Part shown: piece after piece, positions 1-64,000 of the stretch
How the letters are laid out: the number at the start of each line of letters is the position of its first letter
How positions within the stretch are numbered: the stretch's first letter is position 1
NCBI GenBank assembly: GCA_016188065.1
Contig: JACPIN010000005.1
Coordinates: forward strand, 13,646 to 77,645
DNA: 64,000 nucleotides
Source of the DNA: Candidatus Woesearchaeota archaeon
GTDB taxonomy: Archaea > Nanobdellota > Nanobdellia > SCGC-AAA011-G17 > ARS1403
Direction: 5' to 3'
Notes under the pieces: model-generated
The model's database searches: none
What the model was told of the DNA's origin: nothing
What the model saw: only the letters and a program-made list of their open reading frames with translations
Made by a program: the position numbers and the translations under genes

Positions 1-131
1 AATACCGTTGCATCTTTCTTTGGATTTTGAGCAACAACATTTCCTGTAGTTCCTTCAGAGTTTGTAAATACGAATCCTCCTGCTAGAAAAACTATTATAA
101 TTACAATGACTAAAATTGTTAAATTTTTCAT
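1..131 (-). CDS. Partial CDS running off the window start; N-terminal signal/TM segment of a secreted or membrane protein
   Basis: ATG at 129-131 on the minus strand opens a frame reading MKNLTILVIVIIIVFLAGGFVFTNSEG... to position 1; hydrophobic N-terminus. Confidence 0.3.
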   Translation of the reverse strand, partial: MKNLTILVIVIIIVFLAGGFVFTNSEGTTGNVVAQNPKKDATV

Positions 132-162
132 ATTATTTTATTTGTATTTCATTTATTTAAAG

Positions 163-849
163 TTATCCGAAAATCCCACTCCTAGGACCAAACACGATAA
201 TCCCTGTTGTTATCGACATTAAAATAAAGGATATAACTATTGTGGAAAAATGATCTTCTTTTCTTTTTCTCTCTTCCCTGTTCATTTCTTTATATATCAT
301 ATAATTAAGACTAAATAATATAATTGCTGAAATTAAAAACACAATAAATGTAGCTGCTCTTAAATTGTCATTGAAAAGCATGAAAGCAGTCATTGCCCCC
401 ATTAACCCCCCCATGAAGCCGGCCATTATTCCCTCCATAATCCCCATTATCCCGCAACATTTTCCATTCCATATTCCGAGAATTATTCCGATGCTCATTC
501 CAAAAATACTTCCGTAGAACATTCCGTTTGTAGAGGCCACAAAGAATCCTGGCAAAAATCCTGCAATCATTCCAATAGTCATTCCAATCATCATTCCAGA
601 CATGCATGGAAACTCTCTGTATGCTCTAACCTGTCGGATTGTAGGGATAATCAAGGCATAACTCAGGGCTGCAAAAAATAAAAAAAATCCTTGCGCAGTT
701 ACAAAACCTTCTCTAAACCTGAACTCAAAAAAATATAAAACTCCTAGAAATATTAAAGACGTTGCAAGTGAATAAAATATTGTTTTAATCATCTCGCCTT
801 CAACCCTTTCATTTTTATTTATCTCTTTAAAAAATTCTTTTAATGACAT
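163..849 (-). CDS. Gly/Met-rich polytopic membrane protein (hypothetical)
   Basis: 228 aa ORF; several TM helices with GxxxG-type glycine zippers (GMMIGMTIGMIAGF, GIMGIMEGIMAGFMGG); no recognisable catalytic motif. Confidence 0.4.
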   Translation of the reverse strand: MSLKEFFKEINKNERVEGEMIKTIFYSLATSLIFLGVLYFFEFRFREGFVTAQGFFLFFAALSYALIIPTIRQVRAYREFPCMSGMMIGMTIGMIAGFLPGFFVASTNGMFYGSIFGMSIGIILGIWNGKCCGIMGIMEGIMAGFMGGLMGAMTAFMLFNDNLRAATFIVFLISAIILFSLNYMIYKEMNREERKRKEDHFSTIVISFILMSITTGIIVFGPRSGIFG

Positions 850-1343
850 TAGCCATCCTCCTTCATCATGTTTAATCCTAAAAAGATAATTAATATAAAT
901 GCTGTCATTGCCATCATCGGTATTGTGATATAACTATGGCTTAAAAAAAATGTTTCAGAGCAAGATGAAGAATAACCAATCACATCGCAATTACTTGTTT
1001 TTAATATAACAGGATAGTTAAACATTTTGTTACCTTTTTTTATTAATGCAAAACCAAAAAATAAAACCTGAGGATACATAAAAATTCTCTGCCACCAGCA
1101 TAAAATACAAGGAGTATATTTTAAAATCTCGGAATAAAATAAGCTGCCAAGAGTTGCAACCAAGGAGACGATAAATCCAAAAAGCAGATACCTTTTCTTA
1201 AAAAATAATCTAATCTTTTCAAGCTTGTAATTATTATTTATGATTTTGAATAAAAACCACAAAACCACAAATACAATAATAATGTCGCTTATTAAAGTAA
1301 GTGTTTTAAGCGTTTCAGGGATTATCTCCAAGGACATGTTCAA
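849..1343 (-). CDS. DsbB/BdbC-like membrane thiol-disulfide oxidoreductase
   Basis: 164 aa, 4 TM; motif TPCILCWWQRIFMYP matches the DsbB/BdbC CxxCxxQR signature; second Cys pair SNCDVIGYSSSC in a later loop. Confidence 0.5.
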   Translation of the reverse strand: MNMSLEIIPETLKTLTLISDIIIVFVVLWFLFKIINNNYKLEKIRLFFKKRYLLFGFIVSLVATLGSLFYSEILKYTPCILCWWQRIFMYPQVLFFGFALIKKGNKMFNYPVILKTSNCDVIGYSSSCSETFFLSHSYITIPMMAMTAFILIIFLGLNMMKEDG

Positions 1344-1433
1344 TTCTAGATATGTATTTTATATAAAAGTCCTTTTGTGAAACTAGTTTCAGTTACCGAA
1401 AACTTATTAAAAACAATAATTATTTGATAGATT

Positions 1434-1937
1434 ATGGAAAATAAAAATGTTGGATATCTAATTATGGGGATTTCTATATTAATCATATTTATTATCTTTC
1501 TGTTCAATAATGCAATGAAAGAAATAGTTACACAAGGTTGCCCGGCTGCACATCTAGGAATCTATTGCCCGGCATATAGAACAATAACGCAGCAAACTTA
1601 CTTATCCTTGAGTATAGTAGGACTGCTTATCACTGTCGGGTTAGTTTTGATATTCTCTAAACCTCAGAAGGAAATCCAGAAAGAGATAATTGTTCAGACA
1701 AAAACTATTGAAAAGAAACTTCCTAAGAAAAAAATTGACACTAGCGATCTTAAACCTGAGGAAAAACAAGTTTTTGAAATGATTCAAAATAATAAAGCAA
1801 TCTTTCAAGCAGACTTAATTGAAAAAACAGAGTTTGGAAAGGCAAAGATGACAAGGATAATTGACAGGTTAGAGGGTAAAAGTTTTGTGGAAAGAAAAAG
1901 GAGAGGAATGACTAACGTTGTGGTGCTGAAGGAATAA
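1434..1937 (+). CDS. Membrane-anchored winged-helix (MarR/TrmB-like) DNA-binding protein
   Basis: 167 aa; N-terminal TM helix plus a Cys pair (CPAAHLGIYCP), a second TM, and a C-terminal wHTH-like segment (QVFEMIQNNKAIFQADLIEKTEFGKAKMTRIIDRLEGKSFVERKRRG). Confidence 0.45.
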   Translation: MENKNVGYLIMGISILIIFIIFLFNNAMKEIVTQGCPAAHLGIYCPAYRTITQQTYLSLSIVGLLITVGLVLIFSKPQKEIQKEIIVQTKTIEKKLPKKKIDTSDLKPEEKQVFEMIQNNKAIFQADLIEKTEFGKAKMTRIIDRLEGKSFVERKRRGMTNVVVLKE

Positions 1938-1948
1938 TTTTTGCAAGT

Positions 1949-2620
1949 TTATCCAAAAATTCTGAAGACAAAGATTAAATAATATAAAGAGATCCCAAGC
2001 ATTAAAATTCCTGCTAACCTATTGATTGCTGATTTATGCTGAACTGCAAATCCTATAATTTTATCATTCCATTTTGAGGATAGTAATGAAAATATTAGAA
2101 GGGGGAAACCTAGACCTAGTCCAAATAATAAAAAATTAATCATGCTTGAGAAAAAGTTATCGATGATTAATGCCCTTGCAAAAAAGGCTGCTATGAAAGC
2201 TGGATTACAGGGGATTACGATAGCTCCGAAGAAGAAGCCGTATAGAAAAGCATTTAGTTTCGGATTCTTGCTTGTCGGTGTTTTTGGTTTTGGTATAAAC
2301 CTTGAAATGTCAAAATCAAATAAAAGCAAAATGCTTACAATCCCAAGAATTGAGAATGCTATTGGAGAAATTATTCCGATTATTTTTGTCAAAGAAATTT
2401 GAAATATTGTCGTGAATATTAATCCCAGCAGCAACATGAAAACTATCACGCCCAAAGTTATAGTCGCGCCGAACAATGCATAAATTTTTTTATTTCTTTC
2501 TTCTGAGGAGAACTGATTTGCAATGTATGCTAAGAAAGCGGGGTAAAGGGGAAGAACGCATACTGCTGTCAATGGTGTTAACAAACCCAAAACAAAAGAT
2601 GAAAAATCAACTAGTGCCAT
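1949..2620 (-). CDS. ccdA: CcdA/DsbD-family transmembrane thiol-disulfide electron transporter
   Basis: 223 aa, 6 TM; conserved CVLPLYPAFLAY (CcdA motif spCvlPllP) and a second Cys in IPCNP. Confidence 0.6.
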   Translation of the reverse strand: MALVDFSSFVLGLLTPLTAVCVLPLYPAFLAYIANQFSSEERNKKIYALFGATITLGVIVFMLLLGLIFTTIFQISLTKIIGIISPIAFSILGIVSILLLFDFDISRFIPKPKTPTSKNPKLNAFLYGFFFGAIVIPCNPAFIAAFFARALIIDNFFSSMINFLLFGLGLGFPLLIFSLLSSKWNDKIIGFAVQHKSAINRLAGILMLGISLYYLIFVFRIFG

Positions 2621-2621
2621 T

Positions 2622-3176
2622 TTAGCTGCATGAATTTATTGCCTCTTTTAATTCTGAGACAGATTTTACTCCTCTCCCCAACATCTTTGCTGATTGATCC
2701 TGACATATTAAAATTACAGGTGCTTGAGGTGCGTTTATTACCGAAGTGCCAAATTCTTCTATCAATTCTTTAGTCAGTTCTGCTGGTGAAATTGCATAGT
2801 ACCAGTCGAATTTGTTTCTTTGCAAATGCTCTCTTACTTTTTCTTCATCTTCATTTGAGTCTGTGTCTAGAGATATTGAAACTACAGAGTCCCCTATTTC
2901 TTCATGAAGCTCTTTTATTTTTCCTTGCTGCTTTGTACATACAGGACACCATACTGCAAAACTCTCCAGTAAAATCGGCTTGCCATTGAAATCGTTAATC
3001 GTAAATATTTTCTGAGAATTAATATCTTTTAATTGTGCATTTAAGATTGTTTCTGATAATTTTCCACTCGTTGGCTCTCTATCTGGAAGGGATGAATCTG
3101 TTGGAATTTCTGTGTGAGAGCAGCCAACTAAGAAAACTGAAAATGCTATGAATAAAAAATAAAATGATTTTTTCAT
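2622..3176 (-). CDS. Thioredoxin-fold lipoprotein (TlpA/ResA-like thiol-disulfide oxidoreductase)
   Basis: 184 aa; lipobox-like signal peptide (LVGCSH); WCPVC thioredoxin active site. Confidence 0.7.
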   Translation of the reverse strand: MKKSFYFLFIAFSVFLVGCSHTEIPTDSSLPDREPTSGKLSETILNAQLKDINSQKIFTINDFNGKPILLESFAVWCPVCTKQQGKIKELHEEIGDSVVSISLDTDSNEDEEKVREHLQRNKFDWYYAISPAELTKELIEEFGTSVINAPQAPVILICQDQSAKMLGRGVKSVSELKEAINSCS

Positions 3177-3218
3177 ATTTAGAGTATAAAGATATTTTTA
3201 TATAAACTTTTCTGACAA

Positions 3219-4514
3219 TTATTTCCTACAGACTAATGAATACATCGCATATCCTATTGCTGTCAAGATTATCCCGCCAATAACAACTTTTGAATTTAAG
3301 TGGAACAACATGAACAAGGAGCTTATAATTCCAAGAAAAGCAAGCACTGGAAACTTTCCAATGTTGCATGGAGATCTGAAAGTTCTTTTAAGCTTGGGAT
3401 ACTTATACCTAGAAACAATCAAAGCTGCATTAACAGTAATGAATGTTCCATAAATCGTGAAATCCGTTATTGAAGCAACTAAAGTTATATCTTTGAACAA
3501 AGTGAAAATCATTGTAAACAACATGACAAGAATAACTGCTATCCACGGTGTTTTTCTCTTTTCATGCACCCTCGATAAAAATCTTAATTTCCTGTATTCA
3601 TGACCCATCCCGTAGGTTAATCTAGACGTTGTTAAAAGCAATAACAAAACTGTATTTCCTGTAGAAAATAATGCAATCACGGATAAAATAAAGAAAGCTT
3701 TATCTCCAAAAACTGATGCCGCAACATCTGCCAGAGGAGCTTTGCTCTCCCCTAATACTTTATAATCAAGTATGCTGACTGCTGTAACTGCAACTAATAT
3801 GTAGATTATTGTTGTGATGATAATAGACAACACCAATGCTTTTGGAATAACTTTTTTTGCTGACTTTGTTTCTTCTGCCAGCTTTATAACGGCTTCAAAA
3901 CCTATAAATGCAAAAAAGATTAATGCTGCTGCAGCTGAAACCCCTGCAAACCCATTTGGCATCTCGAGAAGATTAACTGATCCTATTTTTGGTATTCCTA
4001 TAAAAATTATGAAAAGCAATCCAATGGTTTCTATAGCCGTGAAAAATACATTCAGCCACGAGCTCTGCTCAAGACCGTAATAATTGATGAATGAAAGAAT
4101 AACAACTAAAAGAATGGCAACAAGAAAAACAGGGATTGTAACAATGTTGGCGAATAAAGAAGAGAAATAACCTCCAAAGCCAAGAGCGACTGCAGCTGCT
4201 GAAATAACGCCTTCAAAGAAAATTAACCAAACAACTAAAAATCCTATGCGCTTTGAAAATGATTTTTCTGCATAAATATATTCACCTTCATCTTTTGAAT
4301 AAAGTGAAGAAAATTCAGCATAACTTAATCCTGTAAAAGCTGCAACGAAAGCTGCCAATAGAAAAGAGAGCCAAACTGCATTTCCAGCCATTCCTGCTGC
4401 TGATCCAATTAAGACATAAATTCCTGCTCCTAAAATAATTCCAACACCTGCAAATGTTGTCTGCCAGAGTGAAAGCCCTTTCTTAAGCCTTATTCCATCT
4501 TTAGATATTGTCAT
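3219..4514 (-). CDS. APC-superfamily amino-acid permease; possible arginine/ornithine or citrulline transporter given the context
   Basis: 431 aa, about 12 TM, Gly-rich helices typical of the APC fold; adjacent to the ornithine carbamoyltransferase gene. Confidence 0.7.
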   Translation of the reverse strand: MTISKDGIRLKKGLSLWQTTFAGVGIILGAGIYVLIGSAAGMAGNAVWLSFLLAAFVAAFTGLSYAEFSSLYSKDEGEYIYAEKSFSKRIGFLVVWLIFFEGVISAAAVALGFGGYFSSLFANIVTIPVFLVAILLVVILSFINYYGLEQSSWLNVFFTAIETIGLLFIIFIGIPKIGSVNLLEMPNGFAGVSAAAALIFFAFIGFEAVIKLAEETKSAKKVIPKALVLSIIITTIIYILVAVTAVSILDYKVLGESKAPLADVAASVFGDKAFFILSVIALFSTGNTVLLLLLTTSRLTYGMGHEYRKLRFLSRVHEKRKTPWIAVILVMLFTMIFTLFKDITLVASITDFTIYGTFITVNAALIVSRYKYPKLKRTFRSPCNIGKFPVLAFLGIISSLFMLFHLNSKVVIGGIILTAIGYAMYSLVCRK

Positions 4515-4532
4515 TTTATCTTTAAAGTAATT

Positions 4533-5393
4533 TTATTTTAATAGTTTTAATAATATGGCCTTTTCTATATGCAATCTGTTTTCTGCCTGATCATAAACTA
4601 AACTCTGCTTTGAATCAATGACCTCATCTGTTACCTCCTCATTTCTTGAAGCTGGAAGGCAGTGCATAAATTTCGCTTTTCCTAATAATTTTTTGTTTAC
4701 TTGAAACGGCTTGAGAAGGTTTTTTCTTTTTGCATATTGGGACTTCGGAACATGATAAGAATACCATGTATCTGTATAGACTATATCTCCTTTTGCATCT
4801 TTCGAACTAAATGAAAGAGAATATCTTCCAGAAATTTTGGTCTTCAATTCTTTTGGACAAACAATGTTCAACTTAATTCCTACCTTAGGACATGCATAAA
4901 TCAAGGAAGTTGTTATATTATTATCCGCATCTCCAATGAAAGTCAATTTTATTCCGTCTAATTTTCCAAAGTGTTCTTTTATCGTTAACAAATCTCCTAA
5001 TATCTGACATGGGTGGGAGAAATTTGTAAGCGCATTAATAACTGGGATTAAAGAATACTTTGCTAACTCTTCTAACTGCTTATGTTCATATAGTCTTGCC
5101 ATAATTACATTTACATATCTTGAAGTCACTTTTGAAAAATCCTTGATGGATTCTTTCTCTCCTAGAACTGAATGAGATAGATCATAGAAAATGGCATGCC
5201 CTCCTAATTGGTACATTGCTATATCGAAAGATAGATGTGTTCTTAATGAAGGCTTTGCAAACAGCATCAGCAAAGTTTTTCCTAATAATTTTTTAGAGAA
5301 TTTTTTTGGTTTTCTTTTTATTTTTTCTGCTAATGAGATAAAATCCAGAATTTCCTCTTTTGAAAAATCTTTTATGGATAAGAGATGTTTCAT
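4533..5393 (-). CDS. arcB: Ornithine carbamoyltransferase (catabolic type likely)
   Basis: 286 aa; SLRTH (STRTR-like carbamoyl-phosphate site), HPCQ and HCLP motifs of the OTCase family; clustered with carbamate kinase. Confidence 0.75.
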   Translation of the reverse strand: MKHLLSIKDFSKEEILDFISLAEKIKRKPKKFSKKLLGKTLLMLFAKPSLRTHLSFDIAMYQLGGHAIFYDLSHSVLGEKESIKDFSKVTSRYVNVIMARLYEHKQLEELAKYSLIPVINALTNFSHPCQILGDLLTIKEHFGKLDGIKLTFIGDADNNITTSLIYACPKVGIKLNIVCPKELKTKISGRYSLSFSSKDAKGDIVYTDTWYSYHVPKSQYAKRKNLLKPFQVNKKLLGKAKFMHCLPASRNEEVTDEVIDSKQSLVYDQAENRLHIEKAILLKLLK

Positions 5394-6712
5394 TTTTTAA
5401 TTTTGAAATTTTTTAGCAACTTTTTTAGATTTAACTTACCGACTTCATGCAGTTCATAATCTACATTCACAATTGGCTTGTTTATTTTTAATAATTTAGA
5501 TAAATCAAATGGGCTACCATCAATAACAACATCACATTTTGCTCTATTTATGGTATCTCTCAAATCCTTCATTTGTTTGTGACTATAACCCATTGCAGGT
5601 AGAATTTTTTTTAAATGACTATATTTTTTATAAACTTCTTTTATCGAGCCAACTGCATATTTCTCAGCATCAATAATTACTTTTGCTTTATACATTTTTG
5701 CTGCAACAGTTCCTGCACCGAATTTCATTTCTCCATGTGTTAAAGTTGGACCATCTTCAACAACTAAAACTCTCTTGTTTTTTATCATCTCGGGCTTGTC
5801 AACAATTATCTTGGATTTTGCCATGATCACTTTAGCTTGAGGATTATATTGCTTAATATTGGCTAAAACGGTTTTAATACCTCCTTTTGGTGCAGTATCT
5901 ATTTTGTTAACAACAAAGACATCAGCCATTAGAAAATTAGCTTCTCCTGGATGATATTTTAGCTCGTGTCCTGCTCTATGCGGATCAACTACAACTATAT
6001 GCATGTCTGGTTTATAGAAGGGCAGATCATTGTTCCCCGAATCGAAAATTACAACTTGCGCTTCTTTCTCTGCTCTTTTTATTATCTTTTTATAATCAAC
6101 ACCTGCATAGATTGGAATTCCTAATTTTATCCATGGCTCATATTCCTCTCTTTCTTCAATTGTTACATCTGCTTTCTTTAAATCATCATAAGATGAAAAT
6201 CTTTGAACTTCTTCTTTTAATAAATCTCCATATGGCATGGGATGTCTGATAGCTACTACCTTGTAACCTTTTTCTCTTAGAATAATCCCAATTTTCCTTG
6301 ATGTTTGTGATTTTCCTGCACCAGTCCTTACTGCGCATACTGCAATAATTGGAATATTGTTTGTAATCATGGTCGAGCTAGGTCCCAGTAGATAAAAATC
6401 AGCTCCTGCTGCCAGGCACATAGAAGCCTTGTGCATTACATATTCATGTGAAACATCCGAGTAAGCGAAAATAACCTTATCTACTCTTAATTTTTTAATT
6501 AAGTAAGTTAATTGTGATTCTGGATAGAAAGGAATATCCATTTTATATAACCTTCCAGCTAATTTCTTTGGAAAACTCCTATTTTCTATTCCCGGAATCT
6601 GGTTTTGTGTAAAAGCTACAACATCATAATATGGGTTGTCTTTGAAATATTGTAAGAATACATGGTAGTCCCTTCCTGCAGCTCCGAGGATGAGCACACG
6701 TTTTTTATCCAT
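5390..6712 (-). CDS. P-loop NTPase with N-terminal Rossmann-like domain; resembles the cyclic 2,3-diphosphoglycerate synthetase-like family (uncertain)
   Basis: 440 aa; N-terminal VLILGAAGRDYH; central Walker-A-like AVRTGAGKSQTS; translationally coupled between the OTC and carbamate kinase genes. Confidence 0.35.
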   Translation of the reverse strand: MDKKRVLILGAAGRDYHVFLQYFKDNPYYDVVAFTQNQIPGIENRSFPKKLAGRLYKMDIPFYPESQLTYLIKKLRVDKVIFAYSDVSHEYVMHKASMCLAAGADFYLLGPSSTMITNNIPIIAVCAVRTGAGKSQTSRKIGIILREKGYKVVAIRHPMPYGDLLKEEVQRFSSYDDLKKADVTIEEREEYEPWIKLGIPIYAGVDYKKIIKRAEKEAQVVIFDSGNNDLPFYKPDMHIVVVDPHRAGHELKYHPGEANFLMADVFVVNKIDTAPKGGIKTVLANIKQYNPQAKVIMAKSKIIVDKPEMIKNKRVLVVEDGPTLTHGEMKFGAGTVAAKMYKAKVIIDAEKYAVGSIKEVYKKYSHLKKILPAMGYSHKQMKDLRDTINRAKCDVVIDGSPFDLSKLLKINKPIVNVDYELHEVGKLNLKKLLKNFKIKK

Positions 6713-6813
6713 TAAATCACCTCTTTGTCACAAGCTTAAAGATAAGTATTGTTCTTTATATAACTTTTTATAATTTTTACTTTATAAACTAACAAATAAT
6801 TAATAAGATTCTC

Positions 6814-7332
6814 TCAGAAATATCTAAAAACATTCCCTTCAGTCATAAATACTAATACTATTATGCCTATAAGACTTAAGATTATACCCATTATGCTTAA
6901 TAGTACTATTTTATTTTTTGAATTTTTGTAAGAGATTAGCAGTCCGATAAGAGTTGATATAAAGAAGCTTAATGTACTAAAAACGATTAGAAATATCAGG
7001 AAAAAAATCCCTGAAAGACCAGCCATATCATATGAGCCTCCGCCTGATTTAAAGAGGTTCTGATTCATCCAACCTATAAGCAAGGTGAGAAATAAAAGTA
7101 TTATCGGCAAGGCAATTCCTATTAGAATCCCGATGTAAATAGGTTTTAGTACCTTGCTATTTAAGAAAAATCTTGAACTAAACAATAAGCTTAGCATGAC
7201 TACCATAAAAGGTATGAATATTAAAAAGGGCCATTCTTCGACTTCAAAAATCCCCCAGAAGATACCAACTAACCCTATAATAATTGTTGCAATCATTGCA
7301 ATTTTTACAGATTTGGAATAATCTTCTAGCAT
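6814..7332 (-). CDS. Small polytopic membrane protein (hypothetical)
   Basis: 172 aa, 5 hydrophobic helices, no motif recognised. Confidence 0.35.
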   Translation of the reverse strand: MLEDYSKSVKIAMIATIIIGLVGIFWGIFEVEEWPFLIFIPFMVVMLSLLFSSRFFLNSKVLKPIYIGILIGIALPIILLFLTLLIGWMNQNLFKSGGGSYDMAGLSGIFFLIFLIVFSTLSFFISTLIGLLISYKNSKNKIVLLSIMGIILSLIGIIVLVFMTEGNVFRYF

Positions 7333-7333
7333 T

Positions 7334-8248
7334 TTACTTTGTTATTATTGTAGCTGAGCTTCCTTTTAAAGCCTTCTGTAAATTTTCCGGAGAACAGATT
7401 ATAACTTTTTTTCCTTTTTTTTCTAGGAAATTAATTGCTGCCTCTATTTTCGGTCCCATTGATCCTGGGGGGAAATGTTCTTGCATATAATAATCCCTAA
7501 GACTATCAAGATGAACCTTCTTTATTGGTTTTTGTTGCTTTGTTCCATAATTTAAATATGCATAAGGAACTGATGTGATCATTATTAACACCTCGGCTTT
7601 GATAGAATTAGCTAAACATGCTGAAGCCAGATCTTTATCTATTACTGCTTCCACACCTTTTAATTTTCCATTCTCTTCTATGACTGGAATCCCCCCTCCG
7701 CCTGCTGCAATTATTGTTGTAGATTTTAGCAATTTTTGAATCGTTTTTGCCTCTAAAACTTTTATAGGTTTTGGCGATGGAACAACTCTTCGATAACCCC
7801 TGTCTGCATCTTTCCTTAGCTTATATTTATTTTTTAACTTATCCGCACGGAGTTTTGTGTAAAAAGGTCCAATGAATTTTGTTGGATCTCTGAATGCGGG
7901 ATCATTTTTATCCACTAAGACCTGGGTTAATATTGTTGCAACGTCTCTTTTATGACTTCTTAATGAATTGATTAGTTGTGCTTCTAAAGGATAACCGATT
8001 AAACCTTGAGACTCAGCTCCGAGAATATCCAACGGCATTGGAGGAATTTTCTTTTTTGCTAATTCATTCTGAAGAGCAAGGTATCCGATCTCAGGACCAT
8101 TTCCAAAAGAAATTACTACTTTATGTTTTTTGATTATCGGAGCTAGAACTTTACAAGTTTTTTTAATATTATTAATTAAATTATAATAAGTCTGCTTTTC
8201 ACCTTTCTTGATTAATGCATTCCCACCAAGAGCGATAACTAGTTTCAT
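7334..8248 (-). CDS. arcC: Carbamate kinase
   Basis: 304 aa; N-terminal MKLVIALGGNAL hallmark; amino-acid kinase fold motifs (IAAGGGGIPV). Confidence 0.9.
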   Translation of the reverse strand: MKLVIALGGNALIKKGEKQTYYNLINNIKKTCKVLAPIIKKHKVVISFGNGPEIGYLALQNELAKKKIPPMPLDILGAESQGLIGYPLEAQLINSLRSHKRDVATILTQVLVDKNDPAFRDPTKFIGPFYTKLRADKLKNKYKLRKDADRGYRRVVPSPKPIKVLEAKTIQKLLKSTTIIAAGGGGIPVIEENGKLKGVEAVIDKDLASACLANSIKAEVLIMITSVPYAYLNYGTKQQKPIKKVHLDSLRDYYMQEHFPPGSMGPKIEAAINFLEKKGKKVIICSPENLQKALKGSSATIITK

Positions 8249-9526
8249 TTAGGTATGGCTTTCTCCGCAAGTTAGATAGTTGCAGATTTTTCCCGTATGC
8301 TTAAATCCAGATTCGTTTATTTTTTTATTGACAACTTCAATGATTCCTAATGCCTGATCAATCTCATTTTTAGAAACAATATAAGGAGGGATAATACGAA
8401 TTCCTTTTTCACCGCAGCCAAGCAGCACTAATCCATGCTTTAATGATTCTATAATAAAGTTATTTCTAATGCCTTTATCAGCCAAATCAAAAGCTAACAT
8501 TAATCCTTTTCCGCGAACATTTTCCAGATTTAAATCATTAAGCCCCTTTTTTAGAGAGTATCCCCTCCTTGTTATATTGCTTAATAATTTTCTTTTTTTG
8601 ATTATCTCTATGGTTTTTAATCCGACTGCCATGTCCAAGATATGTCCTCCTCCCCACGTTGAAGAAATGCTTCCAGATTCTACTGAGAATTTTTTGCTTG
8701 CAATTGCTGCTCCTACCTGCAATGCCTTTGCTGAGCTCATTATATCTGGAGTTATATTAAAATGCTGATGCGCCCACCATTTTCCTGTCCTGCCCATGCC
8801 AGATTGGACTTCATCGATAATAAATGGAATGTTGTAAGATTTAGTTATTTTTCTAATACCTTTCACTAATTTTTCTGGAGCTACATTATAACCCCCTTCA
8901 CCTTGAATTGCTTCCATCAAAACAAAAGCTATTTTTTGAGCTCCATCCTGCTTGATTATTTTTCTTAATTTTTCAATAGCATCTTCTGAAAACGGAAGTG
9001 TTTTATTTTGCAATGAAAAAAAATTCTGCTTATGAATTGGTTTTGAATGTGTGTATGACAATGCCCCCAAAGTACGACCATGAAAATCATTCTGAAAAGA
9101 GATTCCGAATTTGGCTTTTTTCTGTCTTCTCATTGCAAGTTTAATACAATTCTCGACAGCTTCTGCTCCTGAGTTTACTAAGAATGCCTTGTCTAAATTT
9201 TTTGGAACTATTGTCAATAATTCTTCCAGCAGATCTGCATGTTCTTTTACATTAAAATCCTGGCCTGCATATTTTATCGGATGCTTTTTGTAACTTTTTA
9301 CAACTTTATTTAACTCGCGATTATTGTAGCCTAGTGGATTTGAAGCTATCTGGGATGCAAAATCCAAAAACCAGTTTCCGTCTATGTCTTTGAAATAACA
9401 TCCATCTCCTTTTTTGGAATGAACATAAGGATAAGGATCAGAATATGCAATGTTTAATTTTTTTATTTTCTTGATTATTATTTCTGATTTTGGTCCTGGA
9501 AGTTGTGTTTTTATTTTAAGGTTCAT
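8249..9526 (-). CDS. Class III PLP-dependent aminotransferase (ornithine/acetylornithine/GABA aminotransferase family)
   Basis: 425 aa; GAEAVENCIKLA; IIDEVQSGMGRTGKWW (the DEVQTGxGRTG motif with the Schiff-base Lys region). Confidence 0.8.
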   Translation of the reverse strand: MNLKIKTQLPGPKSEIIIKKIKKLNIAYSDPYPYVHSKKGDGCYFKDIDGNWFLDFASQIASNPLGYNNRELNKVVKSYKKHPIKYAGQDFNVKEHADLLEELLTIVPKNLDKAFLVNSGAEAVENCIKLAMRRQKKAKFGISFQNDFHGRTLGALSYTHSKPIHKQNFFSLQNKTLPFSEDAIEKLRKIIKQDGAQKIAFVLMEAIQGEGGYNVAPEKLVKGIRKITKSYNIPFIIDEVQSGMGRTGKWWAHQHFNITPDIMSSAKALQVGAAIASKKFSVESGSISSTWGGGHILDMAVGLKTIEIIKKRKLLSNITRRGYSLKKGLNDLNLENVRGKGLMLAFDLADKGIRNNFIIESLKHGLVLLGCGEKGIRIIPPYIVSKNEIDQALGIIEVVNKKINESGFKHTGKICNYLTCGESHT

Positions 9527-9863
9527 CTTTTCCTAGTACTTCTTTTATTTCTGCTATATATTTTTTCATATAGATTATTTCTTTTCTGATATCGCCTGTG
9601 CCCACTTTTATCTCATTAACATCACTCTTTATATGGCTTATATCATTACTTACTCTACTAAAAGAATATATTGTTTTTATCTTAAACTCGCCAAATTCTC
9701 TGTTTAAATTATATAATAATCCGCCTAAGAAAGTAAAGATGCTAATTGTAATTGCTAAATCTGTAGCAGAATGCCCTATAATTCTAGTTAAAACAAGATA
9801 AACTGATAACAAAAATAAAATTATTAACAAAATCTTCAACCAATCTATTTTTTTTATAGCCAT
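9516..9863 (-). CDS. Small two-TM membrane protein (hypothetical)
   Basis: 115 aa ORF overlapping the aminotransferase start by 11 nt; hydrophobic core. Confidence 0.3.
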   Translation of the reverse strand: MAIKKIDWLKILLIILFLLSVYLVLTRIIGHSATDLAITISIFTFLGGLLYNLNREFGEFKIKTIYSFSRVSNDISHIKSDVNEIKVGTGDIRKEIIYMKKYIAEIKEVLGKDEP

Positions 9864-9993
9864 GGAAACCCCTCTTTTATCAAGACTATAACTAATAAGA
9901 TTAAAAACGTTATTAGAACTATCAACAAAAAATAATCAAACCATCCTTTTTTCATATAATCTAAGAAGGATATTACAAAATATATAAAACTTG

Positions 9994-11379
9994 TTAATCT
10001 ATCCCCTGAGCTTTTTGTAAATGACCGCTGAAGTCAATGTAAACTGCCTTTTCCTCGCTAAATTCATCCAAACTCCATCCTGCCTCTTTCCCCCATCCAG
10101 TATCTTTTGTTCCTCCAAATGGAAGATGAACTTCTGCTCCTATTGTTGAAGAGTTGATGTAAGTAATTCCAAATTCTAATTCATTAATTGCTCTGAATGC
10201 ATATTGCATATTTTCTGTGTAAATTGCCGAGGATAAACCGTACTTTATCCCGTTACAAACCTTTATTGCTTCATCTATGTTTTTTATTTTTATTAAAACA
10301 GTGATCGGACCGAAAATTTCTTCCTGTGCAATCCTGAAATTTGGTTTAACATCTGAGAAAATAGTTGGCTTGAAAAAGAAACCTTTTCCTTTAATTCCCT
10401 CTCCTCCGCACAATAACTTTGCTCCTTCATTTTTTCCTATGTCAATATATTTGTAAGATTTTTCCAACGCTGCTTTGTTGATTAACGGACCAATATCTGT
10501 CGCTTTTGACAACCCATTTCCTAATTTTAATTTCCTTGTCTTATTCACCAAGATCGTTTCAAATTTCTTGAAGACTTTCTCATGAATAATAACCCTCGAA
10601 GCGGCTGTGCATCTTTGACCTGTAGTTCCAAATGCCCCCCATAGAACCCCTTCTAAAGCAAGATTAAGATTTGCATCCTCCATTATAATTATAGCGTTCT
10701 TGCTACCTAGCTCGAGATTTACTTTTTTCAGCCCTGCATTTTCTCTGATAAATTTTCCTGTCTCGCGAGATCCTGTGAAGGATAAACCGCGTATTCTCGG
10801 ATGCCTGATTATTGGATTCCCGACCTTGTTTCCTGAGCCAGTTACCAGATTCAGAACTCCTTTTGGGAGCCCGGTTTTTTCTATTATTTTTACTAATTCA
10901 ACTGCACATAATGGAGTGTCTGAAGACGGCTTGAATACGATAGTGTTCCCACAAATTAGTGCCGGAGCTATTTTCCATGCTGGGATTGCTATTGGAAAGT
11001 TCCATGGAGCAATTAAACCAACTACCCCAATTGGGATTCTGACTGTTGCATTGAATTTATTTTTTAATTCACTTGGAGTTGTTCTGCCAAATAACCTTCT
11101 ACCTTCTCCAGCCATGTATTCAAAAATATCTATTGCTTCCTGGACATCTCCTGCTGCTTCCTTGTAGACCTTGCCCATTTCTTTTACTTCTAATTTTGCC
11201 AGCTTATCTTTCTCTTTTTTTAACAAATCACGAATCTTGAAGAGAATTTCAGCTCGTTTTGGTGCTGGTGTGTCTCTCCATGATGAAAATGCTTTTTCTG
11301 CTGCCTGAACAGCGAGCTCAACATCATGCTCATCTGAATCCTGGAATTTTCCTAATGGCTGCTCAGTTGCTGGATTCAA
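9994..11379 (-). CDS. NAD(P)-dependent aldehyde dehydrogenase (candidate glutamate-5-semialdehyde/P5C or succinate-semialdehyde DH)
   Basis: 461 aa; ELGSKNA (ELGGK motif), catalytic GQRCTAASR, NAD-binding GSxxxG. Confidence 0.85.
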   Translation of the reverse strand: MNPATEQPLGKFQDSDEHDVELAVQAAEKAFSSWRDTPAPKRAEILFKIRDLLKKEKDKLAKLEVKEMGKVYKEAAGDVQEAIDIFEYMAGEGRRLFGRTTPSELKNKFNATVRIPIGVVGLIAPWNFPIAIPAWKIAPALICGNTIVFKPSSDTPLCAVELVKIIEKTGLPKGVLNLVTGSGNKVGNPIIRHPRIRGLSFTGSRETGKFIRENAGLKKVNLELGSKNAIIIMEDANLNLALEGVLWGAFGTTGQRCTAASRVIIHEKVFKKFETILVNKTRKLKLGNGLSKATDIGPLINKAALEKSYKYIDIGKNEGAKLLCGGEGIKGKGFFFKPTIFSDVKPNFRIAQEEIFGPITVLIKIKNIDEAIKVCNGIKYGLSSAIYTENMQYAFRAINELEFGITYINSSTIGAEVHLPFGGTKDTGWGKEAGWSLDEFSEEKAVYIDFSGHLQKAQGID

Positions 11380-11519
11380 AGAAAAGAAAGTTTTTCCTGT
11401 TTGTGAAGAAGTCCATTTTCCATCAATGTAATTCTTATAAGTTTCTATCTTAACTACCTCTTTATTATATAGATATTAACTGGCAAAGATTTTTATATAC
11501 CTTTCGATTATATCTAATT

Positions 11520-12884
11520 ATGATTTATGACCTAGTTGTTATTGGCGGCGGAAGTGCCGGCTATAGTGCTGCTAAACTTGCTGCTTCTTATAAAAAAAAT
11601 GTCTGTATTATTGAGAAAGGGCCTTTTGGCGGATTGTGTATATTGAGGGGGTGCATGCCGAGCAAGACATTATTGTGGAGTGCGAGAATTGCTGAGCTAA
11701 TAAGGAATGCTAAAGAATTTGGGATTCATGTAGATCAAAACATTAAAATTGATGCCAAACATATTGTTGAAAGAAAAAATAAAATAATAAAAGGATTTGC
11801 AGATTATAGACTAGATAGTGTTAAGAAAAACAAACATATTGATTTGATTTATGGAAAAGCAAGCTTCATTTTTAAAAACAAAGTTCAAGCCGGAGGAAAA
11901 GTAATTGAAGGAGAGAATTTTTTGATTTCTACCGGGAGCAAAATATCTATTCCAAATATTCCTGGATTGAAAGAAGCGGGTTATCTTACTAGCGACGAGG
12001 CATTGGAGCTTAAAAAGTTTCCAAAATCGTTGATAGTTTTAGGGGGAGGCCCTGTTACTTTAGAGTTAGCTTATTATTTTTTTAATCTTGGGGTTGAAGT
12101 CATAATAATTCAAAGAAGCGATCATGTTATGAGCGATAATGATGAAGATTTGGCTGAAGTCATTGAAGAGAGCTTTAGAAAAGAAGGAATTAAAGTTTAC
12201 ACTGGAACTTTCTTGAAAAAAGTTTCTAAAGTTGGAAACATAAAAGCAGTTGAGTTTGAGCATGGTAAGAAAAACGTTAATGTTAAAGCTGAAGAAATAT
12301 TAGTTGGATTAGGAAGAATACCTGATTTTGACGGATTAAATTTGCAAAGGACTGGAATGAAACTAGATGGTAAGGGAATTCCTATATTAAATGAATACCT
12401 TCAAACTTCTGTTAAAAATATTTATGTTGCTGGTGATGCTAGCAAAATTTTAGAGGTTGTTAACGTTGCTGTTGAGCAAGGGAGAGTTGCTGCTGAAAAT
12501 ATGTTTGGGAAAAAAGAGAAACTTGATTATCATAAATTCCCCGCTGCTGTTTTTACACATCCAGAAGTTGCTTGGATTGGAGTTACTGAAAAAGAAGTTA
12601 AAGAGAAAAATATGAACGCTGAAACTGCAAAATTGCCTTATGAAGACTTGGGAAAAGCTATGTGCCTTGGTGAAACTGAAGGTTTTATCAAAATGATTAT
12701 GGATAAGAAAAGCAAAAGAATCTTAGGTGTGGCTATTGTCGGGCATTTAGCAAGTGATATAATTCATGAAGCTGTTCCTTTGCTTTATAACAAAAATACT
12801 ATTTATGATTTAGCTAAAATGCAGCATATTCACCCTACCTTTGGAGAGATTTACAGTTACTTAGTTGAGGATTGTTGCGATTAA
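11520..12884 (+). CDS. Class I FAD-dependent pyridine nucleotide-disulfide oxidoreductase (Lpd/MerA-like) with a C-terminal Cys-Cys
   Basis: 454 aa; GGGSAGYSAA FAD site, redox-active GGLCILRGCMPSK, C-terminal HIHPTFGE dimer-interface His, and a terminal EDCCD. Confidence 0.8.
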   Translation: MIYDLVVIGGGSAGYSAAKLAASYKKNVCIIEKGPFGGLCILRGCMPSKTLLWSARIAELIRNAKEFGIHVDQNIKIDAKHIVERKNKIIKGFADYRLDSVKKNKHIDLIYGKASFIFKNKVQAGGKVIEGENFLISTGSKISIPNIPGLKEAGYLTSDEALELKKFPKSLIVLGGGPVTLELAYYFFNLGVEVIIIQRSDHVMSDNDEDLAEVIEESFRKEGIKVYTGTFLKKVSKVGNIKAVEFEHGKKNVNVKAEEILVGLGRIPDFDGLNLQRTGMKLDGKGIPILNEYLQTSVKNIYVAGDASKILEVVNVAVEQGRVAAENMFGKKEKLDYHKFPAAVFTHPEVAWIGVTEKEVKEKNMNAETAKLPYEDLGKAMCLGETEGFIKMIMDKKSKRILGVAIVGHLASDIIHEAVPLLYNKNTIYDLAKMQHIHPTFGEIYSYLVEDCCD

Positions 12885-13885
12885 AGGATAATCTTTTAAA
12901 TTTAATTTTGTATGACGGAGATATGAACACTGTTAAGATTTCTGCTAATGATGTTGAAAGAATAGCTAGCAATCTTCCTATGAAGGAGATTGTGAATTTT
13001 TTGGAAGATATACTTAGGGCAAGCCATGACGGGAAAATTAAAGTTACCGACAAAAAAGTTGTCCCCCCAGAGAGCAATGAGCCATATCATTTTCATCTTG
13101 AGCTAGAAACAGAGGATGAAAGAGAAGTTAAGGTCAGAAAAGTGATTGACGAAAGCAGGCCCGATGGTGTCAATGTTAAGAAAAATACTTTAATAACTCT
13201 GATAAATTCCGATAGGATATATGAAATTTTTGGTGACTTTATAACTGATACACGGACTGGAGCTTCCGGTGCCCTGGCTGCAAAGTATTTGACGGAAAAT
13301 CCGAGTGTTATCGCAATTGTTGGAGCTGGTAAAGTTCCAAGACAGTTTGCTTTAATTGCTGATTATCTTTTTAACCCTAGGGAGATTAGGTTTGCTACGA
13401 GAAGTGAAAAATCTAGAATTGAATTTTACGAATTTCTTAAAAATAATACTGATGCAGAGATTCAAGCATATGATATATTTAACTTCGATCATAGGAAGAG
13501 GCTGTTGAAAGATGCAGACATATTGTTTGAAGCAGCTCCTTTGTATAAAGATGGAGAAGACGTAAAATTTAAATTAAAAGAGATAATGTTGATGAGATCT
13601 GGCGCTCATATTTCTTCTATGACCGGTGATGGAAACCAGCATAATTTCCATGAGGATGTTTTGTTAAAAAGTGTTATTGTCGTTGATGATGAAAACTCTG
13701 CAAGGAAAAATTCTGAATTAAGGCACCTTGCTGAGAATGAAGGTAATGTTATTGGAACATTATTCGATGCTGCAGCCGGCAAACTTGAGATATATAAACA
13801 TCAGCTAACATTTTATGATTCAAGCGGAAATGCTCCTATGGATAGACTAGTGGAATTAGTTGTTAAAGAATATAATAAAGATTAA
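12872..13885 (+). CDS. Ornithine cyclodeaminase/mu-crystallin family protein (ornithine cyclodeaminase or archaeal alanine dehydrogenase type)
   Basis: 337 aa; TDTRTGASGALAAKYL and IAIVGAGKVPRQFA Rossmann motif typical of OCD/mu-crystallin. Confidence 0.65.
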   Translation: MLRLKDNLLNLILYDGDMNTVKISANDVERIASNLPMKEIVNFLEDILRASHDGKIKVTDKKVVPPESNEPYHFHLELETEDEREVKVRKVIDESRPDGVNVKKNTLITLINSDRIYEIFGDFITDTRTGASGALAAKYLTENPSVIAIVGAGKVPRQFALIADYLFNPREIRFATRSEKSRIEFYEFLKNNTDAEIQAYDIFNFDHRKRLLKDADILFEAAPLYKDGEDVKFKLKEIMLMRSGAHISSMTGDGNQHNFHEDVLLKSVIVVDDENSARKNSELRHLAENEGNVIGTLFDAAAGKLEIYKHQLTFYDSSGNAPMDRLVELVVKEYNKD

Positions 13886-14991
13886 ATCTTGACTGCGCAT
13901 ATTTTGCATTTTTCTAGAACTCTTTTTCTTGCTATCTCCAACGCTGCTGCTCGGGGATATGTTTTTTTCTTTTCTGCTTGCGTTAAAACCAAATCTGTAT
14001 TCTTTCTAACTTTCTCCTCAACCATCCTGAACATTTTTTTTTCATTTCCGCCAGTGTATTCCACATAACTGCTTATAACTCCGCCAGCATTTGCAACGAA
14101 ATCGGGAACAACGAGGATTCCTTTTCTATGCAAGAGCTCTTCAATTTGTTCGGTCATTGGAATATTGGAACCTTCAACAATCAGCTTTGCCCTTACAGAA
14201 TTTATATCGCCTGATTTTATAATATCTGGAATTGCTGCGGTTATTAAAACATCTACTGGAGATTGGATAATATCCCTGCACGAATCTTTTTTTCCATTGT
14301 AATTTACAACAGAGCCTGTTTCTTCTTTTATTTTCATTAATTTCTCGTAATCAATTCCTTTTTCTACAAAGATGCAACCTTTAGAATCTGAAACAGCTTT
14401 CAATGTTGCACCTGCTTCAGTCAGAAATTTCACTGTAAAGGTTCCTACATTGCCGAAACCTTCAACTGCGAAAGAAACATTTTTTACATCTTTTTTCATG
14501 TGCTTTAAAGCTACAAGAGTAGAGTGCGCAACTCCGAATCCTGTGCTGCCTAATTCATGAGGGATGCCTCCCATTTTCTTCGGCTTGCCAGTACACGCTT
14601 TTTTATTCCCGTTGGCTTTTGCAAACCACTCCATTTCCTGCTCAGCAGTATTTATATCAGGAGCTGCAATATAATATTCCGGGCAGATTACTTTTAACGC
14701 TTTTGAAAAAGCTTCAATGATTTCTTTTTTCTTCTCAAGCGAAAATTGCCTAGGGTCAGCAATGATTCCTGATTTCCCACCACCGAAAGGCAAATCGGCC
14801 ATAGCATTTTTCCATGTCATTGTTCTTGCTAACTTTGCAACTTCATTCATTGAAACTGTTGGCGTCATCCTAATCCCACCTTTAGCAGGACCTAATGCAA
14901 GATTATCGAGAATGACGTAACCCCTCATTCCCACTTTTGGATTATAAACTTCAATTATTTTTTCAGGCCCGTAGGCATCAAATTCTACCAT
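13882..14991 (-). CDS. Glu/Leu/Phe/Val dehydrogenase-family amino-acid dehydrogenase (glutamate dehydrogenase-like)
   Basis: 369 aa; AKGGIRM and LPFGGGKSG GDH signatures; C-terminal NAD-binding GFGNVG. Confidence 0.85.
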   Translation of the reverse strand: MVEFDAYGPEKIIEVYNPKVGMRGYVILDNLALGPAKGGIRMTPTVSMNEVAKLARTMTWKNAMADLPFGGGKSGIIADPRQFSLEKKKEIIEAFSKALKVICPEYYIAAPDINTAEQEMEWFAKANGNKKACTGKPKKMGGIPHELGSTGFGVAHSTLVALKHMKKDVKNVSFAVEGFGNVGTFTVKFLTEAGATLKAVSDSKGCIFVEKGIDYEKLMKIKEETGSVVNYNGKKDSCRDIIQSPVDVLITAAIPDIIKSGDINSVRAKLIVEGSNIPMTEQIEELLHRKGILVVPDFVANAGGVISSYVEYTGGNEKKMFRMVEEKVRKNTDLVLTQAEKKKTYPRAAALEIARKRVLEKCKICAVKI

Positions 14992-15392
14992 TTAATTTTC
15001 CTTTTGTTATAGATTAACTTTTTCTTTATTAAGTTTTTTACCAACTCTCTGTTAAACCTTTTTTTATTTCTTAAATCTGGATTATATCTCAAGTTATTGA
15101 TGCTTGAGAATAATTTAAGAAAGACTTGTTCCTGCTCAACTACAAGCCTGCCAACTATAGAACCAAGCACGTACAGCATTACACTAACACCGAAGATAGC
15201 ATATATTGAAATAAATATCTTTGAAGAGTCTTTGGTCGGAACCAAATCCCCATAGCCAACAGTAGTAATTGTTATGGTTGAAAAATAGAAAGAGTCTACG
15301 TACGACCATGACTCGTTGTTATGCAGATAAACAGTGCCAATAGTTAAAAGAACCACGATTACCGATATTGGATAGATAAGTTTTAGCACCAT
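14985..15392 (-). CDS. Two-TM potassium channel (KcsA-like pore protein)
   Basis: 135 aa; selectivity filter TITTVGYGD between two TM helices. Confidence 0.8.
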   Translation of the reverse strand: MVLKLIYPISVIVVLLTIGTVYLHNNESWSYVDSFYFSTITITTVGYGDLVPTKDSSKIFISIYAIFGVSVMLYVLGSIVGRLVVEQEQVFLKLFSSINNLRYNPDLRNKKRFNRELVKNLIKKKLIYNKRKIKW

Positions 15393-15428
15393 AAATCGAT
15401 AACCCTCTTTTAATATAAAAAACTATTG

Positions 15429-15695
15429 CTACTTTATCCCCAATATTTTTCTTAAACCCTTTTCATCAAAGCCTATGACTGCATCATCCCATTTACCATC
15501 TATAACAATTACAGGAACACCGTGCTGACCTGTTTTTTCCACCATTTCTTTTGCAGCATTTTTATTGTCTTGGACATTAATATCCTGGTATTTCACATTA
15601 TGCTTTTTAAAGAATTCTTTTGTGTGGTTGCAGTGAACACATGTAGGCAGACTATAGACTTTCACTTCATGCTGTTTTTTTGATTTTTCTACCAT
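15429..15695 (-). CDS. Glutaredoxin-like small thioredoxin-fold protein
   Basis: 88 aa; VKVYSLPTCVHC CxxC site near the N-terminus, Grx/NrdH-like length. Confidence 0.75.
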   Translation of the reverse strand: MVEKSKKQHEVKVYSLPTCVHCNHTKEFFKKHNVKYQDINVQDNKNAAKEMVEKTGQHGVPVIVIDGKWDDAVIGFDEKGLRKILGIK

Positions 15696-15739
15696 GTTAA
15701 TTTAAGTACTTGCACATTTATTATTAAATCTTTCTTTGC

Positions 15740-16783
15740 TTAAAAAGTATGTTTCTTTGGCGGGTTTTTTAGAAATTCATACAGTATTTTTATAGTTCCT
15801 TCTATATCGCGCATATCTGAAATTCCAATTGTTGAGTGAATGTTTCTAACTGCCACTCCTATCGCTGTTGAAGGCGTCCCACCTTTTGACAACATTATAT
15901 TAGTTGCATCAGTTGTGCCGAATGAAGAAACATCTTTTTGTAAGTTAACTTTTAATTTCTTAGATATCTTCTCCAGCATATTATTTAGGTGCTTGTCTGC
16001 AATCATCTCTGCATCCTTTACAGTTATTACCGGACCATTGCCTAGCATCCTTGTAGAGCCAACTGCCCCATCTCTTGCTGAAACAACATCTATAGCTATC
16101 CCCCATTCAGGCTTTAGATTATAAATTGAAGTCTTTGCTCCGTATAACCCAATCTCTTCCTGCACTGTAAATATAAAATAGATATCTGCTCTTGCCATTT
16201 TTAGCCTTCTTGCCAGCTCTATAAGAATATAACAACCAGTTCTGTCATCAAGGGCTTTTCCCGATATTACATTCTTGTCACCGAGATATTCAAAATGATG
16301 AAGCGGAATTATATAACAGCCAACATCAATGCCTTTTTTCTTACAACCTTCTTTAGTAAGCCCTACGTCTACATAAAGCTCTGAAATCGGAGGGATATCT
16401 TTCCTATCTAGGGATCTGCCGTCATGAATTTCTTCGAATGTAATAACTCCATGGCAAATTACTTTATTCTTTTCATTCATGATTTGAACTTTCTGGCCAA
16501 CTAGCGCGATAGTATCAACGCCACCGATAGCAGTGATCTTAAGATAGCCGTCGGCATCTACCTTGCTAACCATCAATCCGATTTCATCCATGTGAGCGGC
16601 TAGAACTATTACAGGCCCTTTTCCTTTTTTCCTGCAAATTAAATTTCCCAAGCTATCTGTTTCGATCTTGTTTACATACCTCTTCATCTCTTTTTTAATT
16701 AAGTTTCTTACTAGGTCCTCATCTCCACTTGGACTGACTGTGTTAATTAATTTCTGCAGAAGAGCTGTTGATATTTTATTCAC
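15740..16783 (-). CDS. M42-family metallo-aminopeptidase (TET/FrvX-like)
   Basis: 347 aa; AHMDEIGLMV and DDRTGC metal-binding motifs of peptidase M42. Confidence 0.85.
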   Translation of the reverse strand: MNKISTALLQKLINTVSPSGDEDLVRNLIKKEMKRYVNKIETDSLGNLICRKKGKGPVIVLAAHMDEIGLMVSKVDADGYLKITAIGGVDTIALVGQKVQIMNEKNKVICHGVITFEEIHDGRSLDRKDIPPISELYVDVGLTKEGCKKKGIDVGCYIIPLHHFEYLGDKNVISGKALDDRTGCYILIELARRLKMARADIYFIFTVQEEIGLYGAKTSIYNLKPEWGIAIDVVSARDGAVGSTRMLGNGPVITVKDAEMIADKHLNNMLEKISKKLKVNLQKDVSSFGTTDATNIMLSKGGTPSTAIGVAVRNIHSTIGISDMRDIEGTIKILYEFLKNPPKKHTF

Positions 16784-16801
16784 CTCTTAATTTTAGATGA
16801 T

Positions 16802-18016
16802 TTATTTCTTTAATAATCTTTTTCTTTTTATTTTTGCTAGTAGTTTTGCTTTTGTTCTGTAATATCCCAAGTCTTCTATAACCCCTTGCCTATAACCATG
16901 GTCTAATTTTCTTATTTCTTTCTGTATCTTTTTTATCTCATTCCCAGACAGCTCTTTAAAGTTGAAACATCTTTTTAATTTAAAGACAATCTCTGCTAAT
17001 TTCAATCTTAGTTTTCCTTCTTTTATCTTTTTAATTGATTTTTTTTCGATTAATATTAATACAGCCAGGATAACTGCGATAATTAGCTTGAGGTATTTAT
17101 TTGAAAAGATATTAGATTCTGCTATTTCTATTTCCTTTTCAAATGATGTTGTTTTATCTTTATACTTAACAAGCATAACAACTTTATAACTTCCTGCTGG
17201 CAATTCACTTGTTTTAAAAGGCAATTTGAGAGTATTTGAAACAATAAACCTGCCTTCATTTTTTATGACTACCTCACTATTCCTGATTAATAAATTTGTA
17301 ATTGATACGGATTTTTCCTCGTCTGTGTTTGAAAATATATAAAAGTTAAGATCTGCTTTGCCAGACAAACTTTTTTCCTCCATGTAAATATTGAAAGAAA
17401 TCATTTCATCAACTTGTGTTCCTACTTTTAGAATTTCAATTGTCTGAGACGCTGTTGCTGAGTAGTCCAGGTAATGCACTTTAATATTTAACTTGTATAA
17501 TCCCTGTATCGATGATGGAATCCATAACCTAGAATTCAAAACCTTATCTTCATTTCTTGCTATAAAGATTGTTTCTTCTCCTGTTGAAAAGGCCTTTCCA
17601 GTCTTAAAATCTTCTAAAGAGTAACTTATGATTACATCATCGGAAATTTGGCTCATTTCTTTAATCAGATAAGAAAAATCAAGAAACTCTCCTGCGATCA
17701 TTGGAGAGTCTGCGTGGATTAATTTAATATCAAAAAGTCTTAAGCAATCTCCATCACGACAGATCAAACCAGGGGAGCAATCATTATTGGATAAACATCC
17801 TGAAAAGCTTTTTCCGCCACTACCTCCGCCGCCACTTGTAGCCGTAGTTGTTGTCGATGTTTGCACTGCTTCTTCTCCCACTCCATAACTTCCTTTTCCA
17901 TAATCCCCCTCTCCATAATTTGCTGCTTGCACTAATTGTAAAGAAATAAAAAATAACACAATTAAACAAAGAAAAATATTTCTTCTATAATTTTTTCTTT
18001 TATCAATATGCGGCAT
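16802..18016 (-). CDS. Secreted cell-surface protein with C-terminal TM anchor and basic cytoplasmic tail
   Basis: 404 aa; signal peptide, Gly/Thr/Cys-rich linker (TSTTTTATSGGGGSGG, CLSNNDCSPGLICRDGDC), beta-rich body, C-terminal TM (LKLIIAVILAVLILI) then KRKRLLKK. Confidence 0.45.
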   Translation of the reverse strand: MPHIDKRKNYRRNIFLCLIVLFFISLQLVQAANYGEGDYGKGSYGVGEEAVQTSTTTTATSGGGGSGGKSFSGCLSNNDCSPGLICRDGDCLRLFDIKLIHADSPMIAGEFLDFSYLIKEMSQISDDVIISYSLEDFKTGKAFSTGEETIFIARNEDKVLNSRLWIPSSIQGLYKLNIKVHYLDYSATASQTIEILKVGTQVDEMISFNIYMEEKSLSGKADLNFYIFSNTDEEKSVSITNLLIRNSEVVIKNEGRFIVSNTLKLPFKTSELPAGSYKVVMLVKYKDKTTSFEKEIEIAESNIFSNKYLKLIIAVILAVLILIEKKSIKKIKEGKLRLKLAEIVFKLKRCFNFKELSGNEIKKIQKEIRKLDHGYRQGVIEDLGYYRTKAKLLAKIKRKRLLKK

Positions 18017-19760
18017 TTTCTAGAATTTCTATCCTGTTATTTAACTCTTCTATTTGTTTTTGCTGATCTTGGATAGCTTTTGTTAGTAACGCTGTCAGTC
18101 TCGAGTATTCTACATTTAAAGGCTCACCATTTTCATAAAGAACAAATAAACTAGAAACATTTGCCACTTCCTCTGCAATAAATCCGGCTTGTCTCGGAGC
18201 ATTAGGCAGGTAACTTTCTTTATAATCAAACTCAACAGGATGTAATTCCATTACTTTACCTATCCCTAACTCTAATGATGAGATATTTTCTTTCACTTTT
18301 AAAGTAGACAAAGTGCAATCGGTAGCAGAGCTGGATTCTATAATTGTGTTATTTGATGTGATACAAACAGCCGTCCCTGAATTTTCTGCATTTAATCCTT
18401 CAAATATAACCTGTTTAGAAATATTCATGCTTCCACCAATGTTTAAAGTGTTTGACGGAGAAGTTGTACCTATACCCACGTTTCCATTTTGATCAATTTT
18501 AACCCTGTCAGAGCCTGCTGTAACAAAGCTTATTGCTCCATTTTCATTGTTGACAAAATAAAAACCACCATCAGTAGATCCAAAATTTGTCAGCTGTCCA
18601 CCTATGTTTGAAACGAAACTGGAACTTTTAACTACGCTTCCGGCTGATGCTGTGGTAGAGATATTCCCATTTACTTCAAGCTTATCTCCCGGGGTTGATG
18701 TACCGATGCCGACATTACCTCCTGATTTCATCAACAATAAATCGCTTAAACCGCTTGCTACATTTTTAACTTCAACAGCGGAATACCAGCTAGATCCATT
18801 ATAATAATAAAAACCAACACTTTCCCCTGCTGCTCCTCCCCCTTCTGATAATATTGAAAAGTTGCTTCCTGTAGGTATGATAAATACGCCTGCTGGAAGT
18901 TCTCCGGTTGCTGCCCCATTAGGTCTCACTGAAAGAACATAAGTGTCATTAATTGAGAGAGTTTCATCTGGACTATTTGTTCCGATTCCAACTTTGTCTG
19001 CACCTTTCAAAGTTAAAATGTCTATTGGAGTTCCATCGGTTTTTAGCCTGAAGAATATATCTCCGGCATCATTGTCCCATTTATTGTCAAAAAATGTATC
19101 TCCTCCATCGTTATCATAAAGTATTTGGAAACCTGCTCCATCTGCAGTATCTCTAAAATAGAGTCTGGGGTCTACTGTAGTGGAAGTCCCTGGATTAATT
19201 ACAACTGATGGATCTGTTTCACTTCCGACATTTAGAGTTCCATTTGTATTTGTAGTTCCCACAAGTACTTTTCCCCCCATCAACGCTATGTTGGATGTTG
19301 ATCCGGGATAAATAAAATCTGTTAAGAGAGAATCTGAAATGGATAAATTTCCTGCTACAAAGACATCATTGCTTACGGATAAATTATTAATTAGGATTGA
19401 AGGTAAGGTGTTAGCATAAAGATAATCTGAGATTAAAGAATCTACGATTGTTAAATTGGCCTGAGAGGTTATGTTATCTGTTACTGATAAATTTGCAAGA
19501 AGGAATTCGGAAGTTGCTAAAATATCATCTCCTGAGATTGTTGCATCTAAAATCTGAGTTGTATTGACAATACTTTGACGAAGGTTTCCTCCATCATCAA
19601 TGCTTACATTGAGATAATTGTTTAAAATTGTCCCCCATCCATCATCATCGCTGTTTACCGTTGGAAGCCTTTCTGCATCGACATTTGTTAGATGAATTGT
19701 AAATAGCAGCATCATAAAGAGGATTCTTCTTAACATTGTACAAGATTTATTGTACATCAA
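18003..19760 (-). CDS. Secreted tail-fibre-like protein with C-terminal peptidase-S74 intramolecular chaperone (auto-processing) domain
   Basis: 585 aa; signal peptide; repeated VGIGT(N/S/T)SP and SDSLLTDFIY beta-helix-like repeats; C-terminus HPVEFDYKES...RQAGFIAEEVANVSSLFV...coiled coil (QDQQKQIEELNNRIEILEN) matches the S74 self-cleaving chaperone domain of phage tail spikes and endosialidases. Confidence 0.6.
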   Translation of the reverse strand: MMYNKSCTMLRRILFMMLLFTIHLTNVDAERLPTVNSDDDGWGTILNNYLNVSIDDGGNLRQSIVNTTQILDATISGDDILATSEFLLANLSVTDNITSQANLTIVDSLISDYLYANTLPSILINNLSVSNDVFVAGNLSISDSLLTDFIYPGSTSNIALMGGKVLVGTTNTNGTLNVGSETDPSVVINPGTSTTVDPRLYFRDTADGAGFQILYDNDGGDTFFDNKWDNDAGDIFFRLKTDGTPIDILTLKGADKVGIGTNSPDETLSINDTYVLSVRPNGAATGELPAGVFIIPTGSNFSILSEGGGAAGESVGFYYYNGSSWYSAVEVKNVASGLSDLLLMKSGGNVGIGTSTPGDKLEVNGNISTTASAGSVVKSSSFVSNIGGQLTNFGSTDGGFYFVNNENGAISFVTAGSDRVKIDQNGNVGIGTTSPSNTLNIGGSMNISKQVIFEGLNAENSGTAVCITSNNTIIESSSATDCTLSTLKVKENISSLELGIGKVMELHPVEFDYKESYLPNAPRQAGFIAEEVANVSSLFVLYENGEPLNVEYSRLTALLTKAIQDQQKQIEELNNRIEILENAAY

Positions 19761-19853
19761 TCTTCCCTCTTTTTATAATAAAAATGCTTGAGATTATTTA
19801 AAGATTTGGGTTATTTTTCAGATAAAGGAGATATAATGATAAACTTTAGCCTT

Positions 19854-21002
19854 CTATTTCAGATATTTTTCAATCCTTTCCAGAGCTTTTTTTATCAGAA
19901 ATAATTTTGTTGCATATGAAAATCTAATATAACCTTCTCCATATTCCCCGAATTCTGTCCCTGGAACGACTGCAACTTTTGCTTTTTTTAAAAGATCTTG
20001 AGAGAATTTATAGCTGGATTTCTTTGTTACATACTTTATATTTGAGAATGCATAAAATGCGCCTTTTGGCTCTTTTGTAATTAGATTTATTTCATTCAAT
20101 CTTTTTACAAGATATTTTCTTCTTCTGTTGTATGCTCTGACCATCCTGTTTATATACCGATTTGGCAAGGATAAGGCCTTGATTGCCATTAGCTGAGATA
20201 TGTGGGTAGGAGATATTGTCAGGAAATGCGAAGATTCTATTATTGATTCTGATAAATTCTTGGGGGATACTACATAGCCTACTCTAAAACCACACATAGC
20301 ATAACTTTTTGAAAACGTGTAAAGAGAGATGACATATTCTTTCATTCCGTTTAGTGATGCTATGGATACATGCTTTTCACCATCGTAAATTAATCTTTCA
20401 TAAGCTTCGTCTGAAAGTATGTAAAGATTTTTTTCTCTTGCAATGCCCGCAATTTCTTCAAGTAATTTTCTTGAATAGATCTGTCCTGTTGGATTGGAGG
20501 GGGAGTTGACTATAATCGCTTTTGTTTTTTTGTTTACTAGCTTTTTTATTTGATCTGGATCTGGCTGAAAATTATTTTCTTCAGAAAGCTTGTATGAAAT
20601 TGGTTTTCCATCGCTTAGTTCAATTGCTGGGAGATAAGCTAAATATCCTGGATTTGGAATCAATACTTGGTCTTTTGGATCTGTTGTTGTTAACAATGAT
20701 GCGAAAATAGCTTCTTGGCTTCCTGTTGTTACAATTACATTTTCAGGAATTGCATTTATCTTATTCTCTTTCTTTAATTTTTTACAGATTGCTTCTCTCA
20801 ATTCCTTTAAGCCTTGAGTCGGAGTGTAATGGGTGGATTTATGGATTATACTTGCTCCGTATCTTAACAAAGGCCGAGGCGTTGTGAAGTCTGGCTCCCC
20901 AGCTGAGAGTGAAATGATGCTTTTAGATTCGTACATTATCCTCAATAGTTCAGGAAGTGTAAAATTAGGCAGATGTTTTTCGCGTTCAGAAATCCCTCTC
21001 AT
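19854..21002 (-). CDS. Class I/II PLP aminotransferase (aspartate aminotransferase family)
   Basis: 382 aa; YTFSKSYAMCGFRVGY (the SxSKxxxxxGxRxG Lys motif); NPSNPTG. Confidence 0.85.
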   Translation of the reverse strand: MRGISEREKHLPNFTLPELLRIMYESKSIISLSAGEPDFTTPRPLLRYGASIIHKSTHYTPTQGLKELREAICKKLKKENKINAIPENVIVTTGSQEAIFASLLTTTDPKDQVLIPNPGYLAYLPAIELSDGKPISYKLSEENNFQPDPDQIKKLVNKKTKAIIVNSPSNPTGQIYSRKLLEEIAGIAREKNLYILSDEAYERLIYDGEKHVSIASLNGMKEYVISLYTFSKSYAMCGFRVGYVVSPKNLSESIIESSHFLTISPTHISQLMAIKALSLPNRYINRMVRAYNRRRKYLVKRLNEINLITKEPKGAFYAFSNIKYVTKKSSYKFSQDLLKKAKVAVVPGTEFGEYGEGYIRFSYATKLFLIKKALERIEKYLK

Positions 21003-21014
21003 AATTCTTTTAAA

Positions 21015-22139
21015 TTAATCTTGATTTATATATCTTTTTACGGTTTTTATAACATCCATATTAAACCGGGTTTGATATTTCGATAAAATTCTTTCCGAGA
21101 TTTCTTGAATTCCGATACCATTCTTTAACATAACTTTAATTTCTTCTCTAATTTTTTGTTTTGTTTCTTTATCTGTTTTCTGGAAAGTTTTAGATTTTAC
21201 AAAAGATTCCAGCAGTTTATATCTATAAGAGTTGACATATGGATTGAATATTGGGATTTCAAAAATGTCTTCTATTTTCTTAGTATTTCTAATCCAGACA
21301 ATATTCACCATTTTCCCCATCTTAGGAATCTTCCTTAATTTAATCCCTTTTGAGGTTCCAATTAACTCTATCAATATTTCTCTAATTAGTCCTGAATTAG
21401 GGTATGAAAATATCCTTAGATATCTACCTGGAAGATGTATTTTTGATCCGTCGCTATCACAAACACCTTGTATAAATCCGATCTTAAGCCATTTGGGTGA
21501 CTTCTTCATCCATTTTAGATTAACTTGATCATAAGTTGTAAGATCTTTTTCTTTTAATCCTAATATCTTTTCAAAAATGTAATCTGCCAAAAGAGAGTTT
21601 TTTGATCTCCAAAAGTACTCTAATCTATCCTTCTTTATTCGGTCTCTTCTACGAATCATTCTTATACCAAGAAGATTTGTTGTAAGTGAAAAGAAATCTC
21701 CGAATCTTTCATTACAGTCATGTTTTTTTGATAGTCCAAGACTTATTGTTCTAGACGATGTATGTAATTTGTCTTTACTACTATCTCCAATTAATACTCC
21801 AATAAAATAACCAAATAGATAGTCTTTATTCTTTTTTGAAAAATCATTAGGAAGATTAAATTTTTTCAGAAAGATACTAGTTTCTTTTGTTGGTTCTAAC
21901 TTACTAATAACTCTCTTAATATTTTTGAAATTGGTTATTTTCTTAGGTACTTGTATGAATCTTCCTATTGGAACTCCTCCACTTCCAAGTTTTAGGTTTA
22001 TCCATAAGAACCCTTTTTCAGGTTTTCCAATCTTTTTTAATGATTCGCCCCATTTTTTTGGGAGATTTCTGTTTCTATTGAAAAACCTTCTAGGTAGGTA
22101 AAAATATTTCATATCTCCATTAATATAGATATTTTTCAT
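21015..22139 (-). CDS. Free-standing double-motif LAGLIDADG-like homing endonuclease homolog with basic C-terminal extension
   Basis: 374 aa, very basic; two motifs about 120 aa apart, YLFGYFIGVLIGDSS (PI-SceI/I-DmoI type LLGLxIGDG) and WLKIGFIQGVCDSDGS; not embedded in an intein host or intron. Confidence 0.45.
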   Translation of the reverse strand: MKNIYINGDMKYFYLPRRFFNRNRNLPKKWGESLKKIGKPEKGFLWINLKLGSGGVPIGRFIQVPKKITNFKNIKRVISKLEPTKETSIFLKKFNLPNDFSKKNKDYLFGYFIGVLIGDSSKDKLHTSSRTISLGLSKKHDCNERFGDFFSLTTNLLGIRMIRRRDRIKKDRLEYFWRSKNSLLADYIFEKILGLKEKDLTTYDQVNLKWMKKSPKWLKIGFIQGVCDSDGSKIHLPGRYLRIFSYPNSGLIREILIELIGTSKGIKLRKIPKMGKMVNIVWIRNTKKIEDIFEIPIFNPYVNSYRYKLLESFVKSKTFQKTDKETKQKIREEIKVMLKNGIGIQEISERILSKYQTRFNMDVIKTVKRYINQD

Positions 22140-22288
22140 AATAAAACAAGAATATATTCATTTTTAAATGGTGTGAGGGTGTATGGCACATGTCATGTGA
22201 ATTTTAGAAATGAGATATTTTAGTTGTTGTTGAAACTTATGATTATATCTAGAGATAAACTACTTAGATTTTTTAGCAAAACTTTGCA

Positions 22289-22738
22289 TTATCTCTTTAT
22301 GCCTTGCATTCCTCCACATAGGTACTCGTGAAGAGTCATTCCAGTTAATTTCATACTTGGAAGTTGTATTAATAGTATATTTACTAAGAATAAATCAAAT
22401 GGGAAGAATATCCAAAATAATAGGGTACTAAAACTTGCGGTATAAAGAACTGCATGAATAACCTGTTGTTTTATTTTATATTTCTTCTTCCAATATGTTT
22501 TTGTTATCATCATTCCAAAAGTGCGGTTTTTATTAAAGAAAACAAAAATTAGTTTATATAATAGGAATAATGAAATGAAGATTAGTTTTTTAATTAAAGA
22601 ATTATTTACAATTAAGAAAAAAGGAAGGAATGCTATTGAGACAACAGCAACATTAATAACTGAATTAATTAGCTTTTCTATAGAAGATACTTGTCGCATA
22701 TACTTTACAGAATTATCTAATTTATATATGCTTCGCAA
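22289..22738 (-). CDS. Small membrane protein (hypothetical)
   Basis: 149 aa, 4 hydrophobic segments. Confidence 0.3.
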   Translation of the reverse strand: MRSIYKLDNSVKYMRQVSSIEKLINSVINVAVVSIAFLPFFLIVNNSLIKKLIFISLFLLYKLIFVFFNKNRTFGMMITKTYWKKKYKIKQQVIHAVLYTASFSTLLFWIFFPFDLFLVNILLIQLPSMKLTGMTLHEYLCGGMQGIKR

Positions 22739-23315
22739 AATTTTCTATAACTTCTTTATTAAAAACTTCAGGATGAAACAACACCCCGTAATGGTTATTT
22801 ATTTTAATTGCCTGTATTGATTTTGAAGACTCAGCTAATAGGTCAAATCCTCCCGGCAAAGTAACTGAAAATTGATGCAGTGAATAAACTTTTGTTATGT
22901 CTTTGATTAATTTATTTTCTTTTAAAATTTTAATTTCTGTTTGACCAATTTCTTTTGCCTTTTTTAATCTTGATCCATTTGCCAAAGCTAAGATCTGCAT
23001 GCCTGCACATATTCCTAAAATTGGTTTTTTGTAATCTTTAATCCAAGAAAATTTTTCTAAATCTTTTAGATATTCATCATCTTTTAGAGATGTTCCTGCA
23101 ATTATTATTTTTTCAGCTGAATCTAAGTCTTTTTGCTTTAAATCTTTATAATGAATTACTTTAGATTTTTTTAATAAATCCGTGATTGGTTTTATAAATT
23201 CTAAATCATGCAGCCTGTCTTTGCTAACATTAATTATTAGAATCATCTTTGAATAGCGGGCAGTAAACAATTTCTGTTTCTGCTTCACCTCCCTCGAATG
23301 CCGGATTAAATCCAT
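22722..23315 (-). CDS. Class I glutamine amidotransferase (GMP synthase subunit A-like)
   Basis: 197 aa; GICAGMQIL catalytic Cys motif and C-terminal LFHPE; the true start is probably an internal Met that shortens the overlap. Confidence 0.65.
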   Translation of the reverse strand: MDLIRHSREVKQKQKLFTARYSKMILIINVSKDRLHDLEFIKPITDLLKKSKVIHYKDLKQKDLDSAEKIIIAGTSLKDDEYLKDLEKFSWIKDYKKPILGICAGMQILALANGSRLKKAKEIGQTEIKILKENKLIKDITKVYSLHQFSVTLPGGFDLLAESSKSIQAIKINNHYGVLFHPEVFNKEVIENFAKHI

Positions 23316-23838
23316 ATTTTTTGCTTAGTTCAATTAATTTTGGAAGAGACTCTTTATCTATAACCCTTCCAATCCAAGAATCATCTAATCCGTCTGTCGC
23401 TACTTTTATTATTTTAAACCTAAAATGATTTGCCACAAGCTCATTTAACAATTCAATTTGATTTTTCTGCCAGAGAGGATTGAAACAATAGAGATCTAAT
23501 TCGTTGCAGATTTTTTGTATTCTTGACGCTTGGTATGTTGAAGCTACTGCCCCTGTAACAATCCCCTCAACCTGATATTTTTCTATTGCTGCTTTGATTG
23601 CTCTTTTTAAATCTGCTAATTCTTTTTCTTTCTCTCCAGCTGTTGAAAACTTTATCAATGGTAAATTCATTTTTTTAGCTATTTCATCAACTTTATCTAT
23701 AGGCGTGTGGAACATATAACTGTCTTTATTTTTTGAATCCATGGTTATTAAGCAGACTATTTGATGATCGAATTTTTTGGCTAGATAAAGTGCATATGTA
23801 GAATCCTTCCCTCCTGAGAATAAGGATGCTAGTCTCAT
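23230..23838 (-). CDS. PP-loop ATP pyrophosphatase of the MJ0570/Dph6 (diphthine-ammonia ligase-like) family
   Basis: 202 aa; N-terminal ASLFSGGKDS PP-loop. Confidence 0.55.
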   Translation of the reverse strand: MRLASLFSGGKDSTYALYLAKKFDHQIVCLITMDSKNKDSYMFHTPIDKVDEIAKKMNLPLIKFSTAGEKEKELADLKRAIKAAIEKYQVEGIVTGAVASTYQASRIQKICNELDLYCFNPLWQKNQIELLNELVANHFRFKIIKVATDGLDDSWIGRVIDKESLPKLIELSKKYGFNPAFEGGEAETEIVYCPLFKDDSNN

Positions 23839-24233
23839 GAGGATTTTTTGAGATTGACTTGCTTATTTTTTAATCTCAATGGCAGAAGGTTTAAAAGAGA
23901 GGCTTGATTTAATCTCCTTGACATTTTATCAGGTCCTCTTTGCCCTCTGCTTTTTTTAATCTCTTTTCTTAGCTCCCCTGATAGCGGACTAAAAGTCATA
24001 AAAAACCCTTCTCTTTTATTCTCCCTTAAATTATGAACGTAAACTACTTCATCTCTTTCTTCTATGTATACTTCTAAATTTCTTATAGATGATCCTGGCT
24101 CACTGCTTCTTCTCAAATACCTTTCTATGTGGTAATATACTGCCTGCCTTGTCAGGCTCTTCATTTCTGCATACTGCTTGATTGAAAAAGTTTGATTTCC
24201 TTCTACTTCTATGGGGAGATATAATTTTGACAT
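23835..24233 (-). CDS. Hypothetical small protein with putative HTH
   Basis: 132 aa; SIKQYAEMKSLTRQAVYYHIERY HTH-like segment. Confidence 0.3.
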   Translation of the reverse strand: MSKLYLPIEVEGNQTFSIKQYAEMKSLTRQAVYYHIERYLRRSSEPGSSIRNLEVYIEERDEVVYVHNLRENKREGFFMTFSPLSGELRKEIKKSRGQRGPDKMSRRLNQASLLNLLPLRLKNKQVNLKKSS

Positions 24234-24289
24234 ATAATTTAGTATAAAATTTGTTTTATAAATGTTACTTATTTAGAGTCATGAAAAGG

Positions 24290-24298
24290 TTTATATAA
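24290..24298 (+). promoter_or_regulatory. Archaeal TATA box for tRNA-Leu
   Basis: TTTATATAA centred about 27 bp upstream of the tRNA 5' end at 24321. Confidence 0.45.
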
Positions 24299-24320
24299 GA
24301 TTTTCTAAAGGATACATTTA

Positions 24321-24437
24321 TGCGGGAGTGCCGGAGTGGCCAAACGGGGTAGAAATTCCAAAATTGCCCGACCTCAAGAATTTGGCTAAGAAAGCTACTG
24401 GCTTAGTGCCTACGCAGGTTCGAATCCTGTCTCCCGC
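24321..24437 (+). tRNA. tRNA-Leu(CAA), class II, with two predicted introns (19 nt at 30/31 and 14 nt at 37/38)
   Basis: Acceptor GCGGGAG/CTCCCGC; 3-bp D stem with 11-nt loop; T arm GCAGG-TTCGAAT-CCTGT. Removing 24352-24370 and 24379-24392 gives anticodon arm GTAGC-CTCAAGA-GCTAC; variable arm GGC-TTAGT-GCC; mature length 85. Confidence 0.6.
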
Positions 24438-24478
24438 AGTTTGGATAAGCATATAAGCCTTAAGATATTTATTTTTAT

Positions 24479-24703
24479 ATGGAGAAAAGTATAGAAATAT
24501 TCTGCTATTATAGTGAATGCGGAAGAGGGAATAATTTGGGTGATAGAAATTATGTTATTGACGAAAAAGAAAAATACTATTTCTGTGATTCGGGATGCAA
24601 AGCAATGTGGGCTGTTGAGAATTCTCCAGATATATTAATGTTAGGACTACGTGAAAAGGGGATAGAATATTTAGTTACTAGAAATAGGATAGTTGAGGTA
24701 TGA
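24479..24703 (+). CDS. Small Cys-rich zinc-ribbon/TRASH-like protein
   Basis: 74 aa; CYYSEC...YFCDSGC pattern of YHS/TRASH-type metal-binding domains. Confidence 0.35.
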   Translation: MEKSIEIFCYYSECGRGNNLGDRNYVIDEKEKYYFCDSGCKAMWAVENSPDILMLGLREKGIEYLVTRNRIVEV

Positions 24704-24764
24704 CCTTCGGAGTTTTTAAATTTAAATTGGGAAATTTTAAATAACCCATCATTATTAGTTTTTT

Positions 24765-25331
24765 ATGGAAGAAAGATTTCTTGAAAAGCTGAAAAAAATA
24801 AAAAGGGGACCTGCAATTATCCTGCAGAAAGATGCGGGCGTTATTTTAGCTAATACTAGCATCGACAAAAATTCAGTTGTGTTAGATGCAGGATCTGGAT
24901 GCGGGGTTTTAACTGCCAATCTTGCAAGATTTGTAAAAAAAGTTTACAGCTATGATAACAGAAAAGAGTTTTTGGAGATAGCTAAAGAAAATGCAAAAAT
25001 GCTTGGGCTAAAAAATATTGTTTTTAGGAACAAAGATATCTTTGAAAACATTAAAGATAAAAACTTGGATTTAATAACCTTGGATTTGAAAGATTCTTGG
25101 AGGGCTTTGGAAAACTGCAAAAAAGCATTGAAAGAAAATGGCGAGCTTGCTGTTTATTTTCCGAATATTACTCAAGTGCATGAATTTGTGAATAAGCTAG
25201 GAGAAGATTTTAAACTCTTAAAAGTTATTGAGGATATTCAGAGAGAATGGATCGTTGATGAGAGAAGAGCAAGACCCGAAAACATCGGGATTTTGCATAC
25301 GGGATTCTTAGTATTTGTTAAGAAAAATTAG
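24765..25331 (+). CDS. Class I SAM-dependent methyltransferase (TrmI/GCD14-like or small RNA MTase)
   Basis: 188 aa; VLDAGSGCGVLT motif I. Confidence 0.55.
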   Translation: MEERFLEKLKKIKRGPAIILQKDAGVILANTSIDKNSVVLDAGSGCGVLTANLARFVKKVYSYDNRKEFLEIAKENAKMLGLKNIVFRNKDIFENIKDKNLDLITLDLKDSWRALENCKKALKENGELAVYFPNITQVHEFVNKLGEDFKLLKVIEDIQREWIVDERRARPENIGILHTGFLVFVKKN

Positions 25332-25377
25332 TTGTTTTCTTTCTTAAAAAGCATTACGAAAAGTTTTTTAATCTGAG

Positions 25378-26886
25378 TTGAATTTTGTTGTGGCGATGGC
25401 AAAGAAAAAAGGCGTGATTGCTCAGAGCTTGCAGAACTCAATTAAGGATGCAGGCGCTGTTTCTGTGATGGACGGGGCTGGAACTAATTTCGTCAGTCCT
25501 TTTGCTATTGCCATGCAGGCGACTCCTCTGCAAATAGGATTACTGACCTCTATAGCTAATCTTCTTGCACCGTGGTTCCAGATATTTGCAAACAAGCTAA
25601 TGAGAGTTAGAAGCAGAAAATTTATTGTAAGCAGAGCAGTTCTATTCCATGCTTTATTATGGATACCACTAGCTTTGATTCCATTTTTATTTAAAGACTT
25701 ATCGTTGAGAACTTGGAGCGTTGTTTTTTTGTTTGCCTTAATTGCTATTGTCGGCGGCTTTGCAAGCCCTGCCTGGAATTCATGGATAGGGGACCTTGTC
25801 AAAAAAGAAGAGAGGGGAAGATATTTCAGCAGGAGAAATAAGATTGCCGGCGCTGTTGTGCTGATAAGCAGCTTATTTGCGGCGTGGTTTCTGAATTTGT
25901 TCAACGGAGAAAAAAATAATTTAAGTGGGGAAGAGGTTTTAATAGGATTTAGCATTTTATTTTTTATAGCTTTTTTAGCAAGACTAATCTCGAGATATTA
26001 TCTCAACAGACAGTATGAACCTAAATTTAAATATGATCCTGAGAGTTATTTTTCTCTTGGCAGTTTCATGAAAAGATTGAGAAACAGCAACCTGGGAAGA
26101 TTTGTTTTATACAGCGCTTTGCTCAGGGCTGCTGTAACTATCTCTGGCCCTTTTTTTGCTGTCTACATGCTGAGAGAATTGAATTTTAGCTATCCTGCTT
26201 ATATTTCCATGACGGTTGCAAGCTCTTTGGGAAGCATTGCTATCCTTTCTATTTGGGGAAGATTAGTTGATAGATTTGGAACAGTTAAAGTAATTATCAT
26301 AAGCGGAATTATGCTCAGTTTTATCCCTTTATTGTGGCTGGTCAGCAGAAACTGGTATTATCTACTGCTGGTGAATGCTTTTGGCGGCGCAGCTTGGGGA
26401 GGATTTGGGTTGAGCGGCGGGAATTTTATTTTCGACGTTGTTCCAAGGGAAAAAAGATCATTTGCGTTTGCATATTATAATATTTTCATCGGTGCAGGAA
26501 TCTTCATTGGCGCTTCCATCGGCGGATTGATTGCAACACACAGCAGCTTAAAGATTTTGGGAAGTGTTTATCTATTTTTGTTTACTATTAGCGGACTGGC
26601 AAGATTGTTTTTTACCTTGATTTTTGTTTTTGGCTTAAGAGAAGAAAGGAAAGTTGAAGACAAGCCTATTGTGGAAATTGCCGGCACAGAATTGATGGGA
26701 GGCTTTGTCGACGATGTTTTTGTCTTTGTGAACAATGCCTTGCCTAGAAGAGAAGCTATTGAAGAAGCATTGAAAGTGAACAGCATAAAGTTGAAAGAGA
26801 AGAGAAAAATCCTGAGAAGAAGAATATTAAAGTTCAACAGAAAATTCAGCGATAAAAAAGAAAAAAGCTTCTTTACAAAAATTTAA
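25378..26886 (+). CDS. MFS transporter
   Basis: 502 aa, 12 TM in a 6+6 arrangement with a basic central loop; C-terminal K/R-rich tail. Confidence 0.65.
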   Translation: MNFVVAMAKKKGVIAQSLQNSIKDAGAVSVMDGAGTNFVSPFAIAMQATPLQIGLLTSIANLLAPWFQIFANKLMRVRSRKFIVSRAVLFHALLWIPLALIPFLFKDLSLRTWSVVFLFALIAIVGGFASPAWNSWIGDLVKKEERGRYFSRRNKIAGAVVLISSLFAAWFLNLFNGEKNNLSGEEVLIGFSILFFIAFLARLISRYYLNRQYEPKFKYDPESYFSLGSFMKRLRNSNLGRFVLYSALLRAAVTISGPFFAVYMLRELNFSYPAYISMTVASSLGSIAILSIWGRLVDRFGTVKVIIISGIMLSFIPLLWLVSRNWYYLLLVNAFGGAAWGGFGLSGGNFIFDVVPREKRSFAFAYYNIFIGAGIFIGASIGGLIATHSSLKILGSVYLFLFTISGLARLFFTLIFVFGLREERKVEDKPIVEIAGTELMGGFVDDVFVFVNNALPRREAIEEALKVNSIKLKEKRKILRRRILKFNRKFSDKKEKSFFTKI

Positions 26887-26924
26887 AAACTGTTTTTCTT
26901 TGTGTAAATCTTAGTATAGTATTT

Positions 26925-27365
26925 TTAATGCATTTGCTTTAATTTAGAATAAATGCGTTTTGTAAAATATATTACTTTTTCTGCATATGACTTATCTAAA
27001 ATTGTACCGTAGTAGAGCATTCCATTTCTGAAAAACCTCATCTGATCAGCGAATTGCACATCCTTCTCATCAAATTCTAAAACCCTCATATAAGATACTT
27101 CAGCTTCATGCGCCCCAAACCCAGAAGCATTATATCCAGCTAAAAGCATCTTTGCTCTTATTAACTCCATTAATATATCATAACAAGATTTTACAAAATC
27201 ATTGGCATTAGCATCATTCAATTTTATCTTTTGTATTTTCTCCAATAGATTAGTATAACTGTTTTCAGATTCCTTAATCAAAAATTCTGCTCGAGATTTG
27301 TCTGCAGATTGCTTTTTAACAACATTATCTTTTATGAATTCATCAAATTTTCGTATTGCTCTCAT
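26925..27365 (-). CDS. HEPN-like partner protein of the upstream nucleotidyltransferase
   Basis: 146 aa all-alpha; overlaps the NTase gene stop by 4 nt (ATGA), the classical MNT-HEPN arrangement. Confidence 0.4.
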   Translation of the reverse strand: MRAIRKFDEFIKDNVVKKQSADKSRAEFLIKESENSYTNLLEKIQKIKLNDANANDFVKSCYDILMELIRAKMLLAGYNASGFGAHEAEVSYMRVLEFDEKDVQFADQMRFFRNGMLYYGTILDKSYAEKVIYFTKRIYSKLKQMH

Positions 27366-27910
27366 AGCTCAATTCCTCCTGCAAGGACAATTCCATTGTA
27401 CAAGTTTTCTTTCAAATTCTTATGGATATTTTTAAATGAAATGTAAAAATTTATATTTATTTTTCTCTCTAACAATTTTTCATAATTTGTTGTATCAATT
27501 ATTTTATCTTTCCTGCCGATTACTGCAAAATCTATGTCTGAATTTATTGTATCTTCGCCTCTTGAATAGCTTCCGAATAAAATTATTGCAGCTCCTGCAA
27601 ATTCTTTTTCAAGAAAATCTGCAAGCCCGGTTTCATATATCTGTTTTAAGTTGTCTACCATTTTTAGCTGCATTACTTTGTGATTATCCCTGTTCAATTC
27701 TATTGACCACCTTTTTGTTTCTTTGTCCTGATGTATTTTGATTAACTTTTCTTTTTCCAACGCTGGAAGCGCTTTCATTACTGCTGGCTGTGTAACCCAC
27801 AAAAAATTTGATATCTGTCTTTGATTTAGCAGAATTCCTACCTTTACAAATAGGAGCCTTAAAATCTCCTGCTGTAGACTTGTTAACTTTAGTTTATAGA
27901 TATTTACCAT
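27362..27910 (-). CDS. HTH plus minimal nucleotidyltransferase (MNT) fusion
   Basis: 182 aa; N-terminal wHTH; ILFGSYSRGEDTINSDIDFAV (GSxxxGxxxxxSDxD NTase motif). Confidence 0.7.
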   Translation of the reverse strand: MVNIYKLKLTSLQQEILRLLFVKVGILLNQRQISNFLWVTQPAVMKALPALEKEKLIKIHQDKETKRWSIELNRDNHKVMQLKMVDNLKQIYETGLADFLEKEFAGAAIILFGSYSRGEDTINSDIDFAVIGRKDKIIDTTNYEKLLERKININFYISFKNIHKNLKENLYNGIVLAGGIEL

Positions 27911-28015
27911 AGTTAATATATATTAACTTTAGTTTATATATCTTTTGGTTTTGTTTCTAAAATCGAAAATTTTAGCAATATTTAAAAGAAGCTTTTTCTT
28001 TAAAGTTTTCATAAT

Positions 28016-28176
28016 GCCCGGGTAGCTCAGCCTGGAAGAACCCTTTTGGAAAAAGCGTTCACGGAAAATTAAGCTTCACCAAAGAAAGCGGTTCTGGGTA
28101 AATAGAGCACAGATCTTAGCAAAAGAGTGCGACACTCCTAATGCTGGGGCCGGGGGTTCGAATCCCCTCTCGGGCG
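28016..28176 (+). tRNA. tRNA-Arg(CCU) with two predicted introns (67 nt in the D loop at 20/21 and 20 nt at 29/30)
   Basis: Acceptor GCCCGGG/CTCGGGC. Removing 28036-28102 restores the canonical D arm GCTC-AGCCTGGTA-GAGC. Removing 28113-28132 gives anticodon arm CAGCA-CTCCTAA-TGCTG. T arm GGGGG-TTCGAAT-CCCCT. Mature length 74. Confidence 0.55.
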
Positions 28177-28177
28177 A

Positions 28178-28834
28178 TTATTCATTTTTCGAAGTTTTTC
28201 TTCTATGCTTGATATATTCCATGATTGCCGGAATGAACGAGATAATTACAATTATTGCAATTACAAGAGTAAGATTCTCTTTTATATACGCAATGTTGCC
28301 GAAGTAAAATCCTGAAAAAATAAATATTGCAACCCATGCTATTCCTCCAATTACGTTATAAATTAAAAAAGTAAGATAATCCATCTTTCCTATTCCTGCG
28401 ATGAATGGTGCAAATGTCCTAATAATCGGAATAAAGCGTGCAAGCACAATTGTTTTCTTGCCGTGATGATGAAAAAATAATTTTGTTCTTTCGATATGCT
28501 CTTTCTTGATAAATTTTGAAAAAAATTTTTCTCCGAAGTGATAGCCAATCCAATAATTAATGGTGTCTCCTAAAATCGCTGCAATTGAAAGCAATAAAAA
28601 TAACAGATAAACATTTAATGCGCCTGCTGCTGCTAGCGCCCCTGCAATAAAAAGCAAAGAATCTCCTGGAAGGAATGGAGTCAAAACAAATCCAGTTTCC
28701 ATAAAAATGATGAGGAAAAGCAGAAGATAAACAAAGTCTCCATAGCTTTGGATAAGCACAGTGAGAGAAGTGTCTAAGTGAAGAATAAAGTTGATGATGG
28801 ATTTAATCATTTTCCAATTATAAAAAAACACCAT
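28178..28834 (-). CDS. DedA/TVP38-family membrane protein
   Basis: 218 aa; FLPGDSLLFIAGALAA DedA signature. Confidence 0.75.
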   Translation of the reverse strand: MVFFYNWKMIKSIINFILHLDTSLTVLIQSYGDFVYLLLFLIIFMETGFVLTPFLPGDSLLFIAGALAAAGALNVYLLFLLLSIAAILGDTINYWIGYHFGEKFFSKFIKKEHIERTKLFFHHHGKKTIVLARFIPIIRTFAPFIAGIGKMDYLTFLIYNVIGGIAWVAIFIFSGFYFGNIAYIKENLTLVIAIIVIISFIPAIMEYIKHRRKTSKNE

Positions 28835-28931
28835 TAATAAATGTTCAGTTGCTAAAAAAAGAGAACAAATAGCTTTATATATAAGTTCTGCTACTATTTT
28901 GATTTAAGAAGCCGAGAGGTGTAAAAAGAGG

Positions 28932-29669
28932 ATGACTACTCCTTCAAAAATTGTTCAGGGAATGGGTATTAATTTTGAAGAGCCTGTAATTAGGGAAAAA
29001 GAGCAAAAGCAGGATCTTAATAGGTTTAGTAAAATGGTTCCTTTTCTTATGCAAAAAGGCATTGACAAGCTTAACTTAACCATGTTCAGCCCAGAGCTTA
29101 GAAAAGATTTACTGCTTGCAATGGGTGATGAGTATAGGAAAAAAGGAGACTTGTATGATGCTGCAAGAGCGTACCTTTTAGCTGATCATAAAGAAAATTT
29201 AAACCTTATCGGAGAGGATTATGAAGTGTTGATGCAGTGGGATAATTGCGTTGAAGTCTATAAAATGGCTGGAAATAGGTCAAAATTATTGAAGATTGGC
29301 AGGAAATGCATCCAAGATGGAAATTTGAAACAGGCTGCCAAGGCTTTTATGGCTGCAGATGACTCTGATAATCTGCTTATTGTTGGAGAGAAATGCATGG
29401 ACTGCTACAGGTTTGATCAGGCTTTTGAGGTTTTTTCATTCTTACATGACAAGCATAAATTAGTCACACTTGGGATGAGGTGCTTGGAGCACAATGAATA
29501 CCATTATGCAATTAAATCATTTAATGCTGCTGAAGACAAGGAAAAATTAAACTTGACTGGTGATCAATTACTTAAAGAAGAAAAAATAGAGATGGCTTTA
29601 GAGGCATACAAGCTTGCGGACAATCAGCCAATGGTTGCTTTTATCAAGCAGAACTTTATTAATTTTTAA
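28932..29669 (+). CDS. Soluble tandem-repeat protein (four ~38-aa alpha-helical repeats), unknown function
   Basis: 245 aa; repeats with the pattern G-x-x-Y-D/K-A-A-x-A-Y/F-x-x-A-D-x-x-x-N-L-x-x-x-G-E. Confidence 0.35.
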   Translation: MTTPSKIVQGMGINFEEPVIREKEQKQDLNRFSKMVPFLMQKGIDKLNLTMFSPELRKDLLLAMGDEYRKKGDLYDAARAYLLADHKENLNLIGEDYEVLMQWDNCVEVYKMAGNRSKLLKIGRKCIQDGNLKQAAKAFMAADDSDNLLIVGEKCMDCYRFDQAFEVFSFLHDKHKLVTLGMRCLEHNEYHYAIKSFNAAEDKEKLNLTGDQLLKEEKIEMALEAYKLADNQPMVAFIKQNFINF

Positions 29670-29708
29670 TTTCTAAAGATTTTTATATTTGAAAGTTTTT
29701 TACATTAT

Positions 29709-30155
29709 ATGCCAGCAGATATTATTATCCTTTTATACATCCTTGGAATTTTTGCTGCGATTGCTTTTTGGGAGGCTTATATTGAGGGGAAAAATGGGTG
29801 GGCTGCAAATCAAGTTGGCTGGAGGATTAATTTCAAAGTTGGTTTTCTGAAAAGGCCATTGGATGCATATCACTTTTGGAGCTGGCTTGTGATGATTCCT
29901 GCTTTCTTGATGCTTCCGTTTTTGATGTTTGGATTTGACAGGCATTTATTCTGGCTAGTTATAATTGGCCTCTTGCTCGGAACTGTTTTAGAAGATTTTT
30001 TATGGTTTGTTGTGAATCCCAAATTTCCTTTAAGTGATTTTAACCCCAAGAAAGTTTGGTGGCATTACTGGATTGGATTTGGAAGATTTAAAGTACCTGA
30101 GATTTACGTTGTTTATCCTGTTGTTGCTTTGCTGATAGGAATTTTTCTATTATAG
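29709..30155 (+). CDS. Small Trp-rich membrane protein (hypothetical)
   Basis: 148 aa, 4 TM. Confidence 0.3.
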   Translation: MPADIIILLYILGIFAAIAFWEAYIEGKNGWAANQVGWRINFKVGFLKRPLDAYHFWSWLVMIPAFLMLPFLMFGFDRHLFWLVIIGLLLGTVLEDFLWFVVNPKFPLSDFNPKKVWWHYWIGFGRFKVPEIYVVYPVVALLIGIFLL

Positions 30156-31212
30156 ATGCTGCCTGCTCTGCTCCATTAGTTTCAATATTTAATTTATCAA
30201 AATTCTTTTCCAAATCTGGCATTATGGTTATGAACTCCTCAATTATCGACGATAACTGCTGCTTTATCAAGTTTTTTTTCCTTTCAACTAATGAAATCCT
30301 GCTCTTTTCTGCGAAATGCGCGTTTAATTCCTGCTCGATAAAATTAGGTATTGGAAATATCAATGAAGGCTTCTTTAAGGCGATGCATTCTGAAAGCGTT
30401 GAGTGGCCTGCTTGGGTTATTATCCCCTTTGAGGCTTTTAAATACTCCAAAAAATTTTCCTTGAACTGGAGGAAGGTTATATTTCCTTTTGATTCTCCTG
30501 AAATCCCGTATGTAAAAATTATAAATTCCTCTTTTATTTCCGGCAAGATCTCCTGAAGGTTATAGAGAAGCTCTGTTGAAAAATGAGACCCTCCAAACAT
30601 TATAATTATCGGCGGCTTTTCTAGCTTCAATTTTTCCATGAGTTCATGCTTAGACGCCTTCGGCAGCTTCCTTAATACGGGATTTACAAAATTGTAGCCT
30701 CCTGTTAAATGTTCCTCAAAAGTTGGAATTATAATCGGTGTGTTTGATTTTCTTGCTTTGTTGTAAATTAACGAGATGTACTTGTACTGCGCCCAGTATC
30801 TTCTCTTCTTTGACTTAACATATTCCTTGTATTGCAATGGATCGAAGTTAAAAATTACAAAGTGCTGCTTTTTTTTATTCATGTAGAGCGGGAGAGGCTC
30901 AAAATCGCAGATTATAGCGTCGGGATTGAATACTTTAAACAGCCTTCTTAATTTAAAATAATTTTTAAGGCAGAGTATTGGAAGCTTTAGGTTCATAAAA
31001 ATGGTCTTCATCGTCGAGAATCTTGAATCTTTTTCTGGAAATTTCGGACCATCGATTTTTAACGTGGTATATGTGTGCTCGAAATACTCTAATGCATTGC
31101 CATAAGAAGCTACAACGATCTCAGCTCCTTTCTTTTCCAATTCAGACAGGATTGCTGCCTGCCTGATCGCATGGCCATAACCTATTCCAGTTATAACTGA
31201 AACAACTTTCAT
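30088..31212 (-). CDS. GT-B fold glycosyltransferase (GT1/GT28-like)
   Basis: 374 aa; N-terminal VITGIGYGHAIRQAAILSEL resembling the GxGxGH motif of the MurG/MGT families; C-terminal nucleotide-sugar-binding half. Confidence 0.5.
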   Translation of the reverse strand: MKVVSVITGIGYGHAIRQAAILSELEKKGAEIVVASYGNALEYFEHTYTTLKIDGPKFPEKDSRFSTMKTIFMNLKLPILCLKNYFKLRRLFKVFNPDAIICDFEPLPLYMNKKKQHFVIFNFDPLQYKEYVKSKKRRYWAQYKYISLIYNKARKSNTPIIIPTFEEHLTGGYNFVNPVLRKLPKASKHELMEKLKLEKPPIIIMFGGSHFSTELLYNLQEILPEIKEEFIIFTYGISGESKGNITFLQFKENFLEYLKASKGIITQAGHSTLSECIALKKPSLIFPIPNFIEQELNAHFAEKSRISLVERKKNLIKQQLSSIIEEFITIMPDLEKNFDKLNIETNGAEQAASIIEKFLSAKQQQDKQRKSQVL

Positions 31213-31850
31213 TATCTTACCTTCTCAAATTTTTCTGCATACCTGCATTTGTTCTTTATGCCATAATATCTTGCTCTAAATATTACCGGGAGAAACTGCA
31301 GATAAATTGAAAACCATTGGCTTCTGTGCTGTTTTAGTATTTTCATTTTTTTCCAGAAATAATTTGAAATGTCAACATATATTATTGGCCTTTGCGCCAG
31401 CCTTGGCCTTGTCCAAATGCTAAAAGCATAAACCGGATATTTTTTCTTAAGTGAGTCTGCTACTGCCAATACTGCCTCGTTTACAGCCCTATGGTCTGGA
31501 TGCGTTTCTGAATCGGAGACTGTAATAATTTTTTCCGGCTTGTGCATTTCTATTAATTCTTTTATCTTGCCTCTTATGTTTTTCTCCTCTATCTCTTCCT
31601 TAATGCTCATGTCCTTTAAATCAAAATAGATTAGTTTCTTTAGTCCTATTTTTTTTGCTACCTTTTCAGTTTCTTTTTCCCTTATATCTTTAATAACTTC
31701 TTCTTTAAAATGGGGATGCGACATCGCTCCCTTTGAGAAAACTACCTGAATGACTGACTTGCCCTCGTCGATTAGTTTCAGGGCAAAGCCCAGCCCCCCG
31801 ATAGTGAGATCGTCGTCGTGCGGACAGAAAAATATCACATTTTTTGTCAT
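31212..31850 (-). CDS. PIG-L/LmbE-family N-acetylglucosaminyl deacetylase
   Basis: 212 aa; FFCPHDDDLTIGG (HPDDE-type zinc site) and HPDHRAV. Confidence 0.8.
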   Translation of the reverse strand: MTKNVIFFCPHDDDLTIGGLGFALKLIDEGKSVIQVVFSKGAMSHPHFKEEVIKDIREKETEKVAKKIGLKKLIYFDLKDMSIKEEIEEKNIRGKIKELIEMHKPEKIITVSDSETHPDHRAVNEAVLAVADSLKKKYPVYAFSIWTRPRLAQRPIIYVDISNYFWKKMKILKQHRSQWFSIYLQFLPVIFRARYYGIKNKCRYAEKFEKVR

Positions 31851-31873
31851 TTTTATTTTTGGATTGTGTTGAA

Positions 31874-31989
31874 TGCGTCGGCCGGGATTCGAATTTCCGA
31901 ACCTATAAAGGCTTCCCGGATCATCGCCTTGGAAGGGCGAAATTTCAGCCCGTTTGTTTTATGACGCCTGGCCATTGAACTACCGACGC
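31874..31989 (-). tRNA. tRNA-Gly(UCC) with two predicted non-canonical introns (D-loop and T-loop)
   Basis: On the minus strand: acceptor GCGTCGG/CCGACGC; intact anticodon hairpin TCGCC-CTTCCAA-GGCGA; T stem CCGGG...CCCGG interrupted by about 21 nt before TTCGAAT; about 22 nt of extra sequence in the D loop. Exact splice boundaries are uncertain. Confidence 0.45.
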
Positions 31990-32022
31990 TCATTATGCTG
32001 GAAGAATTTTTAGTTTTTAAAA

Positions 32023-34605
32023 TTATTGTTTCTTGCTGTTTAATTTACTGAATGCATATTCTACCTGCTGCCTGCTCCACCCTCTTTCCAGCAAAGAATC
32101 AGCAATCTTCTCCTCATCGTATCCTTTATCCAGTGCTGATTTTATGTATGACCTGACTTTTGCCAACTCTACTCCTGACTTGAACGGAGATTTCTTGAAT
32201 CTTGAAGAAAGTAAATTTATCACTTCGTATAATTTTAGCTTCTGATAGAGCTTAAATTTATAAAATGCAAATCCGAGCCCTAAAATTAAAATTACTGTGA
32301 CTATAAATGGAATCCATGGAAATCCAGATACAACTACTTTTTCTTCTCTGCAATCCTCTGGGCAGGAGATAATGTCCTCTGCTGGATTGCAAACTCCATC
32401 GCCGCAGTTGAAGGGGATTAAGCTTGGAGAAAGCTCTTTTGGAATTACAACCAATACAGCATCTTTAACACTATTAATATTGTTGGAATGCAGCTTGTAG
32501 GAAAATGAAAATGAGTCTTTTAAAACTGGTATTGTGAACTTTGCACTTTGATAATCCTGCAGCCTTGTTATTTCTGGAAATGAATCTGTGAACTCAATTT
32601 TGTCTTGCGAAGATGCCAGCGAAGTTGGAATTAACTCAATTATGATTGCTTCCCTTATTTCCAGCGGAGTTGTTATAGTTTTCTTTACTAAAATAAAGCT
32701 TTCCTGCTTATTTGGATATGATAATGAAACTGCTGTTGCCGCCACTTCTTTCTGAAGCCTTGAATTTAATTCCTGCAATGTAGCCTTGTAGCTTTCTGTC
32801 TCAAGACCATATAACTTGTTAGTTTCTTCAACTGAAAGATAGGGTGTTATCGTTATTTTATTTACAGCTGTTATTGACGTCGGTATTGAATTTATGAGGT
32901 CATTAACTTCCTCTTCTGTCAATGTTGTTGACGATGACAGCGTTGAAATAGAACTATCTATTTTTTTACCTAAAGCAAGGCTTTCAAAAATCTCTTTTGT
33001 TGCCGGCATGGATAATTTATCTTTAATTGACTGCAGCCTTGAGATTGCTTCCTGAACTAACTCTGTTTTTGCCTTCTCTGAAAATATTTCTACCTGCAGC
33101 GTTTTTTCATCTGATATTCCATTTTCGTCTGTGACTATTAATTTAACTAAATAAACTTTTGGAAGTAGATATGAATGCGTTGTTGTCTTTGCATTAGCTG
33201 TAGTGTTGTCGCCAAAATCCCAGCTGTATGCCAGTTTGGAATCTGATTTTGAGCTTGATGCGTCGAATGTTATTGGCGTCAGCGTTGGTGCAAATTGCTG
33301 TGATATGTTAAAACCTGCTGCTGGCGCTGAGACTACTTGTATGTTTGCAGTTGCTGCTTCAGCCCCATACTCGACTTTTAATGTATAATTTCCAAGGTTT
33401 TTAGGAGCAAAAAGATCAAATTTTGAAACGGGAATTACTGCTTTTGATGATAGTTTATAATATGGCTTTTCTCCTTGTGAGTTCACTCCCAGCAAAAACT
33501 TATTTCTATTATAGGATTGCCCATCTTCAAGAGTTTCTGTGTAAGACAAATCATGGATCTTTACATTGTTTCCATTTTTAGCTGTCACATTAATTGGGAT
33601 TATACAGAAATCATCTTGATATGTACATGCCTGCAGGAAATTTGCGATTGCGTCTTTGAAATATTTTTCTTGAATTGTGTTTGATTCGAAATATTCCAGA
33701 GATTCTTGCAGCGTTGTTATGAAATTTGAAGATTTTGCCTTTATTGCATAATCTGTGTTTTGTATTTTGCTGCATGACGAAGCTGTGCATCTATATCCTT
33801 GTGAGTTAGATACAGAGTCATTTACAGCTAAAACAATTCCTGCTGAAGGCGCTGTCAGGCATATTTTATAATCTCCTTCATTAATTGGAGCAGAAGTTGA
33901 AATCGTACATTCTATTTCGGTAAATGTTTGCTGCAAAGAACTGCATGATTGCAGATTTGTTTCTATTCCTTGTATATATATTCCTAAACTTGGTGGGGCG
34001 GTTATTGATTTTTTTATTGCTGAGCTAATTCTGAATGTGTCTGATTTGTTCAAAAATATTTGCTGGCAGGTTCCTGTAGAATCCAAATTCAATTCTGTTG
34101 CATCGGCTGCATTAATTTCTGCTCCTTTATATTGATTCACATTCCAATCGATAACTGCCGGTGATTTTCCCTGGAATTCCCAGTCTATTATCCCATCATT
34201 GCCTACATCCACTCTTGGAGTGTCTGGATAATTTGCATCCGAATTTGATATATTGAATTTTGCATCAATGCCAATTGTCGAACCTTTTTTTATCCTGATT
34301 CCCGTTAGAAAGTTTGACGAGTTTATTTCTGTTGCTGTTGCTCCTGTGTAAACAAAATACTCTGAAGACTTTTCCTCGCATCCAGATGTGCAATTTATTA
34401 CTTGCTGTATCTGCTTTTCTTTTGAAACTGAATTTATTGAAACCTTTATTGTAGAATCTTTGCTGTAAGCCCCTTCCTGCAAGATAAGATTTCCCGATAA
34501 TTGCTTTTCCTTTCCTGCTTTTGACTCGTTGAAATCAAATGAAACAGCCATAGCCGTGCTTGCAAAAGCTATTAAGACAATCAAAAAGACTAGTTTCTTT
34601 AGCAT
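32023..34605 (-). CDS. Large secreted cell-surface protein with PKD domain and C-terminal TM anchor
   Basis: 860 aa; signal peptide; PKD-like segment (PITFDASSSKSDSKLAYSWDFGDNTTANAKTTTHSYLLPKVYLVKLIVTDENG); C-terminal TM (IPFIVTVILILGLGFAFY) plus cytoplasmic tail. Confidence 0.55.
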   Translation of the reverse strand: MLKKLVFLIVLIAFASTAMAVSFDFNESKAGKEKQLSGNLILQEGAYSKDSTIKVSINSVSKEKQIQQVINCTSGCEEKSSEYFVYTGATATEINSSNFLTGIRIKKGSTIGIDAKFNISNSDANYPDTPRVDVGNDGIIDWEFQGKSPAVIDWNVNQYKGAEINAADATELNLDSTGTCQQIFLNKSDTFRISSAIKKSITAPPSLGIYIQGIETNLQSCSSLQQTFTEIECTISTSAPINEGDYKICLTAPSAGIVLAVNDSVSNSQGYRCTASSCSKIQNTDYAIKAKSSNFITTLQESLEYFESNTIQEKYFKDAIANFLQACTYQDDFCIIPINVTAKNGNNVKIHDLSYTETLEDGQSYNRNKFLLGVNSQGEKPYYKLSSKAVIPVSKFDLFAPKNLGNYTLKVEYGAEAATANIQVVSAPAAGFNISQQFAPTLTPITFDASSSKSDSKLAYSWDFGDNTTANAKTTTHSYLLPKVYLVKLIVTDENGISDEKTLQVEIFSEKAKTELVQEAISRLQSIKDKLSMPATKEIFESLALGKKIDSSISTLSSSTTLTEEEVNDLINSIPTSITAVNKITITPYLSVEETNKLYGLETESYKATLQELNSRLQKEVAATAVSLSYPNKQESFILVKKTITTPLEIREAIIIELIPTSLASSQDKIEFTDSFPEITRLQDYQSAKFTIPVLKDSFSFSYKLHSNNINSVKDAVLVVIPKELSPSLIPFNCGDGVCNPAEDIISCPEDCREEKVVVSGFPWIPFIVTVILILGLGFAFYKFKLYQKLKLYEVINLLSSRFKKSPFKSGVELAKVRSYIKSALDKGYDEEKIADSLLERGWSRQQVEYAFSKLNSKKQ

Positions 34606-34656
34606 TAATATCCCTCTTTATTGCTGTAGAAAATATATTTCTTTTTATATAAATAT

Positions 34657-35178
34657 TTACTTTTTGAATTCTTTTCCTTTTGCTGACGGGATGATTTGGA
34701 TTTTTGCATTGCTGAATTTCGCATTCAGTTCTTCCCCCCTTAAAATCACGTGAAGGAAAACTGCCAGTGCTGAAACTTCTGAAATCGGCTGTTGAGTAAC
34801 TGAAACATTGTAATCTGATTCTTTAAAAATTTCAGGAGGTACTTTTTCTCCTCCAACAATGACTAGAATATCTTTCTGGACTTTTATTTTTTTTAAAATG
34901 GAATTTAATGTTAAGCCATAAACAGATAAATGGATTATTAAAAATTCTTCATCCTTTTTTTCATTAATCAGCTTTACTGGATCTTCAATGTGCTCTATTT
35001 TGAAATTCCCTCCAAACTGGCTTGTTACTTTATTTATTGTTGCCTCTAAAGAAGAATCTTTATCTCCAGAATAATATATTTTTGAAGCCAAGAATGCCCT
35101 TGCTGTTAGTGCTAGATGCGTTGATAATCTTGGATCTCTTCTAATCCTATGAGATAAGCGAAGAATTTCTATTTGCAT
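34657..35178 (-). CDS. tRNA (cytidine56-2'-O)-methyltransferase aTrm56 (SPOUT)
   Basis: 173 aa; LRLSHRIRRDPRLSTHLALTARAF and VGGEKVPPEIF...TQQPISEVSALAVFL closely parallel Pyrococcus aTrm56. Confidence 0.85.
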   Translation of the reverse strand: MQIEILRLSHRIRRDPRLSTHLALTARAFLASKIYYSGDKDSSLEATINKVTSQFGGNFKIEHIEDPVKLINEKKDEEFLIIHLSVYGLTLNSILKKIKVQKDILVIVGGEKVPPEIFKESDYNVSVTQQPISEVSALAVFLHVILRGEELNAKFSNAKIQIIPSAKGKEFKK

Positions 35179-35230
35179 TTTAATTTAATAAAGGATAGTT
35201 ATTTAAATATATTTAGCAGATTTTTTTATA

Positions 35231-36124
35231 ATGAATTGGGAAGAATTTTTAGAGAAGCACTATAAGAAACTTTTTGTAGTTCCTGCAATCATGCTGATAT
35301 TTAGTCTGATTGTTGTCGGAATTTTTTTAAACAAAACTGGAGAATTGTTCTACAGAGATGTTAGCTTGAAGGGCGGGATCAGCGCAACGGTTTATGAGAA
35401 AGGCATTGATGCTGAGAAGCTTGAAAAATTTCTTGAAGATGAGCTGGGGACAGATGTGTTTGTCAGGAAGCTTGGAGACATTGCGACAGACAGCGACATC
35501 GGCGTTGTCGTCGAGATTGGCGATGAAGCCACTGGTGAATTGAAAAAACTTATAGAGGAAAATATTGGAAGAGGATTGAATGAAAAAAATTTCAGCATTG
35601 AGCAGGTTAGCAGCAGCCTCGGAGAGAGCTTCTATAACGGCCTGCTTAAGGCAGTGGTGATTTCTTTTGCATTAATGGGGCTTGTTATTTTTGTCGCCTT
35701 CAGAAGCTTTGTCCCAAGCGCTGCGGTGCTATTAAGCGCTTTTCTTGATATAGTATTTCCGCTTTCCATTATGGAGCTGGCGGGAGTAAAGATAAATGCT
35801 GCCGGCATTGCTGCTTTCCTGCTTGTCATAGGATATAGTGTAGACACAGATATACTACTAACAGTTAAAGCATTAAAAAGAAAAGAAGGCAATATTTATC
35901 AGAGGATCATTGATTCTGCAAAGACTGGCTTAACTATGACTTTAGCTACTGTCTGCGCTTTAGGTATTGCTTACTTTATCACAACCAGCTTTGTGCTGAA
36001 GCAGATGTTTATGATTATTGTGATTGCCTTGCTTGTAGACATTGTTTCAACTTATTTCATGAACTCTGGAATATTAATCTGGTATTGCAAGAAACGAGGA
36101 GAAAATGAAAAGTTTTGGGGTTAG
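35231..36124 (+). CDS. secF: Protein-export membrane protein SecF
   Basis: 297 aa; N-terminal TM; DVSLKGGIS (the LDFxGG-type motif); six C-terminal TM helices of the SecDF fold. Confidence 0.7.
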   Translation: MNWEEFLEKHYKKLFVVPAIMLIFSLIVVGIFLNKTGELFYRDVSLKGGISATVYEKGIDAEKLEKFLEDELGTDVFVRKLGDIATDSDIGVVVEIGDEATGELKKLIEENIGRGLNEKNFSIEQVSSSLGESFYNGLLKAVVISFALMGLVIFVAFRSFVPSAAVLLSAFLDIVFPLSIMELAGVKINAAGIAAFLLVIGYSVDTDILLTVKALKRKEGNIYQRIIDSAKTGLTMTLATVCALGIAYFITTSFVLKQMFMIIVIALLVDIVSTYFMNSGILIWYCKKRGENEKFWG

Positions 36125-37832
36125 GATTAACTTGCTTATATTTATGCTGATCTTGTCTTTCATAGCAATAGCTCCCAGACTTAGTGTTGACGGCGTTGAG
36201 ATAAAAAGCTTGGACGTTGTAAGCAAAAGCCAGGGGCTTGGCATCGGAGAGGTTGTAAAGAGCATTGGTGATGCAAATGTGGATAGCCCTGAGAAATTTG
36301 CTGAACTTCTGAAGGATGCCAGTTCTGTCAAGCCTGTGAAGATAAATATTGTTACTGATAAGAATAATGCAAGCTATTTTGCACAAGATGATTTATTGTT
36401 CGAGCTTGATAATTTGACTATCAAGAATTCTAAAATTGGAAACATTAGAGACGGAGAGATGCTGAAAGAGATAAATAATGTTAAGATTGAAAGCATTGAT
36501 GATTGGGAGAGGATTAGATACGAGCTACTGCCAAGCAAAATTGTGAGGATTAAAACCGACAAGAAAGAGTATGTTTTTCAAGTGAACAAGGAAATTGAAA
36601 TAAATGTAAAAGAAGTAAGCAGAAGCAATATCAGGAAAGGCTTGGACCTTGAAGGTGGAACTAGAGTTTTATTAAAGCCTGTTGGGGAGACCAAAGCAAG
36701 CGATCAAGACATTAGAAATTTAATCGATGTCATTTCTGACAGGCTTGACATTTATGGATTAGCAGACAAGAGGATAAGGGCTGCTGATGTCGGCGAGGAT
36801 AAATTAATTCTGATTGAAATTGCAGGCATATCCAAGGAACAGGTTGAAGACTTTATTGCGACACAAGGAAAGTTTGAAGCCAAAATCGGGAATGAAACTG
36901 TTTTTACCGGAGGCAATGATGTTCCATTTGTGTGCAAAGATGATGGAACCTGCTCTGGAGTCAGGAGCTGCAGTTCAGTGAGTGAAGGACAATATGGATG
37001 CAGGTTTGAGTTCAGCATTAAGCTAAGCATTGAAGCTGCCAAAAGGCATGCTGAAATAACAAAAAAATTGGACGTTGTAAGCGGAAGCGGAGTTAGCGGC
37101 GAGGGGTATTTGAGCAAACCACTTGAATTATATCTTGATAATGAGCTGATTGACAGCCTGCAAATCTCCTCCAGCTTGAAGGGCAGCGAGACGACTGATA
37201 TTCTTATTTCTGGAAGCGGGTTTGGCGAGAATCAGGATGCTGCACTGAATGATGCTTTGTTAAATATGGAAAAGCTGCAGACGGTTTTAATTACGGGAAG
37301 CCTTCCATTCCAATTAGAGATTGTAAAAATTGACAGCATCAGCCCAATATTCGGAGAGGAGTTTTTGAAGAACGCGGTCCTTTCCGGCGCTGTTGCAGTG
37401 GTTGCTGTTTTAATTGTAGTGTTTATCCGCTATAGAAATTTCAAAATTATCTTTCCTATGATGATCACTCTATTAAGCGAGATATTTATCATACTTGGAT
37501 TTGCCGGGCTATTCAAATGGAACTTGGATTTAGCTGCGATCGCGGGAATAATTGCTTCTGTCGGCACTGGAGTAGATGACCAGATAGTGATTGCAGATGA
37601 AATATTAAGAGGGAAAGAGCAGTATTTCAACTGGAAAGAAAAATTAAAACGGGCTTTCTTTATAATCCTCGTTGCTTATGCTGCTACATTTGCTGCAATG
37701 CTTCCTTTGATATGGGCTGTTGCCGGCTTATTGAGGGGATTTGCAATTGCAACCCTTGTTGGAGTTACAATTGGAGTATTTGTTACTCGCCCTGCATTTG
37801 GTGCAATGCTTGAAAAACTCATGAACAAATAA
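36105..37832 (+). CDS. secD: Protein-export membrane protein SecD
   Basis: 575 aa; large periplasmic-type domain; GLDLEGGTRVLL motif; C-terminal 6-TM SecDF domain; overlaps secF by 20 nt. Confidence 0.75.
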   Translation: MKSFGVRINLLIFMLILSFIAIAPRLSVDGVEIKSLDVVSKSQGLGIGEVVKSIGDANVDSPEKFAELLKDASSVKPVKINIVTDKNNASYFAQDDLLFELDNLTIKNSKIGNIRDGEMLKEINNVKIESIDDWERIRYELLPSKIVRIKTDKKEYVFQVNKEIEINVKEVSRSNIRKGLDLEGGTRVLLKPVGETKASDQDIRNLIDVISDRLDIYGLADKRIRAADVGEDKLILIEIAGISKEQVEDFIATQGKFEAKIGNETVFTGGNDVPFVCKDDGTCSGVRSCSSVSEGQYGCRFEFSIKLSIEAAKRHAEITKKLDVVSGSGVSGEGYLSKPLELYLDNELIDSLQISSSLKGSETTDILISGSGFGENQDAALNDALLNMEKLQTVLITGSLPFQLEIVKIDSISPIFGEEFLKNAVLSGAVAVVAVLIVVFIRYRNFKIIFPMMITLLSEIFIILGFAGLFKWNLDLAAIAGIIASVGTGVDDQIVIADEILRGKEQYFNWKEKLKRAFFIILVAYAATFAAMLPLIWAVAGLLRGFAIATLVGVTIGVFVTRPAFGAMLEKLMNK

Positions 37833-38010
37833 ATTTATAAATGATAAGAGATATATATTGAAAGAGGTGATTATTTAATGGTTGATGCTAATACAATTAT
37901 GCTTTATGTTATTGTTGGAGCAGTTTTCGGCATTGTTTACGGCTTGAGAAGGATCTATGTTATTGAGAGAAAAATAGATGCTATCGATAAAAGAATTGCA
38001 CAAGTATTGG

Positions 38011-38766
38011 TCAAGAAGAGGAAGAGATAAATTCCTTTCTTGCTTTTTCTAAGGTTTCTGGTGTGCCTATATCGAAATATTTCCCTCCAATCTTAACTCC
38101 ATAAATCGTATCTTTTTTATAAAGCCACTGTAAAAAATACCCGGGGGCATCTGGATTATTACCTTCGTTCAAATACAATTTAATTTTATTAATTGATTTT
38201 TTCTTTAGGAGATAAACTACATGCGCAATGAGTTTTGATTTTGGATTCTCTGGCTTTTCTATCAATGAAATAATTTTAGAGTCTCTGTCCAAATCTACTA
38301 CCCCATGTTTTTTTGCTTGCTCTAATGTAGGCAATTCGACTATTACTATAACATTTTCATTTTTTTCTTTGAAATAATCGTAAACCGGATTTAGGCTTGA
38401 ACTGAACAAATTATCTCCGGCGATAATAAGAACATCTGAATTAATATTTTCTGAACTCAAAACAAGATTTATATCTCCTATAGCTCCAAGCTTATCTTCT
38501 TCATGCAGTGTACCATCATTAATTATCTTTATATCTAATTTTGTTTTCAAATTATCTTTCCATCTGACAAAATGATTACAGTAGCGATTATTTGTCACGA
38601 CATAAACTTTGTTTATTTCTTTAATAGGCTCTAATTTCTCGACGATGTTTGTTATCACTGGCTTTCCTCCCACCTCCAGCAACGGCTTTGGGAAATTTTT
38701 TGTTAATGGATATAATCTAGTACTGTATCCTGCTGCCAGTAAAATTACATCTATATCCTTTTTCAT
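38011..38766 (-). CDS. Sugar-phosphate nucleotidyltransferase (NDP-sugar pyrophosphorylase)
   Basis: 251 aa; ILLAAGYSTRLYPLT (the GxGTRLxPLT signature). Confidence 0.8.
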   Translation of the reverse strand: MKKDIDVILLAAGYSTRLYPLTKNFPKPLLEVGGKPVITNIVEKLEPIKEINKVYVVTNNRYCNHFVRWKDNLKTKLDIKIINDGTLHEEDKLGAIGDINLVLSSENINSDVLIIAGDNLFSSSLNPVYDYFKEKNENVIVIVELPTLEQAKKHGVVDLDRDSKIISLIEKPENPKSKLIAHVVYLLKKKSINKIKLYLNEGNNPDAPGYFLQWLYKKDTIYGVKIGGKYFDIGTPETLEKARKEFISSSS

Positions 38767-39632
38767 CTTATTTTCAACCCTCCGTTTAAAATTAGCTGAA
38801 TTATTTTTATATTATTCTCTTCGAATACTGGCTTTAATTTATTTTCCAGATCCAGAACTATGGCTGCCCCTCCAGACCCTGTTTGATTTGCAAACCCTTT
38901 ATTTTTCAATATTAAATCCTTTACGAGCTTATCCTCTTTTGTCAACCCGAGAGTTGATTCCCTGATTTCCCAGTTGTTATTCATCAGCAACCCTAACCTT
39001 TTCCAATCCATTTTTTGGAGTGCTGCATGCGCATCTAGTGTTATCTCCCTTGTTTTTTTCATGAGAGAGATAAATTCTTCACTGCCCTTTTTCTTTCCAT
39101 TATTATGGATGTCTTTTGAAGTGTTATTTTTTCCATAATAGACTATGTACATTCCCTGAGGGATTGATGTTAGCTTTTGGCAGGTAAAATTTTTACAGTC
39201 AATCAATGAGGAGCCAAAAACTGCAACGGCCCTGTCCTGCCATCCTGCATTTATTTTTAATTCTCTTTCTATCTGCAGTGCATGCTTTGAGATATCTGTC
39301 AGGGAAAGATTCAAATTGAATCTCTTATTCAAACATGCTATTAATGAAACTAGAATTGCTGCTGACCCTCCAAGACCGCACTTGAATGGAATATCCGACG
39401 AATAATCTATTTTTAAAGGCGCAGCTATATTGAAATGCTTTAGTGCCTGATGTATAAGCTTATGAGTTGAGTCTAGATTAGTTTCAGAATTAATTATGAG
39501 CTTATTTGAATCATCTAATTTCACTATGGCTTTGTTTTTTATTGAATAAGCAAGGACTAGCGCATCTTCCAAGTAAACATCTCCTGGATTTCCTGTAACT
39601 GCTGCCCTTCCTGTCGCCTCTGCCTCTATCAT
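38763..39632 (-). CDS. GHMP-family sugar kinase
   Basis: 289 aa; PFKCGLGGSAAILVSL GHMP ATP-binding motif; coupled to the downstream NDP-sugar pyrophosphorylase, consistent with a sugar-1-kinase. Confidence 0.7.
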   Translation of the reverse strand: MIEAEATGRAAVTGNPGDVYLEDALVLAYSIKNKAIVKLDDSNKLIINSETNLDSTHKLIHQALKHFNIAAPLKIDYSSDIPFKCGLGGSAAILVSLIACLNKRFNLNLSLTDISKHALQIERELKINAGWQDRAVAVFGSSLIDCKNFTCQKLTSIPQGMYIVYYGKNNTSKDIHNNGKKKGSEEFISLMKKTREITLDAHAALQKMDWKRLGLLMNNNWEIRESTLGLTKEDKLVKDLILKNKGFANQTGSGGAAIVLDLENKLKPVFEENNIKIIQLILNGGLKIR

Positions 39633-39685
39633 CGAAAATTTTTCTTAAAGATATGTTTAAATAACTTTTCTTTAATTTTTATTTT

Positions 39686-40096
39686 ATGCAACAAGTTTAT
39701 TTACATGCTTTATTTGCTTTTGCATTAGCAGCAATATTGTATCCTTTTATCGGCAATTACAGCATTGTTGTTTTCCTGAGCGGATTTGTCTTTGACATTG
39801 ACCACTACATCTATTACGCTGCCAAAAAAAGAGATTATAATCTTATGAACGGGTATTTTTATCACGTCCCCGGAAGCAAGGTTCATGAGGAGCACAGCGA
39901 TTCACTTCATATCTTTCATACTTGGGAGATGTGGCTGCTGCTTTTTATTCTTGGTCTTTTGATACACGAGATATTTCTATTCACATTAATAGGAATTATA
40001 TTTCACATGATTTTTGACTGGGGATATTTGCTTTTCAACAGCGATGCACTAGGCGAGAGAGCTTGGTCATTAATCGGATGGATTTCAAGAAACTAA
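39686..40096 (+). CDS. Small His-rich membrane protein (possible membrane-bound metal-dependent hydrolase, DUF457-like)
   Basis: 136 aa, 4 TM; His-rich loops (HYIYY, HEEHSDSLH, FHMIFDWGY). Confidence 0.3.
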   Translation: MQQVYLHALFAFALAAILYPFIGNYSIVVFLSGFVFDIDHYIYYAAKKRDYNLMNGYFYHVPGSKVHEEHSDSLHIFHTWEMWLLLFILGLLIHEIFLFTLIGIIFHMIFDWGYLLFNSDALGERAWSLIGWISRN

Positions 40097-40097
40097 A

Positions 40098-40106
40098 TTT
40101 TATAAA
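40098..40106 (+). promoter_or_regulatory. Archaeal TATA box for tRNA-Ser
   Basis: TTTTATAAA about 27 bp upstream of the tRNA start at 40129. Confidence 0.45.
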
Positions 40107-40128
40107 GCGGGATTTCTTGTTTTCTTAT

Positions 40129-40248
40129 GCCGAGATCGCATAATCTGGTATTGCGCAGGTCTTGAATGAAACTTTTAGAAAAAGCTTCACCAAAAATAAG
40201 ATAACCTGTTCCCGAGAGGGTATCTGGGTTCAAATCCCAGTCTCGGCG
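40129..40248 (+). tRNA. tRNA-Ser(UGA), class II, with a 36-nt canonical (37/38) intron
   Basis: Acceptor GCCGAGA/TCTCGGC; 3-bp D stem with 11-nt loop; anticodon arm CAGGT-CTTGAA[intron 40167-40202]A-ACCTG; variable arm TCCCGAGAGGGTA; T arm TCTGG-GTTCAAAT-CCCAG. Confidence 0.75.
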
Positions 40249-40290
40249 CGCCATCAAAAAGATTTATATAGAGGTGGATAATAATTATAT

Positions 40291-40731
40291 TTGATGAAAA
40301 AGAGTGTGGCAAGAGCTGAAAGGAAAGACAAAGGGGTAATTTTCGTGTTTTCTATCATTGCATTATTCATTGTAGCTTTGGTTGGATTTAATCTTGAAAA
40401 CGTTACTGCCGGAGCAATAAGGAGTACCAAGACAACTGTAGATGTATCTCCAAAGTTTTTAAATGCGGGAGAGTATGTTACTGTAACTGTAAATCCTGGA
40501 AAGTATTGCGTTAACAGCGTAGTCGGATTCTATGATGATTCTGGATTGAGAAGGGCAACTGCAAGGACTGAAATTGGGAGCCCTAAAAAAGTCTGCCAAC
40601 AGTTCAGCGTCAAATATAAAACAAGCTCTGACTGGAAACCTGATGAAGAAGAGTCTGGAGTGTTTTTAGTAAAAGTATTTGATTACGGAAAGGAAGATTA
40701 TATTACAACTGCTTTCACAATAAATGAGTGA
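40291..40731 (+). CDS. Small secreted/anchored Cys-containing protein, paralog 1 of 3
   Basis: 146 aa; N-terminal TM/signal; conserved block VGFNLENVTAG...VDVSPKFLNAGEYVTVTVNPGKYCVNSVVGFYDD shared with the next two ORFs; stop overlaps the next start. Confidence 0.5.
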   Translation: MMKKSVARAERKDKGVIFVFSIIALFIVALVGFNLENVTAGAIRSTKTTVDVSPKFLNAGEYVTVTVNPGKYCVNSVVGFYDDSGLRRATARTEIGSPKKVCQQFSVKYKTSSDWKPDEEESGVFLVKVFDYGKEDYITTAFTINE

Positions 40732-41191
40732 GGAAATGGAAAAAAATAAATTAATCATCGGTGTTATTGCAGTTATATTGATTGCAGTGATAGGGTTTAA
40801 TTTCGGTAATTTAACTGGGAAGGTTACTAAGAATCTATCTCCGGATGCAACCGTATACCCAAATGTTGTTAAGGCTGGCGAAAAGATAAATGTAAAAGTG
40901 AAGCCAAATAATGGGTGTGTTGATCCTGAAATAGGATTTTATTTTTCTGGAAAATTGAGTGACGGCAGCATTACAAGCAGCGGCGGAAGGAAAGGTGTTG
41001 TGTCGCATAAAGGCGGATATAAGGTATGCAAAAATGATGGATTAATATTAGACAGGGATGGAACATTTACTGTGAGCTATAAGACCGAGCCTGGCTGGGA
41101 TGGAGAGCATTTTGCCAAGGTTTATTATTGGAAGAATAGAAATACAAAAGATTCTGTAAATGCATACTTCAATGTTTTGCCGAAAGAATGA
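40724..41191 (+). CDS. Small secreted/anchored Cys-containing protein, paralog 2 of 3
   Basis: 155 aa; IGFNFGNLTGKVTKNLSPDATVYPNVVKAGEKINVKVKPNNGCVDPEIGFYF; overlaps both neighbours (translational coupling). Confidence 0.5.
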   Translation: MSEEMEKNKLIIGVIAVILIAVIGFNFGNLTGKVTKNLSPDATVYPNVVKAGEKINVKVKPNNGCVDPEIGFYFSGKLSDGSITSSGGRKGVVSHKGGYKVCKNDGLILDRDGTFTVSYKTEPGWDGEHFAKVYYWKNRNTKDSVNAYFNVLPKE

Positions 41192-41649
41192 TGAAAATAA
41201 GCAATATTTTAATAGCTGCAGTTTTTTTAGTATTGATATCTTTATTTTCTTTAAATTTTGAAGAGCTAACCGGATATGTCCCTAAGCAAAGAATTCCTGA
41301 TGTCAGTGTAATTCAGCAGGTTGTTGATGCTGGCGAATACATTGATATTAGAGTTAAAATAAACGGATTCTGCATCGACCCTAAATTTGAAATTTTAACT
41401 AATGTAGATCTGCATAAAGACTATAAGACATATTTACCGACGGAAGATGATTGCGCCAAGCAGAATTTTAGGACGTGCAAGAGCCATAAGTACTGCCCTG
41501 GAGATATTAAAGACGATATCTTGGAATTGAGCTATAAAACACAGCCTGACTTTTATGGAGACTATAAAGTTAGAGTGAAATACATAGAGAAACCTGGACA
41601 GGATGAGTTCTACATGCCTTATATTGAAGCTGGATTCAAAGTTGTGTGA
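41188..41649 (+). CDS. Small secreted/anchored Cys-containing protein, paralog 3 of 3
   Basis: 153 aa; LFSLNFEELTGYVPKQRIPDVSVIQQVVDAGEYIDIRVKINGFCIDP; extra Cys cluster CAKQNFRTCKSHKYC. Confidence 0.5.
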   Translation: MMKISNILIAAVFLVLISLFSLNFEELTGYVPKQRIPDVSVIQQVVDAGEYIDIRVKINGFCIDPKFEILTNVDLHKDYKTYLPTEDDCAKQNFRTCKSHKYCPGDIKDDILELSYKTQPDFYGDYKVRVKYIEKPGQDEFYMPYIEAGFKVV

Positions 41650-41723
41650 AAAGATTTATTAATCCCCTATGAAATCCTTTTTCCTTTAGTTCTTTTTCAG
41701 CTTTATTCAAACACCATTTAACT

Positions 41724-42320
41724 TTATTGGAGGCTTGTGACATTTTCGATTATTTTTACTAATTTTTCATATCCTTGTAAAACATAACAATTTTTAATAA
41801 TATTCAGAACAACCTCATCTTTTTTCTTTAAGTTTTTAATTAAATCGTCTGGAGTCTGCTTCACTATATGCATGATTTTAGCAGATATTCCTCTTCTTTG
41901 GTTAATCTCTTTTTCTATCATACTATATCTCTCCTTTTTAAAAACAATTAATAAATCAATGTCGTTAGCGGTTTTAGGATTTCTTATAATAGATCCAAAT
42001 ATTATTGCAATCTCAATACATTCAAGCAATTCTTTGAATTCTGACAACCATCTTGATGCCTTCTCTCTTGCCTCTTCCATGAGAAGTATAGACATTAACT
42101 TGATTGTATATTCATCACTAAAATTTATTTTATAAAAAACAGCTTTCCCAAACTCTCTGCTGGTAAGGATATTCTGCGATTTAAGATTCTTGAGCATCTT
42201 TAAAGCCCCCCTCGGAGTTATCCCTATTTTTTTTGAAAGAGAATTGGCGTTATAATTATTAGTAAAATCTTTAAACAAAGTTAATAGTATTTCACTTTCC
42301 TTCTTTGTTAACCTTTTCAT
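41724..42320 (-). CDS. HTH plus minimal nucleotidyltransferase fusion (paralog of 27362..27910 and 46226..46744)
   Basis: 198 aa; N-terminal wHTH (GALKMLKNLKSQNIL); AIIFGSIIRNPKTANDIDLLIVF NTase motif. Confidence 0.65.
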   Translation of the reverse strand: MKRLTKKESEILLTLFKDFTNNYNANSLSKKIGITPRGALKMLKNLKSQNILTSREFGKAVFYKINFSDEYTIKLMSILLMEEAREKASRWLSEFKELLECIEIAIIFGSIIRNPKTANDIDLLIVFKKERYSMIEKEINQRRGISAKIMHIVKQTPDDLIKNLKKKDEVVLNIIKNCYVLQGYEKLVKIIENVTSLQ

Positions 42321-42362
42321 ATATCGGAACTATTTGTTCATATATCGGAACTATTTGTTCAT
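42321..42362. repeat. Perfect tandem duplication of a 21-bp unit (ATATCGGAACTATTTGTTCAT x2) between a TATA-like element and the start codon of the HTH-NTase gene
   Basis: Copies at 42321-42341 and 42342-42362; a TATA-like ATATATAAA follows at 42361-42369; the gene start codon is at 42318-42320 on the minus strand. Confidence 0.8.
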
Positions 42363-42431
42363 ATATAAATCTTTGCATAATTTTTGAATCTAAGTACTTG
42401 AATTTAGTATTGTTTATTTGATGAGACTTAA

Positions 42432-42653
42432 GATACTGCAAAAGAAAAAATAAGTAGAGAATTTATTGTTAAAGAAACTAAATACTATGTCCATGTTTCG
42501 GCATTAGTTAATAGAAAATTAGGCGTGTTAGAATCAGTTATAGAATACCTGAAAGAAAATTATGACTTGAATTATTCTGAGATTGGAAGACTGCTGGGAA
42601 GAGACCCGAGGACGATTTTGACTGCTTATAATCGAACTAGAAAAAAAGAATAA
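42432..42653 (+). pseudogene. ATG-less (5'-truncated) paralog of the small HTH protein encoded at 44005..44235
   Basis: Open frame from the stop at 42429 to the TAA at 42651-42653 encodes ...YYVHVSALVNRKLGVLESVIEYLKENYDLNYSEIGRLLGRDPRTILTAYNRTRKKE, about 80% identical to the 44005 protein but with no in-frame ATG/GTG start. Confidence 0.45.
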
Positions 42654-42665
42654 TTTTCTTTGATT

Positions 42666-43931
42666 TTATTTTAGTAACCATTTCCATAAGGGAATATATT
42701 TTATTTTTTTATTTTTGATTTTTTCTTCTCCTTCTTTGTCTTCTGTTATAACAAGAAGATTAGAGCATTTTAATTCTTTTGAGGCTTTTAGCAATGCTCT
42801 TAATTCTCTTTTTTTTGTATCGATATCAGAGATATCATAACATACCTGAATTAATTGTCCGACTTTTAGTTTTTCTTTTACGACAAAGTCCACTTCTTCA
42901 TGTTGGATATTTTTCCAGTAATAAAACTCAAGATTTGGATTGAAAGATTTTTTCCTTAGAAATTCTAAAGCAACTAAATTTTCATAGAGTCTTCCATAAT
43001 CCTGCGAATGCTTTATCGATACATTATTTATAATTCCAGTGTCTATAGCATAGATTTTTTTCTCGCTTTTTTCAATTTCTACTGGTTTAAAGGAAAACCT
43101 GTTTAGTAAAAAAATCATATAAGCTTCTTCTAGATAAGAAATATAATTTTTTATAGTATGTTCACTTTTAATATTGAATTGCTTCTTTATTTTGTTATAA
43201 CTAATCTTTCTTCCCGGGTTGCTTAGTAAAACTATAGCAATTTCTCTAAATGTTTTCTTATATGCTATGTCATATCTACTAATTATATCTCTCTCCACTA
43301 TCCTTCCGTATAGTTCTCTTAAATATCTCTTTGGATCTTCTTTTTCTACAACAACTTCAGGAAAGCCCCCGTTATTAAGATAGTTTTCAAGTTCCCTCTT
43401 TATAGCACCTTTGCCAATCGTGGTTTCGGTATCTTCTTTGAAATCCATCGCTTTTAAATATTCTTTAAAACTAAACGGAAATAATTCTATTGTTATGTGC
43501 CTGCCTGTTAAATGTGTAGCTAATTCTTTACTTAGTAACCTTGAATTACTACCAGTGATATAAATATTAAATCCTTGCCTTTTTAGCCTGTTGGAGAAGA
43601 GCTCCCACTTATCCAAATTTTGAATTTCATCAAAGAGAATATTTTTGACATTTTTCCCGTAAATTTCCTGGAAGGAGGATAATATCTCATCAGTATCAAA
43701 TTTGGTTAGCCTTTCATCATCAAAGTTCATATAAGCAAATTTTTCATTTTGTAGAAAGGCGTAAGATAATACTGATTTCCCACATCTTCTTGCTCCGATG
43801 ATTACTTTTATTAATTTAGAGGCTACTACATCTTTAAATGATTCATGAGCTTCCCTTTCAACAATCTTCTTTTTTTTTAACCAATCATCTAATTCTCTTT
43901 TCTGATCTCTTAATAAAAGCGTTAATTCCAT
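42666..43931 (-). CDS. AAA+ ATPase of the AAA_14 + DUF4143 family (COG1373-like), copy 1
   Basis: 421 aa; Walker A GARRCGKS, Walker B ILFDEIQ, DUF4143-like C-terminal half; the last ~40 aa are near-identical to copy 2. Confidence 0.75.
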   Translation of the reverse strand: MELTLLLRDQKRELDDWLKKKKIVEREAHESFKDVVASKLIKVIIGARRCGKSVLSYAFLQNEKFAYMNFDDERLTKFDTDEILSSFQEIYGKNVKNILFDEIQNLDKWELFSNRLKRQGFNIYITGSNSRLLSKELATHLTGRHITIELFPFSFKEYLKAMDFKEDTETTIGKGAIKRELENYLNNGGFPEVVVEKEDPKRYLRELYGRIVERDIISRYDIAYKKTFREIAIVLLSNPGRKISYNKIKKQFNIKSEHTIKNYISYLEEAYMIFLLNRFSFKPVEIEKSEKKIYAIDTGIINNVSIKHSQDYGRLYENLVALEFLRKKSFNPNLEFYYWKNIQHEEVDFVVKEKLKVGQLIQVCYDISDIDTKKRELRALLKASKELKCSNLLVITEDKEGEEKIKNKKIKYIPLWKWLLK

Positions 43932-44004
43932 AGATTTATGGCGTATTTTAACTATATAAATCTTTGTTTTTATAATACGTAAAAATTATAAATTTTACGC
44001 ATTT

Positions 44005-44235
44005 ATGGTTTTTATGATAATTAACTGTAATGGGTTAATTTTAGACGACTACAAAAACCTCCCAACCTTTTCTGTTCCTGTTTCTGCATTGACCGATAGA
44101 AAACTTGGTGTTCTTGAGAGTGTTGTGAAATTCTTGAAGGAAAATTACGAGCTGAATTATTCTGAGATTGGAAGATTATTGGGAAGAGATCCAAGAACTG
44201 TTTGGACTGCTTATTCGAGAGGGAAGAAGAATTAG
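44005..44235 (+). CDS. Small HTH protein with a DnaA-domain-IV-like motif
   Basis: 76 aa; LNYSEIGRLLGRDPRTVWTAYSRG resembles the DnaA C-terminal (F)GGRDHTTV(IHA) DNA-binding signature. Confidence 0.5.
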   Translation: MVFMIINCNGLILDDYKNLPTFSVPVSALTDRKLGVLESVVKFLKENYELNYSEIGRLLGRDPRTVWTAYSRGKKN

Positions 44236-44254
44236 ATATTATAGTAGAATAGAT

Positions 44255-45550
44255 TCATACTTGTAATAGCCACTTCCATAAGGGAATAAATTTTATCTTT
44301 TTATTTTTGATTTTTTCTTCCCCTTCTTTGTCTTCGGTTATAACTAAAAGATTATTACATTTTAGTTCCTTTGAAGCTTTTAATAGGGATTTCAATTCCC
44401 GTTCTTTTGTGCTAAGCTCTTCCAAGGAACAGCATACCTGAATTAGTTCCTTTACCTTTTTATTTTCAATAACAACGAAATCAGTTTCTTTTGCATTAGA
44501 GGATTTGTGATAGTAAACCTCTTTATTCTTTCTCAACAATTCAATAAAAACCAGATTTTCCATAAGTTTGTCCATGTCTTTGATCCCATTAATTGTCAAT
44601 AAACCATTATCTATAATATACATCTTTGGCAGAGATTGCTCTTTTTCCCTGTAAGAATATGAGAATTTCCTTAATGGGAAAGCGAAGAAAACATCATTTA
44701 AAGCATCAACATAATTATAAAGGGCATCTTTACTTGCTTTAATTCCTTGAGACTTTACAAAATTGTAAAATTTATGGACAGAAAATTCTCTTGCAATGGA
44801 ATTTATTAAAGTATTTATGAGTATCCTCAAAAGCTTTATATTTCGAATCTTATATCTTTCAATTACATCTCTAACAATTGTTGTTTCAACTATATCACGA
44901 TGAATTTTTTCTCTCTCTTTTTCATATAAAGCCACTTCAGGATATCCCCCTTTTTCAAGATAGTTTCTGAAATGGCTAAGAAGATTCCTCTTCCCTGATT
45001 TGGAAAGATATTTTTCGATTTTGAAACTCTTAAAGTGCAGATACTCTAAGAAAGAAAGGGGAAAAATTGTATAGGTTAGAGTTCTTCCTCTCATAGAGGT
45101 GGCAATTTCTCGGCTTAGGAGTTTTGAGGAAGAGCCTGAAAGAAATAGCTGTAATCTTTCATTGTCAATCAGGGTTCTTACTGAATTTTCCCATCCATCA
45201 ACCACTTGTATTTCATCAAAAAAAACCCAGCATTTCTTTTTTTCATTGTCAGGATATATCTCGAAAAAGGTATCAATTAAAACCAAGATGTCCTTCCCAG
45301 TGATCCCTTCAAGCTCTGCTCTTTCGAAGTTAATATACAATAATCTCGTTTTTTCAATTCCGTTGTTAATAAGTTCTGTTATGACTTGGAATAACCTAAA
45401 AGTTTTCCCGGACCTTCTAGGGCCAATGAGAGATATTGACCTCCTTAAGGGGATATAATCGGGGATATTTAAACTTCTTTTAATTAGATGGGGCAAATCC
45501 TTTTCATGAAAATCCTTTATAATTTCTCCGAGATTGGATTTAGTTATCAT
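44255..45550 (-). CDS. AAA+ ATPase of the AAA_14 + DUF4143 family, copy 2
   Basis: 431 aa; Walker A GPRRSGKT, Walker B VFFDEIQ; C-terminus LKASKELKCNNLLVITEDKEGEEKIKNKKIKFIPLWKWLL nearly identical to copy 1. Confidence 0.75.
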   Translation of the reverse strand: MITKSNLGEIIKDFHEKDLPHLIKRSLNIPDYIPLRRSISLIGPRRSGKTFRLFQVITELINNGIEKTRLLYINFERAELEGITGKDILVLIDTFFEIYPDNEKKKCWVFFDEIQVVDGWENSVRTLIDNERLQLFLSGSSSKLLSREIATSMRGRTLTYTIFPLSFLEYLHFKSFKIEKYLSKSGKRNLLSHFRNYLEKGGYPEVALYEKEREKIHRDIVETTIVRDVIERYKIRNIKLLRILINTLINSIAREFSVHKFYNFVKSQGIKASKDALYNYVDALNDVFFAFPLRKFSYSYREKEQSLPKMYIIDNGLLTINGIKDMDKLMENLVFIELLRKNKEVYYHKSSNAKETDFVVIENKKVKELIQVCCSLEELSTKERELKSLLKASKELKCNNLLVITEDKEGEEKIKNKKIKFIPLWKWLLQV

Positions 45551-45670
45551 GGTATTTCATAGAAGGAAATTATTTATAAATGTTTCCTTTTATAAAATCT
45601 GTAATTTATTGTAATGTCTTCCTTAATTTTTAAGTGGATTAATTCCTTCTTCAGAATCATTTCAACAACT

Positions 45671-45688
45671 ATTTCCATAGGGAATATA
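45671..45688. repeat. Decayed third copy of the 3' end of the AAA_14/DUF4143 ATPase gene
   Basis: ATTTCCATAGGGAATATA matches CATTTCCATAAGGGAATA(T/A)A at the stops of both ATPase genes (42669-42690 and 44268-44290), but no ORF follows. Confidence 0.4.
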
Positions 45689-45714
45689 GATTATCAAGGT
45701 TTTAAAAAGACGAA

Positions 45715-46131
45715 GTGTTGACCGTAAGCGTTGATTTATTAATTGGTGGAATGGGACTAAGGCAGACAGATTCATCTTTAAGTTTTGATATTATGAATAA
45801 GAATTCCACCCAGAAAGTTATAAATGGTCTGGAGAAAGAAATTAAAATTAAGATTCCTTCAAAAGAATTGTTAATTGCCATGAAATTTCATTCTGGAAGA
45901 TGATCCGATATTAGAGATATTATAGCCTTGATGCCATGCAATGAGGAAAAACTAAAAGTGCACATAGCAAAAGGAAATATAAAATTGCTAAAAGAAAATG
46001 TAGACAGGCAGAAAAAGTTCTTGGAAAAACCACAATTTGATGACAGCTTTAAGGTAATTTTTGGAATCAAAAGTTATAATGAGAAGAAGGTAAAGGAGGC
46101 AAAAAAAATTAATAAATACAGAGTATATTAA
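45715..46131 (+). pseudogene. Single reading frame interrupted by an in-frame TGA (45901-45903); unknown small protein, possibly a decayed partner of the adjacent NTase
   Basis: ORFs 45715..45903 and 45928..46131 are in the same frame (offset 213 nt) with an open frame between them except for one TGA. Confidence 0.3.
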
Positions 46132-46225
46132 AGTTATAAATATGCAGCAGAAGACTAAATCCTCAAATTTTTATCAGGATTCTGTTTTTTAACATCGCCC
46201 TTTTTTAAAAAAATTTCAAAATCTT

Positions 46226-46744
46226 TTACCATGATCCTTCCAGCACAATTCCATTAGTAAGACTTGCTTTAAATTCATTACTTATTTTATTTAAATCGAA
46301 TTCATGCAGATTTATGTGTTTTCTTAAAATCTTTTCATATTTTCCCATATTTAAGTCAATTTTTTTCTTTGTAAATACTGCTATATCTATATCAGACTTT
46401 TCTATATCATCCCCCCTGGAGAAACTTCCAAATAATATTATATTTTTTGGATGGTTGTATAAATTTGAGATATAATCTATAACACCTGATTTATAAATAT
46501 TTTCAAGATTGTGTAGACGCTTGAACCTTATAAAATTCATATTTTCCCTATCTGCCTGCACTTTAGTTATTACCTTTCCCTTAGTTTTTATAATCAATTT
46601 TTCTCTCGATAAAATATCTGTAGAAGCAACTATTGTAGGCATAGAAAACTTCAACAACCTAGAAAGTTCCCTAAGATGAAATTCTTTAGCGGGATTATCA
46701 AAAAATATATCTAATACCTTCTGAATGGTAGATTTTTCTATCAT
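46226..46744 (-). CDS. HTH plus minimal nucleotidyltransferase fusion (third paralog)
   Basis: 172 aa; wHTH N-terminus (FHLRELSRLLKFSMPTI); IILFGSFSRGDDIEKSDIDIAVF. Confidence 0.65.
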   Translation of the reverse strand: MIEKSTIQKVLDIFFDNPAKEFHLRELSRLLKFSMPTIVASTDILSREKLIIKTKGKVITKVQADRENMNFIRFKRLHNLENIYKSGVIDYISNLYNHPKNIILFGSFSRGDDIEKSDIDIAVFTKKKIDLNMGKYEKILRKHINLHEFDLNKISNEFKASLTNGIVLEGSW

Positions 46745-46916
46745 ATGATATATAAAACTGACAGATGGTATATAAATCTATCTATTTGTGTGTAATGTGT
46801 GTTTGTGCTATCCCGAAGCTATGTTGTGTAATCCTGAAATTATCCCCATCGATAGATGTTTTGAGCTCTCTTAATGTGAGGAAAAGTATTTAAATTTCAA
46901 AGAAAAACTAAAAGCA

Positions 46917-47765
46917 ATGGTTATTGAAAATCTTGTAAACCCTGCCAAGGCTGAAGGCCGGCCGTGGGAGATGTTCTTCCTTGGGTTTTTATATTCTTCA
47001 GTTGCTGTTTTCCTGAGCTTGTGGATATTTCAGGATTATTCTAGTTTAGTAATGGTGTTCCTGACTGTTTTTGCAAGTGTTCCGGTTGTATATACCTTAA
47101 TTGCTATTGAAGAAAAAAAAGATACTAGTAATAAGAGTGAAAGATTTTTGCTGAAGGAGCATAGCAAAGCGCTTGCTGTCCTAATCTTTCTTTTTTTGGG
47201 ATACACCGTCGCTTTTTCTCTATGGTTTGTTGTCCTTCCTGAAAACACTGTGCAAAACATGTTCAATGTCCAGCTTGAAACAATTAGAAGCATAAATGCG
47301 GGAGTTACAAGCTTTAGCACTGGAACTGGCTTTGTGATGCAGATTTTTAGCAATAACATTAAAGTTATGATCTTCTGCATAATGTTTGCCTTCTTATTTG
47401 GTGCCGGAGCGATCTTTATCCTGACCTGGAATGCTTCTGTTATTGCTGCTGCCATTGGAACTTTTATCAGGAGCAATGTTGCCAGCTATGCCGAAGCTGC
47501 CGGGCTTGGAAAATTAACCGGATACTTTCATATTGGAAGCATTGGACTGATGAGATATATGATTCACGGGATTCCGGAAATACTTGCTTACTTCGCTGCT
47601 GGCCTTGCAGGGGGAATAATTTCTGTTGCTGTAATAAGGCATGATTTTGGAAGCAAGAATTTTAACAAGATTTTGTACGACTCAATGGATTTAATTGTCA
47701 TAGCGATATTAGTTTTGTTTATCGCTGCCCTGATTGAAGTGTTTATCACTCCTGTTTTATTTTAG
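46917..47765 (+). CDS. SpoIIM/DUF95-like polytopic membrane protein
   Basis: 282 aa, 6-7 TM, topology and length typical of the DUF95 family; weak assignment. Confidence 0.35.
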   Translation: MVIENLVNPAKAEGRPWEMFFLGFLYSSVAVFLSLWIFQDYSSLVMVFLTVFASVPVVYTLIAIEEKKDTSNKSERFLLKEHSKALAVLIFLFLGYTVAFSLWFVVLPENTVQNMFNVQLETIRSINAGVTSFSTGTGFVMQIFSNNIKVMIFCIMFAFLFGAGAIFILTWNASVIAAAIGTFIRSNVASYAEAAGLGKLTGYFHIGSIGLMRYMIHGIPEILAYFAAGLAGGIISVAVIRHDFGSKNFNKILYDSMDLIVIAILVLFIAALIEVFITPVLF

Positions 47766-48730
47766 TCGTAATCATTTTTTAACTTTAATAATTCAAGAGA
47801 GATTGCCAGAATTAAAGGGCCTATTATTAATCCTATAAATCCCAGAAGATTTAAGCCGCCCAGAATTCCAAGAAGGATTATTGTTGGATGGATGTTTGCT
47901 TTTCTTCCAATTAACTTCGGCTTGATTAAATTATCTACGGTTCCTACTACTAAAGCCCCGAAGATAATAATCCCTACTCCGGAAAAATAATCCTGCTGGA
48001 TAATTTGAATAATTCCCGCTGGAAGCCAGATAAGTGCAGTGCCTGCAAAGGGGATTAAAGAAGCGAATGCCATGACAAAGCCCCATAATATTGGAGAAGG
48101 AATGTTGAAGATAGCAAAGCCTATTCCGCCTAAAACCCCCTGTATTATTGCTGTGAGGATTATGCCGTAGATTAGTGCGCCAGTTATTGACTTGAATTTT
48201 TCCAGGATCAATGTTTTTTTTCTCTCGTCTAGAGGGAGGTGTTTTTTTACAAAACTAACTAATGAAGAAGATTCTTTTAACAGATAATAAGTCAGGAAGA
48301 CAATTATGAATAAATTCAATGCCCTTTGCGGGATTGAAAGAATAAAATTTGAAGCGGACTTTGCTATGAATAATAATGTATTATTAGCTATGCCTGAAAT
48401 GTATTTCTGGAAATCGGATTCTAGATACTTTGTTGCTATCTGCAGCAGATTCTTTTCCTTCACTTTTTGGTAGACTGCGACTGACTCGTGCGCCAGCGAA
48501 TTTGCTATTATTAAAGAGGGGATTATTGCTAAAAACAAGATGATTAGGAGTGTGAATGCTGAGCTGATGCTTTTACTGTTAATCTTGCTGTTTAATTTTG
48601 CATATAATGGGGAGAAAACAAATGCCAGGACGAAACTGAATAATATTGCTGATATAAACGGCTTGACTGTTAAGAAGATTAAATAAGCTAACAGCAGAGA
48701 GATTAAGATTGAGAAAGATTGCCTTTTCAT
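47762..48730 (-). CDS. AI-2E (PerM/UPF0118) family transporter
   Basis: 322 aa, 8 TM; conserved C-terminal block DNLIKPKLIGRKANIHPTIILLGILGGLNLLGFIGLIIGP typical of UPF0118. Confidence 0.7.
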   Translation of the reverse strand: MKRQSFSILISLLLAYLIFLTVKPFISAILFSFVLAFVFSPLYAKLNSKINSKSISSAFTLLIILFLAIIPSLIIANSLAHESVAVYQKVKEKNLLQIATKYLESDFQKYISGIANNTLLFIAKSASNFILSIPQRALNLFIIVFLTYYLLKESSSLVSFVKKHLPLDERKKTLILEKFKSITGALIYGIILTAIIQGVLGGIGFAIFNIPSPILWGFVMAFASLIPFAGTALIWLPAGIIQIIQQDYFSGVGIIIFGALVVGTVDNLIKPKLIGRKANIHPTIILLGILGGLNLLGFIGLIIGPLILAISLELLKLKNDYD

Positions 48731-48750
48731 GCTATTATGATTGATTACTT

Positions 48751-48785
48751 TTTTATAAACATTGCTTTTTTAATCGCTTTGCTCT
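48751..48785. repeat. Left copy of an about 35-42 bp imperfect direct repeat flanking the DUF433/DUF5615 pair
   Basis: TTTTATAAACATTGCTTTTTTAATCGCTTTGCTCT; the partner at 49439-49480 differs by a 7-nt insertion and one substitution. Confidence 0.7.
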
Positions 48786-48816
48786 CATGGACAACTACGT
48801 TTTCCATTGCCTTTCC

Positions 48817-49173
48817 TTAATCGATTTTTCTCATCCTAATTCCTGCTTCTGAGATAACTAAAAATTTACCACTTAATTCAACCCCCAGTTTTTCTATGAC
48901 ATATAATAAAAGCTTTAGCCTGTTTTCTGGATTGTCTATGTTTAACCTTAAAAGAATGACTCCTTTTGAATGCTTTTTTCTTCTGAAAACTATCTCTCCG
49001 AAGTCTTTATCATTTGTTATCAAAATCCTGTCATCTTTTAATGCCTCCTCTAGAACAATCTCATCATCTGCACCAAGCAAATCTTCACTAATGTATTCCG
49101 TGTCATATCCTTTTTCCCTGAGCGATGAAACTAATTTTCTACCAGTACTTTCATCAACTAGAAACTTTAGCAT
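48817..49173 (-). CDS. DUF5615-like PIN-related putative nuclease (toxin-like partner of DUF433)
   Basis: 118 aa; LKFLVDESTG...ILITNDKDFGEIVF pattern of DUF5615/Mut7-C-like proteins; overlaps the DUF433 gene by 20 nt. Confidence 0.6.
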   Translation of the reverse strand: MLKFLVDESTGRKLVSSLREKGYDTEYISEDLLGADDEIVLEEALKDDRILITNDKDFGEIVFRRKKHSKGVILLRLNIDNPENRLKLLLYVIEKLGVELSGKFLVISEAGIRMRKID

Positions 49174-49417
49174 ATCTCTTTTTTTCTAAGAAGGGCAATA
49201 CTGTTTCTGAACCGACAATTTCAGCACCATACATTAATGCTGCCTTAATGTCCTTCTTATTTATATGAGGATAATCTTCCAATATTTCTCTTTCAGTCAT
49301 TCCTTGTGCAACTAACTTAATAAGTAGGTCCACCGGAATCCTTGTGCCTTTTATTACCGGTTTTCCTACCATAATCTTTGGATTGACAACGATCCTATTT
49401 AATAAGCCTTGATCCAT
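49154..49417 (-). CDS. DUF433-family small protein (antitoxin-like partner)
   Basis: 87 aa; PVIKGTRIPVDLLIKLVAQGMTEREILEDYPHINKKDIKAAL matches the DUF433 signature. Confidence 0.65.
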   Translation of the reverse strand: MDQGLLNRIVVNPKIMVGKPVIKGTRIPVDLLIKLVAQGMTEREILEDYPHINKKDIKAALMYGAEIVGSETVLPFLEKKRYAKVSS

Positions 49418-49438
49418 ATTATTTTATGAAACCTTTAA

Positions 49439-49480
49439 TTTTATAAACATTGCTTTTTACTTTTTTAATCGCTTCGCTCT
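49439..49480. repeat. Right copy of the direct repeat flanking the DUF433/DUF5615 pair
   Basis: TTTTATAAACATTGCTTTTTACTTTTTTAATCGCTTCGCTCT. Confidence 0.7.
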
Positions 49481-49524
49481 AATAAGACACCTGCGGTTTC
49501 TTATGAAAACTTCCCATCTTCCTT

Positions 49525-49700
49525 TTTCTTTCAGAAAGAAACACTAATTGAACAAAGTTCAATTGTGCGCCATTGAGTTTCACTCAATTAGCGAATCAAG
49601 CCCGAAAAGAAACATTTTAGCTTCCAATTTTTCTTTGGACACGATTTCTTTTTCCTAAAAAGAAAGTGTGATGGAAGGCAGATGGAAACCTTGGTGTCCA
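49525..49700. promoter_or_regulatory. Cluster of AT-rich palindromes in the divergent intergenic region between the TA-like pair and the retropepsin/RimK operon
   Basis: P1 TTTCTTTC-A-GAAAGAAA (49525-49541); P2 AATTGAAC-AAA-GTTCAATT (49546-49564); P3 ATTGAGT-TTC-ACTCAAT (49572-49588); P4 TTTCTTTTT-CCT-AAAAAGAAA (49645-49665); outer inverted repeat TGGACAC/GTGTCCA (49636-49642 and 49694-49700). Confidence 0.6.
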
Positions 49701-49755
49701 TGTTTTCCTAAACTTTTGTGGAAAAATTTAAATAAGATTTTATCAATCAAAAGTT

Positions 49756-50085
49756 ATGTTAAAAGACAATGAAATTCTTGGATTGGTTGAAAAAGTGAAA
49801 ATAAAAGGCAGGGAGATTTTAGCAAGAGTGGATACTGGGGCCAGAAGATGCAGCATTGACAAGAAGCTTGCAAATGAGTTGAAGCTAGGCCCTGTCATTG
49901 GGAATCGGAAATATAGAAGCGCCCATGGGAAAAGTATTAGGCCTGTTGTTATCGAGGAGATTGAGCTGAAAGGAAAGAAATTAATTGTAAAGATAAACTT
50001 AAGCGATAGGAGAGAGATGAAATACAACTTTTTAGTGGGAAGGGAAGCTTTAAAAAAAGGTTTTCTGATTGACCCTAGCAGATGA
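49756..50085 (+). CDS. Retropepsin-like aspartic protease (the so-called ATP-dependent zinc protease family commonly paired with RimK)
   Basis: 109 aa; ARVDTGARRCSI with a DTGA catalytic motif; immediately upstream of, and overlapping, the RimK-like gene. Confidence 0.55.
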   Translation: MLKDNEILGLVEKVKIKGREILARVDTGARRCSIDKKLANELKLGPVIGNRKYRSAHGKSIRPVVIEEIELKGKKLIVKINLSDRREMKYNFLVGREALKKGFLIDPSR

Positions 50086-51161
50086 GATTGGCTATAATAA
50101 GCTTGGGGGGGACAAGCAGCGAGCTCATTGGGAAAGAGGCTGGAAATTTTTTCAAAAGCGTTGACTTGCTTGACATCAGGAAGATTGAGATTGCTGCCGG
50201 CTCTAAGGAATCAGAGATTTTATATGAAAAAAATCCCTTGAAGGAGTATGACTGCGTTTATATCAGAGGGAGCTTTAATTATGCACTGCTGCAGAGGAGC
50301 CTGACTTTTATTCTTCAAAGCAAGAATGTTTACATGCCATTTAACCCGGATACGTTTACAATTGCGCATGATAAATTCTTAACAACTTTATCTCTGCAGA
50401 AAGCGGGAATTAAAATTCCAAAGACTTATCTTGCTGCGACTATGAAGGATGCTAAGAAGCTGCTTGAAGAGGTGAATTTCCCAATCATAATGAAAGTGCC
50501 TACAGGGACTCAGGGAAAGGGGGTGATGAGCGCTGATTCGCTTGCAAGCGCAAGATCAATGCTTGATACCTTAGAGAGCTTGAGGCAGCCAGTTATTCTG
50601 CAGGAGTATATAGAAACTGATGCTACTGATATAAGAGCAATAGTTGCTGGAAAAAAAGTAATTGCGAGCATGAAGAGAAAGGGAATGAGCGGAGAGATAA
50701 GGAGCAACATACATCAAGGAGGGATTGGAGTTGAATATGAATTAGACTATGACACTGAGAATATTGCAGTTAAAGCTGCTAAATCTGTGAATGCGGAGAT
50801 ATGCGGGGTTGACATCCTTGAAAGCGTTAGAGGTAATGTTGTTATAGAGGTTAACTTAAGCCCGGGGTTGAGAGGGATAATGAATGCTACTAAAAAGAAT
50901 GTTGCCAAATCCATTGCTGAATATTTATTTAAAAAAACTGCTGAATTTAAAAAAACCGAGAAGGATAATGGATATAATGAGATTATGAAGGGGATAAAAG
51001 CTAAAAGCGACAAAGAAGTGCTCACTAACTTAGAGATTAAAGCTGGGAAGATAAGGCTGCCTGAATTGATGACTAAGATGAGCGGGTTTGAAAATGAAGA
51101 GGAGGTTGTTCTAGTTGCTGAGAACGGGAAGATAGAGATAAAGAAGCAGGACATTAAATAA
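50082..51161 (+). CDS. RimK-like ATP-grasp ligase (alpha-L-glutamate ligase family) with C-terminal extension
   Basis: 359 aa; ATP-grasp motifs FPIIMKVPTGTQGKGV and EICGVDILES; about 70-aa extra acidic C-terminal tail. Confidence 0.7.
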   Translation: MRLAIISLGGTSSELIGKEAGNFFKSVDLLDIRKIEIAAGSKESEILYEKNPLKEYDCVYIRGSFNYALLQRSLTFILQSKNVYMPFNPDTFTIAHDKFLTTLSLQKAGIKIPKTYLAATMKDAKKLLEEVNFPIIMKVPTGTQGKGVMSADSLASARSMLDTLESLRQPVILQEYIETDATDIRAIVAGKKVIASMKRKGMSGEIRSNIHQGGIGVEYELDYDTENIAVKAAKSVNAEICGVDILESVRGNVVIEVNLSPGLRGIMNATKKNVAKSIAEYLFKKTAEFKKTEKDNGYNEIMKGIKAKSDKEVLTNLEIKAGKIRLPELMTKMSGFENEEEVVLVAENGKIEIKKQDIK

Positions 51162-51489
51162 TTATTTACTTGATTCTTTAATTACAAGAAAAAGAAAACT
51201 ATCACGCTAAATAAAGCCAATAGAAAATAAATTAATACCTTTTTTTTGATGATATAAAAAGGATAAATGCCTCTAACAATAAAATCCAGTTTTGAACACT
51301 TATTATTTCAGGCATATTTTGCTCCTGCGATTAATCCAAATCCAACTGTTGCCAAGACCCCTGCAAGATAGAGATTCCTTGCTTATCCATCATTATAATG
51401 TAGGTTAGCCTGTATTTATTATTTTTGGCCTTTGCCAATTATTTTATCTTAAGAAAGATATTTAAAGTTTTGTCTGGGCTGTTAAGGCA

Positions 51490-54189
51490 ATGGAAGAGAG
51501 TTCTGCTAAAGAGGCCTTGAAAAACGATTTCGGAGATAAGGCTTTAGAGGAAAGAAAACAGAAGATTTTTGCTTATTTTAAGAAAGACAAGAAATGGATA
51601 ATCTGGCTGGCTTTTGCTTTTATTGCCTGGTTTGGGTTTTGGATAAGGACCAGGAATATTCCTCTGTTGAAAGATGTTACTACGGGCGATTTTATCCAGG
51701 CAGATCCTGATGCTACTGCTTTCCTGAGATATGCAAAATACATTGTTGAGAATGGAAGATTGATGGATATTGACTTGATGAGGTATTACCCTTGGGGATA
51801 CGGAAACATGGTTGAATTTAAATTACTGAGTTATGCAATTGCTTACTTCTACAAATTCTTGCATTTCTTTAACTCCGATGTTACTGTTGGGTATGCGCAT
51901 GTTCTTTATCCACCTGTAGCTTTTGTAATTGGATTGATATTTTTCTTTTTGCTTGTTAGAAAACTATTTGATTATAGAATTGCTTTGCTTTCTAGTTTAT
52001 TATTGACAATAATTCCCCCGTATCTTTTTAGGACGATAGCCGGCGTGGGGGACAAAGAAGCATTTGGCATGATATTCTTTTTTGCTGCTTTATATTTTTT
52101 TGTTTGCGGCTGGAAGTCAGAAACTCTAAAGAAAAACTTAATTTTTGGAGCACTAGCTGGATTATCGACAGGCGTTATGGGACTTATTTGGGGCGGATTT
52201 GCCTTCGTAGTTACGATAATTGCCATTTTTTGCTTGATAGCTTTTACCTTTCTTGAATTTAACAGGCAAAGATTTTTTTCTTATGCTGTGTGGTATTTTA
52301 TTTTTTATCTAATCATGATTATTTTCAGAGGTTATAGATTAAATACCATAATCGGCGGCTATTATCATGCATTAGCCTTATTTACTTTATTAATTGGGGT
52401 AATTATTTATCTATCTTTAAAATATAACCTCAAAAACCTTATTGAAAAAAAATCCAAATTGCCTTACACAATTTCTATATCCATTTCTGTTATAATTATT
52501 GGGACCATTATTTCGCTGATTGTCATAGGAGGAGAGTTTGTATTTGGGCATATCGAGCAGGTATATGATACCTTAACAAGCCCATTTGGAAACGACCGAT
52601 GGCAATTAACTGTTGCTGAGGCGCATCAGCCATACTTGATTGAATTCATTAACTTTGTGAGCTGGAAATTTTTCTGGATTTATTTCATTGGCTCTATACT
52701 GATGGTTTATTTCTTGTTAAACAAAATAGATAAAAAGACAAGGAGTTGTGGTTTAATTATCTATACTTTATTCATTGTTGGATTTAGCTTTAGCAGATTT
52801 TCTCAGAATTCGAAAATTCTAAACGGAGAAAGCTTCTTTTCACTCAACATTATGTATCTAGGGGGTATTTCTATTGTGATGGTTTCATTCTTAGCCTACT
52901 ATCTTTATACTTACTATAAAAATAAAGAAGTTTTTGAAAAATTAAAGACCTTAGATGATAAATATTTATTTGTATTGATATGGCTGGTTGTCTTGCTTGT
53001 CGGCTCTAGAAGTGCAATAAGATTATTATTTATTTTCTCTACAATCGCATCTTTATTAGCAGCTTACTTTTGCATTAAGCTCTTTGATATTTCGCTTAAA
53101 TTTAAAAAAGATATTTACAAAATTTCAATTTGGATATTTCTAATTCTTGTTTTAGTAAATCCTTTTGCAATTGCCGGAAGTTTTGCTTATGGATTATTTA
53201 ATAAAGGCATCATTCTCGAGCATTCCCAGATAACCTATAATCAGGCAAGATATACTGGAACTGGATATGGCCAGCAATGGCAGATAGCTGGAAAATGGGT
53301 CAGAGAAAATGTGCCTGAAGATGCAATTTTTGCCCACTGGTGGGATTATGGTTATTGGGTGCAAACAAATTTTAATAGAGTAACAGTTACAGATGGGGGG
53401 AATGCTAAAGCTAGTTTAAACCACTATATGGGGAGATATGGGTTAACAGGACAAAATGAATTAGAAGCATTGGAATTTTTCAAAGCCCATAATGTTACCA
53501 ATTTCTTAGCTGTTTCTGATGAAATTGGAAAGTATCCTGCTTTTTCATCAATTGGAAGCGATGAGAATTGGGACAGATATTCCTGGCTGCCCCCCTTCCA
53601 AATGGATACAAGCAAGACTCAAGAAACAAGAGAGTATACTGTTTATGTTTACGGAGGGGTAAGCCCTCTTGATTATGATTTCAGATTCAATGGAGCATTA
53701 TACCCTAAAGGCGGCTCTGCCATAATCGGTTTCTTTATTCCTACAAAAGAAGAGAATGGAACCTTGAAGATAGAAACACCAGCTGCTGCCGTAATAAATC
53801 AAGGACAGCAAAGACAGATTCCACTTGAATGTATTTTTTTCAATGGACAGGAGATTTATTTCAATCAAAAAGGCTTGAAGGGGTGTTTCCATATCTTCCC
53901 TAGTGTTGATGGGCAAAAAGTTAATAATATTGGAGCAGGGATATATGTTTCTGAAAAAGTTAAGAAAACAATATTTGCCCAGCTTTATTTGTTTGGCAAG
54001 CCAGGAAAATATTTTAAATTGGCTTATAGCGATGAAAACCAGATACCCTTGGCACTTTATAACGGAAGATTAATAGGGCCGTTGAAAATCTGGGGGGTTA
54101 CATATCCTGAAAACCTAGGGGTTCCGGAGCATTACTATGAAGATGTGTTGATAAATCCAAATGTAACAAGCTTGGAAGGAAGGTATTAA
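51490..54189 (+). CDS. aglB: Oligosaccharyltransferase AglB (STT3 homolog)
   Basis: 899 aa; 13 TM N-terminal domain; WWDYGYW motif (HWWDYGYWVQ) and downstream DGG/DK-type motif region (TVTDGGNAKAS). Confidence 0.9.
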   Translation: MEESSAKEALKNDFGDKALEERKQKIFAYFKKDKKWIIWLAFAFIAWFGFWIRTRNIPLLKDVTTGDFIQADPDATAFLRYAKYIVENGRLMDIDLMRYYPWGYGNMVEFKLLSYAIAYFYKFLHFFNSDVTVGYAHVLYPPVAFVIGLIFFFLLVRKLFDYRIALLSSLLLTIIPPYLFRTIAGVGDKEAFGMIFFFAALYFFVCGWKSETLKKNLIFGALAGLSTGVMGLIWGGFAFVVTIIAIFCLIAFTFLEFNRQRFFSYAVWYFIFYLIMIIFRGYRLNTIIGGYYHALALFTLLIGVIIYLSLKYNLKNLIEKKSKLPYTISISISVIIIGTIISLIVIGGEFVFGHIEQVYDTLTSPFGNDRWQLTVAEAHQPYLIEFINFVSWKFFWIYFIGSILMVYFLLNKIDKKTRSCGLIIYTLFIVGFSFSRFSQNSKILNGESFFSLNIMYLGGISIVMVSFLAYYLYTYYKNKEVFEKLKTLDDKYLFVLIWLVVLLVGSRSAIRLLFIFSTIASLLAAYFCIKLFDISLKFKKDIYKISIWIFLILVLVNPFAIAGSFAYGLFNKGIILEHSQITYNQARYTGTGYGQQWQIAGKWVRENVPEDAIFAHWWDYGYWVQTNFNRVTVTDGGNAKASLNHYMGRYGLTGQNELEALEFFKAHNVTNFLAVSDEIGKYPAFSSIGSDENWDRYSWLPPFQMDTSKTQETREYTVYVYGGVSPLDYDFRFNGALYPKGGSAIIGFFIPTKEENGTLKIETPAAAVINQGQQRQIPLECIFFNGQEIYFNQKGLKGCFHIFPSVDGQKVNNIGAGIYVSEKVKKTIFAQLYLFGKPGKYFKLAYSDENQIPLALYNGRLIGPLKIWGVTYPENLGVPEHYYEDVLINPNVTSLEGRY

Positions 54190-54190
54190 A

Positions 54191-54829
54191 ATGCCGGAAA
54201 TTTACGAAGAAGATTATCATAGGATTATACATAAACATTTATTACAAGATGAAAAATATTATCTATTTAGAGCAAAACATGCTACTAAAAGCTATTGGAA
54301 GCATTTAAACGGGAAAGTTTTGGAATTTGGGTGTGGAATTGGACAGAATATTTATCTTCAAAAAGATAAAGCAATTGGGCTAGACATCAGTAACTTTTGC
54401 AAAAATGAATGTGAGAAAAGAGGAATTAAGATAGTTCAAGATTCTAGGAAAATAAAAGATAATTCTTTTGATAGCATATTAGCCTGCCATGTGTTGGAGC
54501 ATATGGAGAATCCTGCTGAGATATTAAGAGAATTTCATAGGCTGCTTAACGATAGTGGCAGATTAGTTTTGGTTCTGCCGGTATCTTGCCATAACAAACC
54601 TTATAGAAACTGGAAGTCAGATAGATCAAAACACTTATTTCAATGGAATTTTGCTGCCATTAATGAGCTTCTGCATTTCATTGGATTTAAAATAAAATTA
54701 AATAGCTTTAATTACGCTTATGGCTATTCTATTTTTTATAAATTGCCTTTTTTTATTGGATATAATTCTCTTCAGCTATCTGGATTTTTGAGAAATAGAA
54801 AAGAGATGATTATTGTTGCAGATAAATAA
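54191..54829 (+). CDS. Class I SAM-dependent methyltransferase (Methyltransf_11-like)
   Basis: 212 aa; VLEFGCGIGQN motif I and ILACHVLEHMENP motif. Confidence 0.65.
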   Translation: MPEIYEEDYHRIIHKHLLQDEKYYLFRAKHATKSYWKHLNGKVLEFGCGIGQNIYLQKDKAIGLDISNFCKNECEKRGIKIVQDSRKIKDNSFDSILACHVLEHMENPAEILREFHRLLNDSGRLVLVLPVSCHNKPYRNWKSDRSKHLFQWNFAAINELLHFIGFKIKLNSFNYAYGYSIFYKLPFFIGYNSLQLSGFLRNRKEMIIVADK

Positions 54830-54864
54830 ATTTAAATACGTTAACTATTGTTAATTTAAATAAG

Positions 54865-55959
54865 ATGAATCTTGCCAGAATTGCCTTAAATTCGTATGTG
54901 TTAAAAAAAGAACCTATCAGTTTGATACACTTTGTTACAAATAAATGCAATGCCAGATGCAAGCACTGTTTTATAGATTTTGATCATCCTGATGTTTTCA
55001 AAGGCGAGCTTACATTAGAAGAGATAGATAAACTTACTAAGAGTTTTGGAAGGTCTATGCTTAATGTTAATCTTACAGGTGGAGAGCCGTTTTTGAGGAA
55101 GGATTTTTTTGAGATCGTGAAGATGTATTTTGAAAATGCAGGCATCAGGTCTGTTTACATAACAACAAACGGGATGTTTACACAATTAACAAAGAACTTT
55201 ATTGATAAATTCATTGAATCTGGAATAAAGGGAAATGTAATACTTTCATTTTCTATTGATAATTTTGAGGAAGGACATGATGAAAACAGGAGAGTTAAAG
55301 GACTATATCAAAACACATTAAAGACTTATGAGCTTGTGAAGAGCTATCATCTGCCAAATATAATGGCTAATATCTCGATAACTGTAACAGACCATAATTA
55401 TGATAGGGTTATAGATTTATACCATTATTTAAAAGATGTAAAAAAAGTAGATGCATTCACAGCAATTGCCATGCGTGAAGAGGGAGTTATTAAAAAAATA
55501 GACCCAGCAGTTAAACAAAATATTGGGATAGCTTATGCGAGACTGACTAATCTTATAAAAGAAGGCATGCTGAAAGATGAGATTGACGGCTATAAAAAAG
55601 AAGGTCTCCAGGGAACTTTGCTTAATTCTAAAAATATGATCATGTATAAAAACATAGCTGAATCTTATATTAAGCCGCATTATATATCTCATTGCCCTGC
55701 CGGCGCATTATTTGGAGTTATCTGGGCAAATGGAATGGTCTATCCCTGTGAAGTCCTTAATAAGCCACTTGGGAACTTAAGGGATTATAATATGAATTTC
55801 ATGGAACTATGGAAAAATGAAAAGACTAAAGATGTTAAGAAGTTTATTAAAGATACGGACTGTAACTGTACCTTTGAATGCGCATGGGCAATAAATATTA
55901 TCTCAAATAAAAGATATATCCCCTCTTTGATAAAAAATTCTATTAAACAAAAAATCTGA
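54865..55959 (+). CDS. Radical SAM enzyme with C-terminal SPASM-like Cys cluster
   Basis: 364 aa; CNARCKHC (CxxxCxxC); C-terminal CPAG...CEV...CNCTFEC auxiliary cluster pattern. Confidence 0.75.
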   Translation: MNLARIALNSYVLKKEPISLIHFVTNKCNARCKHCFIDFDHPDVFKGELTLEEIDKLTKSFGRSMLNVNLTGGEPFLRKDFFEIVKMYFENAGIRSVYITTNGMFTQLTKNFIDKFIESGIKGNVILSFSIDNFEEGHDENRRVKGLYQNTLKTYELVKSYHLPNIMANISITVTDHNYDRVIDLYHYLKDVKKVDAFTAIAMREEGVIKKIDPAVKQNIGIAYARLTNLIKEGMLKDEIDGYKKEGLQGTLLNSKNMIMYKNIAESYIKPHYISHCPAGALFGVIWANGMVYPCEVLNKPLGNLRDYNMNFMELWKNEKTKDVKKFIKDTDCNCTFECAWAINIISNKRYIPSLIKNSIKQKI

Positions 55960-56899
55960 TAATTCCACTAATCATTCCAGTTGTCCACGACATATTTCTG
56001 AGGATTATGACAAACATTGATTTTACAGAAGATATAATCCCTTCTTTCTTAGATATATAATTAATAAGGCTAAAATCGAGGAGCAAGATTATTATGAGCA
56101 GAAATGGAATGAGATAAACAATTGTAGAATAAAAAAAACTTAAAACTATATTTAACTCTAAAATAGCTGTATAAAATATTACAAACTTGTTTTTTTCTTC
56201 CTGATAGGTCTTTATTTTTTTTAAATTTGGTTTTCTTAAATAGAGATAGATTGTGTCTCTTGCAAACCTATACTGCTGCTTAATGTATTTTTTAAGCCCT
56301 TTATGGAAGTGGTGCTTTATACCTAAATTCTTGTCCCAAAATATTTTATATTTTCTTCCAACTTCCAAGCTAAATTCTAAATCTTCAGCTACGTAATTTT
56401 TTTGCTCAGAAAATCCTTTTTCTTTAATGAAGATTTCTCTGTTGCATGCGAAATTATTTGATGGAAAAGAGGTTATAGGATTTGAGAGGTTTTTTCTCCG
56501 TATTAATAACTCATAGAAAGCATATTTTTCTAAAAAGGTATTTCCTACTGAGCCTGAATATCCGTCGCATATAAATTCTGCTTTTCTATTTTTGAAATCT
56601 GCCATGATTTTTGACAGCCAATCTTTAGGAAGAATGCAATCTGAATCTGTAAATGCCAGATATTTTGTTAAAGCCTGCTGTGCGCCGATGTTTCTTGCTT
56701 TGCCTTGTCCTGAACGCTGATTTAGTTTTATTATTTTATATCCATATTCTTGAGTTACCTGTGCTGAGTTATCTGTCGAGCAATCGTCGATTAAAATAAC
56801 ACCATAGTTTTTATAATTTTGCGCTTTTACTGAATCAAGGCATTTCCTTAAAGTTTTTTCTGCATTATACATGGGGATTATAATTGTTATTTCAGCCAT
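55943..56899 (-). CDS. Family 2 glycosyltransferase with C-terminal TM helices
   Basis: 318 aa; IIIPMYNAEKTL...LIDDCSTDNS and DSDC (DxD) motifs. Confidence 0.8.
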   Translation of the reverse strand: MAEITIIIPMYNAEKTLRKCLDSVKAQNYKNYGVILIDDCSTDNSAQVTQEYGYKIIKLNQRSGQGKARNIGAQQALTKYLAFTDSDCILPKDWLSKIMADFKNRKAEFICDGYSGSVGNTFLEKYAFYELLIRRKNLSNPITSFPSNNFACNREIFIKEKGFSEQKNYVAEDLEFSLEVGRKYKIFWDKNLGIKHHFHKGLKKYIKQQYRFARDTIYLYLRKPNLKKIKTYQEEKNKFVIFYTAILELNIVLSFFYSTIVYLIPFLLIIILLLDFSLINYISKKEGIISSVKSMFVIILRNMSWTTGMISGIIRFFV

Positions 56900-56951
56900 C
56901 TTAAAGAAGCCACTAAGTTAATCTTATAAATATTCTTACTAAATAAACGTT

Positions 56952-57662
56952 ATGAAAAGTGTTGACATTGTTATCCCTATCTACTATAATAACATTGATG
57001 AAATTGAGCCGAGTGTTAGAGAACAAATTGATTTCTATAAAAAAAATCTGAAAGAGTATAGATGGAAAATTGTAATCGGTATTAACGGACTTGATAAAAA
57101 TGGCATCGTTGAAAAGGTAGAAGACCTTTCTAAGAGATATGAAAATGTTGCCTATGATTATACTGATCAAGCAGGAAGGGGGGCTTCTTTGAATAGGACT
57201 TTTGTCAACAGCAAGGCTGATTTTGTTTGTTACATGGATGTTGATCTTGCCACTGGGTTGGATGCTGTTCCCAGAATGCTAAAAGAGCTAGAATATTACG
57301 AAGTTGTTGTTGGCTCAAAATATATTAAGGATGCAAAATATAATCGGACACCCCTAAGATTTGTACTTTCTAAAATCTACAACTTAATTATCACAAAGTT
57401 AATTTTAAATGCTAAGTTCAGTGATGCTCAATGTGGTTTTAAGGGGATGCACACTTTAATAGCTAGAGAGATTATGCCACTTGTAGAGGACAAGGGGTGG
57501 TTTTTAGATACCGAGATTTTATATATTGTTCAGAAAAAAGGATACAAATTTAAGGAGATCCCTGTCCACTGGATTGAAAGAGAAAATAGTGGTGTTAAGC
57601 TGCTCAAAACTGTAAAAGATTTTACTGTTAAAACAATTAGATTGAGATATAGAAATCTTTAA
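56952..57662 (+). CDS. GT2 dolichyl-phosphate glycosyltransferase (DPM1/AglD/AglJ-like)
   Basis: 236 aa; VDIVIPIYYN..., MDVDLATG DxD-type motif; soluble DPM1-like size. Confidence 0.7.
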   Translation: MKSVDIVIPIYYNNIDEIEPSVREQIDFYKKNLKEYRWKIVIGINGLDKNGIVEKVEDLSKRYENVAYDYTDQAGRGASLNRTFVNSKADFVCYMDVDLATGLDAVPRMLKELEYYEVVVGSKYIKDAKYNRTPLRFVLSKIYNLIITKLILNAKFSDAQCGFKGMHTLIAREIMPLVEDKGWFLDTEILYIVQKKGYKFKEIPVHWIERENSGVKLLKTVKDFTVKTIRLRYRNL

Positions 57663-57684
57663 AATAAGTTCTTTCAGTTTAATT

Positions 57685-58716
57685 TTGATGAAATATTTGA
57701 AAGATGCATATTCCGGCAAGAGAATATTGATTACTGGTGGTCTGGGATTTATGGGTAGCAATCTTGCACACAAACTTGTAGAATTTGATTCGGATGTTGT
57801 GATATTTAATAGAGAGATATGCACTCAACCCTATGGGGCAAATGCTTACAATATTGAAGGCATAAAAGATAAGGTAAAATTAAGAATAGGGGATATTAGA
57901 GATGATCAAATAAAAGAACTGATTACGGGACAGGATATCATTTTTCATCTGGCTGGCCAGGTTGGGCATTATAATAAATCTGACCCATTATTCCAAACTT
58001 ATATCAAAGATGCTGAAAGCATTAACATTGATGGAACATTTAATCTGCTTTCTTTATGTAGAGATTCCAATCCTGGTGCCAGAATTATTTATGCAGGGTC
58101 TAGTTTTCAATATGGAAATCCGAAATATGTTCCTGTCGATGAGAAACATCCAGCAAATCCTGATAGGAATAACCTTTATGCAACTTCAAAACACCAAGCC
58201 GATATCTTGTTTGAGACTTTTCATAATAGATTCGGGTCAGATACCGTAAGACTAAGAATAGCAAATCCATATGGTCCAAGAGCTCAGATGAAACATCCTA
58301 ATTATGGATTTTTAAATTGGTTTATAAGAAGAGCAATTGATGGACAGCCCATAGAAATTTTTGGAAGCGGTGAACAAAAGAAGGATATGATATACATAGA
58401 TGACCTTGTTGATGCTTTCTTGTTTGTTTCTGCAGATCAAAAAACAAATGGAGAAGTTTTTAATGTTGGCTCCGGAATTGGGCATAGCATTAAAGAATTA
58501 GCTGAAATTGTTGTTGACACTGTTGGTAGCGGTGAAGTTAAATTCATTGGAAATGCATGTATCCCTGAAAAATATAAAAACACTGGCATGCCCAGTTATA
58601 TTTCTGATATAAGCAAGATCAAAACTATGACGGGTTGGGTTCCTTTAATTGACATTGCCGAAGGAATAAAGCGAACAATTGAATTTTACAGAGAAAATAG
58701 AAAATACTATTGGTGA
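57685..58716 (+). CDS. NAD-dependent nucleotide-sugar epimerase/dehydratase (SDR)
   Basis: 343 aa; ITGGLGFMGSNL Rossmann motif, catalytic YATSKHQAD (YxxxK). Confidence 0.85.
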   Translation: MMKYLKDAYSGKRILITGGLGFMGSNLAHKLVEFDSDVVIFNREICTQPYGANAYNIEGIKDKVKLRIGDIRDDQIKELITGQDIIFHLAGQVGHYNKSDPLFQTYIKDAESINIDGTFNLLSLCRDSNPGARIIYAGSSFQYGNPKYVPVDEKHPANPDRNNLYATSKHQADILFETFHNRFGSDTVRLRIANPYGPRAQMKHPNYGFLNWFIRRAIDGQPIEIFGSGEQKKDMIYIDDLVDAFLFVSADQKTNGEVFNVGSGIGHSIKELAEIVVDTVGSGEVKFIGNACIPEKYKNTGMPSYISDISKIKTMTGWVPLIDIAEGIKRTIEFYRENRKYYW

Positions 58717-60197
58717 ATTTTATGAAGAAGGTTCCTGATAAATGGCTTTACTTGCCTGCCTTAATACTTTGGGCATATCTTATAATAAGATTGATAGATC
58801 AATCCAAACTTCTCTTTTACTTCCCTCTAGATTATACTAATGATATAAGCTCTTACATGGCTCAGCTATTTTTTCTAGATAAATGTGGCTTTCATCAATT
58901 TTGTCCATATTGGTACAATGGATTTACTGCTTTCCAGTTTACTCCTCCTGCCTGGTTTTTTTTTACTTTACCATTATACTGGATGTTTAATGATGTTAAG
59001 ATTGCAACTTATGTCTCGATGATTTTGGTATTTATAATCGGCTTAGTATCGTTTATTTTATTTGGTCGATTATTTAACCTTTCTTTTGTAAAAAGATTAG
59101 CTTACTTCATATTCTTTTTCGGTAATGCTATTGCCATTGGGAATTTCATAAGGCTAGGAGACTTGCATCAACTCTTTGGATGGGTTAATCTTGCGATCCT
59201 ATCATTTATTGTTCTCTATTATAAGGACAGAGAAATCAAAACAAGATTTTATTGGAGTATTTTGTTTTTAAGCATTGTAATTTTATCTCATCAAACAACT
59301 TCCATTTTAGCTCCATTTATCTTAGTCGGCTTATTTTTTATAAAAAATAGTAAAGAAAAACTAAAAATTTTTGCTGTCGGCTTACTCTCTTTGATAATCA
59401 CTAGTTTTTGGTGGGTCCCCTATGTTACTGGGTTCTGGAAAACCTCTGGGAGCAGCCACCTTCTTACTAAAAGTTTGCTTTCTTTAGACATAAGAGATTT
59501 ACCCCAAAATATTGCTACAGTTATCATCCCATTGGCTTTTCTAGTTATATTTTATTTTTACTGGAATACATATAATAGACGAAGGAGTGAACTTCTATTT
59601 TTTACTCCCATTATTTTTCTGTCTTTAATTCTGCTTCTCAGAGTCGCCTATTTTATCCCTATATTGAAATACGTTTATCCAGATTCCTATCTCCATTTAT
59701 TTATTTTTTTTACACTGTTCATGTTTTTTCAGCTGGATGTGGAACTTATTAAATTAAAAAAATTTATTCCAGCTACCCTGATAATCCTCTCACTAATTAG
59801 TGCCTCCATAGGGCTATTTTATACTCCAAATTTCGTGACACCAAATAATGTTGGAGATAGAACTATCGAAATTCTCGATGATGTTGACGATAAGTTTATA
59901 ATTTTCGGAAAAGGAACTGAAGTATATAACAAGGCAGTATATTCTTATGCACCAATCTATTTGAATTTGTCAACGCCTGAAGGATGGTATTTTATTTTTG
60001 ATGAAGAACAACTGGAACTTTCCCGTAAAACTCGAATTGATTTGGAAAATGAAAACTGTGCTGAGCTGGATAATGATTTGAATCTTATAGGAGCCAAATA
60101 TACTATTGCATATGATGAACAATGTGAAATCCTCGACAAATGCGATTTTGCTGAAAAAGGAAGCCTAGAAAATGTTTGCTTATATTATGCTGATTAG
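58710..60197 (+). CDS. Large polytopic membrane protein with soluble C-terminal domain; possible GT-C glycosyltransferase or polymerase
   Basis: 495 aa, more than 10 TM; location inside the glycosylation locus; no firm motif. Confidence 0.3.
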   Translation: MVNFMKKVPDKWLYLPALILWAYLIIRLIDQSKLLFYFPLDYTNDISSYMAQLFFLDKCGFHQFCPYWYNGFTAFQFTPPAWFFFTLPLYWMFNDVKIATYVSMILVFIIGLVSFILFGRLFNLSFVKRLAYFIFFFGNAIAIGNFIRLGDLHQLFGWVNLAILSFIVLYYKDREIKTRFYWSILFLSIVILSHQTTSILAPFILVGLFFIKNSKEKLKIFAVGLLSLIITSFWWVPYVTGFWKTSGSSHLLTKSLLSLDIRDLPQNIATVIIPLAFLVIFYFYWNTYNRRRSELLFFTPIIFLSLILLLRVAYFIPILKYVYPDSYLHLFIFFTLFMFFQLDVELIKLKKFIPATLIILSLISASIGLFYTPNFVTPNNVGDRTIEILDDVDDKFIIFGKGTEVYNKAVYSYAPIYLNLSTPEGWYFIFDEEQLELSRKTRIDLENENCAELDNDLNLIGAKYTIAYDEQCEILDKCDFAEKGSLENVCLYYAD

Positions 60198-60239
60198 GCT
60201 TTAGAAATCTTTTTATAAGGATTCATTGATAAACGAAAT

Positions 60240-61262
60240 ATGAGATTTGTGCTGATAACAAGCATGCTAGTATCTTTCTTTACTGTAATTTACATCACTC
60301 CCTGGCTGATTCGCTATCTGATAAGAATAGGACTCATTGTCAAAGATCAGAATAAAGATGGAAAACCTTTAGTCCCAATTTCCGGTGGGATGGCTGTCTT
60401 ATCTGGATTTTTTACCGGGTTGATGTGTTTTATTTTTCTTACTACTTTCTTTCCTGATGGAAATAAATTAGTTTTAGACAATAAAGTACTTATGTTTCTT
60501 TTGAGCAGCACTATCTCAATAATCATGATTACTTTTGTAGGTTTCATTGATGATTTGATAATTCGCAGAGATAATGAAAGTTCGTCTGGATTGAAACAGT
60601 GGCAAAAGCCTTTACTGACTTTAGCTGCAGCTATTCCACTCATGGTCGTGAATTCTGGCGTCAGTACGCTTTCTGTTCCTGTTTTTGGCAGAGTGGACAT
60701 TGGATTGATCTATCCATTAATCTTTATTCCCATTGGTGTTGTAGGTGCTGCCAACATGGTAAATATGCTGGCTGGTTTCAATGGTCTTGAGACTGGAATG
60801 GGGATTATCTATACAGGAATGCTTGGAGTTTATGCATATTTTAATATGGAAGGCTTATTTTTAGCAGAAAGAACTTCTGCTGTAATCATATCTGCTGTTG
60901 TGTTTTCATCTTTAATCGCTTTTTATATCTTTAACAGGTATCCTGCTAGGATCCTTCCTGGTGATTCTCTCACTTATCTTCTAGGAGGAATCTTGGCAAG
61001 TATTGCAATCGTTGGGAATTTGGAGAAGGCTGCTTTAATCCTGTCTATTCCATTTTTAATAGAACTAATTTTGAAAATGAGGGGAAGGTTTAAGAAACAG
61101 AGTTACGGATATTATCTCAATGGTAAGGTTAAGTCACACTATGATAAAATTTATTCCCTCCCACATATTTTTACTAAAACCGGAAGATTCACAGAAAAAC
61201 AAATAGTCTATTTTTTCGTAGTACTGGAGCTGATCTTTGGCGGCTTGATATGGATTGTTTAA
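60240..61262 (+). CDS. GT4-family polyprenyl-phosphate hexosamine-1-phosphate transferase (MraY/WecA/AglH-like)
   Basis: 340 aa; DDLIIRRD, VNMVNMLAGFNGLETG motifs of the MraY/WecA superfamily. Confidence 0.75.
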   Translation: MRFVLITSMLVSFFTVIYITPWLIRYLIRIGLIVKDQNKDGKPLVPISGGMAVLSGFFTGLMCFIFLTTFFPDGNKLVLDNKVLMFLLSSTISIIMITFVGFIDDLIIRRDNESSSGLKQWQKPLLTLAAAIPLMVVNSGVSTLSVPVFGRVDIGLIYPLIFIPIGVVGAANMVNMLAGFNGLETGMGIIYTGMLGVYAYFNMEGLFLAERTSAVIISAVVFSSLIAFYIFNRYPARILPGDSLTYLLGGILASIAIVGNLEKAALILSIPFLIELILKMRGRFKKQSYGYYLNGKVKSHYDKIYSLPHIFTKTGRFTEKQIVYFFVVLELIFGGLIWIV

Positions 61263-62537
61263 ATGTTAAATCTTATAAAACTTCATTTGAATAAGAATAA
61301 AAGATTAATTAAAGAAAATCTAATACTCTTTTTGGCTATTACTTTTGCTAATCTGCTCAATTATTTATTCCATTTTTATGTTGGTAGAATTCTAGGTCCT
61401 GAAGAGTACGGTGTTTTTGGCGTTCTGCTTTCGATAGTTTACCTTCTTGTTATGCCTTTGATGGCGGTTCAAACAATCTTTTCCAAATATGTTGCTGAAT
61501 TGAAAGTTGATAGTAATGAAAAGAAAATATCCTATTTATTTTATCGTTCTTTTAGAAAGATTTTATTTGTTGGGATAATCTTCAGCATTATTTTTCTTAT
61601 GATAAGCCCTTTTTTGTCTCATTTCTTAAAAATTGGAAGCGTCACTCCATTAATTATTTTGGGGATATCAATTACTTTTATTTTTTTGATTCCTCTTCTG
61701 CGCGGCTTCATTCAAGGACTGCAGAACTTTCCTTTGCTTGGCGCGACATTTATAAGCGAAGGTCTGACAAAAGTCATTCTTGGTGTTCCATTAGTATTGT
61801 TAGGCTTTGGTATTACCGGTGCTATTGGTGCATTCGCCATTAGCTTTTTCCTACCATTCATCATCCTATCTTATTTTCTAAGAAAGATGCTTACAAGGGA
61901 TAGGGAAAAGTTTGATACCTCTAAAATTTACGGTTATTCTTTTCTCGTAATTATTATGCTAGTAAGCCTAACTGGATTTTATACTACGGATTTAATTCTT
62001 GTAAAATTATTCCTTGATCCTATAGAGGCAGGCTATTATGCAGCCTTAAGTTTATTTGGAAAGATAATATTTTTTGCTTCCATGTCTATAAGTATGGTCA
62101 TGTTTCCTAAACTTTCTGAACTTAATCTGCAGAAGAAGGATACTAGAACTTTATTATTGAAATCAGTTTTAATTGCAGTTGTTTTGGGAGGGATAATTAG
62201 CTTATTTTATTTTTTAATTCCTACATTTATTATTGGCTTGTTATTTGGAGGAGGATACTTATTAATATCGAATCTACTGTGGATCTTTGGGATAATGATG
62301 ACAATCTATTCGATTGTCTATTTGCTTTCTTACTATAATATGGCCCTTCATCGAGAAAGTTTCCTCTATCTGCTATTTTCTTTTAATTTGCTTCAGACAA
62401 TCTTGATTATTCTATTTCATAAAACAATAACGCAAGTTGTAGTAAGCTTAATAATCGTTATGTCTTTGCTATTTTTAGGGATGGTTGTATATACTTTAAA
62501 AAATGAGAAATCTATCGATAATTATTCCGGCATATAA
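61263..62537 (+). CDS. MOP-superfamily oligosaccharide flippase (Wzx/AglR-like)
   Basis: 424 aa, about 12-14 TM, typical flippase size and position next to the GT4 phosphotransferase. Confidence 0.55.
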   Translation: MLNLIKLHLNKNKRLIKENLILFLAITFANLLNYLFHFYVGRILGPEEYGVFGVLLSIVYLLVMPLMAVQTIFSKYVAELKVDSNEKKISYLFYRSFRKILFVGIIFSIIFLMISPFLSHFLKIGSVTPLIILGISITFIFLIPLLRGFIQGLQNFPLLGATFISEGLTKVILGVPLVLLGFGITGAIGAFAISFFLPFIILSYFLRKMLTRDREKFDTSKIYGYSFLVIIMLVSLTGFYTTDLILVKLFLDPIEAGYYAALSLFGKIIFFASMSISMVMFPKLSELNLQKKDTRTLLLKSVLIAVVLGGIISLFYFLIPTFIIGLLFGGGYLLISNLLWIFGIMMTIYSIVYLLSYYNMALHRESFLYLLFSFNLLQTILIILFHKTITQVVVSLIIVMSLLFLGMVVYTLKNEKSIDNYSGI

Positions 62538-63195
62538 TGAAGGTAAAAGAATAAGCTCGGTGCTGGAGTCTATTCTTAGATTCTTTGGGGAGGATGTAAA
62601 TGTACTAGTTGTTTCAAATGGGAGTAAAGATGATACTGTAAAAATCCTTATAGATTGGAAAACCAAACATAAAAATCTTAATTTCTTAGAGTTTTCTGAA
62701 AAACTTGGCAAGGGCGGAGCGATAGTTGAGGGATTAAAGATTGTTAATAGTGATCTTATCGGATTCATAGATGCTGATGATGCATTTGATCTCGGATATA
62801 TAAAAAAAATACTGGATGAATCAAATGATAGGTTTGATTGTATTATTGCATCCAAGTGGAAAGGAAGAAACTTTTTTCAAGTTAATGAGCCTAAATTAAG
62901 AAAAATATTGAGTAGGGGCTGGAATCTTTTTGTTAGGATTTTTTTAAATTTGGAGTATAGGGATACGCAGGCAGGCGCAAAATTTTTTAAGAAAAAAGTC
63001 AAGGATTCTATCGGATTTAATTTTATCTCGACTGGTTTTGCTTTCGATGTTGAATTATTAAAGAAAATCCAGAATAAGAAATTTCATATAGAAGAGGTTT
63101 ACGTCCCCAGTAAACATATAGAAGGAAGTACTTTTAAAATTCGGCATTGCTCTAATATGCTTAAAGACTTAATAAATATCTGGAGACATGGATGA
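62503..63195 (+). CDS. GT2 dolichyl-phosphate glycosyltransferase
   Basis: 230 aa; LSIIIPAYNEGKRI, FIDADDAFD DxD motif. Confidence 0.8.
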   Translation: MRNLSIIIPAYNEGKRISSVLESILRFFGEDVNVLVVSNGSKDDTVKILIDWKTKHKNLNFLEFSEKLGKGGAIVEGLKIVNSDLIGFIDADDAFDLGYIKKILDESNDRFDCIIASKWKGRNFFQVNEPKLRKILSRGWNLFVRIFLNLEYRDTQAGAKFFKKKVKDSIGFNFISTGFAFDVELLKKIQNKKFHIEEVYVPSKHIEGSTFKIRHCSNMLKDLINIWRHG

Positions 63196-63986
63196 AATAT
63201 TGCTTGTTAACCTTTGACTTAGAGGAATTTGATCTACCCTTGGAATATGGTAAAGACATAAAATCTGTTGAGATGTTTCATATCAGTTACTTCGGCTGCA
63301 GAAAAGTATTGGAAATTTTGGAGAAGAATAAGGTTAAAGGTACATTTTTTGTGAGTGCTTTGTTTGCATTGAAGTATCCGGAATTGATAAAAGAAATTTC
63401 TTTACATCATGAGATTGGATTGCATTGCTTTGAACATAAAGATAATTATAAAAAGATGGATAATGATGGGGTTTTTGAAAAATTAAGCAAAGCAAAAGAT
63501 AGTATTGAAAAGATCACGAAGAAAAAAATTCTGGGCTTTAGGGCGCCGAGATTTCAAGTCCCTAGTTATAAGATATTAAGGGATATCGGTTTTGGATATG
63601 ACAGCTCCTACCATCCTACGTATATCCCAAAAAGATATAATAACTTCTTTAAAACTAGGAAGGGCTTCAATAAAGAAGGCGTTAATATTTTACCTTTGTC
63701 AGTATCCCCCATATTAAGGCTCCCATTATTCTGGCTAGCCTTTAGAATTTTACCTCTCTCTTATTCAAAAGTAGTTACAAGAATTTGTCTTATGGCTGAT
63801 GGTTATGCATCCCTGATTTTTCATCCTTGGGAATTCGCAGATATCAAAAGAGATGATCTCCCAATGATTGTCAAAAGGAATTCTGGCAATGACCTTTGTT
63901 TGAAACTTGATAGGTATATAGGATGGAACCTAAAAAATAAAATTTCGTTTATAACTATGTCAGATTATCTATCTAAAAATTTATAG
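63192..63986 (+). CDS. Polysaccharide deacetylase-like (CE4/DUF3473-like) protein
   Basis: 264 aa; N-terminal LLTFDLEEFD resembles the TFDVEDYF start of DUF3473/CE4 deacetylases; His-rich segments. Confidence 0.4.
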   Translation: MKYCLLTFDLEEFDLPLEYGKDIKSVEMFHISYFGCRKVLEILEKNKVKGTFFVSALFALKYPELIKEISLHHEIGLHCFEHKDNYKKMDNDGVFEKLSKAKDSIEKITKKKILGFRAPRFQVPSYKILRDIGFGYDSSYHPTYIPKRYNNFFKTRKGFNKEGVNILPLSVSPILRLPLFWLAFRILPLSYSKVVTRICLMADGYASLIFHPWEFADIKRDDLPMIVKRNSGNDLCLKLDRYIGWNLKNKISFITMSDYLSKNL

Positions 63987-64000
63987 ACGACCAGTATTGG

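Follow-up and report, generated by a model that had tools for sequence, protein, structure and literature searches.

The gene cluster described here most likely encodes the form of the arginine deiminase (ADI) pathway that uses arginine synthetase (ArcE), extended by ornithine catabolism, a reading to which we assign a probability of about 0.8. It lies in a 64-kb stretch of a Candidatus Woesearchaeota (DPANN) contig, referred to here as the window, and would equip a small DPANN archaeon with every step of a previously described energy pathway from arginine to ornithine. ArcE was described in 2024 as an enzyme that substitutes for arginine deiminase and gains an extra ATP (Michimori, Yokooji & Atomi, PNAS 2024, PMC11032458). 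The reaction, Arg + ADP + Pi to Cit + NH3 + ATP, has been measured for Thermococcus kodakarensis TK2200 only (PMC11032458). Judged by its sequence, the 440-aa P-loop protein of the cluster is an orthologue of ArcE (TK2200). A first-pass annotation had placed this protein outside the known ADI pathway, as a possible new regulator or accessory component, and had read the cluster as a citrulline pathway in need of an ADI encoded elsewhere. The protein does belong functionally with arcB and arcC, and its gene shows synteny with arc genes across many phyla. However, it is predicted to be an enzyme of an already known type and not a new accessory factor. Because it is an ArcE orthologue, the cluster would constitute a complete arginine synthetase pathway, with no outside ADI needed.

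The gene set that had been proposed, from the permease to the Glu-type dehydrogenase within 12 kb, was recovered in full and in place (Table 1). Three ORFs in the region were missing from that list: orf172, orf115, and the pyridine-nucleotide-disulfide oxidoreductase. The cluster had also been said to lack an arginine deiminase, and among the 63 larger ORFs of the 64 kb we found no match to the ADI, agmatine deiminase, argG/argH, or carbamoyl-phosphate synthetase (CPS) families. No arginine biosynthesis genes were found within the 64 kb.

Table 1. Features of the cluster and its surroundings (window coordinates)
Feature	Position	Strand	Evidence
APC-superfamily amino-acid permease, 431 aa	3219-4514	-	Pfam AA_permease_2, 176 bits
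arcB, ornithine carbamoyltransferase (OTC), 286 aa	4533-5393	-	TIGR00658, PRK00779, Pfam
arcE, P-loop protein, 440 aa, putative arginine synthetase / ATP-forming arginine deiminase orthologue	5390-6712	-	
AT-rich spacer upstream of arcE	6713-6813	-	read from sequence
orf172, predicted membrane protein, 172 aa	6814-7332	-	hydropathy
arcC, carbamate kinase, 304 aa	7334-8248	-	TIGR00746
Class-III aminotransferase, 425 aa	8249-9526	-	Pfam Aminotran_3, 309 bits
orf115, small protein with N-terminal membrane anchor	9516-9863	-	hydropathy
NAD(P)-dependent aldehyde dehydrogenase (ALDH), 461 aa	9994-11379	-	Pfam Aldedh, 567 bits
Pyridine-nucleotide-disulfide oxidoreductase	11520-12884	+	family matches
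OCD/mu-crystallin-family protein	12872-13885	+	Pfam, 76 bits
Short ELFV (Glu/Leu/Phe/Val) dehydrogenase, 369 aa	13882-14991	-	Pfam ELFV_dehydrog and N-terminal domain
M42 aminopeptidase, 347 aa	15740-16783	-	Pfam Peptidase_M42, 283 bits

The comparison with TK2200 was made through close metagenomic orthologues, chosen by the protein ends that the published primers encode. These primers for TK2200 (arcE) specify a protein that begins MAEKKKKRVLI... and ends ...KNCEKLKK*. A degenerate scan for this N-terminus identified six metagenome loci, all six of which run on into the family motif LGAAGRDFHNF. The complete 449-aa ORFs (n = 3) end in ...KNCEKLKKE or ...KNCEKLRRE and differ from the primers by 1 to 2 mismatches of 33 nt and 4 to 6 of 29 nt. 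At one near-TK2200 locus (L086; G+C 51.6%), pyrB-pyrI lies 2 kb downstream of the arcE homologue, as the locus tags TK2195/TK2196 and TK2200 would predict. Over 434 aa, the window protein shares 63% identity (565 bits) with the near-TK2200 Thermococcus proteins (449 aa), and it falls with them in the core clade of a neighbor-joining tree. In the same tree, the homologues from Hyperthermus and Pyrodictium (48% and 43% identity), genera listed as arcE holders in the ArcE paper (PMC11032458), lie farther from the near-TK2200 proteins than the window protein does.

Synteny of the P-loop gene with arc genes in other genomes had been proposed as a test of its association with them, and we found such synteny across many phyla. 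Of 80 species genomes, 20 have a carbamate kinase gene directly adjoining the arcE homologue, and in 10 of the 80 both OTC and carbamate kinase are adjacent; on a haloarchaeal plasmid, the homologue sits beside arcC. At four other DPANN loci (L088 to L091), class-III aminotransferase and ALDH genes accompany arcE in all four and arcB and arcC also do so in three. However, the 12-kb "supercluster" of the first-pass annotation, although all its genes are present, is only partly conserved as a unit, since arcC, arcE, arcB, the aminotransferase, the ALDH, and the M42 peptidase are the only genes that recur together in related genomes.

Both partner enzymes scored above the cutoffs for their families. 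The OTC reached 321 bits with TIGR00658 (cutoff, 281) and 329 with PRK00779 (cutoff, 306) and has the Pfam domains OTCace_N and OTCace, and the carbamate kinase reached 374 bits with TIGR00746 (cutoff, 358). Sequence comparison thus shows the identities of arcB and arcC, the conserved synteny, and that the P-loop protein is a close orthologue of ArcE of the TK2200 type. The permease gene, 18 nt downstream of arcB, encodes a candidate arginine importer and was not conserved beside arcE in the other loci. An ArcD-type antiporter was rejected as its identity: the arginine-ornithine antiporter model TIGR03810 gave only 27 bits (cutoff, 591).

The suggestion that ornithine is carried on toward glutamate is plausible. 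The class-III aminotransferase and the ALDH are conserved with arcE. The aminotransferase gene abuts the start of arcC, and its product is probably an ornithine omega/delta-aminotransferase. Its best relative in the PDB is 7vno, a 454-aa "4-aminobutyrate aminotransferase" of P. horikoshii (199 bits); PH1423 has been characterized as an ornithine delta-aminotransferase (PMC9986279). Orthologues with 56 to 65% identity lie near arcE in L001, L088, L089, and L091, and the class-III aminotransferase near arcE in L090 is 34% identical to that of the window. The ALDH, with orthologues near arcE in 5 of 5 DPANN loci (60 to 69% identity), is probably a glutamate-5-semialdehyde/P5C dehydrogenase. Neither it nor the aminotransferase reached an NCBIfam equivalog cutoff. 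Loci L088, L089, and L090 have M42 genes next to their arc genes, and the M42 aminopeptidase could supply free amino acids. The OCD-like protein and the Glu-type dehydrogenase had also been included in the pathway, but they showed no conserved linkage to arc genes. Both fell below every NCBIfam equivalog cutoff; the best match of the ELFV dehydrogenase, GdhA_Arch, gave 246 bits (cutoff, 750), and this enzyme may act as a glutamate dehydrogenase that replenishes 2-oxoglutarate. The disulfide oxidoreductase and OCD-like genes form a divergent, overlapping pair (11520-13885, plus strand). Neither these two nor the ELFV dehydrogenase has a counterpart near arcE in the other loci, and we regard the pair as neighbors only, their link to the arc genes being unsupported.

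In the pathway that we propose, arginine would be imported, perhaps through the APC permease, or freed by the neighboring peptidases. ArcE would convert L-arginine, ADP, and Pi to L-citrulline, NH3, and ATP, ArcB would phosphorolyze citrulline to ornithine and carbamoyl phosphate, and ArcC would transfer the phosphate of carbamoyl phosphate to ADP. Ornithine would then be converted to glutamate-5-semialdehyde, probably by the class-III aminotransferase, and the semialdehyde oxidized to glutamate, probably by the ALDH, with the short ELFV dehydrogenase possibly re-forming 2-oxoglutarate as the acceptor. Substrate-level phosphorylation would yield 2 ATP for each arginine, compared with 1 ATP with the hydrolytic deiminase of the classical arcABC(D) pathway. 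That pathway has its arcB and arcC steps in common with the one proposed here, as well as ATP formation from arginine at the substrate level and the release of NH3 and CO2. However, its ArcA is a hydrolytic enzyme of the guanidino-modifying fold and its ArcD an arginine/ornithine antiporter, whereas the window has neither arcA nor an ArcD-type gene and an unrelated P-loop enzyme would conserve the energy as ATP. The closer parallel is the arginine synthetase pathway of T. kodakarensis (PMC11032458; Front Microbiol 2026, PMC13260591), which uses the same three enzymes (ArcE/TK2200, ArcB, and ArcC), with the same P-loop/LpxK-like fold and no ADI, and likewise hands ornithine to a class-III ornithine aminotransferase. 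The T. kodakarensis genes are dispersed (TK2200, TK0871, and TK2158), whereas those of the window form one same-strand cluster with the permease, aminotransferase, and ALDH genes. The hosts differ as well, a hyperthermophile versus a DPANN archaeon with a reduced genome of about 33% G+C, and the window differs further in its altered OTC SMG loop and in having a gene for a small membrane protein inserted between arcC and arcE.

With a dG0' of -6.8 kJ/mol, the reaction of ArcE lies near equilibrium, so its direction depends on context. The same enzymes could therefore run anabolically, with carbamate kinase making carbamoyl phosphate, OTC making citrulline, and ArcE making arginine from citrulline, NH3, and ATP, a biosynthetic route independent of argG/argH. 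ArcE is reversible in vitro and makes arginine in vivo when citrulline is supplied, and the ArcE paper suggests this role for some bacteria without argG/argH (PMC11032458), genes that the window also lacks. However, genes for ornithine biosynthesis and CPS are missing from both the window and the related DPANN loci, and the genes that accompany the module (for peptidases, an amino-acid permease, an ornithine aminotransferase-like enzyme, and an ALDH) point to a degradative role. Deimination is also the direction favored at equilibrium. We consider the anabolic reading unlikely and infer that the cluster runs in the catabolic direction.

The OTC has SLRTH in place of STRTR and, in the ornithine-binding loop, SYH in place of SMG, so its substrate could differ. 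The SYH variant is seen in OTCs of the Woese-/Nanoarchaeia clade, and the window ArcE has FDSGNND (positions 223 to 229) in place of the near-invariant WDGGNND. It is thus conceivable that the ArcE is a diverged paralogue which, together with the variant OTC, acts on another guanidino/ureido pair, for example a modified arginine/citrulline analogue. We give this little credence: the OTC exceeds its equivalog cutoff and retains the HPCQ, HCLP, and DxxxS elements, and the ArcE retains 61 of 63 positions with >=95% conservation across 280 family members. Its nearest relatives vary at the same WDGGNND positions, and close relatives with the canonical motif share the same gene context.

The arcE family is widely misannotated as "GTPase" or "cDPG synthase." The AF2 model of the window ArcE (pLDDT, 91.7) matched cyclic 2,3-diphosphoglycerate synthetase (cDPGS; 16% identity; E, 4e-16) and LpxK (4EHY; E, 5e-8; TM, 0.59 on the target) among its top PDB folds in Foldseek, with HypB and UreG also among the matches. 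LpxK 4EHY is the structural neighbor that prompted the authors of the ArcE paper to test nucleotides (PMC11032458). The tetraacyldisaccharide 4'-kinase LpxK of Aquifex aeolicus (4EHY/4EHX) shares the P-loop kinase core, but it is 13 to 14% identical, acts on an unrelated substrate, and lacks any equivalent of the N-terminal domain. The Walker A motif of ArcE is R129-T-G-A-G-K-S135.

A G3E/SIMIBI-type GTPase (CobW/HypB/UreG-like), serving the arc enzymes as metallochaperone or regulator, would account for the HypB and UreG matches, the "GTPase" label used by NCBI and JGI, the NKxD-like NKID at 269 to 272, and a weak Pfam cobW match (23.5 bits; cutoff, 20.7). This role corresponds to the "new accessory component" of the first-pass annotation. 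However, the cobW match is confined to positions 112 to 179 of the 180-position profile and recurs in a near-TK2200 orthologue, TK2200 prefers ADP (GDP gives 8% relative activity; PMC11032458), the CxCC metal motif is absent, and 63% identity to a characterized enzyme type favors catalysis. The GTPase assignment is highly improbable.

A likeness to cDPGS had been noticed from the sequence, and as a remote one it holds: cDPGS is the top PDB match. The Methanothermus fervidus enzyme (8ORK/8ORU; PMC10690619) shares the two-domain plan of an N-terminal alpha/beta domain and a P-loop kinase-like domain, and it is the source of the name "cyclic 2,3-diphosphoglycerate synthase" that PGAP/NCBI give to many homologues. 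That the protein makes this compatible solute is nevertheless effectively refuted by the low identity, by scores of 23 to 38 bits versus >500 bits within its own family, by replacement of the 2,3-DPG ligands K145/R146 with T130/G131, which are invariant in the ArcE family, by the restriction of cDPG to hyperthermophilic methanogens (PMC10690619), as opposed to a DPANN host with 33% G+C, and by the conserved arc-gene neighbors.

The P-loop gene had been described as translationally coupled to both arcB and arcC. The arcE stop and the arcB start do share 4 nt (5390-5393), but orf172 and the 101-nt AT-rich spacer separate arcE from arcC. This spacer carries TTTATAAA and TTATATAAAG (TATA-box-like) elements and, 5 nt before the arcE ATG, the ribosome-binding site GAGGTGA, and it may be an internal promoter for arcE-arcB-permease. 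A sigma-70 scan (50 sites versus 49.8 expected) was uninformative on this point. orf115, which overlaps the aminotransferase start by 11 nt, had no family matches and no homologue in the other arcE loci. The orf172 start lies 1 nt past the arcC stop, and its product has about five predicted transmembrane segments. With no Pfam or NCBIfam match and no tblastn match among 91 loci, it is confined to this lineage; relatives carry an M32 carboxypeptidase gene in its place.

We read the 440-aa P-loop protein of the window as an orthologue of ArcE, the arginine synthetase TK2200 of Thermococcus kodakarensis. TK2200 was earlier annotated as hypothetical or as a "GTPase" (Michimori et al. 2024, PMC11032458). 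It carries out the reaction L-arginine + ADP + Pi -> L-citrulline + NH3 + ATP (PMC11032458), and catalysis of the reversible form, Arg + ADP + Pi <-> Cit + NH3 + ATP, has been measured for TK2200 only. ArcE stands in for arginine deiminase (ADI, arcA) in genomes with arcC, the carbamate kinase gene, but without arcA, and arcE is at times clustered with arcC and with arcB, the ornithine carbamoyltransferase (OTC) gene (PMC11032458). The ends of the TK2200 ORF were read from primers in the supplement of PMC13260591, which anneal at both ends of the ORF and place MAEKKKKRVLI at the N-terminus and KNCEKLKK* at the C-terminus (PMC13260591). A degenerate DNA pattern for this N-terminus was used to scan metagenome contigs. 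Six contigs matched, and all six continue MAEKKKKRVLILGAAGRDFHNF..., the conserved start of the ArcE family. Three of the six hold complete ORFs of 449 aa, with C-termini ...NWVKNCEKLKKE or ...NWVKNCEKLRRE, which differ from the TK2200 primers by 1-2 mismatches in 33 nt and 4-6 mismatches in 29 nt. On the Thermococcus contig L086 (51.6% G+C), pyrB-pyrI lies 2 kb downstream of the 449-aa ORF, a placement in line with the numbering of the T. kodakarensis locus tags TK2195/TK2196 and TK2200. Based on the primer matches and the pyrBI synteny, we therefore took these ORFs to be close Thermococcus orthologues of TK2200. Against these orthologues, rather than the deposited TK2200 itself, the window protein showed 63% identity over 434 of its 440 aa (565 bits).

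The position of the protein within the family was consistent with this reading. In a neighbor-joining tree, the DPANN sequences formed one group within the core clade, alongside the Thermococcus proteins, and the homologues from Hyperthermus (48% identity) and Pyrodictium (43%) were placed further out. Both genera are listed as arcE holders (PMC11032458). The window protein has a Walker A motif at G131-A-G-K-S135 and retains 61 of the 63 positions with at least 95% conservation among 280 family members, a set picked by conservation. The two departures, W223F and G225S, change WDGGNND to FDSGNND, and the same motif is also variable in the closest relatives (WDAGNND, FDGGNND, and YDSGNND). Judged by orthology and gene context, the window protein would catalyze the ArcE reaction. 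The first-pass annotation had proposed that the P-loop gene was a new accessory component of the arc genes. The functional tie to the arc genes was borne out, but the component is ArcE-type and not new.

Family searches found every gene that the first-pass annotation had named in this region, and its gene list was correct, but three ORFs were missing from it (see the table). The G+C content of the window is about 33%. The arcC gene is 0.6 kb upstream of arcE, and arcE overlaps arcB by 4 nt. Translational coupling of the P-loop gene to both arc genes had been proposed; the overlap fits this for arcB, but a membrane-protein ORF and the AT-rich spacer with its GAGGTGA site separate the gene from arcC. 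This ORF, orf172, has about five predicted transmembrane segments and starts 1 nt past the arcC stop. It matched no family, and tblastn found no homologue of it in 91 related loci; in relatives, the slot that it fills between arcC and arcE is taken by an M32 carboxypeptidase gene. A second small ORF, orf115, encodes a protein with a charged tail behind an N-terminal membrane anchor; it shares 11 nt with the start of the aminotransferase gene, and it had no family match and no detectable homologue in related loci. The pyridine-nucleotide-disulfide oxidoreductase of the 11520-13885 gene pair scored 403 bits, just below the dihydrolipoyl dehydrogenase cutoff of 409. The OCD-like and Glu-type dehydrogenase genes noted previously are present, but their family assignments are weak. 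A scan for sigma-70 promoters and terminators did no better than shuffled sequence (50 sites versus 49.8), and was uninformative, as expected for an archaeal host.

Features of the arc region and of the remainder of the window (ALDH, aldehyde dehydrogenase; ELFV, Glu/Leu/Phe/Val dehydrogenase family; order, position in transcription order)
Feature	Coordinates	Strand	Order	Remarks
Disulfide-related genes	849-3176	-		
APC-family permease	3219-4514	-	last	family searches
OTC, arcB	4533-5393	-	7	TIGR00658 321 bits; NCBIfam equivalog cutoff 281
P-loop gene, arcE	5390-6712	-	6	440 aa
Spacer	6713-6813	-		101 nt, AT-rich; GAGGTGA ribosome-binding site; between orf172 and arcE
orf172	6814-7332	-	5	172-aa membrane-protein ORF
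Carbamate kinase, arcC	7334-8248	-	4	TIGR00746 374 bits; NCBIfam equivalog cutoff 358
Class-III aminotransferase	8249-9526	-	3	family searches
orf115	9516-9863	-	2	115 aa
ALDH	9994-11379	-	1	family searches
Pyridine-nucleotide-disulfide oxidoreductase	11520-12884	+		beyond ALDH, divergent from arc genes
OCD/mu-crystallin-family gene	12872-13885	+		weak family score; overlaps disulfide oxidoreductase gene by 13 nt
Short ELFV dehydrogenase	13882-14991	-		369 aa; convergent with disulfide oxidoreductase-OCD pair
Peptidase_S74 protein	18003-19760	-		585 aa; within 16802-22139
Nucleotidyltransferase/ATPase repeats	27362-27910, 41724-42320, 46226-46744, 42666-43931, 44255-45550	-		
Retropepsin-like protein and RimK-family ligase	49756-51161	+		109 aa and 359 aa; 4-nt overlap

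The locus most likely works as an arginine synthetase pathway run in the catabolic direction. ArcE would convert arginine to citrulline with the formation of ATP, ArcB would convert citrulline to ornithine and carbamoyl phosphate, and ArcC would then provide a second ATP. Downstream of these steps, the class-III aminotransferase would act on ornithine, and ALDH would oxidize glutamate semialdehyde. The best solved relative of the aminotransferase is a 454-aa Pyrococcus horikoshii enzyme (7vno), which we take to be PH1423. PH1423 has been characterized as an ornithine delta-aminotransferase (PMC9986279), and in T. kodakarensis, the ornithine that arises from ArcE activity passes through TK2101, likewise a class-III aminotransferase. 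Since the ALDH score fell below every NCBIfam equivalog cutoff, its specificity is putative, and it is no more than plausible that the 369-aa ELFV protein acts as a glutamate dehydrogenase.

The pathway shares OTC and carbamate kinase with the classical ADI pathway and differs from it in that no arcA-type ADI was found: among the 63 larger ORFs of the 64-kb window, none matched the hydrolytic ADI/amidinotransferase family, and none had a Pfam match to ADI, agmatine deiminase, argininosuccinate synthase or lyase, or carbamoyl-phosphate synthetase. The window OTC is short (286 aa) but is above the OTC equivalog cutoff and contains HPCQ and HCLP. It has SLRTH in place of S(T/L)RTR (canonical STRTR), and at the ornithine-binding DxWxSMG loop it reads DTWYSYH, with SMG replaced by SYH. 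The SYH variant is common to three related Woese-/Nanoarchaeia OTCs (loci L001, L088, and L089), and SMG is kept in 10 other arcE-linked OTCs. We infer a catabolic role for the window OTC and carbamate kinase from their context and not from their sequences. As the ArcE reaction is reversible, the locus could in principle run in the anabolic direction and synthesize arginine. However, genes for ornithine and carbamoyl-phosphate biosynthesis are absent from the window and from the related DPANN loci, and many peptidase genes and a permease gene lie in the neighborhood. Thus, arginine synthesis is disfavored relative to arginine catabolism.

We then examined the synteny of arcE in 80 species-representative GTDB genomes with an ArcE homologue. 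Carbamate kinase was directly downstream of the arcE homologue in 20 of the 80, with OTC next after it in 10. Among these genomes are members of Firmicutes, Aminicenantes, Myxococcota, WOR-3, Calditrichota, Brocadia, and others. On a haloarchaeal plasmid from Salinirubellus (NZ_CP147842.1), the arcE homologue (7001-8341), which PGAP names "cyclic 2,3-diphosphoglycerate synthase," is divergent from arcC. The gene order in a TARA Nanoarchaeia locus (L089) is arcC, M32 peptidase, arcE, arcB, ALDH, aminotransferase, M42, and M29 peptidases, and the order is the same in a second Woesearchaeota locus (L088), with a few other genes interspersed. An Aenigmarchaeota locus reads aminotransferase, M42, MarC, arcE, arcC, and arcB, with ALDH at a distance, and in a Pacearchaeota locus ALDH, aminotransferase, and arcE follow in that order with gaps. 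Each of the five DPANN loci compared had an ALDH orthologue (60-69% identity) close to arcE, and four of the five had an aminotransferase orthologue (56-65% identity), the Aenigmarchaeota locus having only a 34%-identical class-III aminotransferase. By tblastn, orf172, orf115, and the disulfide oxidoreductase, OCD-like, and ELFV dehydrogenase genes had no conserved linkage to arcE in the 91 loci; therefore, we dropped these five genes from the functional module. Peptidases of families M32, M42, M29, M24, and M16 were seen near the arc module in L088 and L089. About 6-10 kb upstream of arcE, these two loci also carry a class-I aminotransferase gene and an ADP-forming acyl-CoA synthetase-like gene (CoA_binding/Succ_CoA_lig/Ligase_CoA_2, 451 aa). 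This set of acyl-CoA synthetase, aminotransferase, and peptidases is reminiscent of Thermococcus-type peptide fermentation.

Other identities for the P-loop protein were weighed against ArcE, among them cyclic 2,3-diphosphoglycerate synthetase (cDPGS). When an AlphaFold (AF2) model of the window protein (pLDDT 91.7) was compared with solved structures in Foldseek, Methanothermus fervidus cDPGS was the best match (E 4e-16, 16% identity), followed by LpxK (4EHY/4EHX) and then by HypB, UreG, and SRP GTPases. The structure of ArcE is reported to resemble LpxK (4EHY) and, only distantly, cDPGS (PMC11032458). By phmmer, the window protein matched cDPGS at 22.8 bits (E 3e-4); with the family profile, scores were 27-38 bits, in the C-terminal third only. 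The cDPGS P-loop reads GTGKRIGKT, and that of the window protein reads AVRTGAGKS. Furthermore, the 2,3-DPG ligands K145/R146 of cDPGS (PMC10690619) fall on T130/G131, which are invariant in the ArcE family; this placement is anchored on the GK[ST] of Walker A, where the HMM alignment is low-scoring but fixed by the P-loop. Thus, given the low bit scores and the replaced ligand residues, the window protein is related to cDPGS only at a distance and falls outside the cDPGS family. Another such identity was a G3E GTPase (CobW/HypB/UreG). The Pfam cobW match was partial (23.5 bits, profile positions 112-179 of 180), no CxCC metal-binding motif was found in the window protein sequence, and a Thermococcus orthologue of TK2200 gave the identical partial match. 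The preferred nucleotide of TK2200 is ADP. We rejected this reading because of the partial domain match and the TK2200 nucleotide preference, and it is on the partial cobW match that the "GTPase" label rests. Membership in DUF1611 (2obn, 2g0t), suggested in the first-pass annotation, was unsupported, with only a marginal Foldseek match (E ~1e-3).

The ArcE family is large and strongly conserved: at E <= 1e-30, it comprises at least 491 clusters (50% identity). Chloroflexota, Aminicenantes, Bathyarchaeia, Thermoplasmata, Heimdallarchaeota, Brocadia, and many other groups carry homologues with 55-61% identity. When a Thermoproteota member served as the query, homologues were recovered from Hyperthermus, Pyrodictium, and Ignisphaera and none from Thermococcales. 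The family is without a model in Pfam-A and in NCBIfam (release 20.0), and an NCBIfam search with the window protein returned nothing. Ten distant representatives of the 50% clusters, with no Thermococcus among them, were all named "predicted GTPase," and the NCBI protein that is 100% identical to the window protein (Candidatus Woesearchaeota MAG) is named "GTPase." RefSeq/PGAP names for other ArcE homologues (the Salinirubellus plasmid homologue, locus L081, and proteins P0021, P0120, P0286, and P0294) were likewise "cyclic 2,3-diphosphoglycerate synthase" or "GTPase." With no family model and with misleading public labels, metabolic reconstructions will go on missing ArcE.

The window thus holds an ArcE-pathway cluster in a DPANN archaeon, the pathway being already known and not a new mechanism; our literature search found no description of ArcE in DPANN. 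The genomes of DPANN archaea are tiny, and in many cases the energy metabolism of these organisms has yet to be resolved. In T. kodakarensis, the three arc genes are dispersed, whereas in the window they are consolidated and tied to genes of ornithine catabolism. We put at a little under even odds (roughly 0.45) the broader proposal that arcC-arcE-arcB, together with the ornithine aminotransferase, ALDH, and peptidases, forms an island for arginine/peptide fermentation that is conserved across several DPANN lineages (Woese-, Nano-, Pace-, and Aenigmarchaeota), perhaps serving as one of their main ATP routes. If this is true, the island would explain the "orphan" carbamate kinase of Woesearchaeota genomes that have no reconstructable energy pathway; one study of a Woesearchaeota MAG recorded arcC but "no full energetic pathway." Reading the misnamed "GTPase" as ArcE would make the pathway complete, with 2 ATP per arginine in DPANN organisms. 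A parallel is the arginine deiminase system from which ultrasmall Saccharibacteria profit (PMC8764695).

Several other features were observed in the window. Just downstream of the permease, genes for DsbB-like, DsbD-type transmembrane, and redoxin/thioredoxin-like proteins lie in a row and resemble a system with which this DPANN archaeon would handle disulfides. The 585-aa protein has a C-terminal Peptidase_S74 "chaperone of endosialidase" domain, which is typical of phage tail fibers. A 404-aa ORF without a family adjoins it, and a 374-aa ORF, also without a family, is one gene further; this region could be a viral remnant or encode a cell-surface adhesin. Three small NTP_transf_2/Polbeta nucleotidyltransferases and two AAA_14 + DUF4143 ATPases, belonging to paralogous families, are repeated within 20 kb. 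Finally, the gene for a protein with a retropepsin-like "putative ATP-dependent zinc protease" domain overlaps the start of a RimK-family ATP-grasp ligase gene.

What the first reader, a model, noticed from the sequence alone, without database searches (positions are those of the whole stretch)
16802..19760. Tail-fibre-like secreted protein with phage-type self-cleaving C-terminal chaperone domain, followed by a membrane-anchored surface protein
The 585-aa protein has a signal peptide, a body of short beta-helix-like repeats (VGIGT[NST]SP, SDSLLTDFIY) and a C-terminus (HPVEFDYKES...RQAGFIAEEVANV...coiled coil). That C-terminus matches the peptidase-S74 intramolecular chaperone domain that trimerises and auto-excises from phage tail spikes and endosialidases. 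In an archaeon, and especially in a putative episymbiont, this could be a phage-derived attachment fibre co-opted for host-cell adhesion. It could also be a prophage or tailocin remnant. Its gene overlaps the start of a second secreted protein that carries a Cys-rich linker and a C-terminal TM anchor, which may be its membrane stalk.
Basis: partly seen in the sequence, partly recalled or inferred. Interest (0 to 1): 0.65.

Follow-up and report, generated by a model that had tools for sequence, protein, structure and literature searches.

The report
Archaeal phage-like fibre and anchor
A tiny symbiotic-type archaeon (Woesearchaeota) encodes a secreted protein built like a virus tail fibre, next to a membrane protein that probably holds it on the cell surface; the same gene pair recurs in related archaea, making it a candidate apparatus for grabbing other cells.

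Summary
ORF 18003-19760(-) encodes a 585-aa protein with a Sec-type signal peptide, three VGIGTxSPxxxL loops and a C-terminal Peptidase_S74 domain (Pfam 31.4 bits, cut-off 22). Ser485 and Lys490 are kept (S-T-L-K-V-K; Asp replaced by Thr). ORF 16802-18016(-) overlaps it by 14 nt and encodes a type-I membrane protein.

It is not a prophage: neighbours within about 8 kb are cellular archaeal genes, composition is host-like, and the protein has a signal peptide.

New findings:
- The mature N-terminus (ERLPTVNSDDDGWGTILN) is a motif that on viral contigs sits at the very start of tail proteins without a signal peptide.
- ORF2 belongs to a family of at least 347 proteins. Stand-alone members are repeatedly found just downstream of secreted fibre-like or S74-terminated genes in other contigs. 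Named members are all archaeal, and none was found on viral contigs.
- Fibres sharing the N-terminal motif carry different tips (S74, Lcl_C, others), as in Bdellovibrio MAT fibres.

Best reading: a domesticated virus-type fibre displayed on a dedicated membrane stalk, probably for cell or surface adhesion. Trimer formation, self-cleavage, fibre-anchor binding and target are all inferred. The fibre alone is already annotated by NCBI; the conserved cassette appears undescribed.

The parts
18003..19760 (-). Fibre gene (585 aa from TTG; 584 aa from the ATG at 19757): secreted tail-fibre-like protein with a C-terminal S74 domain
   Evidence: ORF list; identical NCBI protein named 'tail fiber domain-containing protein [Candidatus Woesearchaeota archaeon]'; Pfam and PHROGs hits
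19674..19760 (-). Signal peptide, residues 1-29 (predicted cleavage after V-D-A)
   Evidence: Hydropathy heuristic and sequence. Aligned signal peptides with Ala at -1 in five relatives (alignment A5)
19605..19673 (-). Conserved mature N-terminal motif, residues 30-52: ERLPTVNSDDDGWGTILNNYLNV
   Evidence: Invariant R31, P33, D38, W42, G43, L46, N47 in six archaeal-type fibres. The same motif sits at the extreme N-terminus of proteins on viral contigs, in L068 directly after the tape-measure gene. No Pfam or PHROG family covers it
19011..19604 (-). N-terminal shaft, residues 53-250. Residues 122-285 are 74% identical to P0002 and residues 8-306 align to P0018
   Evidence: phmmer mapping; low AlphaFold confidence for residues 62-142
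18309..19010 (-). Fibre body, residues 251-484: beta-rich modules separated by three VGIGTxSPxxxL loops, ending in a Cys466...Cys482 tip just before the cleavage site
   Evidence: Residue-level alignment to the Bdellovibrio Bd2133 fibre 8ond, E 1e-9. Cys pair invariant in the signal-peptide-bearing S74 subclass
18006..18308 (-). Peptidase_S74 intramolecular chaperone/autoprotease domain, residues 485-585: Ser485, Lys490, C-terminal helix 552-584
   Evidence: PF13884 at 31.4 bits against cut-off 22; profile hits to solved S74 domains with the Ser aligned; AlphaFold pLDDT above 90 for about 490-585
16802..18016 (-). ORF2 (404 aa): type-I membrane protein, the candidate anchor or stalk; its start overlaps the fibre's stop by 14 nt
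   Evidence: ORF list; family of 347 relatives; AlphaFold model
17873..17923 (-). ORF2 mature N-terminal peptide, residues 32-48: ANYGEGDYGKGSYGVGE (YG motif), followed by a Thr/Gly linker (residues 49-72, 17801-17872)
   Evidence: Motif conserved in alignment A4. Found in 18 of 98 stand-alone and 0 of 91 fused family members, and in all 8 anchors that lie next to clear fibre or S74 genes
17123..17800 (-). ORF2 ectodomain: Cys knot (residues 73-92) and two tandem beta-sandwich domains (about 93-196 and 205-298)
   Evidence: AlphaFold pLDDT 82-95. Foldseek matches tandem beta-sandwich proteins: WxLIP 9i25 2e-9, RbmA, transglutaminase C-terminal domains
16805..17101 (-). ORF2 transmembrane helix (about 306-326) and basic helical cytoplasmic tail (327-404)
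   Evidence: Hydropathy; helices 306-349 and 357-402 in the model

Best explanation
The two genes form a cellular surface-fibre cassette of a DPANN archaeon.

Proposed mechanism:
1. The first gene encodes a protein with the full layout of a viral tail fibre: a virion-proximal N-terminal motif, a modular beta-rich body with VGIGT capping loops, and a C-terminal S74 chaperone. It is placed behind a Sec signal peptide.
2. After export, the S74 domain is expected to drive trimerisation of the fibre and then cut itself off at Ser485 using Lys490. This would expose a small, probably disulfide-stabilised tip (Cys466/Cys482) as the distal end.
3. A viral fibre is attached by its N-terminus and binds its target with its C-terminus, so it cannot carry a C-terminal membrane anchor.
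4. The co-encoded ORF2 is proposed to hold the fibre on the cell in trans. ORF2 has a TM helix, two beta-sandwich stalk domains, a Cys knot, a flexible Gly linker and an N-terminal YGxGxYGxGxYGxGE peptide.
5. The displayed fibre would bind a surface structure of another cell, the presumed host of the symbiont, or a substrate.

Shown: domain content, the Ser and Lys residues, cellular context, conserved gene pairing, family distribution.
Inferred: trimerisation, cleavage, fibre-ORF2 contact, the role of the YG peptide, and the adhesion target.
For: Fibre identity:
- PF13884 above its cut-off; PHROG tail-fibre families down to 4e-20.
- Alignment to Bdellovibrio MAT fibre loops (8ond, 1e-9).
- Subclass profile hits solved S74 domains with the catalytic Ser aligned.
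- Ser and Lys are invariant in seven divergent subclass members at 27-41% identity.
- The S74 domain is modelled at pLDDT above 90.

Cellular, secreted:
- Signal-peptide-like N-termini occur in 6 of 8 S74 homologues with the Cys pair and in 1 of 52 without it; Fisher p = 4e-6.
- Flanking genes are M42 peptidase, glutaredoxin, K+ channel, glutamate dehydrogenase, aminotransferase, GATase and diphthamide synthase.
- GC is 0.367 for the fibre and 0.314 for ORF2, against 0.339 for the window.

Viral ancestry of the N-terminus:
- On IMG/VR contigs the motif starts at residue 2-13 with no signal peptide. In L068 the gene follows the tape-measure gene.

Anchor:
- ORF2 models as a signal peptide, linker, Cys knot, two beta-sandwiches, a TM helix and a cytoplasmic tail.
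- In about half of its relatives the same module is the membrane-proximal end of giant surface proteins of up to 5,484 aa.
- Stand-alone relatives lie downstream, on the same strand, of fibre-motif or S74 proteins in L014/L072 (gap 78 nt), L016-18 (overlap), L023, L024, L048 and L056 (gaps about 190-230 nt), and L019/L073 (1.8 kb). L035 and L057 follow proteins that hit the fibre homologue set.
- The anchor's N-terminal peptide type co-varies with the type of upstream protein.
- Named family members are only archaeal. No member was found on viral contigs or beside the bacterial fibre homologues.

Mosaic tips on a constant N-terminus: S74, Lcl_C, DUF7409, and a weak Peptidase_G2 hit.
Against: - No direct evidence of trimer formation. 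The monomer model has mean pLDDT 61.7, and the fold search gave nothing at E<=1e-3.
- The Asp of the canonical SDxxxK motif is Thr here, so cleavage competence is not certain.
- The pairing is not universal. The closest body-module relative, P0273, has no ORF2-like neighbour, and two SBP genes intervene in L019/L073.
- The giant S74 partners (L072, L073) lack the N-terminal motif. So ORF2 cannot be recognising only that motif.
- None of the 150 best ORF2 relatives is fused to a fibre or S74 module, so there is no Rosetta-stone fusion.
- The ectodomain fold is generic.
- Contexts come from only about 15 independent contigs, and their taxonomy is inferred from just three named family members.
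- The signal peptide was judged by a hydropathy heuristic, not a trained predictor.
Confidence: 0.6

Rival explanations
1. The fibre is real and cellular, but ORF2 is not its anchor. ORF2 would be an independent small surface or stalk protein (or a sensor with a cytoplasmic tail) that merely lies in the same surface-protein operon or island. The fibre would then be released free or held by something else, such as the S-layer.
For: - The ORF2 module occurs in many architectures and next to several kinds of upstream protein, including other ORF2-like genes (L045, L062).
- P0273 lacks such a neighbour.
- The giant S74 partners lack the fibre N-terminal motif.
- The ectodomain fold is a generic tandem beta-sandwich.
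Against: - Same-strand adjacency or overlap with fibre or S74 genes recurs in at least 8 independent contigs, although such genes are rare.
- The anchor's N-terminal peptide co-varies with the partner type.
- The YG peptide is never present when the module is covalently fused to an ectodomain: 0 of 91.
Confidence: 0.25
2. The gene is a remnant of an integrated archaeal virus, or of a tailocin or contractile injection system, and the fibre is or was a particle component.
For: - All recognisable modules have viral tail-fibre relatives.
- The N-terminal motif occurs on viral contigs.
Against: - A Sec signal peptide is incompatible with cytoplasmic virion assembly and is nearly absent from the phage-type homologues, 1 of 52.
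- There are no capsid, tail, baseplate, terminase or integrase genes within about 8 kb on either side.
- Composition is host-like.
- The partner ORF2 family is absent from IMG/VR.
- Only 10 phage records match, all bacterial phages at <=35% identity, and none covers residues 1-200.
Confidence: 0.05
3. The protein is a secreted tailspike-like enzyme (a polysaccharide depolymerase of the endosialidase type) that degrades host or biofilm glycans, rather than an adhesive fibre.
For: S74 domains were first described on endosialidases and tailspikes, and one phage hit is annotated 'endo n acetylneuraminidase'.
Against: - No glycosidase, lyase or pectate-lyase-type domain is detected.
- The body aligns to non-enzymatic fibre modules of Bd2133 and to tail-fibre PHROGs.
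- The region between the last loop and the cleavage site is only about 45 residues.
Confidence: 0.07

Closest known systems
Bdellovibrio bacteriovorus MAT (mosaic adhesive trimer) fibres, S74 subgroup such as Bd3182 (Caulton et al. 2024, PMC10769870)
   Same: - Cellular rather than virion proteins, with a signal peptide.
- Body modules with the same GNVGIGTxxPxxxL capping loops (residue-level alignment to Bd2133 8ond).
- An optional C-terminal S74 chaperone/protease.
- A family-constant N-terminal region with swappable tips.
- Found in an organism that must recognise other cells.
   Different: - An archaeon with no outer membrane.
- The N-terminal region here is a short motif shared with viral tail proteins. 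Whether it resembles the ~130-aa beta-rich MAT N-domain was not tested.
- The catalytic motif is STxxxK, not SDxxxK, and is preceded by a Cys pair.
- The MAT surface anchor is unknown (paper's discussion), whereas here a dedicated membrane protein is co-encoded.
- At 585 aa it is shorter than typical MATs (about 1,000 aa).
Phage tail fibres and tailspikes with a C-terminal intramolecular chaperone domain (Peptidase S74; endosialidase of phage K1F 3GW6, T5 L-shaped tail fibre pb1 4UW8/8HQZ, S16 long tail fibre 6F45)
   Same: - S74 domain with Ser and Lys and a C-terminal helical bundle.
- PHROG tail-fibre homology.
- N-terminal motif as in viral tail proteins.
   Different: - Has a signal peptide.
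- Is not next to any tail gene.
- Is paired with a cellular membrane protein.
- Asp of the motif is replaced.
MYRF (myelin regulatory factor) ICA domain, 7DC3
   Same: An S74-type domain used by a cell rather than a virus to trimerise and self-cleave (profile hit 2e-9). The giant archaeal relatives L072 and L073, with 340-420 residues after the S74 domain, recall MYRF's internal placement.
   Different: MYRF is a eukaryotic ER-membrane transcription factor. In the window protein the S74 domain is terminal and extracellular.
Enterococcus/Lactobacillus WxL surface complexes: WxL-interacting protein (WxLIP, DUF916/DUF3324) holding secreted WxL proteins (PDB 9I25)
   Same: By analogy only: a single-pass, C-terminally anchored protein with tandem beta-sandwich domains that retains a secreted partner encoded in the same operon. 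It is the top Foldseek hit (2.3e-9), and there is a weak Pfam WxLIP_HBD hit (E 0.0012).
   Different: The Pfam score of 19.2 is below the cut-off of 28.9, TM-scores are low (0.2-0.3), and the fold is generic. There is no WxL domain in the fibre. The system is bacterial, not archaeal.

Membership tests
Peptidase S74 / C-terminal intramolecular chaperone domain (PF13884) | Profile match above the curated threshold | tested here: met
   31.4 bits against a gathering score of 22, residues 489-535. The precomputed Pfam tag on the NCBI copy agrees.
Peptidase S74 / C-terminal intramolecular chaperone domain (PF13884) | Catalytic Ser-Lys dyad in an S-D-x-x-x-K motif at the start of the domain | tested here: met
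   S485 and K490 are present with the correct spacing and align to the Ser of 6f45 and 8jov. Both are invariant in 7 subclass members. The non-catalytic Asp is Thr here and S/L/T across the subclass.
Peptidase S74 / C-terminal intramolecular chaperone domain (PF13884) | Helical C-terminal part that forms the trimeric bundle | tested here: inconclusive
   The monomer model has helix 552-584 at pLDDT above 90, but no trimer could be modelled.
Peptidase S74 / C-terminal intramolecular chaperone domain (PF13884) | Autoproteolytic release after trimerisation | not testable with these tools
   Needs expression of wild type against S485A.
MAT-type cellular fibres (Bdellovibrio) | Signal peptide, meaning export rather than virion assembly | tested here: met
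   n/h/c-region sequence and a hydropathy heuristic. No trained predictor was available.
MAT-type cellular fibres (Bdellovibrio) | Beta-helix body with the V-G-x-G...P...L capping loops | tested here: met
   Three loops aligned residue by residue to Bd2133 and other MAT crystal structures. The fold itself is not verified.
MAT-type cellular fibres (Bdellovibrio) | Conserved ~130-aa beta-rich N-terminal domain shared by all MATs | not tested
The window protein's N-terminal motif is shared with other archaeal fibres and with viral proteins.
MAT-type cellular fibres (Bdellovibrio) | Constant N-terminus with mosaic C-terminal tips across paralogues or orthologues | tested here: met
   Tips are S74 (window), Lcl_C (L023, L024), DUF7409 plus a Cys tip (L016), and a weak Peptidase_G2 hit (L056).
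MAT-type cellular fibres (Bdellovibrio) | Trimeric fibre displayed on the cell surface | not testable with these tools
   Needs multimer modelling, EM or immunolabelling.
Virion tail fibre (prophage or tailocin component) | Encoded within a tail or baseplate gene cluster | tested here: not met
   Neighbours are metabolic and housekeeping genes.
Virion tail fibre (prophage or tailocin component) | Cytoplasmic assembly, so no signal peptide | tested here: not met
   The window protein has a signal peptide, whereas 51 of 52 phage-type S74 homologues have none.
WxLIP-type surface anchors | Pfam WxLIP_HBD/PGBD match above threshold | tested here: not met
   19.2 bits against a cut-off of 28.9. The fold hit is generic.

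The most novel reading that the evidence does not exclude
DPANN archaea of the Woesearchaeota/Nanoarchaeia type possess a dedicated two-component host-recognition apparatus. It would be a family of virus-derived, tip-swappable trimeric fibres whose virion-proximal ends are docked non-covalently onto a lineage-specific membrane stalk (the ORF2 family) through its N-terminal YG peptide. The stalk would act as a cellular substitute for a viral baseplate, and the fibre tips would determine which host cells the symbiont can attach to.
Probability: 0.3. Interest if true: 0.8.

Novelty: new variant of a known kind. Interest (0 to 1): 0.6.

Why it matters
How ultrasmall DPANN archaea find and hold their hosts is largely unknown, and for the Woesearchaeota/Pacearchaeota-type lineages there are no cultures. 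A conserved gene pair of a swappable-tip fibre and a membrane stalk gives concrete, expressible candidates for host-recognition molecules. It also gives a sequence signature (signal peptide + RLPTVGGDxDxWGTILN; the YG-peptide anchor) for finding them in metagenomes.

It extends the recently described idea of cells arming themselves with phage-type fibres (Bdellovibrio MAT proteins) to archaea. It also offers a candidate for the piece still missing in that system, the surface anchor.

If the fibre-anchor contact is real, it is an example of a viral attachment module re-plugged into a cellular membrane protein.

Tried and rejected
- The word-indexed homologue search for ORF2 found only the protein itself, which wrongly suggested an orphan. 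The exhaustive HMMER search found 347 relatives.
The single-protein scan returned only 8 bacterial loci and no archaeon, so it said little about archaeal distribution.
- The AlphaFold monomer model of the fibre was poor outside the S74 domain. Foldseek against the PDB gave no hit at E<=1e-3, although the best-ranked hits were the Bd2133/Bd3182 fibres, T4 gp34 and 3GW6. The beta-helix test is therefore inconclusive, not negative.
- Pfam and PHROGs on the N-terminal 227 residues gave nothing.
- A Rosetta-stone fusion of the ORF2 module with fibre or S74 modules was looked for and not found among 150 relatives.
- The giant S74 partners were checked for the fibre N-terminal motif and do not have it.
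- The Rfam and tRNA scans of the window were empty.
- Literature searches for S74 or tail fibres in DPANN lineages found no report. The only hit was an unrelated remark on host 'antennae'.
- The prophage/tailocin reading and the depolymerase reading were considered and rejected for the reasons given under rivals.
Full report
**1. What is there**

One is a 585-aa protein at 18003..19760, from a TTG start, with an ATG one codon later. The other is a 404-aa protein at 16802..18016. The second gene's ATG lies 14 nt inside the end of the first.

The identical 584-aa protein is in NCBI as 'tail fiber domain-containing protein [Candidatus Woesearchaeota archaeon]', and the 404-aa protein as 'hypothetical protein' of the same organism. 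The same pair with the same neighbours is seen in several sequencing runs. The window has about 34% GC, no tRNA and no Rfam hit.

**2. The fibre protein**

- Residues 1-29 are a typical Sec signal peptide: RR, a hydrophobic core and V-D-A.
- Pfam finds Peptidase_S74 at residues 489-535, 31.4 bits against a cut-off of 22.
- PHROGs finds 10 tail-fibre or tail families at E<1e-7, the best at 4e-20.
- Against solved structures, the best sequence hits are the Bdellovibrio MAT fibres (Bd2133, 8ond, 1e-9), through the repeated GNVGIGTxSPxxxL loops. A phage tail fibre (8jov) matches the C-terminus.
- The catalytic motif reads S485-T-L-K-V-K490. The Ser and Lys of the SDxxxK motif (PMC10769870) are kept, and the Asp is Thr.
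- A profile of this protein and six relatives hits solved S74 domains with the Ser aligned: S16 fibre 6f45 8e-10, MyRF ICA 7dc3 2e-9, 8jov 2e-8, T5 pb1 8hqz 5e-3.
- An AlphaFold2 monomer model is confident only for about residues 490-585 (pLDDT above 90, terminal helix 552-584). The body is modelled as beta strands at pLDDT 55-76, and residues 62-142 are below 45.
- Foldseek against the PDB gave nothing at E<=1e-3. The top-ranked entries were Bd2133, Bd3182, T4 gp34 and the endosialidase chaperone 3GW6.

**3. Cellular or viral?**

Among the 120 best homologues, most have phage-style N-termini with no signal peptide and the canonical SDYRLKENI motif. A minority, including this protein, has three features together:
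- two Cys within 30 residues upstream of the cleavage Ser;
- a non-Asp residue after the Ser;
- a signal-peptide-like N-terminus.

The signal-peptide-like N-terminus occurs in 6 of 8 Cys-pair proteins against 1 of 52 others (Fisher p = 4e-6). Two such relatives sit in ordinary cellular contexts.

In the window, the flanking genes are M42 peptidase, glutaredoxin, a K+ channel, glutamate dehydrogenase and OCD on one side. On the other side are an aminotransferase, a GATase, diphthamide synthase, a methyltransferase and an MFS transporter. Further away lie STT3/AglB and SecDF. No phage structural gene is nearby, and composition is host-like.

In the phage database only 10 records match. All are bacterial phages at <=35% identity, and none covers residues 1-200. 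The prophage/tailocin alternative is not supported.

**4. The N-terminus is of viral type**

The mature N-terminus, ERLPTVNSDDDGWGTILNNYLNV, resembles the extreme N-termini of signal-peptide-less homologues. No Pfam or PHROG family covers it.

Five further proteins found through ORF2 contexts share it directly after their signal peptides, for example ARLPTVGGDTDGWGTILNEFLN. R31, P33, D38, W42, G43, L46 and N47 are invariant.

A scan of IMG/VR found the motif on four viral contigs, always at the extreme N-terminus with no signal peptide. In L068 it reads MSRLPVIGGDADNWGTILNDFL. L068 is a tailed virus with major head, major tail, tape-measure and terminase genes, and the motif protein is encoded directly after the tape measure.

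So the archaeal protein has the full polarity of a viral fibre, with a virion-proximal N-terminus and a distal, chaperone-capped C-terminus, placed behind an export signal.

**5. ORF2 and the conserved pairing**

The word-indexed search found no relatives, but an exhaustive HMMER search found 347, of which 250 are at E<1e-10. The conserved core (about residues 50-330) always lies immediately before a TM segment. In about half of the relatives it is the C-terminal end of giant secreted proteins of up to 5,484 aa. No Pfam family covers it.

The AlphaFold model (pLDDT 73.8) shows a signal helix, a disordered Gly/Thr linker, a Cys knot, two beta-sandwich domains (pLDDT 85-95), a TM helix and a helical basic tail. 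Fold hits are generic tandem beta-sandwiches. The top one is an Enterococcus WxL-interacting protein.

Contexts were obtained by look-ups and by one metagenome scan that returned 47 loci. They were analysed with local HMMs. Stand-alone ORF2-like genes lie downstream, on the same strand, of the following:

| Locus | Upstream protein | Spacing |
|---|---|---|
| L014/L072 (NCBI GCA_028279765.1) | 2,850-aa LVIVD protein with S74 | gap 78 nt |
| L016-L018 | 621-aa protein with signal peptide + the same N-terminal motif, no S74 | genes overlap |
| L023 | motif-bearing fibre, 871 aa | gap 191 nt |
| L024 | motif-bearing fibre, 479 aa | gap 218 nt |
| L056 | motif-bearing fibre, 792 aa | gap 196 nt |
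| L048 | S74-terminated protein | gap 228 nt |
| L019/L073 | 2,180-aa FG-GAP/LVIVD/S74 protein | 1.8 kb, two SBP genes between |
| L035, L057 | proteins that hit the fibre homologue set | gap 1 nt (L035); overlap (L057) |

A few contexts are of other or unclear kinds (L028, L038, L040, L060, L045, L062).

Other observations on the family:
- No ORF2-like gene was found next to the bacterial fibre homologues or on viral contigs.
- The three named family members are Candidatus Nanoarchaeia, Candidatus Woesearchaeota and 'archaeon'.
- The pairing is not universal: P0273, the closest relative of the fibre's body, has no such neighbour.

**6. A hint at how the two proteins meet**

Stand-alone anchors next to clear fibre or S74 genes all begin, after their signal peptide, with (Y/H)(G/D)xGx(Y/F)xxGx(Y/F)GxGE followed by poly-Gly. 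A stricter pattern is found in 18 of 98 stand-alone members and 0 of 91 fused members.

Anchors next to other upstream proteins have different N-terminal peptides. L035 and L057 share both a peptide type and an upstream-protein type.

This co-variation suggests that the free N-terminal peptide on a flexible linker is the docking element for a partner in trans. The motif also sits where fused relatives carry their ectodomain. This is inference. The giant S74 partners lack the fibre N-terminal motif, so the contact site on the partner is unknown.

**7. Mechanism proposed**

1. Export by Sec.
2. S74-assisted trimerisation.
3. Self-cleavage at Ser485, exposing a small Cys466/Cys482 tip.
4. Retention on the membrane stalk ORF2.
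5. Binding of a target on another cell or surface.

Steps 2 to 5 are inferred from family knowledge (S74: PMC10769870 and references therein) and from synteny. A C-terminal anchor would be topologically incompatible with a fibre whose distal end is its C-terminus, which gives a rationale for a separate anchor.

**8. Comparison and novelty**

The closest known system is the Bdellovibrio MAT fibre family. It shares the signal peptide, the same capping loops, the optional S74 domain, a constant N-terminus and mosaic tips. The archaeal fibres with the shared N-terminus also have mosaic tips: S74, Lcl_C, DUF7409, and a weak Peptidase_G2 hit.

Differences:
- archaeal host;
- viral-type N-terminal motif;
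- STxxxK with a Cys pair;
- a co-encoded candidate anchor, whereas the MAT anchor 'awaits further study'.

The fibre alone is an already annotated new member of a known kind. The conserved fibre + anchor cassette in DPANN-type archaea was not found in the searchable literature, and I rate it a new variant of a known kind.

**9. Limits**

- All evidence is computational.
- Signal peptides were judged by a heuristic.
- The taxonomy of most contexts is unknown.
- The number of independent contexts is about 15.
- Neither trimerisation, cleavage, fibre-anchor binding nor the target has been tested.

Noticed in passing
window 21015-22139 (-): A 374-aa ORF with no Pfam hit. Its sequence contains two LAGLIDADG-like motifs (…LFGYFIGVLIGDSSK… and …IGFIQGVCDSDGSK…). 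It may be a free-standing homing-endonuclease-like or derived DNA-binding protein, lying between the aminotransferase and a small membrane protein.
   Followed up: no
window 32023-34605 (-): An 860-aa protein with a PKD domain (PF18911, 1.9e-15). This is a second probable surface protein in the window. It does not carry the ORF2 anchor module.
   Followed up: partly
L072 1370-9922 and L073 1673-8215: In these giant archaeal-type surface proteins (2,850 and 2,180 aa; LVIVD/FG-GAP/LamG) the S74 domain is internal. It is preceded by a Cys pair (…C…CS|SDEELKEDI) and followed by 340-420 further residues. This is a MYRF-like arrangement in which self-cleavage would separate two large extracellular parts.
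   Followed up: partly
L035 6237-10185 and L057 1-2689: A second flavour of the cassette. The upstream secreted proteins share a C-terminus (VTVTGGTGTGGV…NLIAGGDRNSVRG…), and their ORF2-like partners share a different N-terminal peptide (SNENYSV…GLQ…GNYNG) instead of the YG motif. This suggests partner-specific co-evolution.
   Followed up: partly
L045 1340-12226: Two short ORF2-like genes in tandem, followed by a 2,906-aa protein carrying the same module at its C-terminal end. The module is locally amplified.
   Followed up: no
L013 3177-4205 (P0275/P0018 cluster): This is the only homologue among the top 120 that covers the fibre's first ~160 residues. It has a long basic N-terminal segment and a TM helix rather than a short cleavable signal peptide. 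It may be anchored by its own N-terminus. No ORF2-like gene is on that contig.
   Followed up: partly
L068 4561-5016: On a tailed-virus contig (IMG/VR), the protein that starts MSRLPVIGGDADNWGTILNDFL is only 151 aa and follows the tape-measure gene directly. The motif may therefore mark a tail-tip adaptor rather than a long fibre in that virus.
   Followed up: partly
window 16802-18016; method note: The word-indexed protein search reported ORF2 as having no relatives, while the exhaustive HMMER search found 347. 'Orphan' calls from the first tool alone are unsafe for low-complexity-rich, fast-evolving surface proteins.
   Followed up: yes
window 51490-54189 (+) and 23230-23838 (-): An STT3/AglB oligosaccharyltransferase and a diphthamide synthase confirm an archaeal cellular context. 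The fibre is rich in N-x-S/T sequons (for example NVS, NTT, NLS, NIT in residues 50-130), so it may be N-glycosylated.
   Followed up: no

Follow-up and report, generated by a model that had tools for sequence, protein, structure and literature searches.

A free-standing LAGLIDADG protein with a C-terminal HTH-like module is a probable mobile endonuclease of a DPANN archaeon

The DNA analysed here, which we call the window, is a stretch of 64,000 nucleotides (64 kb) from a Candidatus Woesearchaeota archaeon. On its minus strand, an ORF with an ATG start (21015..22139) encodes a free-standing 374-aa LAGLIDADG and HTH protein (P0001), which NCBI records as the hypothetical protein HYV89_01740, Candidatus Woesearchaeota archaeon. 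The host is a tiny DPANN archaeon. The protein is highly basic, as a preliminary description made from the sequence had stated, with a pI of 10.15 and 80 K/R (55 K and 25 R) versus 36 D/E (18 of each). Residues 1 to 40 show no conservation and are of low confidence, and the N-terminal HTH of most relatives is missing or degenerate, given which the window copy could represent an attenuated version. The N-terminal beta/alpha domain (residues 41-104; 21828..22019) carries the family-conserved pattern W(L/I)xxN...G..G(P/R)(W/F)IxVPxKI. It is followed by the segment that holds both LAGLIDADG motifs (21252..21827). Motif 1, FGYFIGVLIGDSS (residues 109-121; 21777..21815), contains the catalytic-position aspartate D119 at 21783-21785 and is followed by a nearly invariant K122, while motif 2, IGFIQGVCDSDGS (residues 220-232; 21444..21482), contains D230 at 21450-21452. 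A C-terminal helical HTH-like module (residues 305-373; 21021..21227), kept in the close clade, completes the protein; all of these elements lie on the minus strand. By our reading of the sequence, a TATA-box-like element, TTTAAAAA (22161..22168, minus strand), is located 29 nt upstream of the ATG, and ATTTATAAA is found about as far upstream of the start in the homolog at locus L001. The element suggests that the window gene is served by an archaeal promoter of its own and that its leader is short or absent.

The ORF, with its own ATG, stop codon and promoter-like box, sits between two complete protein-coding genes. Downstream, after a 12-nt spacer, is a class I/II aminotransferase gene of the host (19854..21002, minus strand; Pfam E = 5e-73), which is uninterrupted, spans Pfam positions 2-361 of 361, and aligns without indels from its ATG with intron-less relatives. 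On the other side lie a hydrophobic ORF (22289..22699, minus strand) of 136 aa, or 149 aa if read from an upstream TTG, and then a host glutamine amidotransferase (GATase) gene (22722..23315, minus strand). The hydrophobic ORF has no family match and was not seen beside other family members. The neighbours named in the preliminary description, an aminotransferase gene and a membrane-protein gene, were thus confirmed on the aminotransferase side, and the membrane-protein side comes down to this hydrophobic ORF.

That description also took the gene to be free-standing, and in the window it is indeed outside any intein, rRNA intron or tRNA intron. An intein-borne endonuclease was rejected on the grounds of the ORF's own start and stop, the complete flanking genes, and the lack of any Hint or intein Pfam match in the window protein or in 151 family members. 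An intron-encoded ORF of the I-DmoI type was rejected as well, as the window has no rRNA and its sole tRNA is 18 kb away. This tRNA (40129-40248, plus strand; Rfam, 44.6 bits), which was overlooked by ARAGORN, contains an intron of approximately 36 nt, far too short to encode the window protein. The suggested link between the gene and tRNA-intron mobility is therefore not supported. Neither kae1, the gene next to which most of the family resides (see below), nor a paralog of the LAGLIDADG gene occurs within the 64-kb window.

The window protein is a genuine two-motif LAGLIDADG protein that has kept both aspartates and has an HTH-like C terminus. D119 and D230 are 111 residues apart, within the approximately 90 to 120 residues that separate the two LAGLIDADG helices of single-chain enzymes, and an acidic residue closes each helix. 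Together with G231, these aspartates are invariant among 18 close homologs and at least 90% conserved among 150 homologs, and the two aspartates form the sole invariant columns among 60 long homologs. When the family profile was compared with PI-SceI, both motifs fell on its two LAGLIDADG motifs (E = 8e-4), with D119 and D230 aligned to the GD and SD of the PI-SceI motifs. On these points, namely two motifs at single-chain spacing, retained catalytic acids and an HTH-like C-terminal extension, the preliminary description was borne out. Its proposal to decide the matter by a direct Pfam search did not work, as the protein alone matched none of the LAGLIDADG profiles (PF00961, PF03161, PF14528 and PF05204) and returned only noise (Methyltransf_PK, E = 0.09), and a family profile or a structure was required. 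In NCBIfam, the protein had just a weak match (E = 8e-4), which fell in the intein region of an RtcB-intein model, and 77 of the 151 family homologs match PF14528, with a best E value of 1.6e-13. A phmmer search of the PDB returned a spurious RecA match inflated by repeats, and a profile of three sequences found nothing of use there. A first AF2 model from three sequences was poor (pLDDT 57), though it already retrieved LAGLIDADG structures exclusively; it was superseded by a 91-sequence model that is confident through the whole core and shows a high-confidence LAGLIDADG fold. Identity to solved LAGLIDADG enzymes is just 9-17%, and the best sequence and structure matches are the intein-type enzymes PI-SceI, TliVMA and PI-PfuI.

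The protein belongs to an unannotated family that forms about 291 clusters when grouped at 50% identity and is spread over many archaeal phyla, with members in DPANN, Asgard, methanogen and thaumarchaeal lineages. A word-index search found two relatives, and the family as a whole required an exhaustive HMMER search; for the genome scan, alignment A4 was too diverse and A5 was used instead. Long Asgard relatives bear arrays of HTH motifs, and different clades of the family occupy different fixed sites. PHROGs gave no matches and viral contigs contained one weak relative (24% identity); judged from these searches, the family does not appear to be obviously virus-borne. No conserved partner genes were found besides the adjacent target-like gene.

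Comparison with related genomes, which had been proposed as a check on the locus, showed that the gene is missing in the closest relatives. Flanking synteny is kept in relatives whose aminotransferases are 92%, 86% and 79% identical to that of the window, and the LAGLIDADG gene is absent from them. Two of the related loci (L037 and L038) have a clean empty site, with the junction TTTGCCAAAGATATATAAACAATAAATTCTCAATATTATTCATGAGAGG in the L037 type, while L036 and L039 have other content there. In blastn alignments to L037 and L038, homology stops at 22721 and restarts at 21037, within the last codons of the ORF. These breakpoints, along with the junctions and the base composition, delimit a strain-specific insertion of approximately 1.68 kb (21038..22720) that contains the hydrophobic ORF and the LAGLIDADG gene, has a GC content of 27-28% compared with a window mean of about 34%, and is placed between the stop codon of the GATase gene and the promoter of the conserved aminotransferase gene. 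The ends carry a 10-nt direct repeat, ATATATAAAT, whose left copy (22720..22729, minus strand) forms the C terminus and stop codon of the GATase gene. The right copy (21024..21033, minus strand), within the last codons of the LAGLIDADG ORF, equals a TATA-like element that insert-free relatives have kept at 22-34 nt upstream of the ATG of the aminotransferase gene. Such a repeat is not the product of clean homing; an illegitimate insertion may have left it, or it may have been required so that neither the stop codon of the GATase gene nor the TATA box of the aminotransferase gene was lost. In a repeat search, the insert was not flanked by terminal inverted repeats like those of transposons.

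The sole close homolog, P0002, is 51% identical to the window protein and occupies the matching position, directly 5' of an aminotransferase that is just 42% identical to the window's; the aminotransferase is the conserved flank common to both loci. No homolog above 51% identity was found by the word-index search among 5.8 billion proteins. The aminotransferase-linked clade has two known members, whose junction sequences are not alike, and its site specificity is thus judged from n = 2. At L001, the aminotransferase alignment breaks down after about residue 150, for which an intron was considered and set aside, a frameshift in a contig of 2x coverage being simpler.

Beyond the window, members of the main clade lie immediately 5' of kae1, and the kae1 gene beside it is interrupted by a bulge-helix-bulge (BHB) mini-intron of 13-30 nt. 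This association of the family with an intron, by way of its main clade, had been missed in the preliminary description. Removal of the mini-intron brings back GIESTAHTFG in 84 of 84 loci, and with cuts placed after the second nucleotide of each bulge, every complete locus regains Ala-His-Thr and an uninterrupted Kae1 ORF. The two exons pair in a 13-bp helix (exon1:exon2), which is accompanied by a 4-bp helix (CYGC:GCRG), bulges of 3 nt and, in many cases, an inner helix. Pairing holds in 96.3% of cells versus 31-46% in slid controls, six pairs show compensatory changes, and the observed values were reached in 0 of 500 shuffles. The intron-less site reads GGCATCGAAAGTACTGCACATACTTTCGGTGTC, and the predicted spliced junction follows the pattern GAAAGTAC[ACT]GC[AT]C|ATACTTT. 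The interruption thus appears to have what is expected of an archaeal BHB intron, and its splicing is predicted.

All kae1-adjacent endonuclease loci have the mini-intron (21/21 from genomes and 18/18 from metagenomes, 39/39 in all), while 25 of the 43 informative intron-bearing kae1 loci have no endonuclease gene. The linkage is one-way: an intron accompanies every endonuclease gene at kae1, and many of the introns have no endonuclease gene next to them. The kae1 sites also include pairs of filled and empty alleles as well as decayed remnants of the endonuclease gene; decay products of family genes were seen at L066/L079, L096, L109 and L111. Several other accounts of the kae1 interruption were considered and rejected: an intein, because the parts are separated by stop codons and frame changes; programmed frameshifting or bypass, because all three frame relationships occur, the in-frame cases contain one or two stops, and the lengths range from 13 to 30 nt; a pseudogene, because conservation across phyla extends to exon 1 and to the complete ORF and is accompanied by compensatory changes; and a role of the endonuclease-like protein as a splicing cofactor, because of the 25 intron-bearing loci from which it is absent.

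Taken together, these results lead us to propose that the window gene probably encodes a free-standing, single-chain homing-type LAGLIDADG endonuclease with a C-terminal HTH that is mobile now or was so recently. Between the two options of the preliminary description, a domesticated DNA-binding regulator or an active mobile endonuclease, we favor the mobile one because the 1.68-kb insertion is missing from the closest relatives and the catalytic residues are invariant family-wide; the regulator is the less likely of the two. The protein would bind a long DNA site with its two beta-sheet saddles and the HTH and cut both strands with D119 and D230. Double-strand-break repair would then copy the gene, at present or in the recent past, into an empty GATase/aminotransferase junction, and the insertion would itself destroy the target in the carrier genome. 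The main clade would act alike at its own site 5' of kae1, where the probable target is additionally split by the mini-intron, putatively spliced by the host.

A broader scheme, which we consider possible but somewhat short of probable, is that of a pan-archaeal LAGLIDADG-HTH family whose main clade practises collaborative homing with the BHB mini-intron, the window copy having been retargeted. The main-clade endonuclease would cut the intron-less GIE(G/S)TAH|TFGVG coding site of the t6A-synthesis gene kae1, the endonuclease gene and the 13-30-nt intron would be co-converted into the broken kae1 allele, and the mRNA would then be repaired by the host tRNA-splicing endonuclease and ligase. The window lineage would have moved to a new site, 5' of the aminotransferase, and would need no intron, as the target is already split by the insertion of the gene itself.

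What else could the gene be? That the motifs arose by chance in a K/I-rich protein with no real domain would suit the AT-rich genome and the failure of the single sequence to match Pfam, but this reading, to which we assign a negligible probability, is refuted by the high-confidence fold (with even the poor first model retrieving LAGLIDADG structures exclusively), the family-level Pfam matches, and the profile match to PI-SceI at both motifs. A more serious contender, though in our judgment unlikely, is a domesticated regulator similar to WhiA, in which the LAGLIDADG core serves as a scaffold or DNA binder and, with the HTH, controls the downstream gene (the aminotransferase gene in the window, kae1 for the main clade). 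In both clades the ORF reaches as far as the TATA-like box or start codon of the downstream gene, or overlaps it, and the HTH arrays of the long Asgard relatives are like those of many regulators. Yet no positions of the family are better conserved than D119 and D230, whereas WhiA has lost both acidic residues, and none of the WhiA Pfam domains (WhiA_N, LAGLIDADG_WhiA and HTH_WhiA) matches the window protein or any of the 151 members. A regulator also fits poorly with the 25 of 43 intron-bearing kae1 loci without the gene, and with its being dispensable at the aminotransferase locus, which close relatives keep in an expression-ready form without it.

Two further readings accept the nuclease ancestry. 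The gene could be a fixed relic of a past invasion, its ORF intact but its product no longer cutting, which we regard as distinctly unlikely. Consistent with decay, the window copy lacks the N-terminal HTH region conserved in its relatives or has it in degenerate form, motif 1 (GVLIGDSS) shows unusual degeneracy, the single sequence falls under Pfam thresholds, and clear decay products are present elsewhere in the family. Against it stand the intact 374-aa ORF with all family-invariant residues, the confident core of the AF2 model, and the comparison of P0001 with P0002, since 51% identity with conserved motifs, next to just 42% for the flanking aminotransferases, argues for continued purifying selection. 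Alternatively, the host may have co-opted the nuclease for a cellular role, such as the one of yeast HO or one in defence or repair, so that it is no longer selfish. The retained catalytic residues, the free-standing gene with an extra DNA-binding domain, as in HO (PMC3384342), and the best matches to the intein-type lineage from which HO arose would all suit such a role. We nevertheless hold it to be quite improbable, given the patchy and strain-specific distribution, a single weak match in viral contigs, no defence-system context seen, and no conserved partners apart from the adjacent target-like gene. A homing-type endonuclease that is mobile now or was so recently thus remains the reading we prefer.

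What was recorded as a hypothetical protein is therefore probably a mobile endonuclease, and its gene marks a hotspot of strain variation in this genome. Its HTH-flanked architecture is unusual, and the family could supply new long-site nucleases for genome engineering. As to kae1, a universal and essential gene, it appears to hold an unreported coding-region BHB mini-intron, and in many genomes of DPANN archaea such introns cause it to be recorded wrongly as a frameshifted gene or as one truncated at the N terminus. We found no earlier report in the literature of a kae1 mini-intron or of such homing. Until now, cbf5 has been the only accepted case of a coding-region BHB intron (PMC7714728, PMC2738675); if the broader scheme is true, kae1 would be the second such archaeal protein-coding gene, and co-conversion would be the first mechanism for the spread of ORF-less archaeal mini-introns. 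The one-way linkage opens to direct test the long-standing question of how ORF-less introns of archaeal tRNA, rRNA or mRNA genes move.

With the intron-encoded I-DmoI and I-Tsp061I and the intein-borne PI-PfuI, TliVMA and PI-SceI, the window protein shares two acid-ended LAGLIDADG helices and a basic DNA-binding surface, and its gene shows the presence/absence polymorphism typical of homing elements. Unlike those single-chain enzymes, it is encoded outside any rRNA or tRNA intron or intein, and it adds an N-terminal beta/alpha domain and a C-terminal HTH, to which relatives add N-terminal HTHs or HTH arrays. Yeast HO is likewise a free-standing LAGLIDADG enzyme, related to the intein type, with a C-terminal DNA-binding domain; however, it has a zinc-finger domain as well as relict Hint (intein) blocks and a fixed host function, and neither Hint blocks nor a host function is evident for the window protein. 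WhiA/DUF199, a bacterial regulator of sporulation and cell division, likewise has an HTH C-terminal to its LAGLIDADG core. Among Gram-positive bacteria WhiA occurs universally and is passed on vertically, whereas the window gene is sporadic in archaea. Moreover, WhiA is without the acidic and basic catalytic residues, with Arg and Gly at the acidic positions, and does not cut DNA (PMC3384342), while the present family keeps both aspartates almost invariantly.

The kae1 element differs from the BHB intron of the crenarchaeal cbf5 pre-mRNA (Watanabe 2002; Yokobori 2009, PMC2738675) in the gene and in the lineages, which are DPANN, Methanobacteriota, Methanosarcinales and Baldrarchaeota, and it is linked to a gene of the homing-endonuclease type, whereas the authors of the cbf5 study remarked that their intron lacks one (PMC2738675). 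By analogy, the main-clade arrangement at kae1 resembles the collaborative homing of phages, as outlined for F-CphI and psbA in cyanophages (Zeng, Bonocora & Shub 2009; PMC6083498). In F-CphI/psbA and in T4 mobE/I-TevIII, as in the main clade, a free-standing endonuclease gene lies directly by a target gene that contains an ORF-less intron at a conserved site. In the main clade, each kae1 gene adjacent to an endonuclease gene contains the intron, which also persists alone. The window copy, however, has no partner intron, its aminotransferase gene being uninterrupted. In contrast to F-CphI/psbA, moreover, the endonuclease is of the LAGLIDADG rather than the Endo VII or HNH type, the intron is a minute, putatively protein-spliced BHB element rather than a self-splicing group I intron, and the hosts are cellular archaea rather than phages.

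The preliminary description read the 374-aa ORF at 21015-22139 (minus strand; pI 10.15) as a two-motif LAGLIDADG protein, and both motifs were found, at residues 109-121 and 220-232. NCBI lists the identical protein as "hypothetical protein HYV89_01740" of the source Candidatus Woesearchaeota (DPANN) MAG. Used alone, it gave negative or marginal results in direct profile searches, and a word-index search returned two homologs only. An exhaustive HMMER search with a three-sequence profile as query recovered 291 cluster representatives (E ≤ 1e-10 in 236 and E ≤ 1e-30 in 87). Of the 151 members retrieved, 77 matched Pfam LAGLIDADG_3 (best E = 1.6e-13); HTH domains, HTH_23, HTH_28, and Sigma70_r4 among them, were present in many of the 151. 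In a 91-sequence family profile, the motifs align with the two LAGLIDADG motifs of PI-SceI, and AlphaFold2 run on the 91-sequence alignment gave a model (pLDDT 91.8, pTM 0.90) whose C-terminal helices resemble the HTHs of TrpR, homeodomains, and mariner. The aspartates at the catalytic positions, D119 and D230, are both kept: they do not vary in the 18 closest relatives, are the sole invariant columns in 60 long relatives, and show conservation of 90% or more in 150. Three positions beyond D119, K122 hardly varies, and we infer that it is comparable to K120 after E117 in I-DmoI (PMC3384342). Taken together, the profile, model, and conservation evidence shows that the motifs are real rather than chance matches, and the protein is almost certainly a genuine member of the LAGLIDADG enzyme type that carries an HTH tail.

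Members of the close clade comprise, in order, an N-terminal HTH, a beta/alpha domain carrying a conserved "WLSIN...GPWIxVPxKI", LAGLIDADG halves 1 and 2, and a C-terminal HTH. The window protein has no recognisable N-terminal HTH, and its residues 1-40 are unconserved and of low confidence. Every named family member is annotated "hypothetical protein". Asgard members reach 1,543 aa owing to N-terminal arrays of HTH motifs, and no enzyme domain was found in these long proteins. Giant members occur in Asgard-type and other archaea (P0039 from Thorarchaeota, 1270 aa; P0049, 1493 aa; P0146, 1543 aa; P0082, 1346 aa); varied HTH motifs (HTH_23, Sigma70_r4, AraC, MerR, and others) lie ahead of their LAGLIDADG module, and both catalytic Asp residues remain invariant.

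As first described, the gene is independent, with a class I/II aminotransferase gene (19854-21002; Pfam E = 5e-73) on one side and, on the other, a short hydrophobic ORF without any family match. Close relatives of the aminotransferase are numerous (92%, 86%, and 79% identity), while no homolog of the LAGLIDADG protein exceeds 51% identity in a database of 5.8 billion proteins. The relatives' contigs share the order diphthamide synthase, GATase, a slot of varying content, aminotransferase, and M42 peptidase, and the LAGLIDADG gene is missing from this slot in the four close relatives compared (L036-L039). The slot is empty in L037 and L038 (23 nt from the GATase stop to the aminotransferase ATG), L039 has another gene upstream of the aminotransferase, and the 92%-identical relative has a Peptidase_U32 gene there (L036:6736-7944), so that the slot seems to be a recurrent hotspot of gene gain and loss. 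The blastn breakpoints against the empty site, window positions 22721 and 21037, delimit an insert of ~1.68 kb that therefore holds the hydrophobic ORF and the LAGLIDADG gene; homology to the empty site resumes within the final seven codons of the latter. The GC content of the insert is 27-28% (the window is AT-rich, at ~34% GC), and a repeat search found no terminal inverted repeats. The sequence ATATATAAAT stands at both junctions (22720-22729 and 21024-21033), its right copy coinciding with a TATA-like box 22-34 nt upstream of the aminotransferase ATG that is conserved in all relatives. Another TATA-like sequence, TTTAAAAA, lies 29 nt upstream of the LAGLIDADG ATG. A second strain-specific insertion, at 16802-19760 (minus strand) on the opposite side of the aminotransferase, encodes two proteins, one of 585 aa that carries a Peptidase_S74 domain (endosialidase/tail-fibre intramolecular chaperone) and one of 404 aa that is rich in Gly/Ser and either secreted or membrane-bound; L036, L037, and L039 lack both genes, and their M42 peptidase gene directly follows the aminotransferase.

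The sole close homolog, P0002 (51% identity, Hainich groundwater), is also encoded directly 5' of an aminotransferase gene, with overlap, and its aminotransferase shares only 42% identity with the one in the window. A gene missing from close kin yet found at the corresponding position in distant kin bears the mark of site-specific mobility and not of vertical inheritance. We consider the insertion very likely to be strain-specific and horizontally acquired, and of the two roles proposed in the preliminary description, a putative active or recently active homing endonuclease is somewhat more probable than a regulator.

No rRNA was found in the window by Rfam or ARAGORN, and its sole intron-bearing tRNA (40129-40248, plus strand) lies 18 kb from the ORF. 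This tRNA, a full-length Rfam match of 44.6 bits over 120 nt, was missed by ARAGORN and by Rfam at the gathering threshold; we read it as a type-II tRNA-Ser(UGA) with a ~36-nt intron at position 37/38.

Scanning one genome from each GTDB species with a sequence pattern yielded 30 loci, each from a different archaeal MAG (Woese-, Pace-, Aenigm-, Iain-, and Nanoarchaeota, Methanobacteriota, Methanosarcinales, Hadesarchaea, Nitrososphaerales, Nitrosopumilales, Baldrarchaeota, and Promethearchaeota). In 21 of the 30, the LAGLIDADG gene lies directly 5' of kae1, the KEOPS t6A transferase gene, on the same strand. All 21 have the Kae1 N-terminal exon "M-x(4-8)-CLGIESTA" at the extreme end of the LAGLIDADG ORF or just past it, then a 13-28-nt insertion with stop codons or a frame change, and then the Kae1 body "TFGVGI..." (for example, outside the window, L012:6974-7030 and L009:7020-7080). 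The insertion interrupts the His codon of GIESTA-H-TFG, and its flanks fold as a bulge-helix-bulge (BHB) with a 13-bp exon 1:exon 2 helix, a 4-bp helix (CYGC:GCRG), two 3-nt bulges, and often an inner helix. Excision in silico, with the cuts placed after nucleotide 2 of both bulges, brings GCN-C and AU-ACU together (Ala-His-Thr) and restores GIE(G/S)TAHTFG and an intact Kae1 ORF of 324-372 aa at all 21 loci. An independent metagenome scan for the interrupted site gave 72 loci, of which 63 were genuine (introns of 13-30 nt, ORF again restored) and nine were chance matches, about as expected; removal restores the ORF in 84/84 genuine loci.

Among 67 unique sequences, the Thr codon varies at its synonymous third position in step with the intron base paired to it (U:A 45, C:G 14, A:U 5, G:U 2, one mismatch). 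Paired cells made up 96.3% of the structure pair count versus 31-46% in slid controls. Compensatory changes occur in six pairs, and none of 500 shuffles scored as high. The search pattern itself had fixed seven pairs, the inner ones of the long helix, but not the 4-bp helix or the outer pairs. At A6 columns 6 and 41, the third base of an exon 1 Gly codon covaries with the first base of an exon 2 Val/Ile codon (C:G 48, U:A 12), so that selection on the RNA of the splice helix seems to affect which amino acid is used in Kae1. Judged from these sequences, the mini-intron is in all probability real. Our search of the literature found no report of it; papers of 2020 and 2025 still name cbf5 and one Haloferax 5'-UTR case as the known mRNA BHB introns. 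In many DPANN genomes, the intron probably makes kae1 appear truncated or frameshifted in the annotation.

A rough NJ tree groups all kae1-linked proteins in a single clade and sets the window protein apart with P0002 in a small clade of its own, whose two members are both linked to an aminotransferase; further clades lie in other contexts unrelated to these (carbamate kinase/OTCase, EF-1alpha, and radical SAM genes, for example). Since, moreover, the 64-kb window contains neither kae1 nor a paralog of the gene, and its aminotransferase has no intron, the window gene is best seen as a lineage of the LAGLIDADG-HTH family with a different insertion site.

Whenever the LAGLIDADG gene is upstream, kae1 has the intron (21/21 genome and 18/18 metagenome loci). 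The reverse does not hold: among 43 informative intron-bearing metagenome loci, 14 have the full gene, four weak or fragmentary remnants, and 25 none, which argues that splicing does not need the LAGLIDADG protein. Near-identical kae1 alleles occur with and without the gene (L081 versus L043, L110 versus L111, and L084 versus L053), homology restarting at the kae1 start codon, and ~94 nt from the 3' end of the gene survive in L111. Such a cycle of invasion, decay, and loss is expected of homing-endonuclease genes. Degenerate or truncated remnants upstream of intron-bearing kae1 (L066/L079, 944-1894/1955-2905; L096:2799-3200; L109:6272-6460; L111, ~2028-2120) are consistent with decay after fixation. 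At seven loci (L009, L011, L017, L022, L023, L027, and L035), the LAGLIDADG ORF lacks its own stop codon, its frame continuing across the start and exon 1 of kae1 and closing inside the mini-intron; a spliced polycistronic mRNA would therefore encode a LAGLIDADG-Kae1 fusion, an arrangement that could act as a splicing-dependent switch.

Without its intron, kae1 would present a near-palindrome at this site (GGCATCGAAAGTA...TACTTTCGGTGTC), which makes a plausible candidate target for the LAGLIDADG protein. By analogy, we tentatively suggest that the endonuclease gene and the kae1 intron may be linked by collaborative homing, in which a free-standing endonuclease gene accompanies an ORF-less intron in the adjacent target gene; the one-way dependence of gene on intron at kae1 matches that of F-CphI and psbA (PMC6083498).
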